From Perna viridis (Eukaryota), in the NCBI GenBank assembly GCA_037379345.1, contig CM074515.1, positions 10,292,001 through 10,356,000 on the forward strand: a stretch of 64,000 nucleotides of DNA. The letters run 5' to 3'. The notes below the pieces were generated by a model. It saw nothing but the letters and a program-made list of their open reading frames with translations. It was not told the DNA's origin and ran no database searches. How positions within the stretch are numbered: position 1 is the first letter of the stretch; each line of letters begins with the position of its first letter. Both the position numbers and the translations under genes were made by a program. This document shows positions 1 through 64,000 of this stretch, one piece after another.

Positions 1-466
1 CTTCCAAATGAAAGTAAAATAAAAAAAAAGAATAAGTGGTCTTTATATACATGTTTATTTTACATAGAATACACTAAATTTGGATATTTCATTCATAGTC
101 TTTTAAAACAGGATATTGCTAAATACAGATGGTTGCTAAGATACATGTAGGTAAGAATTTACTTCTTAGAAAATACCTAAAGAACTAGATGCCTGATTTC
201 AAGATTTGAGATTCAACCCTATACTATGAAGTATGAAATAAGTCTTGGCCAACAGAAGATATACAACATAGAACAGGTCTATAAATAAACAATTGTAGAT
301 AAATTTTTGGTGGTTGTTTGATAACACAATACCAGGTGAATGATCTTTCTCTAATGCCTTCTTTGTGTTCTTTATACTGTTACTATACAAACCATGAACC
401 AGCACTATCTCTACACCTTACTAACCAACAGGTGTCTGATATATACATATCAACAATCAAACGCAC

Positions 467-541
467 CTTTCTTGACTTTTTTTTGTAACCTCATGGTATC
501 AGTTGCACACTTCTTAATTTCTTGACGAGCCTTCTTGTATT
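467..541 (-). CDS. MTSS1: MTSS1-like exon 6 (75 bp)
   Basis: CCACAG acceptor, YKKARQEIKKCATDTMRLQKKVKK, GTGCGT donor. Confidence 0.93.
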
Positions 542-3500
542 CTGTGGGAGAAATATGTAAATAATATCATGTTAGTGAGAACTGATAAAAAATACATACA
601 TCAAAGTATCAATTGCATGCAGACAGTAGACAAAATTAATTGGCAAATAAAAACAAAATATCAAAAGTTCAAATGATAGCAAACCATAGGAGGCAGTATT
701 GATTTTTCTTTATCACATGAATGAAAACCGGCTACTGGAAAATTCAGTACATTTTAAAGTAAGTAGAAACAAGATTATCTTCTATTCTACTTCATTTCTG
801 GGTTTATTATGCTTTAATCTTGTCCCTGTAGAAATGGATGATAAATGGAAATCATCAAGTTTTTTTATCATTTACTGGATCAATACAAATTGTATTAGTA
901 CTTCATTTTGTGATGTTCCATACATTCAAACTGAACTACCATTATGACAACCAAGTCAGTTCAGTGATAACAACTTACAGACTATAACCAGTTTGTTTTA
1001 AATGTAAATGTATTTATAGAATGTCTGTTTTTTTTTGTTGGAAATTTTCTCTAATTATTTTGAGATGTAGAAACAACAATTCTGAGGTTGTTCTGTAATG
1101 GTACTAGCTGAAAACCTTCTTTTGATAGACAAAATAGTCACAGTCTGTCTGTCTCTCTATCTATGTGTACATCACTAGAGAACTAAAAAACTTTATAAAA
1201 AACTTAAAAACAGATTTTGTTTTGGTAGACTGTCTGTCTTTAAAGAAGGAAGCTCCCTTTCCCATTTCCTTGATTTTTCTGAGTTTGTGTAACAGAGTTA
1301 TAGAAATTTAAACACCATGAAAGGGGATATGACATATCACATACTCCAGTACAGCAGTTCATTACTGTTAACACAAGACAGAATTTAACAAAGCCAACAC
1401 AAAAACAGAAAATGACAAATCGAAAGTAAAAAAAAAAGAATCAGAATGGGAATTTCTGCATTTGAAAAGTGGAATACTGTTATGAAGCAGAAGAAAACCA
1501 TGCCTAACATCCATACAAAGTTCACTGAATTTTCAATGGTAAAAGAGTAGTGTCATTTAGGTAATATCACATTTCACTGAACATCGACTTGTTACAGAGA
1601 ACATGTAGGATTGATCTATCTCTAAGAAATGGCAGAGCCAGATAGTACATGTAAATATATTTCTGTTTCTGGATAGTGTATAAGTGTCTGTACCCCTAGT
1701 CCACCTGTAACCTGGCAGTAGTTGGTGTTAATCAGACAAATGATTGATACCTACCTGTCACAGTTACCTGGCAAACCATATCTACCTGTCACAGTTACTT
1801 GACCAGGTGTTGTTCTATGATGTAATGTCAATCATTTTTACAGGTTTATACTTATCATAGTAAACATTAAACTATCAGCTGTAGATACATGTCCAGTGGT
1901 GAATACAAGTACTTGGGTTACATACTTGTACATGTATTTGTGTGGTTTTCCTATCAAAGGGTAGATATCACAAAGGTTTCTATAAATACCTTTGGCATGT
2001 TCTTTGTCTAGCTGAGCAACACTTTTCTTCCAGTCTTCACTTTTCTCCTGGATGGGGGTAACCAAGTTCTCCATTATAGTGCTGAAATTTATCATACACT
2101 TTTAATTACTGATAAACATCTCATGTCATTAAAATATATTGTAGTCAGTTATCTTCATATTTTGGTACTACAATGTACCTTTAAGTAGAGAAGAAACATC
2201 TACATTATCTCTAGTGTAAAGAATGCCTAAGAACATGTTAATCGTAAATTTTGCATTAATTTGTTCCTTATTCCACCATATTTGTCCATGTAATATAGCC
2301 AGTATTCTCCATGTCATATATGGCAGGTCAATGAAAAACGAACATTATCAGACCCAGTTCCAGAATCAAGACGTTCCACATTGCTCAAAGATTAAGGTTT
2401 GGATATCAAATCCTTCCATACATCTTCTAAAGTTAGTAATGCTTGCTAAAAAAGACCCAAATATCAATACCTTATAAGGACATTCTATAGCATAAATATC
2501 AAGGTGTCTTGGACAAATGTATAACATGACATTTCTAGACCTGAATATATGAAGTCATCAAAGAAAAAGAAATCAGTAGAGTATTGTAAAAACAAGGAGA
2601 ATCACAATGGTAAATCAGTATTTGAAAAAGCTTAATTAAGTATTAAGATGAAAGAAAATCATATCTGCATTTCCCAAATCAGGTTTCATATCACTCAACA
2701 AATCTTAGGCCTGGTCTAATAACTTGGTTTAAAATGAGGGTCTTTAATTAAGAGGAGCCTGATTTGGAAATGCCAGGTACAAGTATTTCTCTGTCAGTGT
2801 AAATATTGTCAGAACAAATACGAAACAGATTGCTTATAACGTTGATACAAAGGCTGCTGAGAATGTTTCCAACAAAAGATAAAATGTTTCAATGGGCGCA
2901 GGTTAACACAACTGCAGAGGTTAAACTTTGAACACTTGGGGAATGTAGGGACACAACATTTAAGCTTGATACAGCTCTGCATTTTGATTTCTAAAAAAAA
3001 TTTGACACTGGATTTAGAATTCGATTAGGATCAAAGAGGCCCCTTTTTGGTCACTTATTTAAGTATGGTTCTAGTTACTAACTCCAAAATCAATCCCAGC
3101 TTTCTGGAATAATTTCATAAAGATTGATAAACTTACATTTGTATATGCCAGTTATTGTCTGAAAACCAAGTTGTCTATGCCTATGGATGCCAGATGACTT
3201 CAGCATGATACTATTATAAGACTGCAGATTTATTGCAGTTGTATAAAAAGCAAAAAAAAATAATCAACAGGAACCCTTGAAGTGAGGAGACACTGAAGAA
3301 CTTCTTCAACCAGGTAACTATGGTTACTCTGTACCAATAACGACACTCTTAATAAATATTAAAATGTTGCCATAGTGGAGTAATATGTTTCCACAACAAA
3401 CCAGGATGTAAATAAGATTGCTAAATAACACTGGGTGCTTTGTTTGATACTTGGCAAAGACTAGACAGTGAACTCAAAATCAGTAAAGTAAAGTGATGCA

Positions 3501-6500
3501 ATAATTAAAGCAGACTTTTTGCTCATACATCAAAACTTTTCACTTGGTACAAAAAATGATCAGATGAAGTCAGATTCATGGAAGCATAAAAAATCAGACC
3601 ATTGTTCAAAGCTTCATAAAGTCCAGTTATGATATCATCATTTTACTATTTCATCCGACAGGAAACACTAACAGTTATTTTCATATCAGAATATCCTGCA
3701 CTGAAGATTTTATCTCTTTGTCCAAACTTAAACAATGTTGGTAATAAAGTTACATTTTGTACACATACATTGTATATAATGTACAAGTAACTTAACCTGA
3801 ACATTGGAAGGGGTCAAAGGACTGTCTTTGAAAATAAAGTGGAAACAGTCAATGTGTCAAAGAGACAAACCCACTCAACCAAACACGAAACAAAAATAGC
3901 AAAATCACTGAACAGTGAAACCCCACAACAACAGTCTGCTTACAACTGGCCCCAGAAATTATAAATGTACAGGTTCAGCCAAATGGGCAACACACTACAC
4001 CCTCATTACACAAGACTGACTTGGATTGTATAGTATTAGATCTAAAAGCATGTACAAATATAGAAGTAGGCCCTATTTAGCTTTTGCTGTATTCAAAATT
4101 TCGTCATGTCAGTGTTTTGGGATTTCTAGCTTTTGGGCGCTACAAGTGTATAAAAGGAACCTTCCTGACAAACACCAATGAAGTAACCTTCCCCCTGTCA
4201 GTAAAGAACTGTATACTAGTGTGTCCTGTTTCATTTACCTCAGGTACATAGTGCTTATATATACATGTACTTTCTATCTCAAATCGTAACAAATTAAAAA
4301 TAGGTTAACCAATATCTTAGGCTTTGTCAGCTATGTATGAAGCCAGTCAATTAATTTTGGCAATGATCAGCAAAATTAAGGGTCTGATTTACACATGTAC
4401 ATATACTGACAGAAATTAAGTACTAATTTTCTGATTTTCTGCCTGATCAAAAACATCGATGTACTTCATTACATCAAATTACAGACAATAAAATGTTTAT
4501 TTCCACAGCCAAATACCAGTCTTGGTGATAGATGTATAAGCCATAGACCATTCAATCTGAGATTGTATATGTAATGTAGACTTCCAACAAAAAAAAAAGG
4601 ATTGACTATTTACACATCCCTGGTGTAAATGACAATGCTCTGATCAATACACAGTGTCATAACTTAGCATTTGCTCAGTGTAAATTAATACTTGATGTGT
4701 CTATGTTGTATTGTTTTCCTAATGTATTACCCACAGTGTTACCTAAATAGTCTATGATTGCCTAAGGGGGATATGAGAAAAATACAGCAAAATCAGCTGA
4801 ATAGTTGCTTATTAAAAATTGAAAAAGTTCAGTGAGCAAAATTTATTTCTAGTCAGCATATATGGCTTTGCTATACAAGCTACATGTACATGTAAAAGTC
4901 TCCTCACTAAATTGATTGAATAAGGAAGAATATGCCCAGAGAAAACCTACATGGTACATGTAATACGTATACAATGGTGGAATACTCTGATATGATTGGT
5001 TATCAAGCTCTAATTCAAAGATAATGACATATTAACTTATAAAATTGTACCAGTAAGTCATTGAAATATAGAGGCAGAGTACCGGTACATGTATCTACAA
5101 AATGGATTTATGGACCAAAACCCATTATCTACGAATCTCTGGAATTTACATATAGCTATCTAATCTGAATCATGAATAATCTGACACCTTTTGCTACTCT
5201 TTAAATGACATATCTGAATTGTGCTCCAACCTCAGTCTTATCAAACATCATTTTCTGGTCAGTTTCAGAGGTTCCACTTTAAACTGTAAATTTCTTAACT
5301 TTTTAAGGTAACAAAACATTACATAAACAAAAAGGAAATTAATCATAATCTAACTAAGAAGATTTGGAAAAAAAACTACTGAACATCCATACTGTCTGTA
5401 ATAATATACTAATGAAATCATGACAGTCATCAAAAAGTACCCAATTCCTCCCATCAATCAGGGATACATCAAGACTTCTCTCAGCTATCTATTTGCTGTC
5501 TAGAGCAGAACATAGTAATTTGTGTTAATTGGATATCAGACTTGATGCTAATGGCTGGTGGGTAATGGTTAAAAAAGGACACAGTACTGTAGTAGTTATG
5601 TTTGCCTGATAAACTAAATATGGCCAAGATCCTATTTGTTTATAGTGCTGTAAGGTAATTTAATAATATAATTTGCTGTATGAAAGCACAACCCATATTC
5701 TTGCATCAACTACAGTGTTGCCTCTACAAGTGTTTGTTAGTAAATATGATATCTGGTTACTGCTATTTTTTTTTCTGGTAACATTTTTGTCATTTGAAAA
5801 ATATAGTCCTAAGTATGTAGCTATTAATGGATTACAATGTAAAATGTATCCTAAGCTATCATGAAATCTAACTAAAGTAAAGGGAGCCTGTAATTATACA
5901 TGAAAGCAAAAAAAAAACCTACATGAAGTTTGACCAACAACTGAAAGATGATACCTTTGACACAATCACAAAATCAGACTATCAGATGCCAGAATGTCAA
6001 ATCACTTCAATTATTACTACTGACCTTGGACTAGCCTCAGGGTATGCCACACAGTGTAATGACCCCTATTTATGGTTATGATAAAGATGTTAACAGCCTG
6101 ATTACCTTGTTAATGACTTTAACTTGGACTCTATACTTTTGTGTCGCATACATAATCTAGTCAGGGCAGATCCAATCTCTTTTGTGGCTCCTGAAATGAA
6201 AAAATGAAGGAGTTTAGTAGGTGAAATAATGACAAGGCAAATTTTAAAAAAAGTTCAATTTAACTCAGTAACCTCTCTATAGACTTTTTGATAGACTGCC
6301 ATCACCAGTAGTGAGCATCAGGGAACAGAAGTCTTGGGTCAAGTTTGACATTGTGGACTTACTTCAGTAAAGATCTAAGTCCACAAAGTGAAAATACTAA
6401 GTCTGTATTAAGAGGTACATATACTTATAGATGATAAAACTCTTTTTTTTTTCACCTAGCTTAATTTTTCCATGGAAACCTATAACACAGTGTATCACAA

Positions 6501-9500
6501 AATGTATTTACAAAAGATTACAAACGCCCAATTATGTCTCCTCAGTATCCTCCAAATCTTTACCCCAACATGAAACCCTTGGAAAAAATACAGAAACGTT
6601 TACAAATGGTGAATAATAAAAAAGATAATTTCATGAAAAAATTGTATGAACAATAAAGAACCAAAAGTATCAAGTTTCAAAGCTAGCAGCCAATATATGG
6701 GACACTCACGGCTTAGAGTGGCTACCGAAAAATTGATGTTCGAAAAACTATCCCCCTATTTGAGCCTTAATTTACAGACAGAAACGGCACATGACATGGT
6801 TGGTTTTTTTTTTTAATTTAAAAACTATATGGGTCTATTTTAGCAACATTGCGTTAAAGAAATTTTAACCAGATCTATTTTTAGATTTTAGTGGAAATGA
6901 GGACCCCATAAGGCAAGAGGCCTTCAGATTTTTTTTAAACCAAATGACCTGAGGAAAAATGATGAGGATTACATCATCATTAGGCTTAAGTCATTCAATA
7001 CAACATCCTGTGAAATTCAATTCTTTTTTTAACAGGACGAGGGTCAAAAGGCCAATGGTAAGGGCCACTTAATGACCTCATTACATTGTAATTATAGTAA
7101 CTCCCTACAGTAGAAAGGAAATAGATCACTTAAGTGGAATTCACCATGTATTAAGGGCATGTTGTAAAACATGGTGTGGAGACACAAGGAAACCTTCAGG
7201 TTACCTATAGTAATCTTTTCTCAATGAATGCCACATTACCTGTGTAATATGTTCCATAAGAGAAATTAATATAGTTAAGGCAATGATAAGACAAAATGCT
7301 GCACAAAGAGCAGCTAGATACATCCACAGAGGTCGAACCCTAAACAGTTGGGATAAAAATGAACACATAATTCAAGCTTGATATCTTGACACAGCTCTGA
7401 ATTTAATTGTGAGTCAACATTTGTTACAAAACATATAAAAGAAAAAAGAATAAAAAATTTCTACAAAGTTTCACCAAAATTTCTAAAAGAATTTTGAAGT
7501 TACAATTATGGGAAATCCCACCTTTTTAAAGTCCGAAACTCTAAACCTCTATATCAGAAATTCTTAACAATTGAAGGATGGGCTACCATCAACAGTAATA
7601 ATCTATTTTCCAAAGTTTCATAAAAATGGATGTAACCACTACTGAGTTATAGTCCAAAAACAGTGTACATGTATGAACTAAGTCCAATAACTCAAAATAA
7701 GAAAATCAGATATTTACAAAAATTTTTAAAAGGAGCTTGCCTCAATATAAATAAATAATTCAATAAAGTTCATTGACATTGCTGCAAGAGTTGTTTTTTT
7801 CTTATAGTCCAAATTCATAAAATCATTCCTTTTTTGTAGAAATAAATTCCAAGATTTAAAAAAAAAACCAACAAAATAAGCTGGAACTTAAAAAAAAATA
7901 GGGTGTTAATGGAACATTAAGTGATACCTGCCATTTAATGGTGAAAAAGGGGGTGGCAAAATGCTCAAAATGACATAACTAGAAAACTACATTATGGATT
8001 TTGCTGAAAATTGATATTTACCTGAAATGTATAGTGTTAAACAACTGTGCAAAGTTTATAAAAAAATCATTGATCCATTCTTAAACCGTCTGAGAAGAGA
8101 TAAAGAGGAACAGATGGATGAGCCGACAGGCCACTTTCAAGGGAATCTCATACTTCCCCACTACATGTGGCAAGGTATAAAAATTGAAAAAGAATTTGTA
8201 TCAATAGAAAGAAACAATTTACTAAAGTTTAAAAAAAAAAATGGAGTTCTTGCTCAAACTGTGAACAACGGATGGATGGATGGACACCAGTACACCATAC
8301 CACATTCCGTCAAAACAGAGAGGGAAACTGATTAAATAAACAGAAGCGCATCCACTTTTCACAATATGCCTTAAGCAAGTCTGGGATACTAGAGATGCAG
8401 CTGTGATGGAAACAGAAAAGTGACTTTCTAGTTATGATTTATATCAAAAGAAGTTAATGTATTCATCACTTTCCCTATGTATAAATCCATCAAAGCCATT
8501 GTTTGATCCATTGATCATCCTGATACCTCAATATGTGAAGGATTTAAAGCTTATTTGATATTATAAGTATTTACAATAGATTCTGAACAAGCAACAATAT
8601 TGTGTTTAGGTAAGTCATGGCAAGAGTAAAAATCATTAAGTAGTAGCTGAGCAGAGATCATTACAAACACTGTCCCTTGATTACAAATTTTTGCCACTTA
8701 TGTTAGGCTAATTTTTATGTTGTTTATAATAATTTCCTACTCTATTGACTTGTTTTTATTCTTGAACTAGAATAAATTGATTTAGGGATGAGAATATGAT
8801 AGGATTTGAGTGTGTTAAAACTAGACATTGCCCCTAACGAGACTAATACCCCCGCAGCCTATTGAACCCTGTACATTTTGGGACCAATGTGAACACATGA
8901 TTCATAATGGACACAACATTTTTGGGGATAAACTAAGCACTCTTGACACACAATTTTTCTGACATTGCTAACACATCCAAATCCAAACCACAATCAATAT
9001 TATTTTCTGTTGTTGACAACAATCGACAGAGTATGACTGCAAATTTACTTTAAACATATGACAAGTATCAACTGACAATATGCACATCCCTATATGGAAT
9101 TTTACACCCCATAAAGTTTCATAACAATCCTGCAAAGTTGTTGAGGAGGGGTTGCGGACATCACATGGGAACAAGTTTTGCACTCCATGTGGTTATCACA
9201 TTATATCCACCAAGTTTCATAACAATGCTGCAAGATGCTAAGAAAATAGTTGGGACAGACAAAGGGATATAGAGGGTGAAACCACGAGTTAAATCTAAAA
9301 GCGTTCTGGGCATGAGTGATCATATTTTGGTTATTCACAACAACCAATTAATTATTTTATTTATTATATAGATTTCCTCCATTATTCATTGTTATTTTCA
9401 ACATAAATTTAAAATTTTGTGAACGGTAGAATGATATTCGTGTTGTGACGTTTTGGCGGGAGAAAGCTCGAGAGTAAAATTACCAAATTTATTTCAGTGT

Positions 9501-12500
9501 AAATTATCGAAAAAAATTACGCTGGGAACAATTAGTAAATCATTGCTATCTATATAATAAAGGGGTATAAATAATACTGCAGTATCAAATTTGGAGGAGA
9601 AATCTTGCTTTTGGTGTCCACTACAAAACAGTCAAACAGTTAGGCCCACAATCTATGCAGGAATTTGAAATTTCATCACACACTTTTTTAAATGCTTCAA
9701 ATAAATCTTTGAAGACAAGAAAGATGAAAGATGTAGAAATGGTGGATACAACTACTCTACAAGCAGTGTTCAAACTTAAAACAGTTCACATACACTTACA
9801 CATATTTGACTAGTCTTGACTACAAGTTTTACTGGCTATATGAAGTAAGATGGTAGGGGTGCAAAATGTGAGGCAGCCAAAAAGCAGAAAAATGAATAGT
9901 TTGCTGTACAGGTTTTAAAAACAACCTAAATTGTTAATCCAGACCTTAAGGTAGCTAGTTTGAATCTAAAGACAACTTTAACTTTTATCATCTGCTGAGG
10001 CCATAAACACACACTCATGATGGGTCAATTGATAGCCATGCTAGTTGGTTAAACAATGAACACTACCATAATTGGAAATAAAAGCATGCATATTGTCTGC
10101 AATCTTCCTCTTGCTTTGTAGTCAGACTCAAAACAACCTCTTGTCATTCTGACGTAATTCTTTAATAAGATAGGCCAAAAAAAAGCAAAAAGACTGAGGC
10201 TAGACTGCCAAATAATAAATCTTAGACCGACATATTGATAAACCTTGCATGACATCTAAAAGGCAGTGTTATAATACAGTGAGAAAAGGTTCTCATTCAA
10301 AGTCAGTCATATGAAACATTAGGGTGCAAACCTTACATAATAAATGCATTCACTGCAGTGTCAACAATGAGGGGTTGTAATTTATCTTGAATGCAGATCA
10401 TGTAATGAGAGACATTGTCATTTATCCTATGGTTAATTATACCAAGCTTCAATGTATACAAATTCTGCTGTTTGAAATCACTTACCTTGCATTTTGCAGC
10501 AGTATTTTCAAAACAAGGCGACTTCAAAAAGTGTCACATAGTCAAATTTGTTATGCACTATCATTCACATGAAAATATGTGTAGCACCTAAACAAATTCA
10601 CACAAGACACTTTTGGCTACTTTTTTCCCCTACAGAACTATGAGTTTCAAAGGAAATTTTGTGTAAAAATAAAATGCTTGATACTATGGAAGAGGTCAAA
10701 AACCTGAACAGTTTGGGTAGGTAGATACACCACATAATCCAGCAGATCTTCGCTGTGTTCACCACCACAGTGTTATAGTTGTAGATTCATACGAGATAAA
10801 AATAAACCTCTTAAATATCATACACGTGTGTTCTAGATGTGTTTCTTGCTTGAATAAGAACGGGAAGTTTACATGAAATGATCAGTTAGCTTTGAACATT
10901 ACCCAGTTTCCAATTCAGGCATTGAGGCTAGTCACAAGACTATATAGGTGATATACATTAGTACGCCCCGATATTTATGAATATTCATTGCCAGTTGCTT
11001 AATCTGGTTCCTAAACTGGTTCTCTAGTCAATATCATAAGCAACTCAAAGATCACTACAACAATCTTTTTTAAAAACATATCATATACATGTCTATGCAT
11101 GTTTTTTGCTTGTATTAGAACCTGAAGTTTTCATTAAAAGATAAAATGATCAGTTAGCATTGAATTTAGGTAATATTACCCAGTTTTCGATTCAAACACA
11201 CGCGTTCATTACAACTGATTATATAAAGGTCATATATATTATCAGTACACCGATACCTATATATAGCCATTTGGGTCATGACGGTTACAAAAGAGTACTC
11301 AATAATATCAAGGGAACCAAGATTTTTGCAGAAGTCCCCCGACTTTTGAGTATATCGCACTTGTACCATTTCGGATATTTAAAGTATGCCAAAATCAGTG
11401 ACAGTGAATATTTGACGATTAGCAACTTTGAAGACTTCAGTCTTTAATGTTGGCTATATAAAAGCAGTGACATCATTTTGCAAACATGTATGAGAATTGT
11501 TTGCAATCAAATTACTTTTTTTTTGTCTAAGTTATCCATTCTATACAAATATACTGAAACTAATAGAAAAACCTTATGAAGAAAATGGAAAGGGCACAAA
11601 TATATAATGTACACAGAGATATAGCACCCAAATCTCTAATGGTACAGCAGAGGTAATGAACGCATACCTTTGAACATGTCTTAATAAGAAACCAAATAAA
11701 ATACTCTGTTTCTTTAATTTTTTGACAAGAATTTTAGGTACTGCATGACACACCAATAAAAATTCTTGGTACAGCTCCAGAAGTACCTGTCATACCAGGT
11801 GCTTCATCCCTGGATCATGAAGAATATTTTCATTTTTCTTTTAAATCTCAAGATCAACTATTGCCTTCAATGAATCAATGAAACCATTCCCTTTGTAAAT
11901 GTAAATGTTCCATTCTACAATTATGGACATTAATCAAAATAAATTTCCTTAGACAAGAAATAGTATTAAAACAATCTTCAAATCTTCCAAAAGATGTACC
12001 AGATTGTTTTTGTTACATGCAACATACATGTCAAAGAGTGTACTACCCCACTTAAAGTACAATTTATCTAAAGACTTGACCTGTCTGGGTCATGTAATCT
12101 TTAAATCTTGAAGTACAAACATGAGAATTAAATATCTTGATACCTATTAAATTAAAGAATAAATGTTTTAATTGTTATATTTCTATAGATGTGATGATAG
12201 GATATTGAAAAAGCCTATCAGTGTTTGGGAATTTTATCCTCATAATAAGTTATGTTTGTCAATTTAAATGGGTGAAACCTTCCAAATTAAGACCATATAA
12301 CTTTTTTTTCCAGTCTAGCTAATATTTTGCTTTCATCAGCATATTGTGTAGTAAGGGGATGCGAAGGCAGGGGACATGGGCCATTTGCTTCTTCTGACAG
12401 AAAATGGCCCCTTCAAATATTAGAGAATTTTTGAAAAATCCTGAAAATGGCCCCTTCCCAAAATTTCCTTCACAACAACTGTGTAATAAATGTATATTTT

Positions 12501-15500
12501 TTCCCCATTTCCAGTCAAATTAAAAATGTACATTGTAGCAGGAAAGATTTTGTAGGTCCAAAATTTTGTAGAGTCCTAATTTTTTTTATTTGAAAGAACA
12601 CTTATAGACATATGCTTGAATTTGCTGTAAATCTCTTACACAAGGACTTCCTCATTTTGTTGTACAAAGTCAACTAGCACAGGGAAAATTTTATTCTTTA
12701 CTTTTTAAAGCACAGTAAGAGGGTTTCTTCTACGGTACTAGCACTATACATGTTCTACATACCCGGTACTTACCCAAAACTTAAAGAACAATTCAAACTT
12801 CTCAAATAGAGAAAAACATTTTCTTACTTTAATCATTCCCATATCAAAGTATGTCGGTAGTGGTAAGTAAAATTCTTCAAAGCAAACAGAAAAGAAACTT
12901 GGCTTAAAACATTAATAAAAAGCTTCAAGGAGAGAGAGCAATAACTAACAAACTCTCTTTGTTTAGAAACATAGAAATCAACCTTAAGGGAACATCATAT
13001 CAATTGGCAAGAATTGTTTCTCTCTAAGATTTATGAGCTTCTGTTGTCCATCAGACTCAAGTTATATTGGTACAACTGGTATCTGTATTTTAGTTTCTCA
13101 AGGTAAACATGCTAAGTCAGACATCCACATCAGACACCTGCTTTCATCATCTTCATTAACTACATAGTCAAACTAATTACTTGTCAGACTAATACTTAGA
13201 TACCAACTGTTGAGGTACAATAAACTGATTTCGAACAATAACTTTCAACCTATACTGTTCCATTCATTAGAAGGATTTTCAAACTACATGTAATTCTGAC
13301 CATGAAAGTAAATCTAAGGTAGTACCACTAAAGGTATATACATGTACTTAACCAATATCTGTGATAAATTCTTTAACAGTATGTAGATATTTATATTTAC
13401 AAGAATCCTAATGTGTTGACTATGAATTACATGTAACTCATTTATTCTACTGAAAGAAAAGCTTAATGTACATGTACTTGTACAAAATGAAATACATGAA
13501 AAAAAAATAACTTGAGCATGAAACAGGAAAAACCACAAAACTTTCATTACTGTATTGGAGCACACTGGTTTTCTTAGTAAAGCAGAATATAACAGTTGAA
13601 GTGGTAAATTGCTTAAGTAGGCAATAAAAGCAGTACCAGCATATAACAGTTGTACAGGCTCTATACATCATAGAACTAATAAACTCAAGGAAGCTGTTGC
13701 ATGTGTATTTATTTCAACAGGTTTAAGAAGTGTTAATTTTTAAGTTACATCTTCTAATACAATTCAAACCCTTTTTTAAAATTGATTCAATGTGGAAAGC
13801 AACCATGAGCATTGTTCAGTCTAAAATAGGGCTCACACCACAGTTCACTACTGTCCATTGTCATTAAACAACCAAGGACACTTAAAAGCAGTTCAAGTAC
13901 AAAACAGACATTTGGCAAGTTTAACAGATTACATAAATCCTCTACTATAAAACCTTGTAATTTTTCCTTAATTAGAGTGAAAAAAAGGTCCCTGGACCAT
14001 AATTTCATTTTAAATTGTCACAACATTTTATATATTTTGTTTGTTGGACCAGGTGTTTTCATGACAAGGTACATTAGAAATAATATCATTAGGAAATAGG
14101 TAAAAGATTAATTTCAACATCAAAGTAACAAACATTGTAAATATGGGAGGTAGGGTTCTAAATCAACTAGGAAACAACCTCAGTGAGGTCAGCCAAGCAT
14201 AACTAAAGTAACTTGCACAAAAAGGTGATATAAACATTTTCACCACTGATACCAGTTTCCCTATTTCAATACTGTGTACATTTTATTCTATTTACATTTA
14301 TTAAAGCAGTTGTTTTGATGGAAATGTCAAAACAAAAGACAAAAAAAACTACATAAAAACTCGATATCCTAAATAAAGCTAATATTTCATACAATCAGAA
14401 GTTTTTAAAATTGTCTTCATTTAGTCCTCTAACAAAACAGTTGTCCATTCTAATTTAACAGATACAAAAAATACAACTTGCCAAGAATTAAATACGAAAT
14501 AAGGCAATGATGAACAACACAATATCCTTGGATAGCATGTTTATGGTAAATACAATGAATTAATGGCAGACAGAGCCCCTTAACTTAATAATAACAACCA
14601 TTACATAATGATACAAGTAATAAAAATTGTCAAAATACCCGTAGGAATGCCAAAAAGCAAAAAGGAATAAGATAATATCCTTGCAAATAGTTAAGGGATG
14701 ATTTTACAAGGTCAACAAGCAAATCAGAAATTGACAAATTTGGACGTTTATATACAGTAACAAAACACATCACAATGGTAAAATCTGGATTTGGAATAGC
14801 GGAACTCCGCTAAAAAGTGGAATAAAATCATCCCTGTTACTTGTGGTGAAGTGTACATGAGAAAACCATCCAGTACAGACATATACAGATAAAAAACAAG
14901 AGGAACCCTCTAAAACTTCTACAGGAAGTACAATGTCATTTTTTTAAATGACAAGAAGACCTAGCTACTCAAAACTATGTATGTACATGTAAATGAACTA
15001 AAATTCTGTGTTTTGTCATGGGTAAACATGTGAAAATAACCAAGAAGCCAAGTAATACTATATCCATTTAGAACCTGTCATGCTCTTTCGATCAATATCT
15101 ATCAGAGAATCAATCTGGTCAAGTCTTACCCTATAATCATATCTGCCCTCAGAATTAATTAACAGAGGTTACCATAGAAACATTATGACCTAAACTTTGC
15201 AGAAAGAAAAAAAAATAACATTCATTACTGAAAGATTCAAGTTTCTGAATAATTTCATTCAGACACTGCAATATCATTAAAGCCTGATAGAACTACTTCA
15301 GGAGAAGTAAAAACCTAATCATGAAGCATGTTCATCTTATATTAGTAAGTTATTTTCTCCAAGGAGCTCATCAGATTTCTTAATGTTCCCTGACGAAAGT
15401 GTTGACATATCTCCAGAAGGATTACATAGAAACAACATGACTCCATGCCAAATAAGTGACAACTATGACAAAATGTTTAGAGAATTGACGATGAAATACT

Positions 15501-18500
15501 GAGTTTCTATCTGCTATCATAATTAGTGATACTTCAAAATTATATTCTGAAAGAACAATACATTTTTGTATCTTTGTCTTAGCAACAAACCAAACAAAAT
15601 ATAGATGGAAAGTCAATGGAGTTAAACAAGAGCCAAATGGTTTTACCATTCCCTTAATGAGAGAAATGGCTGTGGAACATAAATATTTTCAGGTCAGAAC
15701 AAGAAAGGTATTCTCTTTACTGTAGTCAGTAGTAGAAACTTACATCAATGGTATATTATCAATGGGCCTTAGAAAAGAAATGGTCTATAAAACAGACCTT
15801 CTATCACATGGGCTAGCTTCAATCTTTTCAAGTAACTGTAGTAACAGAGGAAAGAAAAGTTGGACCTGGAAAGCCATATCTAACGGAAAACAAGGCAGAA
15901 AGTACAAGTAGATCTGACTGAACTTGGTAAAACTATCACTTTTTAAACTGAGAATCCTGTATAAAGAAATAGTGATGACTGAAGGGAAACAGATAGTTAT
16001 TACATTCTGTACTGAGTACGTGTACCATAAGTGTTTACTTTTTAGTCTATTTCAGTATAAATTAGACGGCCTTTAATTCTTCGTCACAACAAACAGTTGA
16101 TTTGAGAAGGAACTGTACACACAAAATAAAATTTGTACTTAACATAGACAAAAAATATTTAGTGTAACAGATGTGCAAATTCATTCTGAAGTTTTACATC
16201 AAAATGGATGTAACACAAAATAAAGAATCAAGAAAATTTTCCAAAAAAGAATGGGGGTACGTTCAACATTACAATCTCAGATATGCAGTAAAATTATGTT
16301 TAGCAGCCACTTATACATAAAACACATATTAATTTTAAATGACTCATACCAAATTTTCAGACAAATAAAACATTATGTGAAAGTAATTTTTGAAACAACC
16401 TTGAACAAACTAAAATGTATTTATTTGATTACACAATTTTACCTACAAAAATCTTTTACAGATCAAAAGTACCTTTCAAATAACTGGAGATTAAAAATAT
16501 AGATTAAACAAGCTACTGGAAATACAAACTATTTATACTAAAAACCTGGATTTGTTTGAAAGATCTAAATGTCACTTGATTATAAAGACCAGTGTTGTCG
16601 AAAGGACTTTGACACTCTTATCATTTTTACACCCATATCTGATAAGGAAACTCTACCCTCATCTTAATTTAGCTACATTAAATGTAGGCAATAAAACAGG
16701 TCTCCAACAATACTGAATACACAATCCTGAAACAAGAAACCAGAAAAGAAAATTCAAAGGGTGGGATACATCATTTGAGAAGTAACTATAAAGTTAAAAT
16801 TTACTGAACTGGATACACAATAAAACTGACTTCTAATTTTCTGGAAGTTTAAAGGAATCTAGGTGTCCTTTAGTATATACATGTTAAAAAATAGTAAGAT
16901 CTGATTGTCTGAATGGTAGTTTCACTTATCCCACACAACCTTTAAAGTCATTCCCTGATAAGTTGAAAGTCAGCCTAAAAGAAAATATACATGTACAAGA
17001 CATATGTACATTGTATATGTAGGATCATCAACCCTAATAAATTAATGGAGCAAACACCTTAATGGGATTGATTTATGATGAAGCTTAAAATGTCTAGTTT
17101 CAAAGGGGATATTTAAATAAACTGGATCAAGAGAGGACTGTCTAACAAAAGTAAATACAGAAATCTCTCTTGATCCCAGTCACTTAAGGTCATACACATA
17201 AGATCCAAAATGTTTCAACTGATTATGATAAATGAGGCTAAACTTTATATGTTTCTAGATACATGTATGTTGCTTTTTTTCTCCTATACTGATTGATCAA
17301 CCAAACAGTTTTTTTCACTGTATAAAAACTGAGGTGGGGACACTATAAACAACAGAATAATATATATAGCCATTCAACACAAATAATACATATGTTACTC
17401 ATTCTGTTTTTTATCTACTTCAAATTTTTATCTATTATGTGCCTACAAATTTTCTAAATTGACATGCAAATGATGCATGCCTATCAGCATATTTCAGTCA
17501 ATAGATCTTCTACACCTTGATATTAAACTCATGGCTACATGACTGAAATGAAGCATAAATGAGTTTCATTTACAGCAGAAATTTCAATACAACTGACTGT
17601 GGGTGGACAGGGTTTCTTTGTTCTGGTACAGAGAACTGATTACAGTCAATGATTAAGGACCATTAGTATTACATAACCAATCGATTGATTCTTTCCATTA
17701 TATTTATCTCTTCCTTTTTTTAACCCCTATTCTAAGCCAAAGCAGTTCAAAAAATCAAATAAAAGTGGGTTAAGGTCTTTTGCACCTTGCCAACATAGGA
17801 ATCTGCATACCACATGAATTTGAATAAATAGTACATTTTTCATCTTTATTCAAAGTTTTTTTTATCATATGCAAGTAAATTGATAAGCTTATTATTATTA
17901 GACAACAGTAAAATTAGATACATGTATTATACATGTACAAGTATGATGTGTTTGACTACAGTATTTTTTTTTCACTTGGCATTCATGTATTATACATGTA
18001 GTATATAGACAATGAACATATACATGTACATGTACACTTTGTACATTATGTACAATTCTACATTTTTAAACTAGTATTGGTACATGAACAACCAGCCAAG
18101 ATAGCAAAAGTTAGAATTAATGTAATGAGAAAAAGGGAATTTTTCTGACCTACAGAAAGTAGATGAAGTAAGTATGTGGCACTCAGGAGATAAGGTGATG
18201 ATTCAACATTACACAGACCTAAGGACAGATGTTGGAGAATGTCTACCAGCTGTGTAACAGACAAGACATGTGTCTTCTACTTCCTCTTCAGCAGCAGCTA
18301 AAACATTCAAGTTTCCATTGGCAACCTTTGTGTTAGGGTTATTAACCCCTTAAACCTGGAATTTTCTGATTTGTTTATTTCATCAATTATACAATATGTC
18401 GAAAAAATATTTTAATCAACTAGATTAACAGCATGACAGAGCTTACAATACAGAAAAAAATTATACAAGAATGGTATGAAGGTATTTTGCTATAGAATTC

Positions 18501-21500
18501 ATGATTGAAACTAATTGTTTTTCAAGCATATATCAGTATAATAGCATGCATGTACATTTTTACACAAAATGTACTTTATACATTGAACTGTGTAGTAAAA
18601 CAAATAAAATATATCAGAAGATTGAAAAAAGTATCCCACTTCCATTAATGGAACACATACAGTACAGACCACAATACACATACATGTATATAGTTTTTTT
18701 ATTTCTGAATAATATTGCTACATCCTAAGTACATGGCAAAGAGGAACTTTAAACCTACAGCACTGCAATAAAGTACACAGACAGTGTATACTGTTCTATC
18801 AGACTACACAATAAAGGAGTGTAATTATATACTACTCAGCCAACTGGATCAATGATCAGATTATAAAAGACCTGCAGGTTTATGTAATGCACTGATTAAA
18901 CATACCCATTTGTCATAGGTGGATTGCCAAAAAAATGAAACATAAAATTCTTTGTATGGTTCAAGCATAATATTTAATACATTGTAACACCAACATGACT
19001 GATTTTAAAAATGCACACTCATGTTTCAATTTTCTAATACATTTACATGTAGGTTGAAGTTATGACATTTATAGACAATCCTTCACCAAAGATCCCAAAG
19101 ATGTGCTCATGCATAACACAAGTACTTGAGATACATGTACATGTAAATATAATATTATACACAGCTACTGGCAAAGCTACTTGTAGGAGTGTCTGGTTAA
19201 CTTGTATTTCAATTCCATAAGAAAAGTACACAGTACTACATGTATGTTGTACATTGTATCTTAAATGAACGTGATAACCCATGTAATCCTAAATGAACTG
19301 TCAATGGTCATTCACATTTCAAAATTTGGGGGTCTACATGTAACAAAGGTTGTACAACGTCCCAAGTAATAAACCTAGCATATTTGTGGGGTCTTATGAT
19401 TTTAGAGTATTGAAAAGTCGTATTAAAGAATACATAAATATCCTAAAGAAAGATACATGTACAGTTGTAAGCCCATGCCACTGGGTTGATGGAAAAATAC
19501 ATGTCCAAGTACATGTAAATTGTCAGTTTTGATGGTAATTGTTGAAGTGAAAATTCTTGTTTTCTATGGGGTTCTCATGGTTCAAAAAGTACAGAAAAGA
19601 CTTCTGATGACTTTTTATAGGTCTGTGGCACAAAGGATCACAGCTAAACTTACCCCTTGATCCTGTCGCCATATCTGCTACTTTTTGGAAAGCATCTAAA
19701 AAGCCACCGATTGCTGCTAATGTAGCTCTGAAAAATAATGACATAACTGGTAACAATGCAATGTAAATACATGTATACATGTACACTCTTCAAGATACCG
19801 GTAAATGTACATGTAGCACAGAGCTGCCAACCCCAAGTTATGAAAAATAGTAAGGCCAGGGGTTTGCTGGAATTATTTTGTAAGGAGCAGATATTTTTGT
19901 TTTATAGAACTTCTACACAAGTTCAACCAAAACCCAGGAATTTCATTTTTGTATTGTAAAATGTACATTACAGGCAAACACCAAAAAGAACAAAGCGAAG
20001 CCAATTTCACTAATTTTAAAACTTGGTCATAACAATGTAAAAAATCCAGATTTTCATTTTTTTAAGCTAGATTTTCTTCCTAATTCTTCTGGCATAATCC
20101 AAAGACTTACAACAAAATAGTTAGGGTTGGCAGTTCTGGTAGTGCACAATGTTCTTAGAGTGCATGCATATAATGCTACATGTATGGACATATCTACTGT
20201 TGTTATCAATCTAATTCAATGATAACTAATCTGCTTTTCTTCAGTCCTGAAACCAACTAGATAGGCTTATAAAATTGACATTTCTTCCAAGCAACTACTC
20301 TGACAAATCATGTGCCAATGATGACGGCCCTTCAATCTACCTGTTGCTAGTACATACTGGAGAAGTCTTTTGAATTATTTCTTATTGATATCTTCAAGAT
20401 TAATGTCACTTAATTCATTCTTGGTTCTAATGATTTCTATTTTAGGATTATAGATTTCCAATTTCTCCATCTGACGAAGTCTAAAATTGCTACAACGTAT
20501 AAGATCCGCAACTGATTGGTAAACAAATAGGTTTTAAAACCGAACCTGATTATACTCTTTTTTTTTTATGATCAAATCAATTTTGTTGAAATTGTGGAAA
20601 CATTGCATGCATCTTTACACTGATAACTGTATTCATACTAGTTGCTATTTAAGGAAACTTTACATTGTTATTGGAAAATGGAATTAGCTTTTCATAAGTG
20701 TGTTCAATGGGGAGTACATTATTGACAGATTGATTTTGTCTGTTTGTTGTTTGCCATTAGCAGAACTTTATTCAAAATGGCATATAAATCAATGTGAAAT
20801 GGAGATGTTAAATATGACTGGTATCCATAAATAGATGTTGGTTTTTCAGCAAACTTCTTAAGTCAAATAATGCTAAATTAAAGGGCCTTATCTAGAGGGA
20901 GATATGAAAAAAAAAAACCTTCTAGTTTATTTTTTGGTTTTATTTTTTATTTTGGTCATTTTACACTTGAAACTTTATAGTTTGCCAGATCACAGGAAAA
21001 GAAACAAGTCCTATTCTTTCATTTACTTATATATGTATATAATAAAACAAGAAACAGTACATTGTAACAGTTTGTTCAACTCACATAAAAACTTAGAGGA
21101 GCATGTTTTACCGATGAAATGAAATTTTCATGTATCTTCAAAATATTCACAAAAATATCCCAAATGCATAGCAATTACATATCTACTTACTTAAGAGAGG
21201 AATGGAGTTTAGCTGCTTTACTTGTAAAGTCTTCCCAAATAACTGAACTACCCTAAAATGGAAAACAAAACAAATTGATCAGTTCTGTCATAGCTTTTTT
21301 TTCGCCTTATACATGTACATTGTGTATATCAGCGAAAGTAAGCAGCCTACATGTAAGGACATTTTGTATAAGGTTTGCTTAAAGAGTGATGGTGTCCATT
21401 TTACATGTAGTGTACATGTAGATCAAAAAGGCATGTACATTGTACAATGTAAGCTTTACAACAGGAAAAGGGTGAGGTTTTATTGACCTACAAGTACATG

Positions 21501-24500
21501 TACACAGGAAGCACTATCAGACACTTCCTTCTACATACTGATAAAAACTCCACAAAAATCTTGTTCTACAAGGTGTTCAAATATTTCACATAACTTAAGT
21601 ATAAAATATATTAATGTGCATCTATTGTACATCAAACAAGACAGAAACTTAATCACACAGTTCAAATAAGTCTACAGTTTTTAACATTAGGGAATAATCA
21701 TTTAATTTAAAGAGCAAGATTTTATCTTTTTTTTTTGTAGTTTCTTTTTGCATTAAAAATTTGAATTAACTTGCTTCAATCCTTTATTAATATTTTTTGT
21801 GTTACCCAAGATTTTTCACCATATATTTTATTCCTCCCTATAAACTGTCATCCTATCTTCTCCAATATAAAATATTATGACTACACCTATCAATGAACTT
21901 AAAAAAAGGGTAGCAGTTTACTACAAATGTACGTATGTACATCCAACCAATGTCAATAAGTATCTTACTGAATGTCACATTTCATGTACAGTAGACTTAA
22001 ATGCATTGCATAAACAAAAAAACATAATGGTACATTTGTGTAAATCCTATGTATTTCTAAACAGATTTGTAATTATTCAAACTAAGTTTGGATCAATAGT
22101 TGAGCAAGTGAACTAATGACCTTTGTTCTTGAATTTAATTACCCTAAGACCACCCATAGAGCTTTACATGACATTTCATTATCAATACAGAGAACTTTCA
22201 GCATCTTAATGTCAGCCCATAGAGACTTACACAGTTACCTGATTATCACCTGCCTGTATCAATACTATCATGAACATATGTACATGTACATGTATTCATA
22301 ATTTGAAGAGTTTAGTTAGAGTGCATGTATTTTTTTTAAATATTATACAAAAGAAAAACAATATCATATCACAAAATTACATAATTCTTTTATCAGTAAA
22401 AGACAAAAAATGTGTATATACAGTTTATACTCAATTCAGGACAGATTACAATCTGTAGTCATGCACATATTGCACATATTACATATTGTACCAAAATTTA
22501 AAAAAAAAAAAATTTAATTTTATATCCATGACTTATTACAGTAATAAATCTTTCGGAACTCAACAGCTGGCATTTGTTTCTCATTCCCTTACAAAATTAA
22601 CTGACAGACATTTTTTTCCCAGGTAAAAGGTTCATCAAGGCACTAAATAACAAATCAATTGCTGAGTCATCTGAGGTCAGGAAGGTCAAGGCATTGCTGC
22701 TTCTATAAATACTTTTTCTTTCAATACCATGAAAAAATTCTACTAAGAATTTCAAAGAGCAGAAACTAGTTTTCTCCTACATGCTGACACATGGTACACA
22801 TAAAAAAAAAATAACGATTACACAAATGTACAATGTACATGTATTATAGTGGAATTTTAGTTTCCTTATTATTATACTTATGTACACTATATGTAATCTA
22901 CATCCAACTATCAGCGGTATCAAATAAAAAACATTTTGTATGTGTAATGTACAGTGTAAAAATTGATGATACTCTAAGCTGGAAATGTCATGTTGATCAT
23001 ATATGCTCTAATATTTCATCAAGATTGTATCTCCTAGCAAAGATTAAGAAATATCTGAACATTGAAACGAGAAAAACTTTCTATAATGGGTACATTCTTC
23101 CACTTATTGACTACTATTGTATTGTATGGAGTGGCTGTGGCTCTGAAGGATTAGACAAAATTCTTGAACTCCAAAAACAGGCTACCCGCCTCATTCTAGA
23201 TGCTGAACCCTTTTCTCCATCAGAACTCTAGTTCAATAAATTAGGAATCATGACAGTAGAAACAAGGATTAAATATCACAAATACCTTTTAATCTATTAA
23301 TCTCTCCATGGGGAAGCACCAAGTTACATATCAGAAAAGTTTAACTATGTTTCAAGAAACAAACCTTATTCACTAAGAAATGCTGAACAAGGAAATTTGA
23401 TAATCCCAAAAATTAAAACTGAACTTTTCAGACATTCATTCATATATTCTGGGTCTGTCTTGTGGAATAAGTTACCCAAACATTAATGTAATCAAGCCAC
23501 TGACAACTCATTCCAATTCAATCTAAAGAAGTACCTTAACACTTTTGAATAGAGTATCTTAAAAGAGAAAATTGTTGCTGCTTACACTGTTTTTTTAATG
23601 TTCTATATTGTATTATCTTAAAGTGATTTGGTATTGTCAAATCAGCTTTTGTTTTTGTGTTGTGTTGTTTATTTCTAAATTCTAGTAGGTATAGTTTTTG
23701 AGTGTGAGGGCCTCGGGGAAGATTAGCTTGTAAACTGTGTAACCCTCTTAAAATAAAGATTTTATTATTATTATTATTATTATTGTACATGTACATTTGA
23801 CACAGTTTTCATTTATTCTTAATGACTCTTTTAACATTACACTGTACAACATGTACATTGTATATGTACATGTAACAATGTACATGTAGTGACCAGATGT
23901 TGATATTTACATGTCATACATGAATGACTCTCTTCAGGGGTGGTTAATCACTTTATCATAATATATTTATGATTGACCAAAGAAATTTGACAAGCTCCAC
24001 CATGATTACAGGAATCAAAGGCCATTTAATATTGATGGCCAATCTCCCCCTGGCCATGATACATGTAGATCATAAACCTTGATAATTATCCAAAAGTTAT
24101 CACAGCTGACCACAGTGTAATTAGACACAAATGGAATGTCAATACAATCTTGACCTGGAAAGTGAAAGAGTTTGTGTCATCTATGCTTACTCAATGTCTT
24201 TATCAGTGCTAAATGACCACTTCCTGCTAAGGTATCCAAAGATGGCAAACAAACTTTTGCGAGCTCCATGAGATTTTGATCAATGTGCTGTTTTGTTACA
24301 GTGTTACGTACATTTTACATGGATTCATGAAAATTGTGTAAATTCATTGAACTATTTCAAATTATATTATTGATACATGTATTGTACATCAATTTCTGAA
24401 ATGCATCAAAATTAGAACACAGTTTTAAATGTATACTACTAGTGTAAATACAATATAAAGTTCAAACAAAAGGTAAATTGTACAATGTACAAAATGTGCA

Positions 24501-25375
24501 TGTACACATAAACAACATACATTTAAAAAAAAACTTTTAGAACATTTTAGAGGTACATTTTTACAAGAGTAATCCATAACTTTGAGAGAATTAACAGCTT
24601 ATCAAACAAGGTTTATTTCAAGGTATAAACTGAATGACTCAGCATCCATCACATGCTATTCAAGTAGTAAAAGATGTGTTTTATAGCTGAATTTTAACCT
24701 CAACATTTCTCCTAGGGTAAACATTGTAACCAAAATTCGTGCTTTGAAATTTTTGAATTATCAAAACATCTTTTTGAAGACCTAAACAAAATAGAAAAGT
24801 ATTACTTTTAAACAAAATAGAAAAAGTATTTCTGCATGGCTGGTTTTGTTAAGATGAAATAATTGAGAAGAATATGATTGAACAGATTATGTGACAAAAG
24901 TTGTGAGTAGGCATAAATTTTGTCAAATACAGTCTAATAATATCATTTATAAATGTATACATTTCCAAAATGTACATTGCATGTAAAATGTACTATGAAT
25001 ATGTTTATTTATCGACAGCAGTTACAAAAGTATGTAATAAAATAATATTTAGGTATTTTGCACCTGTAACAGATGCAGATAATATCAATTTACAAGAATG
25101 TATCAATTTAACTGTCCTGGTGACAAAAATTCAAAAGAGAAATATAGCCTATACGGCTGCTAAATTACCATTCCTGCAATAACCACTGCCTGAAAAAAAA
25201 CACTGTACTTACAAAGAAAACAACCTCCCCCTTAGCCTTATTTACAAAAAAAGATGAAAATTACCGTCTTGTCACTTACCCTCATATCATTAATAATTGT
25301 TTGAAACAAAATCCCTAGAGCACTACAATCTTTATCCATCCCTCCTTCCATTTGTTGTTGACTCACAGAAGACAT
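467..25375 (-). CDS. MTSS1: MTSS1/MIM-like I-BAR (IMD) domain protein, 5' part; join(25280-25375, 21191-21252, 19654-19727, 6106-6190, 1990-2081, 467-541); continues beyond window start
   Basis: The spliced translation MSSVSQQQMEGGMDKDCSALGILFQTIINDMR-GSSVIWEDFTSKAAKLHSSLK-ATLAAIGGFLDAFQKVADMATGSRG-ATKEIGSALTRLCMRHKSIESKLKSLTS-TIMENLVTPIQEKSEDWKKSVAQLDKEHAKE-YKKARQEIKKCATDTMRLQKKVKK matches the MTSS1 IMD domain. All introns are GT-AG with compatible phases. Confidence 0.95.
1990..2081 (-). CDS. MTSS1: MTSS1-like exon 5 (92 bp)
   Basis: TTTCAG acceptor, TIMENLVTPIQEKSEDWKKSVAQLDKEHAK, GTATTT donor. Confidence 0.95.
2860..3248 (+). mobile_element. Shorter member of the same HINE-like family
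   Basis: Same 5' module; terminal hairpin actgca...tgcagt followed by gtataaaaa. Confidence 0.55.
6106..6190 (-). CDS. MTSS1: MTSS1-like exon 4 (85 bp)
   Basis: TTTCAG acceptor, ATKEIGSALTRLCMRHKSIESKLKSLT, GTAATC donor. Confidence 0.95.
7270..8335 (+). mobile_element. HINE-like dispersed repeat; its 5' module recurs at about 2896, 10690, 31500 and 39238
   Basis: Shared block gcagagg..gaaccctgaacagttgg...attcaagcttgatacagctctg; GGAT microsatellite near 8270. Boundaries are approximate. Confidence 0.55.
19654..19727 (-). CDS. MTSS1: MTSS1-like exon 3 (74 bp)
   Basis: TTTCAG acceptor, ATLAAIGGFLDAFQKVADMATGSR, GTAAGT donor. Confidence 0.95.
21191..21252 (-). CDS. MTSS1: MTSS1-like exon 2 (62 bp)
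   Basis: TTTTAG acceptor, GSSVIWEDFTSKAAKLHSSL, GTAAGT donor. Confidence 0.93.
22954..23783 (+). mobile_element. 5'-truncated CR1-group (L2/Crack/Daphne-like) LINE 3' end
   Basis: Post-RT ORF2 remnant (IDDTLSWKCHVDHIC...YILPLIDY.CIVW...LQKQATRLIL) with stops, a 3' GC-rich stem-loop region, AATAAA and a (TTA)n tail. TGTACA flanks both sides (22948-22953, 23784-23789). Confidence 0.88.
25280..25375 (-). CDS. MTSS1: MTSS1-like coding exon 1 (second in-frame ATG at 25351)
   Basis: MSSVSQQQMEGGMDKDCSALGILFQTIINDMR followed by a GTAAGT donor. Confidence 0.9.
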
Positions 25376-25569
25376 CCTATTGTAACACTTCCGATCACAA
25401 CAAAACAAAAATCAATGTGAAACACACTGAATTTAGGATCGAAATTATATACAATCACAAATAAAAATTATTCAAGTAATCCAGATATAAAGGGGATACT
25501 CCATAGTACTGTAATGAACGAAATAATCCTAAATAAAATCCATTTCAAGGGTAGTTTCAATCATTTTGA

Positions 25570-25680
25570 GTAGTTATGTACCAACGTGCTCGCAAAGCGG
25601 ATATTATTTCCGCTCTGTTGTGTGATAGGATCACGTGACTGTGTACAGTACAATCGGTATTGGCCGTACCTCCTTGAAAA
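25570..25680 (-). promoter_or_regulatory. Probable MTSS1 proximal promoter with E-box TCACGTGAC (25631-25639)
   Basis: CpG-enriched patch 200-300 bp upstream of the start codon. Confidence 0.5.
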
Positions 25681-25968
25681 AAAAAAAACATTCAATGAAA
25701 ATGAATTGAAACGAATAATATATTAATTTTAACCATTCTCGTACGATTTTTCTTGTTCCGTGCCTTTTTACTTGGAACATATTCTTCTATCAGACACAAA
25801 TTATTGGATAATGTGGCTATAAATCCACTCCCTACTAGTAATTTCTAAAAAAAAAAAAATGGGTACTCTTCGAGTACGCCCCTACACCGGCAAGTGTAAA
25901 GTAATGTTTTGGTTGTGTGTTCTGTGCTATTTAGGAATTTTAAATTTATATATATATATATATATATA

Positions 25969-26285
25969 CGTGTCAGAATGTGACGACTCTATTCGCTACA
26001 CTGCTCCATCGGATCAAATTGATACAGGGAAGATACATAAACGCATAGAAATGTCTGAAAAATTCCCAACGATGTTAGAACTGTCAAATTTGCGATGCAA
26101 ATTTTCGGTCGCTCCCTCCGTGGGATTCGAACTCGTACCGTTGTGACATCTATGGCAACACCGCCTGCACTAAGTCCAGCGCCCTAGACCACTCGGCCAG
26201 CTAGGCTATATAAAATATAGCTTTCGCTACATGCTAAGTGACAAATCTATTTCTCCATCCTCCTCGTAAGATTAATCTAGGGCTG
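25969..26285 (-). mobile_element. tRNA-Leu-derived Pol III element (SINE-like) inserted in a (TA)n microsatellite
   Basis: A box TGGCCGAGTGG, tRNA-Leu-like TCTAGGGCGCTGGACTTAG and B box GTTCGAATCC (26132-26123). The acceptor stem does not pair. TA runs lie on both flanks. Confidence 0.75.
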
Positions 26286-27154
26286 TATATATATTTGAGC
26301 TGTTGAGTGGGCATAGACTACAGCGATTGATTTTATGATAGTCTGTTATGTTCTTTTATTGGGGGTCACCCTCCTTTTGCTGGAATTTTTTTTTAATTTC
26401 GTGTACATTTTGGACAAAAATGAGCAATGAGTAGCTAGAAACTCCAAATTTCAGTGTCTTTGGATCCACCACTGAAGTGATAAATTAAGACACCAAAAGA
26501 AACGATATATAGGTTAATTTTTATTACACCGGATCCTAATCATGCCCCTCACTTCTAGCAGGTTGACCTCCCCGACAATATGGAAGACTTGAATTCCCAA
26601 CCTTTTCCTTTTTTGATTTGCAATAACTTGTATATTAAAATGTTAATAGGCAAAAAAACTGATAAAAACGTCAAAAATGACACCTTCACGGGCGTGTCGC
26701 CAGGCCGGAGCTCGATAGCCTCAACTTTCACATCGTTTTGCCAAAAAAAAGGAATTGAAATGAAATGAAATAAAGAGAGCTAGGAATGAAAGAAAAGAGG
26801 TGATAATATATAAGAGAAAAGCGCTTGATTTACAATATCCTCATAGAGTAAAAACACGGGTTTATTATGTGAAACTCTGATCCCAATTTTATGAAGGTTA
26901 CATATATACGTCTTTTCAAATACATGTAATGTGAATTTGTCAAAGTTCAAGACAGATCGAGTTTGTCTGAAAAATGGCATACAATGTAAACTGTGTGTGG
27001 ACAAGTTGTCGTTTCAAAAAGGACTTTCACAATAATAATGTTTAACAGAGATGATGGATTTCAGGGTAATAAGTTAACTCATAAAAAGATTGGACCCCTA
27101 ACTGGTCAAATTGCAACGTTATCCATTTGCTAAAAATATATATCACACATAAAT

Positions 27155-27324
27155 CAGGGGCGGATCCAGACACTTTGAAAAGGAAGGATGCTAGCCTGGG
27201 TTCCTCAGAAAAAGGGGTGCAAAGACATTATTTGCCATTTGTTTTGTCAATTTTGACAATGACATTTTTTTTCAATAATAAGGAGGGTTCCAACCTCCTG
27301 CACCCTTCCCTGGATCCGTCACTG
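27155..27324. mobile_element. MITE with CAGGGGCGGATCCAG-type TIRs
   Basis: 13/15 TIR match; related copy at 31708-31857 and a half copy near 26460. Confidence 0.7.
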
Positions 27325-27687
27325 TAAAATACAGATTCAAGGTCATTATAAGAGCTAGAGAACAAAAAAAAACAAAAACAAAAAACAAATAAAAACAATC
27401 AGACTCCATATAAAGAACAACTACAGACTCAGACGTATTATCACAGATACCTATTCAATAGTTAATTGATATCAAGACGTGAATGGGTTTTCAACATTGA
27501 TCTACCCAATCGATGATGATTGCAATGATTACTTCAAAACCGGATATACTATTCTAAATTTAAAGTGTATCAAACTCTTTCGTAAATTTTTGAAGGAATA
27601 TGTTGCAAATTTTTGTTCTTTTCAAAAGCTAAAAAAGTCAGAGACCCGAGCCGACATACATTTATTTCCGAGACCACTGTAAGGAAT

Positions 27688-28216
27688 AAAGAGTAACCAA
27701 GGAAACCACGATTCTATTGGAACTGGCAAGGAATGTAATCCAGGGACAAAGATCAGGCATGGAAAACGACACATGACAAAGAACATAACATAACCAAAAT
27801 ACATATAATACATACAAAGCAACAAAAGTAAATGAGCAACTCAGACTCCACTAAAAGTGGGAACATGGACCAGGTGCATCGGTAGATAGATTAAGCGTCC
27901 CCTGCTTTTCTAGAAACACCTGTCGAGTTGCTTATAAAAAAGTCAAGTCTGGAGTAGACTAATGAAGGGAAACTATGACACCTACACAAATCGGTTTTCA
28001 TTGTGCAGATGGATACACCGTAACGATCCATGAGTTAATGATGACGACCATACAACTTCTGTAGTGACGACTTCAATCTTGTAGCAACATATAATCCGGC
28101 GATAATAAGAAGACAAGCACAGTACAAAAAGTCCGCGTTATTACAGCAAGCTGTGGTATAACGTATGAGTTGTGTTATGAAAACTCCATACACAGATGCT
28201 GAAGAGATTGGAAATT
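27688..28216 (-). mobile_element. Older 3' fragment of the same Penelope-like family
   Basis: Translates to YGVFITQLIRY...[16 protein letters not shown], and its 3'UTR aligns with 60416-60950. Confidence 0.88.
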
Positions 28217-28825
28217 TAATATCATACAAAATATAACATATCAAACTGGGGAGGACGATTTCTTTATTTGAGTTGTTTTGCCCTGATCATGATCACTGCA
28301 GGTATAATTTAAAAAAAAAAAAAAAACACGAATTTTCAACAAAATTATCTCGCAGTGAAGCCCTTTTCAGCATAATTTGCGACTAACTTTTATGGGCCTA
28401 AAACGCTCTAACACCGGGAACTGCCGGGGGCTTCGTTCATTGTCCGCCACTGGGGCCTTGAACGGTCCTTAAGACCCCTTGCCGATTTTGTGTTTCCACT
28501 TCAAAGAAAGTCTGGCTACGAAATCGATAATCTTGAAATTTCATGGGTATATAGATCTCTTCGAGCAAAAGAGCCTAAGATCGGAGACCTGCAGTTAATT
28601 ACAGGTCTATGCTAAGATGTTGTCTGTTATTATTTTTTTTTATACTATTTAAGACCCAAATTCCTAAACTGTTGGAACCTAAACCCCAAAATTCTCAAAA
28701 ACCAAAAACCCTCATTTCCTGGGCAGGGAACCATAGGCCGAGAAATGATGGTTCTAATTTTGTTCAAGAATGACTTTTTCTTATAAGGTAATTAATTAAT
28801 GCAGTATTTCACGTTGAAGATGTTT

Positions 28826-28956
28826 TGTTACTTTGTATGTATTATACTAGTTATTTTATATTCTTTGTTGTATCTTTCTGTTTTCCATGTCTGGTCTTTG
28901 TCCGTGGATGACATTCTTATGATTTCCGCTAGAATCCTGGTCCCCTTTTTACTTTT
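28826..28956 (+). mobile_element. Short 3'-tail fragment of the Penelope-like family
   Basis: Contains ctgttttccatgtctggtctttgtcc...gatttccgctagaatcctggtccc. Confidence 0.8.
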
Positions 28957-31707
28957 TAACATTTTATAAAACTCTATACTCAGCTAAAGCTATTTTACAT
29001 ACGAAGAGGGCAGTTGAGGCGCAGACCATTTTCTGTTCAAGGGGAAACCTGGGATTTGATGTTGAACTTGTACATTATTATTTGAAAATCTACACTGTTA
29101 AGTATTGGGGAAAATATTAACTCATATTTTTTTTTCTGTTCATGTCTGAGCGTTAAAAAAAATTGGCTTAAACTTGGAATATTCTTTTTTCAAAATAACC
29201 CCCGCACCCCTCGTATAAAAATGGTAATATTTTTTCCACAGTTTGCCAGATCAAAAAGGGGGATATGGTTGTGATCACACCAAAGTACTTTAACCCAGCC
29301 ATTTTTTTGGCGCCTGCCCCATGTCAAGAACCTCTTTATATATTTTTTTCGCTGACAAATTCACCATTTCATTCTCATTATGGGACAGTTCATTAGAACA
29401 AGTAATTACGCCGACGTGAGAATAAACGTTAGTTGTTATTCCTTTATCATTGTATTTCTGTATTTTACAAATAATTAAACACTTTATCGCCTTATAATTT
29501 TCCACCGGTGGTTGGCACTTCATAGTTCGATAAGATTTTCAGAGATTATTAAAGATACCCTTACTAGAAAGCCCTGAATCATCGTTATGTCCAATTTACC
29601 TATGAAAATGTGTGTGCTCTGGTACTTGCATCATCGAGCTTTGTTTTTTTGTTCGAAAGAAACACGGTCTTGTTACAGTTACATACATACAGTACAACCA
29701 GGTCCCTAGAAGACTTAATAGGTCGTTCCGATCGTGACCCGACTTCGTTCTGTCGAGAAGGGACAACTTACTGTTTTCAGTCGAACGCTCCGTACAAGTT
29801 AATAAAATTACAAATGGGTAACTCGGCGAGTGACGCCTATTTGCTGTACCTGAATTTTTATAATCAGAATTCATGGTTAATTACTAACCGTACTAGTTAA
29901 ATTAGATGCATGTACATGTACATGTATATCTGCTATACTTACTTTTTGTGCAATGTAGCTGACCAAGATGAGGTGGCCAAACATCATTCTTAATTAACTT
30001 ATTGAATATATTCCAGATGAGCGCAAAGCTATTCTAATCTCGGATTCAATAGGAAAGTGTGTTGATAAAAAATTATAAGGAGGTTGATATCAAATTAGAG
30101 TAATTTTGTCTTCGTAACGATTTAAAGTTTGTCAGGTTTTTACACCAAGGTTATCCCATTTGGAGTTTATACGCCCGAATGGACGGGGCTTCATTTAAAT
30201 TTTGAGGGAACTAGGCAGTTGCGCCCGTCCATTATTGATACTTTCGCGCATATGTAATATGATATTTTATGTATTTTTCTTAGACATATTTATATTTCTT
30301 GGTTCTCTCCTCCGATGACGTCGCTTGTAGTTATGTTTGTTCTGTCTTCGATGGAGCGCTGTATTTCTCTAACAAGGAAGTAGTCCATTCTTTGAAGCAC
30401 CGTATCTCTTAAAAAGGAGAAGTTTATTTTTTGTGAGAACGTGCATGATTCAATATTTCAGGCGTAGGGATTATAAGGCGACAGTATACGCCTTGGTTTT
30501 ATAATAGACTTTAGAGGAGTTTCTTCCTTTGGGTGATATCATTCACATTCAGTTATTTGGCGGACATTTCAAAATTTTATGTTGCCCGCCAGTATTATTT
30601 GGTTTGCTTTACTCAAATGTATATATATTTGTCATATATGTGTCTTGTTGATATTGATATTAGGTTGTACATGTGATATATTTCTTATTTACACGTCAAC
30701 CAAAATTTAATAAAATCCTGCATGCTTTTGATTGAACTATTCAGTCTAGCCGTAATTGGAAGTGATACTGCGAATAAATTACTTTTTTTTGTAATTTGCA
30801 TGCCAACACGTTCTTTTCAAACAAAATTTGGTTACAATGTAACAAATCCAAGGCATCTTTCAGACATTTCATAGAATAACTCGAACTGACGAAACCATAT
30901 GTTAGTATGGTAGAATAAGCGTAAAATAGCTATGACTGTAATCCTGCAGATCAGGACAATGAGGTTTGACCAATTTAACAGACCCTGCTTTGTACTACAT
31001 GTGTATTTATTAAGCCTGATTTGCAATGTGTTAGCTCATACTAAGGTAGACATGTCACCACACTCGAACTCTGAGCCAACCAGTCAGATCTATCTTCTAT
31101 ATGCCACATCCTTTATGTAGAAGCAATGACTACCAGTTATAAAGCCCTTTGTATGAAAAGGCTATAAATCTGGTATGGATTGGCTAGGGATCTAACAATC
31201 TCCTAAAAATGAGTTAAGCAGACTACTAGATATTTGGCCCCGGCACCACACTTAAATTAAGAAAATTCTTAACTGTTTGTGACATCATCAATTTCCAAAA
31301 CGTTTATTTGAGTTACCATTGAAGTTAAGAATATTCTCAGACTTAAGAATTTTCTAAACTTTTATGGGGATGGGGCATGAGGCTGAAGATGATATATAAG
31401 GGCAACAGGTAAATACTGGTTATATCCTTTTATTAAAAAAGCAACAGATATGAACAATGACAATATTTAACAATTGCACCAAATTATAAAAAAAAAGCTT
31501 CACAGAGCACAAGTTGATATAGCTGCAGAGGTTATTCCCTGAACAGTTTGAGCACACCATTCAAGCTTGATACCATTACACCATTACAATTTTTTGTACT
31601 TTTATTAAAACATAACAACTATGTTTCATTATATTGTACCTGAAAAATAAGTTTCACATATATAATTATCATACCCCTTTTTTATCTAAATTTTCACAAT
31701 TCAACAA

Positions 31708-31857
31708 CAGGAATGGATCCAGGATTTCAGGTCAGGGGGATAAATAGAATTAATGACAAGAAAATTTTTTGCTGAAAATAACAAGATTTCATGCCAAAGA
31801 AAATTTCCCAATTTTAAGGGGTATGCCCAGCACACCTTTCCTTTGGATCCATGCTTG
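31708..31857. mobile_element. Degenerate GGATCC-TIR MITE
   Basis: caggaatggatcca ... tggatccatgcttg, flanked by AACAA on both sides. Confidence 0.55.
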
Positions 31858-32371
31858 AACAAATATGGAATAATCTAGTTCAGGCAGTTCTAAAACATAT
31901 CTTCACACATCAGGTTAGAAATCATAAGGTACAAAAACTTCAGTTGGAATAACTATAACTTATATTCAAGAATATGTATTTTTACAATAATACAACATAA
32001 TATTCAGAGGTATAATGAATAAACCTACTTTCATTAAAATTTGATAGAAACATCAAATATAAATACAAAAAGTTAACTTCTCAATGGCTGGTACGTTCCA
32101 CTTATCATTATGTGACAAAATGTATTTTTATGCAGCATTTAGGAGACAGCAAAAATTATAAGTAGCCAAAATTAAAAAAAAAAAAAAAAAACAATTTTTG
32201 ACACCATTCTGCAATAATTATGTTCCACAAAAATTAAGTTATATAATACCAAAAATTTTGCATTAAGCTTACAATCATCAATTAATTAAAGAAACTTATA
32301 ACTACTAAAACATAAAACGATACCATTTAAATACATGTTCATGTAGTTACTGATTTATTAAAGGTGATTAC

Positions 32372-32617
32372 GGGCTGTGGGGACAATGGTTTGATTCTAA
32401 GTGGTGGGGGGGGGGGGGGGGTAGAAAATTTTGTTGGGTCAGAAATTTTGCAGATCATAAAATTTATTTTCTACCACATGGGGGCAAGATAAATTATTTC
32501 CATTTAACTGTATGAAGTATCTAAAACTTTGTTTATTTTTAAGGAGGTTTGGGCCAGAATATTTATTTAAAAATACTGCTAGGCCCCCCTCCCCTTCAGA
32601 ATCAAATGGTCATCCCA
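32372..32617. mobile_element. MITE remnant with poly-G/poly-C subterminal tracts
   Basis: Inverted arms tttgattct and agaatcaaa; G-run at about 32406-32421. Confidence 0.5.
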
Positions 32618-33449
32618 TAATTCTGTAATTCAATACATTGGGAATAGTAACAATACTGTCCTGTTTAAAATCCTCCCTTTAAAAGGACAATAAAGTTCAA
32701 AGATAAGTGTTAAGCCAAGATTAAAGAAGTATGCAATGTTCAACCAATGATGTATACCAAAATCATTACAAAAGATTAGCAAAAAGATTATGGAAAGATT
32801 CTCGATAGAGGTAAGACATTGGACATCTAGTGGCCAGGGTATAAATTAGGTGACTTTGTAACCATGATGACCAAAATGTTTCTGAATCAAAACAACTCGG
32901 AGACTAGGAGTTTCTCAGCTATATTACAGAAAGTTCAATGCTAACTGATCATTTCATCTTTTAATGTAAACTTCCCCCTCTCATACAAGTAAAAAGCACT
33001 TGTAGAACACACATAAAGTATTCAAGAGGTACATTCTGATCTCATATGAAGCTAGAATTGACGATTCTACAGCACCAATCAGCAGCATAAGGTGGTGTAG
33101 TGATATATAATTATGCAAATCATATACAAATGTAAAGTACTGAAATTATGAGAGCAAGAAGTTGCTAACAATTTTAGCAACTTAATAAAACGACTTTTGG
33201 TGTGATAATATCTCAGTTTTTTTATAAAATATCATGTTGTTGACATCGTGATATTTTCTTAAAAATAACTCACTATAACACAATAGCTATTTTAATAGAC
33301 AACAAAAGAGATAATGTGATTTTACAAATTACTTGTATCATATGCACATCAATGCTAATCCTAGGTTTAAATTTGGAACATTTCTGGTATAATTTATAAC
33401 AATTGTTTAGACAAATCATAAAATTATTGAAGCTAAAACAAATTTGGTA

Positions 33450-33582
33450 TTATCTCCTGGGCTTTAGTGACATGGCCTTCTGTCTATGCTTAGCTTGGAC
33501 TTGTTGGAAATGTTGGAGTAGTTCTTGGAAGTTGATACTTGACACGAGTGGTCTCTGATCTGTTGCACTCTTCATTTTCAGT
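33450..33582 (-). CDS. VAC14: VAC14 exon 17 (terminal, includes stop)
   Basis: CTTCAG acceptor in the required phase; [43 protein letters not shown] resembles the conserved 'ELLQHF..VQ.KH' terminal helix. Confidence 0.9.
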
Positions 33583-36500
33583 CTGAAGTGTATAAATGAT
33601 ATACATTAAATATATTACATCAAAAATATATGGTGAGAAAAACAATTAAATTCTTGTTTGTCTTCTCTCCATTACCTGATGAACTATATAAGGTATTGAA
33701 TGACCATCACCTGATGAACTATAGAAGGTATTGAATGACCATTATACCTGATGGACTATATAAGGTGATAGAAGTTAACTTGACAATGGAGATATATACT
33801 TCCTATCGTACAGATTCAAATACCTATGGAATATTCAAAGTTCAAATAATCTTGTTCATTGTCCTGTTAGCTACTTAGAGAAAATACATCAGTGATTGGT
33901 CAATTAATACTAATGATCTATCTCATGAAGTTAACTATTTAACTCACTGTAACAACTATTTTTATACTTTAGATTTTTTAAATACTGGTAACAGATGTCT
34001 GTGAAAGTAACATATCAATATCAGATATATATGATGGAATGAAGCTACAAGAATACACCAGTTTGTACTGAACATTGAACATATCTATAATAACATGTTA
34101 TGAACATAAACCTGTACAAACTGAATCACACTAAACCATATGTTCAATATGCATTCACTGTAGAGGTGGATGCATTATATTTCAAAGAAAAAGAGCACCA
34201 ACTGGCCATATGTGTGGATGATCATGGAATCTATAGGCCATCAACTAAACACATTATCTCTCGAATAGGGACCCTTATTGTTAAGGTCTCTTCTTAGTGC
34301 AACTGAAGAAGTTATTTGGTTTATAAATAACTTATATTACATAAATCAGTTAATTTGTGGTCCCTTTAGGTTCATGTACTAGCGTACTGCAATTATATCT
34401 ATATTTCAACAAAGGCATTGCATCTCTGAAAAGGTAGGATCCAAAGTCCAAACTACTGTGAACGGATTTAAAAATTTTCATGGTTACTTTTCTGTAATTG
34501 AACATATTCAGGGGTATAAATTTTCATTGTTTTCAAAAGAGATAAGCGCTTCATAGTGTTAAACATTAATTTTGTGGAACCAATTTTTTTTATGCATGTC
34601 CAAAAATAGCAAAAACTAGAAATCACTGAGAGAGAATCCATCTATGTGTGCTCCACTGTGGCAATTAAGCCATGTTTATGAGTGGATTTTAGTGATCTAC
34701 CCACATGCCAAATATCAAAACTAACATTGAAAGACAAAAGAGTTACAGCCTGGACAAGAGCTAGTCAACGAAAAAAACAGGAATTCGACATTGAAGTCAA
34801 AGTTCAAGGTCATAGGCAACTATCTATGGTACATGACACATTGTTTTTAGGTGATCTACCTACATGCAAAATATCAAAAGCCCACATTGGAAGACATAAA
34901 AGTTACAGCCTGGACATGAGTTTATCACTAAAAAAACCCCCAAAAAACAGGAATATGAACTTGAGGTCACAGTTCAAGGTCAAAACCACTACCCATGGTA
35001 CAGGTCAAACACGTCAATCATAAATTCTTGAATTTATGATTTTTGACAACTACCATACAATTGAATAGGAAATTTGTATTTCATTTGGAACTAAATGTAG
35101 TGGTGTGCCACATCCATGAAAATCTAGAATATTATTACCCCACAAAAAATAGAATATCCACAGTATATAAGAGTTCATCAACATTACAAATTGTTTTATA
35201 AAACACATTTACAGTAAAATTATCATCATTAATATTGACAGAGCTTAAATAGCGCTTATCTAAAAATATTACTACAAGCACTTTAAAATCACTTTTTATT
35301 CATTTGTTTTCATGCATTCTTTTGAACTTGTTCATCATTAAATACTGCACACAAAACAATCTAAACATGTATTTATATTACAAAGTCATTGTACATGTAC
35401 AAGTACACCATATTGCAGTGAGACCTCTACTTAAATATCAAGTAGTGGCACATGTTTTAAATATTGGGAATGACTTTCCACTAAAATCTAAAGAGTTCTC
35501 TTATACATTCAGGAACACTAAAATATAAAATATGTTATCTTGAAGTGTTTGAATATGTCACCATTTTCTTAACAACTTTGGTGATCCACAAAAACCACAA
35601 AAATGAGTGAACTATTCTTGTTGGAAAAAATCAACAGGATTACTAACATAAGTTTTTTTTTCATTTATGAATAATTCAGTTAATAAAAATGACAAAATAA
35701 GTGTCAATTTTCATGATAAATAGACACAGAAAAAGACAGATAAAGTCAGAAAATTTATCTTATTTTATTAAAGTAAATGTAATTTTGGACAGATGTTGTT
35801 TTTCATTTCAATGTTTACCTTAAGATTAACCATTAAAAACATTTAGCTTACAAATATTTGCATTAATTTCCTAAGTACAAGGGCCATAACTCTGCAAAGA
35901 AAAATATCAAACCAGAACAACTTGCCATGGTAAAGCTATGTACCAAATATCAAATGAACATCGGCAAGCATGCAGTAGAAAAAGAACAAATATGGTGAAT
36001 TGCAACAAATGCCCCAGAGTATAACCTAAATACAAAACAGTAAATACTTTCAGAGACCACCAATAGGTCTTCAATAAGTGTAAACACACTTTTAATTTTT
36101 GTTGATGGATTTTTGTTCATATTAAACTCATCCTAATTTGACTTTCATAGTTATTCACATAAAAGCAGTATTTTTCTGAAGTATATGTATATAAACAAAC
36201 GTAACAAAAAAATAAAAAAATAAAATTCTTCCTTTCATCCTTATGATTTTGAAAAATGGCAGCGTATCTTATGAATAATTTGAGAAGGCCTTAAGGAAGA
36301 AATATTTTTACACACATTTTTTTTGTTTGTTAAAGAACAGGAAATTGGCAGTATAAAGAAATACATTTATAAATATGATTGGTTATAGACAATAACTCCA
36401 AGAATAAAGTTTATGATACAAAAAGTGTGAAAAAATAATGTCTAAAAGGGTTGCACTCAATTTAAGTTTGTAATCCATCACTTTAACCTAAAACCAAATA

Positions 36501-39500
36501 AAGAAAATGAAGTCATGGAATGTTGACAATCGGTAATGACTATCCTGTGTTATTTATATACAGGATTCCTATGACGTAAAACAAAGGGAGATTGATAGGC
36601 CATACTTGTAGTTTTTACATTGCAACCTTAATTCAACCTGTAAGGCTGTATCCTTGCATTAACTAAAATTAAGATTATTTCAATTATTTAGGATTGACAA
36701 TAATTGGGAATGAATCATATCTTGTACCACAATGAAAGTTGATAATGTAAATCCTATAAAAAGTACTGACAAAAAATAAATTACAAATAATTCTGTTTTT
36801 TTTTATTTAGTTATTTTCTTCACTATAGAACAAAAAGGTATTCTTACATAGTTTTGAATTACAGTGGAATATTTTTTGTACTTCAATTGTTAAGTTCAAA
36901 TTTCAATGAGTTTGGAAAGTTTGACCTTCCCTGAAATCACAAATATTGGAATACAACAAAATATTTTTTCTCCAAATTCTCATAAAATCAAGGCAATCAT
37001 AAAATAGTCAAAAAAATATCACAATTTTCAGTTCCAAACAAAACAGCTAAGTTAAAAATCAGGCTGAGCAGTAGTTTTCACAAGTGCATCCAAAAATTTC
37101 CAAAGCAACTAATGGGAGAATCTATTGCAGTAACAGACTTCAATATATACCAACCAATAAGAATATGATCTCAAGTACCAACTATTTATAAAACTGTCAA
37201 ATGCTGCAGAATAAGAAATCTAATTTATGCTTGTTATCTCAATGCCATGAAATTTTATTTCCCTTTTTAAAAACAGACAAACCAAGTGACCTCTACTGGA
37301 TGCTAATATGTCTGTATCAAAATGAATTAGTAAATATTTCATACCACTTCAAATAACCATGATAGTACCAAGGTGAACACAATTTAATGAGAATCTATTG
37401 TCATTCAAAGACCATAAATAGTAAATAAACCAGACATTCTCTAATGTTATCTGTTACTTTGTCACTGTATATATGACCTGGTTAAGTGTACACTGGTGAC
37501 AGGTTAATACTACAATTAACCCAACATCAAAGCAAATTAAGTGTGAATTATCCCCCTTTAATTTTATTTTATGGGCCATTTAATAGCACATAACTAGTCA
37601 CACATCCAGAAACTTGATACTCTACATTGTAATTGTTTCTCTAATCTAAATTAGACATTACTTTAAATGTTAAATGATGCATAAAACTGAAAGTTACATA
37701 AAACTTCCCACCCATCCATTTTCACGTTCAATTAAATCAATTGTTCCAACAGTAGAACCAACTACTCCACCAATGTTACAGGTTGTCATTCAATCTATTT
37801 TCTGACTTGAAGTCATTCCTGGTTTATGGATGAATAGCATACCAACCTCTTACATGATAGGAGAATAGTATAATGTACAGGAAAGTATAGTCTTACAGTG
37901 TACAGTAGAGACAATAATTTTAAGTCATAAAGAAGTTAAGTTAAAAGAGATACTTCAATAAATTTTTTTGACTAAATAATCATTCAAAATTTAATTTATT
38001 TATATCATTTCTAAGAGTATTAGTTTGTAAAAGTTCCCAGCATATATAGCATAAAAACAGAAATAGAAAAAAGAAAACAAAATGATAAGAAAACAAGATG
38101 ACACTCCAATGGTATCTATCTCAATCCAAAATGCTATCACTGTTTATGAGTGGTCTGTGAAGACTATATTTGATAGATCTATAAAACTTGAATGTTTACA
38201 TGTACTATACCTATAGTTCACTCACAATACAAATGTAAGTTTGGCTAAATCAGCATTTTCAAATTATAAATAACAGGCACTTAAAAAACTTGAACTTACA
38301 ACAAGAATTCAATTACAACAGTCGCTAGACATTTTCAAGTTCTCAAAAATATAAAAAAGATTCTTTACTTTTTTAGATTAAATCAGTTTTAATGTTAAAT
38401 TTTATGAGCTGATGTAACAATACCATCATATTTATGTTCACAATGATATTTTTGTAGAGTGTTAGTGAATAAAATGATAATTTGAAGTGTTTTTCACAAA
38501 AAATCATTGTGATACAAAATACAACAATGTAAGTATAACTGTAATGAGCAAAATTATATAAACATTTAGGTACATGTTTAATACTCCACTTTGTATAAAA
38601 ATGCTGAAATAGAAAGTAGGTGGAGCATGTACATTTTTATCATTTACCAAGATAAAATGACATCTGTATGTCTATCAAACACGGTTGTGAAAAACAGATA
38701 GTCTTAACTATCTTAACTAAAAACAGTCTTAATAATCATCACATGTACAATGATTTGGAAGACATCTACTTTCATGTAGTTTAATTGCACTGTCACTGTG
38801 AAATTGCTCCTCAACATTTGGTTTTATTTTCTGCTAGTTGGACTGCTTTCAGTATGTCCTAAAAATATTCTATATTAGCATGAAGATTTTTGTATTTTTT
38901 AATGGAACTTTTTCATTATTTGTCAAAATTATTGCTAGTATATATATTGGATTTCATAAGAACATCTATGTTTCAATGAAAATTATGACATAATTCATGG
39001 GGAGTATGGTATTGTCCTCAATTACACATGGGCTGGGTCTTTATATTCAATTATGTTGTACCCAGGGATGGCAAGGTATAAAATATGAATGTTAAAGCCA
39101 ACCCATGTGTAAATGGGTACACCACCATATCTTAAACGAATTATTTCTGTTCTAATATAAGAAAGACTAAATCTACATCTGAATTGCAAAGGATATACAT
39201 ACATGTATATATATATATTGGGTTATGTTTCTCTTGACAACAGCTTTATACAACCGCAAAGATAGTACCTTGAACAGTTGAAAGAAGTATGGACATAGCA
39301 TTCAAACCTGATATAGTTCTAACTATGGTTTTAGATTAAATTTTTGACACAATACATGATTATGACCATATTAAAGGTGGTCAAAGATTTCAAAATACTG
39401 TGAAAGTATTATTGTTTGTTGGGTACCAATTTTTGTGGTTTTCTTGGGTTTGGTAAATCATGAAATTTGGTTTCCAACTAAAAGGAAATTTTCCTTTCTT

Positions 39501-42500
39501 TTTTTCTGATAAAGTTGCAAATCCATGAATTCAAGAATTCATGAACTGATAATTTTTCCCTAAACCATGAAAATTGGTACCAACAAATAAAAGTATGCAT
39601 TTAGTATGCATTTAGACAAAAGAAATGACATTTATACAATGAAGAAGAAAATTATTATTTATGACAGTTTTTTGGTACCTTAATCATAAAAGTTGGTCCA
39701 TTAAATCAATTCAGGAAGAAACCTTGTAGTTCAATTTCATAGAGTTGCATACAATTTCACTCAAGTTTTTGCAATGAAACTTGTCTTTTCCTTATTGCAA
39801 ATTCCTAAGTGGCTCAAGTCCAAACCCTAAAATCAATCAGATCCTTCCTTATGTGAAATGGCACCTTGTGGTAAAATTTCAAAGGGATCTTTACACTTTT
39901 ATTCAAGTTATTGTTTGGACATCAGGAATATAATTGTTTATGTCTCTCTTTTTGGCCAAAAATTCCTAAAAGATTTCAGTCACAACCCACTTGCCAATCC
40001 AATGCTCAGTAACCTTAGCCAAGGTTCCATAAATATCTCAAATTGAGAATTTCTTCAAATCTTGGATTTCAAGTAATCTGGTTCGTTATATTTTGAGCTG
40101 AGGAAGAATTTAAGGATTTTTATGAATTTGTACCCTGGTTGACCATAGTCCTTGTCATTCTCTATCCACATTTAAAAATGTCCTTTGATTGACTCTCATT
40201 TTACCTCATAGAAATATATTTTACGTGATTATAGAAACTCAGGGTCAAATGACAACTATAGGCAGGAAGAAGTACAACAAACATCTCCCTTTATTATTTC
40301 GTATTATTAACAAGATTATAAGTGGTTACGGAAGTCAGTTAAACTCTCAGTTAGGAACCTTACTTTTAATGTAAAATGTTTGTACTACTTCAATAAGTTA
40401 ACAACTGACATTCAATCATCAATAATAATATACATTTTGGTCACTCCGTACACTTAAATTTTATGAGTGAATAAAGGAAATAATTTGACTATAGAACATA
40501 TTTTTTATGAACTAAGGCTCAGTTTATTATACTATTCGCAAAGATAAAACCTACATCCTGTACTAATGTTTCCCCCTGATAAATTTCCTTGATTTTTATC
40601 AGTGCAATGACTTTACAGCAACTGTCATTCATTTTTAAAATAATTGGAAAAATAAATTAGAAAAACAGAAATAACAAATACCCTTGAAAAATAAAAAAAT
40701 AAAATAATAAAATCAGAAATATACAAGTATGATTCATATGGAAGAATTCTCCATAAATTTGAATGCAGAAAGATTATTACCAATGTTTGTATTCACATTA
40801 AAAATAACATACATAGTTAAAGTCCAAAATATAAATTTATCACACAAAACAGTAAAGGGGATTTCATCTTCTAATAAATCCACCAAATTATGAAAAAAAT
40901 TTCTAAAATATTTGACAGTAGTTTGAATGCTTGGTTGTGTAAATTTCCTTATAGGAGGAATAGACAACAGAACATGTATAGGGCATTGATGAAAAGTGAA
41001 TTATGATGAGTAGTACATCACAATCTAATGTGTCATTCATTCAAGCTTTCAACTTCTTCTGACTTCAGTGTCACTATGACCTCAATATGCAATGAACTTT
41101 ACAGATTTCAGAACAGAAAGCAAAGCATGAGTAAACTAGGATGTTTTATGTTTAAAATTATATACAGATGTGCTTGAAAAAAAAACCTGATATAAATAAT
41201 ATGCCGTAAGACTGGAGAACAGACTTACAGACACGACTTACTTATCATTGATGAGAGCTAACTGGTACTGAGGAATACAATCAAGTCTATTGCGTAAAAG
41301 TTTAAATGCTTCTGACTGAGGTAATAGCATCAGTAAACCATACAAACTTTTGATTAAATCTTGATTGTTCTGTGCATCCAGTAACTGTAATCTAAGATCT
41401 GGAATTGAAATGAGGCTTTTTAGATAAGTGTTAAAATCAAACAAGCTACAAGGAAATGATAGAATACTTAAGAGTTATAATGATAGAATGATAGTGGATA
41501 GGAAATCTGTCCTCCAACCTCTATTCACATATTTCTCTGGTGTTCCATCTCCATATGAATGGAAGGATAACATTAAAATATTACAAATGGACTTGAAATT
41601 AAAGATGGAAACAAAGATACATACATGTAACTTAGAAATACACAATATAAACTAATGGCAAAATGTTAGTATAAACAAATGGACATCATGGAAAAAAAGG
41701 CAAGCATTTGATTTTATGGAAGACTCCAATCCAATTTCTAATTACATATTTAAAATTTTTTTCTCTGTTTTTTTCTTTTCCTAAGCTACGATATACATCT
41801 ACAAAAATGAAATCCTACATGTACATGTTCAGTAAAATCCTACATGTACCTGTTCAGTAAAATCTTATCCTAGGAACCTGTAAGTAATTTCAACCTAAAG
41901 GACAAAATAATAAGATACATGTATCAAACAAATACTTACATGCAAATATAGGGGACTCAATCAATTGTACAAGTTTATCAATCTCCTTGAGGAAATCAAC
42001 AGTAATCTCCAGTTCACCACTGATTCACAAGTCAAAGAAATATAACAAATTTATCTCATCAGATTGTCTGTATATTCAATAAAAAACATATTTCATCAAA
42101 TTTCCTACCTAAATATCTAAGTTACATGTTACATGCTGAACTAGAACTGTGAGAGGCTCTAGAGATCCTAAATCGCTCATTTGGTCAAAAATAGTTTCTT
42201 TAGCCTTCTAAGGCTGGGTTCTTTACCCTACTGTAGTATTGCCACAAGAATCATTTAATCAATAGAGAACATCTTAATATCCCCCAGATTTCATTTTATA
42301 AAATAAATTTCTCAAAGTAATTTTTAACCCTTCAAAAACAATAGCTCCAACATTAATCAAAAGAGCAACATGGAAATTTTGGCATAGGCCTATCTCATCA
42401 TGCTGATCAGTTTTAATTTTTTGAAAATTGGTTTTCAAGTTATTTCCACAAATCCTTAATTTTTAGGAAAGTTTTGACAGATCAATAATCCCTACCCACA

Positions 42501-45500
42501 GATTGTAATTGACATCCTTACAAACATTTATGCTATGTTCGGGTATTATCCATCCTACTAGGAGTCTAAGAGAAGAAGATTTTCAAAGATGGAAATGAAA
42601 AATTCTGGAACAAAAATCCATTTCAGGACCAACAACTCATTTATCTGTTCACAGATCTTTCTGAAAATTTCAGCAAATATCAACTCCATTATGCTGAACA
42701 GTTTGATTTCCTGCCATATTTAAGCTAAACCCAATTATTTTTTAGTTATTTGCAAAATTCTGCAATTTGACCATTATGATCTATTTCTAGTAACAGAGGT
42801 CAGGTTTTTTAACTAAATCAAAAATCCCCACACAAAGATTGTTAAAGATGCCTTATGGAACATTCAAGCAAAGTTTGGTTACAATCTGTCCAGTAGTTTC
42901 AGAGGGGAATATCTTTAAAAAAGATTACAGACCATGATGACAGATGACTGAGGCAAAGCGATGACAAAAAGCTCACATATCTATTAGGCCAGGTGAGCTA
43001 AAAAGATATCACAAACTTTAACTTGGCTCCCTTAAACTGGATTATTTCTCCTTCAAAGCATCTAAGAATAATCTTTATCTTTAACGCATATCAGAATATG
43101 AAGCCAAACCTTTATACATGTTTATTTTTTAAAATCTTTGAGTAAGTTAGTTTGATTTAAACTTACATGTTACAAAAAATGGGAGGCATAATCTAAAACC
43201 CTGCAAAGTAACCTTAACTTGGTAACTGACTATAATAAGACAAACTTCAAAGAAAAAGATAATGAAATATCTTAAGACCAACTGACATCTGTGACAATTT
43301 CACAGTCAACTAAAAGGCTAATAGTTACAGTTTTCAGTCAAACCAAAGATGTCAAAGACTTAATACTAAATCATAGAGAACAATAACACAAGGGATTCAT
43401 AAATGTATCATTCTTTAAAAACTTCTATGCAATATTCATAATTCGAGGATTGATTTTAGTGACATAAAAGATACAATGACTGCAGTAGTTGACAAGCATG
43501 ACTGTAGTTCTGTGACAGAAAACATAAAGAGACTGTAGCTATAGGACTGTGACACCATGACATGTATAAGTTACAGAACAAAGAGCAGCTATCCTGAAAG
43601 TAAAAAAAATATATATTAGTATATCCTCCAATTGTTTTTTTTTGTAGGTTGAAAATTGTGTGTTTTTTTTGTTGTAAAATGGGGTGATTTATATTTTGTC
43701 TTAATCCTGGAATATACAGGCTAAAAACCACTAATTCCACTTTCCATAGGCTTCTATGCTAATTTCACAATATTCAATGGCTTCTCTGGACTTTACCTTA
43801 ACTTTAACCTGCAGAGGACTATATATCAGCATGATTCTACATATGTCAGCTCACAACCCTCAGAATGGCATGTGGGGTTAGCAGACTTGCAGTGCAGTAC
43901 TGGTCACCGGAAGTGAAGGGTCTATAAATAGCATGGGAAATCCCAGTGTTTTCACAAGATAGGGGTATATTTAAAAATCATTATGGAGATTAGGCTTCAC
44001 ATCACAAGAAGCAAAATGCACCTATAAAATGTACAGAAATGTTTTTCCTTTCAGAAACTGTTTCAATTTTTTAAATAAGATGAGAACTTTTTTCACAGCA
44101 CTATGAGGAACAGGGGTAATTTCTGCGTAGGACTATTTTTGCGTACGTTCCGAATGCTCATTGGTTGAATTGGTGGTCTGTAACCTAAAGAGTCACTTTT
44201 TGTCTTAGAAAAAATAAATAACTATACAGGTATCTTCCTACACACATACTGAATGCATTTGCAAAGTTTCAGTGAAATGTGACAAGCACTTTTTTAAATA
44301 TTTGATTTTTAAATATAGGGTAACCAAGTTGTGCGAGCAAAAAAGTGACAATATTCTACCATACTTAAATGCATTAAATATTTGCAAAGAACTTTTTCTG
44401 ACTTTTCAAATAAAAAATATCAATCACAACTTGTTTTTTAACAATATTAATGAAGAAATAGTTTTAAAAGTAATCATTTTCTGAGAAATTGGTCTATTTT
44501 TAAAAAATTATTTCTGACATGCCTCCCCCTTTTTCTTGATCACATGTCAAAAATCCTAAATCTTTAAATTTTCACAAAAGGTGATATATTTGGCTTTAAA
44601 TTTGTAAATACAGTGTTTTCACATTAAAACATGACCAGTAAAGGGCACCTAAAGCAAAAAAAGTACTCAATAATGGATTTTCCATGTTGCCATAGGGGAA
44701 TGCTGATATGGCCTTAACCGCAGTAATGAAAGTGAGTTTTTCCTCATTTCTAACCTAATTTTTGCTCAAATCTACACAAAACTTGATTTCAAGTGCTTAT
44801 TACCACCATATTTAGGTAAATATAGCCCTCAAAGTTTAATATTTGATATTTTTACTAACTTTTCTACACTTTTTACAAGATAGGACATAAAAATCAGCCA
44901 AAAAGACCAATTTTCAATAATTTGGACCTATAACTTAAAAAAATGCATATTTTGAAGGATTTTTGTAGTGTATTCCTCTCATGGCAAAGTTAACAAGATC
45001 TTCAAGTAGTTTAAAGCTATTTCAAAAAACTTTTCATTTTGTCATGGCTTCTACTTAAGGCTAAAAACCACTAATTCCACTTTCCATAGGCTTCTATGCT
45101 AATTTCACAATATTCAATGGCTTCTCTGGACTTTACCTTAACTTTAACCTGCAGAGGACTATATATCAGCATGATTCTACATATGTCAGCTCACAACCCT
45201 CAGAATGGCATGTGGGGTTAGCAGACTTGCAGTGCAGTACTGGTCACCGGAAGTGAAGGGTCTATAAATAGCATGGGAAATCCCAGTGTTTTCACAAGAT
45301 AGGGGTATATTTAAAAATCATTATGGAGATTAGGCTTCACATCACAAGAAGCAAAATGCACCTATAAAATGTACAGAAATGTTTTTCCTTTCAGAAACTG
45401 TTTCAATTTTTTAAATAAGATGAGAACTTTTTTCACAGCACTATGAGGAACAGGGGTAATTTCTGCGTAGGACTATTTTTGCGTACGTTCCGAATGCTCA

Positions 45501-48500
45501 TTGGTTGAATTGGTGGTCTGTAACCTACAACAGTCCCAAAACTCATCAGCAAAATTATGATGATTGGTCTGAAACTGATCAATGATCGATGACATAGCAA
45601 ATACAGCTACTTACAGGTAATGTACATGTATATACATGTATAAGCACAAGGAGGAATAACCCTAAATTTGTGGTGATAATAATTCATATGTTTGAATTAA
45701 TTTCCAAATATCCACCAAAATCACCACAAACTTTATGAGAGTTTTTTTTATGTCAAAGGAAAAGTAATGTGTTAAGTACATTTATCATTCCCCATTTTAC
45801 AGTTGGTAATAAGCAAACTCCAGCATGTAATCGATTAGTAAGTGGTTTCACAAGCTCACCTTAAATTTCATAAAGGTAACAACCCATAATTATAAATTGG
45901 GACGAAGAGTATCAAATAATACATTAACTGAAAGATACACAAAAAAATGACATAAGCTGCTATGTTCCTGACTTGGCACAGACACTTTAAAGTGAAATAT
46001 TGTGATAAATCAGGCTTTCTGGAATTGTGCATACAAGTATCAAATGGATAAAACAGTAGTAATCTCAGTATTAGACAAGAGGACTAGAGTAATGAAAAAA
46101 CACATCTATAATTATTTGTACCCAAAGTTATGGGGGGGGGGAGTAATCTAAGTTTATTACTTTTGGAAATGGCCAAGTGCGAGTTGAGACTACACGTGTA
46201 AGACAAGGTCACACATGCTTGTTTTAATTCCTTCTTAACCAATGAAACATCTTTAAGTGGCAGTGTCAAAGACATATTCAATACAAATGCAAGAGAAAAT
46301 TTGATGTCAGTGTATACTTTGTTTCCAGAAATGGTGGCGCTCACTATGAAACAAAATATATATTTTTCACAAAAGAAACAGATACATTTGTTGAAGAGCA
46401 ATGATTAGGGTTATATACACTCCACTCTTAAAAAGACATGAATTTCTCAAACTTGTGAAATGTAACCCAATCTTAAATCTTCACTCATGTAAGAACCTTT
46501 TAGACTTAAAATTTGTTCTGTAAATATAAACAACAATCTGACCTGTGAATTAAGATTTTTCAGTTGGATCCTCAAACCAAACAATTCTGTCGAGGTCAAT
46601 AGTATAGTGTTTAGTGTTTGTACCATCTTTTTAGCAAAATCTAGGTCATCTTCTTCTACAAGTATCTTGGAGAAGGACTGGAAAATATCCTCCGCATTCA
46701 ATAAATGGCACAACTGCCTGAAATAAATACAGATGCAGTTGAGACCAAAACAATCTTCAAAAAGAACCATCAAACAAAAGTGGACTTTATGTTTCTGGTA
46801 ATTAATACATAGCAAAATCATTGCATATTTTTCATAAGATACAGTTTTTCACATAATTGAATTTCTTCAATTGAGATATTGTCAATGCAGTAATTATTAA
46901 ATATTTACTATGTGATTTTTATTATCTACAAAATATAAGGATTTTTATAGTAGACAGGGGTAAATTTTGATTGGCTTTGGTCTGATGCTACCAAATAACA
47001 ACTTTTATTCCATAAACTCTCAATGTTTTACTTTGTTTTAGAAATCTGATGATGATTATCATAAACGATATGTATGGTTGGTGTAGTAAGAAAATGTAGA
47101 GAAAATCCATTCACATATAATAGAGATTTTGGCAATTAAAGCAGAAATTTTCACAAATTTCTAGAATCTAAATGTGAATTGTTTATCTTCAAACAATTAA
47201 AGCTTAAAATGCAGAATGTGATATTGAAGCTGAATGAACTGTATAATTATACCTTATAATAAAGTATTCTCTTTCTTTAGGCTCGGCAGATTGTTGATCC
47301 AGCTTAAACATGTGCAATAAACTAACCATAAACTTAGTAAAATATCTATTTAGTCCATGTTTAGATTGATATTCAACAGTCAATTTAACTCTAGGAACTC
47401 TCTGATCTTTTTTAGCAGCTGTACTCCTTGAATCAACTGAACGTCTTTTATTGTCCTTTTCTTTTTTATCTTTTCTATCGGGAGTTGCCTCCCTTTGTGG
47501 TTTATCTACTTGTTCCTCCTGTAGTGACTGTCCAGCAGGATTAGAAGAAATTTCAGCTAATGCTTCAAGGTCTAATAACACTACCTGTATAAAAGAGAAA
47601 CACAATGTTCATTATCCTATCCTTTAAGTCAAAGAAATTTTCTCTTCAATGTGAATTTACAATTCTTATTGAAAATTTGTCATTTTTGGTCAAAAAGATA
47701 TGTTTCTTAGTTACATCCCCTTGATTATTACAGTGAATCTGTCTTCTTCAGAATTGATGTTGCTTTCATCCTAATATTTTAAACTGCACAAAAACTAGAC
47801 TTCAGATAACTACCATATATCGATTACATTATGTAGAATCACACATAATGGTATAATATTTAATTCTATAAATTCTTCTTTAGGGAAATGTATCAAATGG
47901 CCTGTTCAATAACATTAATATTTCTTTGCGTATCTATGTTTATCTTCTGAAAAGAAAAGAATTTGTCATAATGCAGCTGTATACTTTTATTATTCATATT
48001 CATTGTCATTATTCAAATTTCAGAAAGGATGAAAGGATAACCATATTAGTAAATAAAACAGATTTCTATTCAGTTAATGTCGACATTGATGTTTTAAAAG
48101 TAAGACTGGAGATGAACCAAGTCTTTTTCTGTCTTTTCTTTTGGTCATTCAGCCATGGGAGTACATACATATCAGCCATGGGAATACATACATATCCATT
48201 ATATTGAAATCAATATATAAACTTTCTTTGAGAATATATTCTGAGTTAATGCCATACCTCCTCTGATTCATCAGTCAAGCTGTTTAGTAAGACTTGAAAT
48301 AATACTTCCATATTAAGGAACGTCTACAAAAATAAAAATATAAAAACATGCTAAAAGCCTAAGGATTACTCAAGTCAGGCACACATGTCAAGAAGTCTAC
48401 TTAAATATTCCACCTCCCACTTACTACAGTCAAAGTGCATCAATTCAGATATTGGATTGAAAACTTAGTAATTAGAAGACTACACAGGCAATATGATATG

Positions 48501-51500
48501 ATAATCATATGGTAATCATATGACAATTGTATGATATTTAACATATTATAGTCATATGATTATCATATGATTCTCATATGTTAATTTTGGCTTTAAAACA
48601 TGACTATCATATGTTTGTGAAAACATATGATTATCACATGATAATAATGTGATTATCATATGTAAACTGAAACATATGATTATTATATGGTGTATGGCAA
48701 ACCATACGATTCTCATGTGTTGCACATTTGCATGTGTACCCTGACATAAGATGTTCTATGATAAATAGTCAAATCTGTAACCATCAATCGTTTCCCCATT
48801 TTCTTCCAAAGTTTGTAGTATTGAACACTACATGTAAAAAGCCAATTCCACAAACAAATAAAATTTCCTGATAACTTAAATATTTTCCAAGTTTTCTCTT
48901 ATTAATATTTCAGCAATTCAGGAGTTAAATCCAAACTATTTCTGCATTCGTAGTTGTATAAGTCTGATTTGTACATGTGCTTTGTAGTTCATAAGTTGCA
49001 AAATCCAAATTTCACTACCAAAATCTGGGGTATAAAAATAATTAAAACCACTCCTACCTGAAATAAAATCTTTATAAATCTCAACGCAAGCACCTTAATT
49101 TTTTTCTTTCTAGCATGCACTTACTTTACTTGGTACTTTTTGTAAGAGATGATTAATCCAGTCTAGTGCAGCAATCTTGGACTGAAAATGTCCTTCCTCC
49201 AACATCTGACTTAAAACATTGATCACTTCCTTAACGTCTAACTGCACTGCAACCATGTCACTACTGTCAAAGTATAAAAAAAGCATGCATTTTCAAATTT
49301 GTTTTTTTAACTTGAAGGGAAACTTTTCAATTTTTACAAGTTCTGGACCCAAAACTGATATTAAACAATAATGCTGGTCTATTTTGCAATATTAACTACT
49401 GGACCCAAAGCTGATATTGACCAATAATGCTGGTCTATTTTGCCATATTAACTACTGGACCCAAAGCTGATATTGACCAATAATACTGGCCTATTTTGCC
49501 ATGTTAATTACCGGACCCAAAGCTGATATTGAACAATAATACTGGCCTATTTGGCTTGTTCAGGTGTGTCTTATTACCAGTGAAGTGTTACATTTAACTA
49601 TTGAAGGATTTTACTAGGACATTCACAACAGAAGATAGTTCATGAAACTCATTTTCCACTGTTTGGAAGAAGATTTGGCTTTTACAATTTAAGCTAGTCT
49701 CCTGTTGATTAGAAAGTTCTAAATGTGTACATTTTAATTGACAACATTAAGAAGTGTAAGGTTGATTTGAGTTGCTGAGTATTGTACCGCATAATTGTGG
49801 TAATGAAATTTTGTGTGTGTATAAATGAATGGCTGCTGCACTTACTTTGCCATGCTGACACTGTGCACCTCTTATCTTGTTTTTTTTCTATTTGAATGGA
49901 TTTTGGGCATGGACTTTGTCATTGGTTGACCAAAAGGAGACCTTCTTCTTATCCACAACATTTCTTCAACAACTGAATCGAATTTAATGAAACTTTCATA
50001 AATTCTTTACCAGAGGATGCCATTATGCACCTCTTATTTTGATTTTCCAAATGCATGACTTTTGGGGTTTCCTGTTACAAAACACGGAGTAAGTCATTGC
50101 TTGATAAAAGGGGACAAACTTCTAATCCACAACTCCTCTAAAACAGCTGAATAGAATTTGATGAAACTTCATCAAATTCTTTATCCATTGTGACATTCTA
50201 TATTTTTATTTTTGCACACATGTTTTTTACATTTGATACACAATGAAGTTCAACTCACATTCCTAATAAATATCTTAATGGATAGAATGAAGTACATTTT
50301 GTAATTAAAACAAATAACTATTTCTAAAAGAATAAAAATTCAAAGTGCCGATTTGACAAGGTCCCGATTTTACTTGGTCTAAGTTTCACCAAATGTTAAT
50401 TTTACTTGTTACTATGGTGCTTATTTGATCAGGTCCTGATAAACTTGGTCTTGGTGCCAAATTAACCAAAAGCACAGGTCAGTCTTACAACTAAACCCAA
50501 GTTTTCACATCAAAATGATGTGAGGTCTTATCGGTATCATTTTTTTATACAAACCTTGCCACCAATTAAAATGTCAAACCAATTGTAATTTCTACAGAAA
50601 ATGCATTCCACCTCTTAGCATTCTAATATGTCTCTTTAAAGTCTTATAGTCTACATAGTTCATATTATCACAAAAAAGGGGGCATTATGTAGTTGAAATG
50701 TTTAATATAAAGAAAAAATACCATAACAATGAAAACAGAAATAATGATACAATTGGGAATGGATTCATCAAGGTATTATTTGAATTTGGAATTACTTTGG
50801 ATTTAAGAAAAAAAAGCCCCAAAAAAATCATTTATTAATCTTACCTCTACTAAGGGGGTTAGTCATGACTGAGTCATGCTGTAATGACTATGGGGGTTAT
50901 TAAGTTGTTCATGCCTTTTGTTATCCAACTAACCTTATCTCTTAGCCATGCCATTAGAGTAATCCCCTAAGTAAGAGTTAGTTTTACACATTATTTTCAT
51001 TGTCATTTCCTAAATTCCAAAATGATTCAAAATTTAAATAATACCTTGTTATTCATACATATAGGAAATGAAATTGAACTCAAAATGTTTCTCTCCTGAA
51101 AATATATAAATAGCTTCTGCTGAAATTTTTCTAACTTACATAAGCTTTGCTTTGCTAGCCATGTTTAAGCCTTCACAAATTGCTGATAGAATAATTTTAT
51201 AAAATAATTTTACACACTTGCTGCTTCGGTTTGATGTACTAAAAGGGATAAAATATACTCCTACTTTTGACTGACTTTTGTTACCAAATAAAAGTACTTC
51301 ATTAAGTTTTTTAGCATTTAAATTTGTCCCCTGCAATTTACAATTCATATTAAATTATTGAAATGGAACCTAACTAAATATGCATGTCCTTAAGTACATT
51401 CATAAACTGTAATGTCTCATTCATGAACATATATCACCAGTAAAAAATTCTTATTTTAAATGGAAATTATGGTTAAGTTGGCTCTATTTATTACTCTAGT

Positions 51501-54500
51501 AGGAGAAAATAAAATCAACAATGCTCAAACCTGATTATTAAACTGTAAAATGATGACAGTATATGTCACAAAAAGAAAATGAATTGGTCATATAGCTTAT
51601 GAAAACAAGCTTCTATATAAGTTGTTATAGTTGGGTCTAAGACATTTTGTAAAATATGTACAAATTGTTAGGCAACATTCACTTTGCTTTTACAAGGATG
51701 GCCTATAAAAGTATGTTTTTCTAATCAAATGATTATTTGTATATTGTTAATTGTGAGTCTCTGTAATTTTGGAACTTTGCAGTCAACAGACCAACCTCCA
51801 TGTCACATGACTTTTTGGCAATGTAGTACATGTAATAGTGGTCCTCACATTTGCTTTTAACACAGCTTTCTGGTCATATTACACATCAGATGGATGTAAA
51901 CCCATGTTTCTTATACCATAAACAGCATGTAAAATTTTGATTTTTTTGTTTGCATAGTTTCCCTTTAAGCAACTAAATAATTTAAAAAGTTAGTTAAGTA
52001 TATAATCTTGGTATAGGAAACTTCTTATAATGCTTTATTTTTGTATTTTGTAATGCTTCCTAAATCCAAAACTTTCTGGAATGCCTGGTGGACAGATTTT
52101 GTAGTATCACTTTATATTTCTATGACTACTGAATTTTCATTTAGCAAGGGGCAAAATAAGAAATGTTTTGTTTAATGAGTAAGTAATTTTTAATTAACAG
52201 TATAGTAACATTTCATATTAACAACAACATAAGCTCTTATGAGCTTTTAAAACAACTTATACATAGAATGAATAGACACAAGACATACAAATATTAAAAT
52301 ATAAAAGCATGCAGACATACATAAATTGAATAAGACACACAAAGAAAATAAGCCATAGTCAATAACCAAGTTGAAGCAACATAAAGACTAGGCAAATAAA
52401 AATCATCTAAGAAAAATTGACATTATTTTTCAGAGCACTATCATACTGACCTTGCAGTTTCTATACTTGGAGGAGTTGTCTCCCCTTCATTGACCTGTGA
52501 TTTGTCTTGGTCCTTAGTCTTTGGTTCATACTCCCCAGGACTTGCAACTGTTGGTGTAGGTAAATCATCCTGCTCACATATCAATGTCTTCATTGCTGTG
52601 TTCAGCTTTCTAGCGGATTCTAGTACACTTATTTTAGTTAAGGACAAAAGTCTTTTCCAACAACATCAAAGCAAGGTAATTTATTTTCATTTCACTGTAT
52701 GAAGTATGTGCACTGAGGTAAGAAAATTTATTTATTTTCTAGGAAAAGTAGGGCAAAATATTTATTTTCAACTTTTTCAGGACCAGTCCCTGTTACAATA
52801 CTGTTCATTGAGAAGTTGGCGTCTTACATTTACTTTGGTCACTAAAACAAAATATTTTCAGCATACTGTAAATACAAAAATCACCGCTTGCATTATTATT
52901 GTCATTTTTTTTTTGTAAATATGTAATTTTTATGCTATTGAATATAAATAATTCAGCCACCATTTCACTAAAATTTTGTGATTACATCCTTCTCGCATTT
53001 TTAACAATACAAAAAACATTGCAATAACTTCTGAATTTACAACTTCATAGAGTGTTTCTAGAAAAAGCAGTGGACCCTTACCTTACCAGTGCACCTGGTC
53101 CATGCTCCAAGATTTTAGTGGAGTCAGAGTTGCCCTTTTACTTCTGTTACTTTGTATGTATTATTTTTGTTATTTTATGTTCTTTGTTGTGTTTGTATAT
53201 TTTCCATGTCTGGTCTTTGTCCCTGGATTACATTCTTTTGATTTCTGCTAGAATCTTTCATAAACAACATGTTTAAAAAATTGCTATGGTTACAAGAAAC
53301 ACTCAAAGATATGATACACAGTCATTAACAAAAGGATGATGTTTTCTGTTTAAGTTAATCCTTTCATTGTTATCACTGAGTTTAACACGGTTTTACCAGA
53401 CAAGAAATGACACACTGATACCTTTTATATTTAAAAAGGCCACCAACAAATTGCTGTGCAGTATACACATGAAGTTGCATGCCTTGCTGTGCTAGGTATA
53501 CCTTCACCAAATTAAGGAAGTTGGTAAATGACAGCACCAAAATAGCTTATAATACATGTCCCATGTATATAATGCCACATACCAAATTTGGATGTATGGA
53601 AACAGATGAATGCGTGGACAAGTAGAATCCAATACGTACTATAATTTCATTCCATGTCAGAACCTCAAAAGTGTAATCCTATATGTGTTTGATAAGAGCT
53701 GTATCATAATTTAAAACCCCTGATATTCTACTGTTATACTTTAAAATACTTAAACTATAAGGATACGGTTTGGGTGACTGATTGGTGAGACAAGGTAAAA
53801 CTGCTTTTAAAATTCCTTGAGTATGTGTTAACATTGTGCGACCAGCTTTTGAAACAAATACTGTTAACCATCTCATTGCTGTACACTGGATTATTTCATC
53901 TAAAACAATATGTCAAAGAGTTAATGATGAAAATGTTTTAAAATGGTATCTCCCATTCTAAGCTAGTGATTAAAAATGCATGTGACTTTTTAATCACTGG
54001 GGGGTGATTAAATTTCTGCAAGAGTATTCCTGCCAATTTACATTTCCGAGTTTTCAACAGATTTTGTGGGAGAAACAGATTCTCCTCCAATTCTTTCGAG
54101 AATTACAAGATTTCTCAAATCTCGGTATTTAAATTTGAGGCTTGTGGGTTGAAATCTAAAATATAACTACCAAGAATAGAGAAATCTTGCAATCCCCTCG
54201 AGATTGCTTTTATTTATGATTTATTTACACTGCTAATTTATGTCATAATCATTGGTCAAAATAGCAGATTTTTTTGGAATTTAACAAAGCCAGGAAATAT
54301 ATTACCCATTCCACATGAAATACAAGTGTCAGCGCTATTTCAGACCCATGTAATATTTAGATAGTCAGCAATCTCCTCGAGACTGCAGGAGAATCTATAA
54401 TTCATAATTTCACTAATTTCTAAATTTTTCAAGATATTCTACAACCTTCTATTCCCTTTTCTACTGAAATATTTGGTATTAGTCAATGTTATCAATGTTT

Positions 54501-57500
54501 GTAATACCTGCTTAATTTGAGTTTGTACAGTTTTCTTTAGAAGAATTGTTGAAACAATTATGTTAAGCTTAATATTATCATCATTTCACACCAGATGTCT
54601 GACTTAGAATTACTAACATAAAAATATCTGACTTACCATCACTATGACATTTCATGATAAGTATATTGGCCATTGCTTCATATCTTACATCAGTACCATT
54701 TTTGTCTATACTATTGAGGAAATCTTTTAAAACATTCTCACACCTTAAAAAAAACAGGGTAAGGGAAAATCTTTATTTACCTAATGTACATATATATGTG
54801 TAACATGGAGTTAGAAATAAGCACTGTTTCTCTGCACGCTGTGTGGTTTAATAGGCAGAAAGTAAACTATTTTTAAACAATATCCTCTATAAAGAGTGTA
54901 GTACACTGCAGCAATACTATAGGTACAAACAAGGGAAAAACTGTGTAAATAAATAATAATTGTTTTAAAAAATTGAACTTACATTTTTCTAATTTCTGGT
55001 TTTTTGTCACTGAGTATTGAAAACAGGCCATCTAGGATGTCGGGTAATAACACTAACATGTTGATGTCTGGAACAGCATCTAGAACAGCTATCTACAATA
55101 CAAGAAGAAATATATAGAGTTTTTATTAGGACTGAAAAGATGTGCCTTTAGAAACTGATTATATATTTCAAAGTAATCATTATCTAAGCTAGTGCCCCTT
55201 TGGCAACTTAGAGAGCCAAAAAAAATCCTTTCATACTCAACTGAGAAAAGTCATACAAATCCAGAAAGGTTGAGGTATGTTTACAGGTAAAGTAGACCCA
55301 CTTATTTTCCTGAAAATTGATGTTTGAATCACACCAAACTTTTAGCTGCGGAACAGAAGTATTAAACCTAAAATTTAATTGCTTTTATTTATGATTTATT
55401 TACACTGCGCATTTATGTCATAATCATTGGTCAAAATAGCAGATTTTTTGGAATTTAACAAAGCCAGGAAATATATTACCCATTCCACATGAAATACAAG
55501 TGTCAGCGCCATTTCAGACCCATGTAATATTTTGATAGTCAGTAATTCTGACGCATTTCGGTCTATTTTATCAGAATTCATGTAGTCTTGATCCTAAATG
55601 TATCATGCAGTGCAAGCTAGCATTAATTTTCTTGAAGCAATTGCCATTTCTTTAAATTTAGATGAATTGAGATATTTCATGCCATGATCCAGCTAAATAC
55701 CAACATCAATTAACATGAAATATTCAAATTTTTATTCAAATCTGGCTATTCGTCACAAATAATTGCTAGCTTGCACTGCACTAGATATGTAGGCTAAAGC
55801 ATATTTGCTTATATGTAGAATACTGTATAAAAAAGCATTAAGCAACGATTTCAGAAACATAATAATTGGTTCTTATCATGTTGACTAAAATCATCTTGAC
55901 AGTTAATGTCCTAGATTACGACTTTAGCGGAACCTTAAGTCTTGAACAAAAATGCAGATTGGTAACATTCTATAACCATATTTAGAAATTCAGCCTAGAA
56001 AGGGCCAAAATAAATCCCTAAGTGTACCGTATCCTTTGTTTAAAAAACGTAACCAACTAGCCATTATTTTAATGGCAACATTATTCAAAACAAATATTTG
56101 ATGAGGCTGTAGAAAATTAGTTGAAAGCATCTATATTTCATAAAGTTTTCAAACATTTTTTAAACCAAAATATTTATTTCATCCATTTTCTTATTCAAAA
56201 TTTCTAAATGTTTAGGGTCATATCCCCAAAAATCAATCTCAACATTCATCTGAGACCAATTGTTAAAATATGCTTTGACCCTTATTTCTTTAAAATGTTT
56301 TTGGGTCACAGTCCACAACCTAAAAAAAATTAAAAACAATTTTATAATTTAATTTCTAATCAATTTATGTCAAAATTCTGATTTGTCCCTTCATCAAGGC
56401 CATATTTAGTTGGTAATTATTTGAACTGTCGACTGCAGATCGATCAATGTTAATATTTCACAGTACCACGTTGGTTTATGGCAAATAACCTATCTTGCCC
56501 AGACAAGAAATAAACAGTAAAATTAAATTATTCAACTTTCTCTTATTTCCAGCGACTTTAACCATATCTTGATCCTTTGTGTAAATACAGATAACCTTAG
56601 TAGACACATGAGTTTTCCATTCTCATCAGATAATCTTAGTAGACATATCTGGATATGAGAAATCTTATAATATATTTGTTATAATGTAAAAAGATATATG
56701 TATTGTATTTGAACATTTTTTGGCATCAATTATGGATAACAAGTCCTCAAAAACAAAACAGTTCTCACTATTCTAATGCAACTGTAAAATTCATTAGTGA
56801 AAACTGCAATTAAAATCTTAAATACAATGTCTACTCATACTGTAGGTAAAATAACTGAGGAGACAATCAAAGCATTGATAACTTGAAATTCAAAAAATTA
56901 TCTAATTAAATTTAATATTACACTTGTTGTTGCATTAGAATTACAATTATTTATCAATATATCCTACCCATGACACAATGAACTGTCTAGCATAGGGATC
57001 TCTAGTATAAATTCTCTCACGAAGCAATGGGATGAATGCCTTCAGATCAAAGGAAGCACTCTCAGTCACTATATCCTTGAAATAAAGTAAGAGAGAAAAT
57101 TCTAAACTGTTTATTAAAAAACAATTTGGCCATTTCCTTTATCTGAACTAAGAATGTAAGACAATCTGATAATTATGAGAAAAATAACACTAAAACCTGT
57201 GTAGTTGCTTATTTTTATTAATTGTTTATTTCAAACCCATTTTCCAAATTGAAAAAATTCCTCTAACCCAACAAGATTTTTTGCAAGTCTACCAGCAGTT
57301 ATGTTCACATCAACTCTTTGTTATACATGTACTAGAAAGTCAATCCAAAATGTATTTTTATACTAACCTTTTCAAATCAACCAAGAACTTACCTGGGCAT
57401 AAATCTATTCAAAACTTACTTTTATAAGTCGATCTAGGACTTCAGCCCCATTTTTCACATTTACTTCAGTATCAGATACTAACTGTGTAATATAAGAAGT

Positions 57501-60500
57501 TACCCATGATTAAATCTCTAAAGTATTATGATATCATTGAGTCAAATAGTAGTCAAAGAATTATTTATGTAATAAATTACTATGATTAATCAATACAAAT
57601 CTTTTAGTCATTTGTCCTACAATACATGCAGAGGACAAAGCTTTTAACCTTCTCTCCTTCGGAAGGAAATCCCCTCACTTATCTCCCTCTAAAATTTTGC
57701 TTCTTAAGATTTATAATTGGACACTGGATGCAGTTTCATATACATGTAAACACACCAATTAATTATAAAAAAATTAATACATGTAACAACATTAGAACAA
57801 ATATTAATAGTAAAACAATTATGCTATTTTAGCTTAATTTGTTAATGCTGTTAAGTAACTAGAGGCTCAAGAGAGCCTGAATCACTCACCTGGTTAACCA
57901 TTTGCTTATTTGAAAAACTTGAGGAATGAGAGAGGCTAAGTTAAAATCAACTAAATTGTCAAATGCAGGAAATGCTTTTAATAGCATTTTCATGACCTGA
58001 ACCAGAATTTTGCTAAAGGCAACAATTTTTGAATTATCTTCTAAAATCTGTCTTCCAATCCCTAAGTTCCATTTTTATTTGCAAACTTTGAGAAGAAGAT
58101 TTTCAAAATTGCACATGCAAAAAATGCCTAAAAAAACTGTTTCAGGGGCCATAACCCCTACATCAGTTGACGAATCATTTTGAAACTTTCAGCATAGGTC
58201 CAACTCATGATGCTGAACAATATTAGCCTGCAGAAATTTGCTAAAGGCAACAGCTTTTGAGTTGTTTGCAAAAAACTGCCTTCAGACCCCTGTGTTCTAT
58301 TTTAAGTAACGACAACAACAGATGCCAAGTGATGGCATAAACTGACTTGGCCTTTGGCCAGGTGGGCCAAAAAACAAAATGTCGTATCAAAGTTTCAAAG
58401 TTTGACCACACTATATTCCCCCTTTGAGGAGTTAGTAATTGAAAGATGTTCTTCTTGGAGCCTTAAAAATGTTAAAATTGATTGATATGGCAGAGGATCC
58501 TATTTACTGATTTTTTTCAGGTTTGTCATCTACCATACAATTTATCATACCATTACTTAGTTATAATGACCTCTAATTTACTTTACCTTACTGACTCCAT
58601 CAAAGATGTGATTGAAGTATGGAAGAACAAATCCCCTACAGACTTTACAGATGTTGTATAGTGATTCACATGCATAGTATCTGACTCGGCTGTCCTGGTC
58701 TGTGAAAGAGGGTATCACAGGCTTTATCAAGTCCTCAACATATACACTTGCTTCCTGAAAAGGACTTGTGACTACTAATGATGGATTTGATTTATATTCA
58801 CCATGGGACATACACATTTTTATTTGCAAATCTGGCTTCAATAAAGTGAATGAAATGAATTAATTTAAATAAAACAGGATAAAATCCTCAAGATGATAAT
58901 AAACACAAATTTAAGATATCATATTTGAAGCACTGAGAGTCTGATTTCTTTTTGACATGAAGTTACTTCCAGAACTTATGGATTTAGTGCAGGCAAAATG
59001 ACCAAATAGTTCTGAATGAGAAAAAAAAACAAACTGAATTTAGAGTAAGCTAGTTTAATTTTATATCTGAATATATGGAAAAAAACTAGCCCACAGACAA
59101 GTCATCTCATCTACTAGAACTTGGGTAATCACCAATAAGGCTAATGTAATCCTCTAACAGGTTTAACCTGCCTAATATTACTAACTTTTCCTAATGCAAT
59201 AGCAGATGCAGCTAGACCAATAAATCCACCATTTCTGGCATTAGGATTGTGAGAGAGAGCAAAGTCATCCCCAAGAATCTTTAATACTCTCTTGATTTGG
59301 GATTTTTTCCCACTGCTAACCAGTTCCTTAACAATTCTAAAAAAAATATAAAAATAAAAATTACATTCTAAGTATTGAAAAAACATTAACACTCTTTATT
59401 TTTTCAATTATAGGATAAATGTCAGATGAAAATGGAAATGGCAACAAGCAAATATGTCAGTATCATTTAGAAAAGAAAATAAGGATCATTGATCCTTGAG
59501 GTTTTAAAGTTTGGATTTTCAAAAATAATCTTAAAACAAACAAAGAGATTAATGTGAATTAATCCTATTTCATAAGCTTTGGGGTTTTGAACTTGCATAT
59601 CATCTGGAGTATTCTGTTTTCCATGTCTGGTCTTTGTCCCTGGATTACATTCTTTTGATTACTGCTATAACCTTGGTTCCCTTGATTACTCTTTCAGTTT
59701 TCACCTGTCTCATATTATTCATCCCCAAAACTTGGAAGTATAACAGTTCTCCATGGATGGAGAACATACTTCACATAACCTGTGATTGTTAATAATGTGT
59801 ATCAAACAGACAAATTTGCATCAATTTGAAAAATGATTGCCTTTTCTGTCTTAGAAATGATCATCTTTGATTGGAATAATACAATCAGAGGTATATTTAT
59901 TTCAAGTTGGGTTAGGCTCTTGTGAAACAGAAGAGAATAATGGGCAAGTACATTAAACATTCAGATCATATTTGCAGTTCAATGAATTGTTTGATAAAGT
60001 TAGAAGAAGAACAAAAGAAAGAGAATACATTCAAGATGAGTGAAGTGTGGCAGGGACAGCCTACTTGACTTGTGTTGTAGCAGGTAGATTTAATTATTTC
60101 AATAGCCAGTTAATTGACTTGACTAAATTGTTAATTCTTTATCTGAATGGGTTCTGTCACTGGCTTGTCACTGAGAGGCCTATGATTTGATCCTTGGTGT
60201 CAATAGTATCATTGTGTGAGGCAAATCATATGCTCTCAAGTTACAAAATGTTTTCAATGATAAAAATAAATACTAAGCTAATTTTTTTTCATTTATTGGT
60301 TCTTGTAAGTGCCAATTTCTTATTTTATGCCAGGGAAATTTCTAGTTTTCAGCTGATTACTTAACAGCATCCAGTTTGGCTGAGAACTATCACTTAAAAA
60401 TCAATACATAATACTAAAGAGTAATCAAGGGAACCAAGGTTATAGCAGTAATCAAAAGAATGTAATCCAGGGACAAAGACCAGACATGGAAAACAGACAT

Positions 60501-62916
60501 ACACAATAAAGAACATAAAGTAACTAAAATCATACAAAGTGACAAAAGTAAATGAGCAACTCGGACTCCACTAAAAACTGGGAGCATGGACCAGGTGCAC
60601 CGGTAGGGTAAGCGTCCTCTGCTTTTCTAGAAACACCCGCCGAGTTGCTCATAAAAAGTCAAATCCGGGGTAGACAAATGAGGGAAGGAAAACTATGACC
60701 CATTGAATAAATCAGTTTTCATGGTGCTGATGGATACACCATAACAATCCACGATTTCATGATAACGACCATAAAACTTCTGTAGTGATGACTTCAATCT
60801 TGTAGCAACATAACCCTGTTCCAGAAGCCTATTTGTTAGAGTTCTAGCGCGATACAAAAAGTCTGCGTAGTTTCGGCAAGCTCTGGCATAACATATATGA
60901 GTTGTGATATGAACTCCATACGCAGGAGCCGAAGGGATGTTGCCACAGATGAAAGGAAAGTTGACAATTCTGAATGAAAAGTCATCACGTTTGTCGTAAA
61001 GTTTGGTCAATAGTTTTCATTTACCATCGATTTCTCAGTGTAGGTCAAGATATGAGGCTGACTTCACAGTGTCTGTAGTATCCTTCATCTCAAGTTCTTT
61101 TGGGTAGATGCGATGTATCAAATCCCCGAAATTAGGATTGTTTAAAGATAATACGTCATTTATATAGCAGAAACTGAGATTGAAGGAACTAGCCAAACGA
61201 TATTCTTTCTTTCTGATCAGAAAGTCAGCCTCATAAGAGTGAAGGAATAGGTCAGCAAGTAAGGGAGCACAATTTGTTCCCATTGGAATGCTGACCGTTT
61301 GTTGAAAAACACGTCCACCACACTGGACAAATATGTTGTCAATTAAAAATTCCAGCATTTTGTAAACATCTTCCTCTGTATATTTGGAAGATGATTTGGA
61401 ATTATTTCTTACAAAGTATGAGGAATCTCTACCAAGAACTATATATTTGTATCTAGGTGTACCATCTTTTTTGGAAAAACAATGATGTATAATGTTTTTA
61501 AGTCGGCATTTTAACTGAGTATGGGGAATAGAAGTATACAGTGTTGAAAAATCATGGGTTTTAATGCTATTATATTCAGATAATAGTCTTGAACTGATTG
61601 TCTCCAAAATATCTTTCGAATTTTTCAGGATCCACATTGAATTAATACCACTACGGGAGTAACAAGTGTTGTGGTAGGACTATAGACCCTCTTTGACAGT
61701 TGTGAGTATAGAAGTTAAAAGTTTGAAAGAGGTTTGGTGGTACATTTTGCAGATCCAGCTATGAAACGTTGTTTGTATGGATTCTTGTGAAGTTTAGGAA
61801 TCCAGTACATAGACGGTAAATCACAATCATTGTCCTTGGTAGAGAGACCAAAAGAGGATAGCACAGATTTATGGTTTTCCACAATCTCTTCTTTGGAGAG
61901 AGTGGTAGCAGTATAGGTCTTATCACTGCTATTATTTTCTACGTTTACCTCTGATAATAAACATTGGATATAAAACGTTTTGCAGACAAAAACAATGTTG
62001 TTTTGGGCTTTGTCTGCTGGTACGAAAACATATTTGTCATGTATAGTAGACAATGTTTTTGCTACATCGGGGTATTTGAAAACTGATGTAGCCTTGGCAC
62101 TCATTGACCTACTTAAAACTTTCATTCGTTTCAAAATTAAAGACCTCACGGCCTTTAAGCACTCTGACAGACAATCAATGTCTTCTTATTCTCGTTTTAT
62201 CCATTTTCTTGCATAGTCCTCGACGGCATCCATAAGAACTTTAAAGTTATAATCTCAATTTATGGAGCGTGGTTCACGGTACTTGGGACCTTTAGAAAGG
62301 ATATTACGTAGAGATTCGTTTTCGATAATGGTTAAATCTTCTGTAACGATGTGACCAGAAAGACCATATTTGAATGGAGAGGTTTTGCAAGAACAGTCAG
62401 GTGGTTTAGCCTTGAAGTCCTCAATCTCGAGGTTCTGCAATAGCCTTTTATAATTGAAAATTTTGGATGCGATGGGTGAAGTATAGGAATATGAAATAAT
62501 TGGTATGGATTTGTCTTTGAAATATGGGGGAATTTTGTTGGTAACATTTTCGTGAATGAGTATGTTAGCCAAATTAATTGCATCTATACCTTTGTTGACA
62601 AACGGTAGTGGAAGAAATGATCGTTTTTCTTCATCTTGACTTTTCACACAAACTGATTTAAAGAGTCTGTGGAAACCAATATCCAAAATGATGGCAACAA
62701 GTCTGTGTAATGATGAGGTGGGATCAGAAACAGGAGTGTCAAGACTTGTTTTGTAAAGGGAGTGTAGTAGAGTGAGAGGTATAGAATAAAAACTAGTAGT
62801 ATAGAATAAAAATACCTTTCAACTTCAATTGCCCCCGTTTTACGTTTCTCATAGAGTCTGTCACTTAGATTTTTTATGCATATTGGCGTTAGTGGTGCAA
62901 AGTCCTTCTCGTTCAT
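33450..62916 (-). CDS. VAC14: VAC14 (ArPIKfyve), scaffold of the PIKfyve/FIG4 complex; 17 coding exons, 2319 nt, 772 aa
   Basis: The N-terminus [30 protein letters not shown] segments ([25 protein letters not shown]) and the C-terminal Fig4-binding region ([36 protein letters not shown]) are all present. Exon lengths sum to one open frame with consistent phases. Confidence 0.97.
33669..33767. repeat. 35-bp tandem repeat, about 3 copies
   Basis: ccattacctgatgaactatataaggtattgaatga at 33669, 33704 and 33739. Confidence 0.85.
34454..35164. mobile_element. TACTGT..ACAGTA MITE (Tc1/mariner-like) interrupted by a HINE-like repeat (about 34614-35000)
   Basis: Termini tactgtg and cacagta; the inner segment begins aactaga and has duplicated caaggtca core repeats. 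Confidence 0.5.
41242..41398 (-). CDS. VAC14: VAC14 exon 16
   Basis: [42 protein letters not shown]. Confidence 0.95.
41940..42019 (-). CDS. VAC14: VAC14 exon 15
   Basis: [26 protein letters not shown]. Confidence 0.95.
42020..43474 (-). other. U12-type GT-AG intron 14 of VAC14
   Basis: Donor GTATCTTT. Branch-like TTTCTTTGAC at 42040-42031, close to the CAG. Confidence 0.8.
42139..43004 (+). mobile_element. Helentron-associated non-autonomous element (HINE-like)
   Basis: Starts aactag...gaggctc..gag..cct.aatcgctca and ends with a GAC-rich microsatellite remnant, an agctcac...gtgagct hairpin and an A-run. Related to 57857-58373. Confidence 0.65.
43475..43593 (-). CDS. VAC14: VAC14 exon 14 (ends at a U12-like donor)
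   Basis: [39 protein letters not shown], followed by GTATCTTT. Confidence 0.94.
43719..44185. repeat. Long terminal direct repeat, left copy
   Basis: Matches 45059-45525 at offset 1340. Confidence 0.95.
45059..45525. repeat. Long terminal direct repeat, right copy
   Basis: Matches 43719-44185. Confidence 0.95.
46543..46717 (-). CDS. VAC14: VAC14 exon 13
   Basis: [19 protein letters not shown]...[28 protein letters not shown]. Confidence 0.95.
47253..47584 (-). CDS. VAC14: VAC14 exon 12
   Basis: [18 protein letters not shown]...[13 protein letters not shown]...YFII. Confidence 0.92.
48258..48323 (-). CDS. VAC14: VAC14 exon 11
   Basis: [22 protein letters not shown]. Confidence 0.93.
48490..48720. 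repeat. Degenerate palindromic (ATCATATGATT)-like array
   Basis: Repeated CATATG/CACATG cores at roughly 11-bp spacing. Confidence 0.75.
49125..49263 (-). CDS. VAC14: VAC14 exon 10
   Basis: [21 protein letters not shown]...[19 protein letters not shown]. Confidence 0.92.
49343..49551. repeat. 56-bp minisatellite, about 3.7 copies
   Basis: Units start at 49343, 49399, 49455 and 49511 (ctggacccaaagctgatattga...). Confidence 0.9.
52451..52627 (-). CDS. VAC14: VAC14 exon 9
   Basis: [21 protein letters not shown]...SIETA; U12 branch site upstream, GTCAGT donor. Confidence 0.88.
52628..53766 (-). other. U12-type (minor spliceosome) GT-AG intron 8 of VAC14
   Basis: Donor GTATCCTT. Branch site TCCTTAAC at 52644-52637, about 10 nt from the AG. 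No polypyrimidine tract. Confidence 0.92.
53054..53257 (+). mobile_element. 3'UTR fragment of the Penelope-like family inside the U12 intron
   Basis: Contains gtttctagaaaaagcag...gtgcacctggtccatgctcc...ttccatgtctggtctttgtccctggattacattc. Confidence 0.85.
53767..53899 (-). CDS. VAC14: VAC14 exon 8 (ends at a U12 donor)
   Basis: [37 protein letters not shown]..., followed by GTATCCTT. Confidence 0.92.
54204..54367 (+). repeat. 164-bp local duplicate of about 55379-55541
   Basis: Near-identical direct copy about 1.2 kb away, flanked by the 15-bp duplication gcaatc(c/t)cctcgaga. Confidence 0.9.
54637..54743 (-). CDS. VAC14: VAC14 exon 7
   Basis: [35 protein letters not shown]. Confidence 0.93.
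54983..55092 (-). CDS. VAC14: VAC14 exon 6
   Basis: [36 protein letters not shown]. Confidence 0.95.
55606..55780. repeat. 17-bp perfect inverted repeat (MITE-like)
   Basis: tgcagtgcaagctagca ... tgctagcttgcactgca. Confidence 0.7.
56968..57075 (-). CDS. VAC14: VAC14 exon 5
   Basis: [36 protein letters not shown]. Confidence 0.95.
57420..57482 (-). CDS. VAC14: VAC14 exon 4
   Basis: [21 protein letters not shown]; CAG/GTAAGT boundaries. Confidence 0.95.
57857..58373 (+). mobile_element. HINE-like element, same family as 42139-43004
   Basis: Starts aactagaggctcaagagagcctgaatcactcacctgg, shares an internal core repeat, and ends with a tggcctttggcca hairpin. Confidence 0.65.
58587..58754 (-). 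CDS. VAC14: VAC14 exon 3
   Basis: [13 protein letters not shown]...[18 protein letters not shown]...FDGVSK. Confidence 0.95.
59186..59336 (-). CDS. VAC14: VAC14 exon 2
   Basis: [11 protein letters not shown]...[19 protein letters not shown]; AG/GT boundaries. Confidence 0.95.
59614..59694 (+). repeat. 81-bp exact inverted copy of the 3' tail of the neighbouring Penelope-like element
   Basis: Reverse complement of 60416-60496 with no mismatch seen. Confidence 0.93.
60416..62788 (-). mobile_element. 5'-truncated, degenerate Penelope-like retroelement (Naiad-like), RT pseudogene plus 3'UTR, in VAC14 intron 1
   Basis: Fragmented ORFs carry PLE RT motifs: [62 protein letters not shown] (mutated YIDD), [15 protein letters not shown]. 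Several stops and frameshifts. The ORF ends at 60693 with no C-terminal GIY-YIG domain. Confidence 0.9.
62816..62916 (-). CDS. VAC14: VAC14 exon 1
   Basis: [39 protein letters not shown] donor. Confidence 0.95.
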
Positions 62917-63370
62917 TGTTTATAAACAGTTAAGTCACGATCATTCTAAAAATTGTGTACAACTAATTTCCTATTTTCGATTTTCATGGGTGTCGCCATT
63001 TTGAAAATCACGTGACAAAAATCTTGCCATCGAGAAAAAGTGAACTTTTAAATCTTTTATTACTATTTTTGGAATGCATAAATTGTTTTACTTCATTTAA
63101 AAATCTCAAATGTTCTCCTTTCACATTTCTACCGTTTCTGTATCTCATTTAAAATTATTTTCTTATATTTTTTATCTTTTCAATTACGTAAGCGACTGAT
63201 GCTGAAGATGCTTCTAAGGAGCTAAAACATAAAATATGATAAAGCAAACAAACGTGTATTGCATTAGTTAAATGTAATTAAAACATCTTAAAATGAAAGG
63301 GTAGTGATAAAGTATTTTAAGTAAATTGATTTCAGCAGTTGACATCCTTTTTGTATCACCAAATTATACC
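62917..63370. promoter_or_regulatory. Bidirectional promoter/5'UTR region shared by VAC14 and the MARVEL gene; YY1-type motif 62994-63003 and E-box TCACGTGAC 63008-63016
   Basis: Only 454 bp separate the divergent start codons. The minus strand reads GTCACGTGATTTTCAAAATGGCGAC. CpG is locally raised. Confidence 0.7.
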
Positions 63371-63595
63371 ATGGAACAAGGAGAGTTGGATGAAGTTGGA
63401 GAAAGTGATGCAAACCTTTACACATCAGAGTCAGAATCATCATCCATTCAAAACATGAATTATAATGGACCAAAAGCTCCAGGTTATAGAAAAACCAAGG
63501 ATGAGAAATCTAAAAGTGACAAAAGCATTATTGTACTCTACATAGACAAGACATATATAAAATCCTGTACTGGTCTTCTGAGGATTATTCAAGTG
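63371..63595 (+). CDS. First coding exon of a MARVEL-domain membrane protein (CMTM/plasmolipin-like); continues beyond window
   Basis: ACCATGG start context and 75 open codons ending YIDKTYIKSCTGLLRIIQV, the typical 'Y.KS..GLL.I.Q' entry into MARVEL TM1. GTATGT donor at 63596. Possible 5'UTR intron at 63188-63336. Confidence 0.72.
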
Positions 63596-64000
63596 GTATG
63601 TACATGTGTGTGACTGGAATTGAAGGGGTTAACTGTTAGCTTTTAGTTAATTAAATATGTTTTAATTGGCATTTTAGGAAATGCAAAGAATTTTCTGAGT
63701 ACCAATGTAGAAGCATTATACAGATATAGTTGAAACTTACAGAATATATAACTTTTATGAAAAATCAGTCACCATCTGAATTTCTTAACCATTCAGTAAT
63801 CAATCTGTAAATTTCTTAATCCATTGCATACAAATGTACTTGGTACAATTCCATGTAAGTTGACAACTATACCCTCAAGTTAATGTATGCTTTAAATGAT
63901 TCCAATTGTCATCAACAACAGGATGTTAGGAGTGCACTGTGCTCTTTCAATTTATTGTCAGAATAGAGCGAGAAAAATCCAAGGGAAAAATTAAATGAAT

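Follow-up and report, generated by a model that had tools for sequence, protein, structure and literature searches.

A non-autonomous KolobokP element in a VAC14 intron of Perna viridis, its very abundant family and a rare candidate autonomous partner

Architecture and genic context of the element

The window analysed here, a 64,000-nucleotide stretch of the genome of the mytilid mussel Perna viridis (assembly GCA_037379345.1, contig CM074515.1, positions 10,292,001 to 10,356,000), carries within VAC14 two direct repeats (hereafter LTDRs) enclosing a non-coding internal segment (INT), the whole being bracketed by target-site duplications (TSDs) of 4 bp (Table 1). The two flanking exons, one beginning at 43593 and the other lying upstream of the insertion, matched consecutive parts of the Vac14_Fig4_bd domain (PF11916; E 3e-13 and 8e-18, respectively), which places the element in an intron. 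It lies 125 bp from the splice acceptor at 43593, the distance given in an earlier note made from the sequence alone.

Direct comparison of the two LTDRs, which that note had delimited and judged alike by eye, gave an identity of 467/467 within a LTDR-INT-LTDR monomer of 1,807 bp. Their ends are of the 5'-RR..YY-3' type (GG..CC) with a short imperfect TIR, for which a count by hand returned the 17/22 previously reported, and the TACA described around the unit was found on both sides. INT, already considered devoid of recognisable ORF, has a longest stop-free frame of 88 aa, without Met, and a longest Met-started frame of 29 aa; nothing above cut-off was recovered by Pfam search, no match by Rfam search (E<=0.5), and no coding remnant by tblastx/blastx against local KolobokP loci and proteins. 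A plasmid search gave no match either. The inner 4-mers TAAA and TTAA are present as described but, rather than the fossil target sites they had been said to resemble, they represent family-fixed INT tips, also found in the autonomous element presented below.

Contigs from two other samples (X2 and X4) diverge from the window exactly at the TSD, at 43718, and the site is filled in sample X9; for sample X1, no contig spanning the site was among the matches listed. Judged from these breakpoints, and not from a single TACA read directly, X2 and X4 probably carry the empty site that the earlier note had anticipated. The insertion into the VAC14 intron would be recent enough for other haplotypes to be without the element, and the family creates intronic presence/absence polymorphisms in its host, of which the window copy, an ordinary family member, is one example.

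Table 1 Features of the element and of its surroundings (positions in the window)
Feature	Positions	Strand	Remarks
VAC14 exon downstream of insertion	43477..43593	-	far end approximate
Left target-site duplication, TACA	43715..43718	.	X2/X4 contigs depart from the window at 43718
Left LTDR, 467 bp	43719..44185	+	GG..CC, own imperfect TIR 17/22
Left terminus of LTDR, 19 bp	43719..43737	+	same as autonomous partner
Internal block 1, 21 bp	43792..43812	+	same in autonomous LTDR (66% identity overall); may be a site for transposase or nuclease
Internal block 2, 21 bp	43874..43894	+	same in autonomous LTDR; right-TIR-like by eye
Internal block 3, 11+16 bp	44124..44151	+	common to autonomous LTDR and, by eye, KolobokP-1_BaPl
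Right terminus of LTDR, 18 bp	44168..44185	+	same as autonomous partner
INT, non-coding, 873 bp	44186..45058	+	TAAA...TTAA
Variable spot +5..+7, INT 5' tip	44190..44192	+	pi 0.43 at +6 (19 loci)
Hypervariable spot -8..-5, INT 3' tip	45051..45054	+	pi 0.73 at -6, where all four bases occur
Right LTDR, 467 bp	45059..45525	+	same as left; both carry 3 shared non-consensus bases
Right target-site duplication, TACA	45526..45529	.	
VAC14 exon upstream of insertion	46543..46716	-	ends approximate

A family of thousands of copies with multiple forms

The exact LTDR start (20-mer) occurs 5,685 times genome-wide, against 0 for its reversed-pattern control, so that the window copy is a real element, neither a product of chance nor an assembly artefact, and the 467-bp unit is far from the single-locus sequence that the earlier note had considered as a potential refutation. 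Exact LTDR ends were found 6,925 times, together with 2,984 INT-LTDR, 3,106 LTDR-INT and 434 INT-INT junctions; controls with reversed patterns gave 0. By arithmetic on these counts, the family occupies an estimated 0.8% of the genome, where it builds satellite-like arrays. Monomers, (LTDR-INT)n-LTDR multimers and arrays of more than 50 kb are all present, along with solo LTDRs with TSDs (L019, L023 and L028), as had been expected for solo repeats and tandem arrays. LTDR loss from multimers was also observed, with INT-INT junctions showing 3-4 bp lost. At other loci, the TSDs are TGTA, ATAA, TCTA, TATA, TAAA, TTAA, TGAA and some 5-6-mers, and flanks are unmatched at some insertions (L022, L030, L032, L151 and L152).

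Existing as solos with TSDs, a 467-bp unit with its own TIRs could in principle have inserted twice independently, in a MITE-like manner, and bracketed host DNA by chance. This scenario is refuted by the multi-locus INT, the same 873-bp segment following the LTDR at 3,106 places; the two outer TACA copies also agree with each other, whereas the inner 4-mers are fixed across the family, and other haplotypes are probably without the unit from 43719 on, leaving the scenario with virtually no credit.

Affiliation to the KolobokP lineage

The architecture corresponds to KolobokP, a published lineage of 228 families (Kojima and Bao 2022, PMC9587614) defined by a LTDR-INT-LTDR organisation with LTDRs near 450 or 660 bp, into which the 467/873/467 bp of the window fit, as does TACA among TSDs of about 4 bp (3-7 reported) that are not strictly TTAA. 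Known non-autonomous families such as KolobokP-5N1_OwFu (1,797 bp, LTDR 468), KolobokP-2N1_BF (1,819 bp, LTDR 469) and KolobokP-N1_CorFlu (1,463 bp, LTDR 473) (PMC9587614) share with the window family this organisation, the ~450-bp class of LTDR, RR..YY termini bearing a short TIR, TSDs of about 4 bp, solos, multimers and INT-INT junctions losing 3-4 bp, in line with the KolobokP assignment proposed by the earlier note. The terminal 11-mers of the window family are absent from the sequence supplement of PMC9587614, one unrelated 3' match aside, and no mytilid family with 467-bp LTDRs appears in its listings. The element is therefore not rare, being one among thousands in an already described lineage, of which its family is a new non-autonomous member; its 5,685 exact starts exceed the maximum of 2,693 tabulated in PMC9587614, under different counting rules.

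Homogenisation of paired LTDRs

Paired LTDRs differ by 0.95 on average, compared with 4.5-4.8 between copies (19 loci; 0/20,000 permutations). These loci were selected for closeness to the window or odd junctions rather than at random, and about half are multimers; the 9 monomer-like loci alone gave a mean paired difference of 1.0. Because LTDRs resemble each other far more within a pair than from one copy to another, paired LTDRs are re-made or homogenised across the family. Of the two explanations offered beforehand for the identity of the twin repeats, recent formation or active homogenisation, the latter is upheld (0.95 vs 4.6 differences); the identity consequently does not date the insertion.

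Reverse transcription, by re-making the twin repeats as LTRs of a non-autonomous TRIM or LARD-like retrotransposon, would also account for their identity and for a similarity far higher within than between elements, and repeat-sharing tandem arrays are known for TRIMs (PMC9587614 discussion). The repeats nevertheless have neither TG..CA termini, whose absence the earlier note had already held against retroviral LTRs, nor a partner coding for a reverse transcriptase, which makes this origin very improbable and largely refuted.

A rare candidate autonomous partner with the same termini

A long partner with the same termini, predicted by the earlier note, was found as L150, an element of 4,165 bp with 471-bp LTDRs and an INT likewise delimited by TAAA...TTAA. 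Three monomers of it exist (L150-L152), two of them differing from L150 at 3 and 8 of 4,165 bases, for only 21 LTDR starts in the genome, the non-autonomous parasite being ~270 times more numerous. L150 encodes an intact 647-aa DDD/E transposase (PF20700, E 3e-48) and, in antisense, a 124-aa I-PpoI-like His-Me nuclease ORF (PF05551, E 5e-13), whose sole PDB match is I-PpoI (E 2e-4), with an alignment covering the I-PpoI active-site segment. Motif and conservation designate D258, D361/D363, D383xxH386 and E528 as transposase residues of interest, and C303/C318/H321/C325 and C457/C466/C473 as zinc-finger residues; the KolobokP hallmarks, namely DDD/E, C/DxxH and a pair of zinc fingers of which one, CCHC, follows the first D, are thus carried by L150 and not by the window copy. 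Fifteen transposase copies are 99-100% identical and the next relative, at 77%, is broken (best 68 of 788 candidates scored); identity to other PF20700 proteins is 27-35%. This family surfaced only through the distant protein query P0124. The other, more abundant KolobokP families obtained by PF05551, PF20700 and P0041 genome searches were rejected as partner, their LTDRs not matching.

KolobokP-1_BaPl from Bathymodiolus platifrons (4,169 bp, LTDR 470; PMC9587614) resembles L150, by eye and unaligned, in its LTDR 3' end, INT tips and transposase N-terminus, but belongs to another species and has other termini; PMC9587614 gives no non-autonomous derivative of it.

Partner and window LTDRs share 66% global identity (score 342 vs 13+/-16 for shuffles), including identical termini of 19 bp (left) and 18 bp (right) and three internal identical runs of >=16 bp, reached by 0/5000 permutations; the 34% divergence thereby footprints five short cis blocks (Table 1). 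Mobilisation in trans by the L150-family transposase, suggested by these identical termini and conserved blocks, is most likely, although the LTDR divergence, and an INT alignable to that of the partner only at its tips (local scores: 5', 103 vs a maximum of 87 over 30 shuffles; 3', 61 vs a mean of 56), count against it. For the same reasons, the window INT is not recognisable as a deletion derivative of today's autonomous partner.

These two features, together with the existence of L179, a decayed relative, would suit a closer autonomous parent, missing from the assembly or extinct. Such a parent seems unlikely, given that the window family (pi 1.1-1.5%) and the L150 family (pi 0.1-0.2%) are both young at the same time, that termini and three internal blocks stayed intact despite the divergence, and that other KolobokP families seen carry different termini. 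Overall, we consider, with a probability of about 90%, that the window element is a monomer of a non-autonomous KolobokP family that is young and very abundant, and that it codes for nothing and was most likely moved in trans by the rare L150-L152 elements; the non-autonomous and recently mobilised character proposed initially agrees with the architecture, partner and recent mobility found.

Under this model, the transposase would pair left and right ends indiscriminately, excising whole monomers, single LTDRs or multimer parts with 4-nt staggered ends, and the excised units would be pasted mostly into T..A 4-6-mers. LTDR-LTDR recombination or repair, through unequal crossover or circles and perhaps triggered by the His-Me nuclease, as proposed by Kojima and Bao (PMC9587614), would build multimers and maintain the similarity of the LTDR pair within a unit. 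According to a 2026 review (PMC13565253), this nuclease-driven unequal-crossover model awaits experimental confirmation. The lineage being known and its mechanism not, this genome is a practicable system for tests, with an intact, apparently young transposase/nuclease pair and hundreds of excision junctions.

Head-to-tail junctions and variable INT tips

At 14 loci, a LTDR lies head-to-tail 4-9 bp from an existing end, vs ~0.1 expected; adjoining orientations comprise 14 head-to-tail, 1 tail-to-tail and 0 head-to-head. LTDRs across the head-to-tail spacer differ by at least 3 bases in 11 of the 13 loci compared, certain second copies are displaced by 4-5 bp and have a TSD to themselves, and a number of spacers consist of INT tips. 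Hypervariable bases lie 6 bp inwards of each INT tip, a trait that is not general, as the tips are nearly constant by eye in the KolobokP-1_MeMe listing (PMC9587614).

The orientation bias, the differences across spacers, the INT-tip spacers and the homogenisation of paired LTDRs lead us to propose, tentatively and as a rather doubtful reading, that the KolobokP transposase might insert LTDRs directly beside resident LTDR ends, in one orientation, much as in bacterial IS26 or in targeted insertion of the IS911 type. Together with circles of LTDR or LTDR-INT, this could rebuild twin repeats. The transposase or the His-Me nuclease could cut the inner LTDR/INT junctions time and again, and the hypervariable INT bases could be escape alleles or scars left by repair, pointing to the nuclease site. 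Similar TIR-spacer-TIR junctions and composite-like layouts characterise bacterial copy-out/paste-in IS (IS911, ISCth4; PMC7780238), where they arise by one end attacking DNA beside another end (PMC7780238), and IS26 pseudo-composites. These systems rely on other transposase families, and the window family is known from genomic junctions only, with no circle or figure-eight observed. Tandem dimers of P-element and hobo are likewise head-to-tail, with one TSD between, and can seed satellite arrays (McGurk and Barbash 2018, PMC5932611). They are attributed to insertion hot spots (PMC5932611), whereas the target 4-mer of the window family is very common and, unlike in these dimers, some of its second copies are offset with their own TSD or separated by INT tips.

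A hand comparison of the LTDR/INT junction with the I-PpoI site matched 7-10/15 bases, most of them belonging to the Kolobok hallmark itself, and was too weak to retain. Finally, a 1,301-bp spacer between copies of the window-family LTDR was considered as captured cargo. Since it also forms tandem repeats from which the LTDR is absent, and older relatives (85-96%) share the same head-to-tail join, it is more likely a pre-existing satellite that received a solo LTDR.

Structure of the element and its host site

The element in the window consists of two 467-bp direct repeats (LTDRs), each starting with GG, ending with CC and carrying its own terminal inverted repeat (17/22), around an 873-bp internal segment (INT) with TAAA at its 5' tip and TTAA at its 3' tip; TACA abuts both outer ends. 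Direct comparison showed the two LTDRs to be identical (467/467 bp). The longest Met-started frame of the INT reached 29 aa in a frame scan, its single 88-aa stop-free frame had no Pfam match above the cut-off, and an Rfam search of the INT returned no match. Because the flanking minus-strand exons match consecutive parts of PF11916, the element is intronic in VAC14, 125 bp from the acceptor. The earlier note had described twin repeats without visible difference, each with an imperfect inverted repeat, enclosing 873 bp without ORF, with a 4-bp target site duplication (TSD) and about 125 bp from a VAC14 acceptor, and every one of these points held on recounting. The copy itself is ordinary.

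Features in the window and at genomic loci (L numbers)
Feature	Position	Strand	Remark
Left LTDR	43719-44185		
Right LTDR	45059-45525		
VAC14 exon	46543-46716	minus	part of PF11916 match
VAC14 exon	43477-43593	minus	adjoining part of PF11916 match
VAC14-like exons	41247-59395	minus	numerous, 3 confirmed by PF11916
Non-LTR retrotransposon reverse-transcriptase-like frame fragments	60693-62818	both	by eye
Same	22815-23486		by eye
Same	28035-28286		by eye
Solo LTDR	L019		TSD TCTA
Solo LTDR	L023		TSD TATA
Solo LTDR	L028		TSD TAAA
Head-to-tail, spacer = outer TSD	L161, L164, L165		
Head-to-tail, second element 4-5 bp off	L162, L174		own TSD
Head-to-tail, spacer = INT tip or both tips	L163, L167, L168, L170, L172, L175		
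Another autonomous KolobokP family (L074-L120, L136)	G000:C8:44.29-44.43 Mb; C15:25.73-25.89 and 26.48-26.65 Mb		
His-Me ORF matches (L066, L067, L073)	G000:C2:60.46-60.53 Mb		every ~920 bp
LTDR alternating with 1,301-bp unit (L181)	G000:C1:0.57-0.63 Mb; C11:36.7-37.26 Mb		181 junctions
INT-LTDR piece of the study family, without left LTDR	L130:5341-6702 (also L129)		in INT/LTDR boundary region of another KolobokP family

Classification and autonomous partner

All testable KolobokP features were found in this element or in an autonomous partner, and on these features we assign the study element to a new non-autonomous family of this known lineage (probability about 0.9). The same membership had been proposed in the earlier note and fits the architecture, the non-coding core and the separate partner. 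The termini are absent from the four supplements of PMC9587614, whose Table S1 has no entry matching the family; it may already be catalogued in Repbase or Dfam.

KolobokP searches at first yielded other KolobokP families only, and a distant query protein (P0124) revealed the partner, thereby supplying the long element with the same termini, Kolobok transposase and His-Me nuclease that had been anticipated. Its three monomers (L150, L151 and L152, the latter two differing from L150 by 3 and 8 bases) measure 4,165 bp with 471-bp LTDRs, share the first 19 and last 18 bases with the study LTDR, and likewise have TAAA...TTAA INT tips. The monomers encode two proteins: a PF20700 transposase of 647 aa and, on the opposite strand downstream of it, a His-Me protein of 124 aa (PF05551, E 5e-13; I-PpoI only among PDB matches, E 2e-4). 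The L150 transposase retains D258, D361/D363, DxxH 383-386, E528, a CCHC finger and a second Cys cluster. Genome-wide, its 21 LTDR starts are accounted for by the three monomers, an array of 12 units and two solos (L177 and L178, TSDs of 4 and 5 bp). Among the best 68 of 788 candidates scored, 15 transposase copies were 99-100% identical, one of them split, and the next relative was 77% identical and broken.

Over their length the two LTDRs are 66% identical (score 342 vs 13+/-16 for shuffles) and have five exact blocks in common, one at each terminus and three inside; the inner ones measure 16-21 bp and were equalled in 0/5,000 permutations. Comparison of the two INTs revealed no clear deletion-product relationship. 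We consider the L150 family the likely mobiliser of the study family, whose copies would be moved in trans by its transposase. By eye, the partner corresponds to KolobokP-1_BaPl (4,169 bp, LTDR 470): the LTDR end, the INT tips and the N-terminus of the protein are alike. With an intact partner, footprinted cis blocks and end-adjacent insertions, the putative KolobokP mechanism comes within reach of experiment.

The genome contains at least five KolobokP families, including a PeVi-1-like one; the LTDR start of one retrieved family equals that of KolobokP-1_PeVi, and Mytilus proteins occur among the transposase matches, both of which indicate a mytilid host. The L074-L120/L136 family (452-bp LTDR, 680-aa transposase, ~160-aa His-Me frame) is arrayed, with dozens of intact units repeating every 4,428 bp (with LTDR) or 3,971 bp (without), and a further autonomous family (L141-L149, L153-L160) has a ~470-bp LTDR, a 706-aa open frame and a ~3,739-bp period. 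The His-Me repeats on chromosome 2 are apparently a nuclease-only tandem array.

Genomic distribution and recent mobility

Counted over the whole 723-Mb genome (window at G000:C5:10292001-10356000), the exact LTDR-start 20-mer occurs 5,685 times and the LTDR-end 20-mer 6,925 times; their reversed-pattern controls gave 0 genome-wide. Junctions, which are lower bounds because the motifs are exact, number at least 2,984 (INT-LTDR), 3,106 (LTDR-INT) and 434 (INT-INT), and ~2,700 LTDR starts without a recognisable INT end before them put an approximate ceiling on the number of insertion loci. Monomers, solos with TSDs, multimers and INT-INT joins were all present among 30 inspected loci, and a single array on chromosome 1 exceeds 50 kb, in line with the solo repeats and multimers foreseen earlier. 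Family diversity was 1.1-1.5% (19 INTs, 32 LTDRs).

Four sequencing runs were compared at 42900-43780, with listed contigs across the site from three and none listed from X1. The X9 contig passes from flank into LTDR without difference, and those of X2 (sample S2, study P2) and X4 (S3, P1), which have flank SNPs in common, cease to match at 43718, the final TSD base, each continuing for 157 non-matching letters. Judged from the break position, this is probably an empty site, which favours the recent mobilisation already suspected.

In the L181 arrays, on two chromosomes, the LTDR of the study family (98% identity, first bases altered) alternates with an unrelated 1,301-bp unit that also forms a tandem without LTDR; the LTDR is probably a solo carried by a satellite, or the unit may be a new cargo capture.

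Homogenisation of LTDRs and variability of INT tips

Across 19 loci, a non-random sample, the LTDRs of one unit differed on average by 0.95 bases, whereas LTDRs taken from different units differed by 4.5 when both were left, by 4.8 when both were right and by 4.6 for a left with a right one. The likeness within units was attained in 0/20,000 permutations and kept in the nine monomer-like loci alone (mean 1.0). The separate left and right lineages expected from plain cut-and-paste were not found at these loci, indicating that LTDR pairs are re-made, whether through circles, conversion or unequal crossover, in agreement with the PMC9587614 model. Of the two origins that the earlier note offered for the repeat identity, homogenisation is thus supported, and the identity of the twin repeats gives no date for the insertion.

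The INT tips vary strongly at positions -6 (A6/G5/T7/C1, pi 0.73) and +6 (A14/G4/T1, pi 0.43), compared with pi 0.011 in the core, where 0/843 windows attained the 3'-tip and 3/843 the 5'-tip value. As guesses, the variants may be scars of repair or alleles that escape cutting, and they are possibly old subfamily markers; KolobokP-1_MeMe differs in lacking such hypervariability, judged by eye.

By eye, the first 100 of 434 INT-INT joins, a tally that includes non-independent array copies, kept one 4-mer in ~2/3, five bases in ~1/5 and both tips in 3. Cuts would be staggered by 4 nt, because what remains at these joins is a single tip, both tips or a merge shifted by one base, and because some insertions (L022, L151, L152) have the INT tip TAAA, not a matching TSD, as right flank, as if excised from a multimer. 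The partner's transposase could pair any left end with any right end.

End-adjacent head-to-tail insertions

LTDR-spacer-LTDR joins with spacers of 4-9 bp were found head-to-tail 65 times at 14 loci, all inspected, compared with one tail-to-tail and no head-to-head join; random insertion would give ~0.1 loci. One unit with an INT-tip spacer was amplified ~40-fold on chromosome 6. Inverted joins may be unstable, which would produce the orientation bias without a directed mechanism, and open chromatin or repeat clustering may also contribute to the excess over random insertion. LTDRs across the spacer differ by 3-21 bases in 11 of the 13 loci compared (partial L173 left out), the close pairs being L168 (0-1) and L170 (1), so most arrived from elsewhere. 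Directed end-adjacent insertion has a rival in double insertion of the kind documented for P elements (PMC5932611). The terms 'LTDR-LTDR' and 'head-to-tail' are absent from the main text of PMC9587614; by eye, a few Figure S3 rows for KolobokP-1_MeMe show such flanks, and the structure is therefore present in published raw data. At L167 and L173, copies are nested within another copy's LTDR, at position ~204-210, in a TATA-like run.
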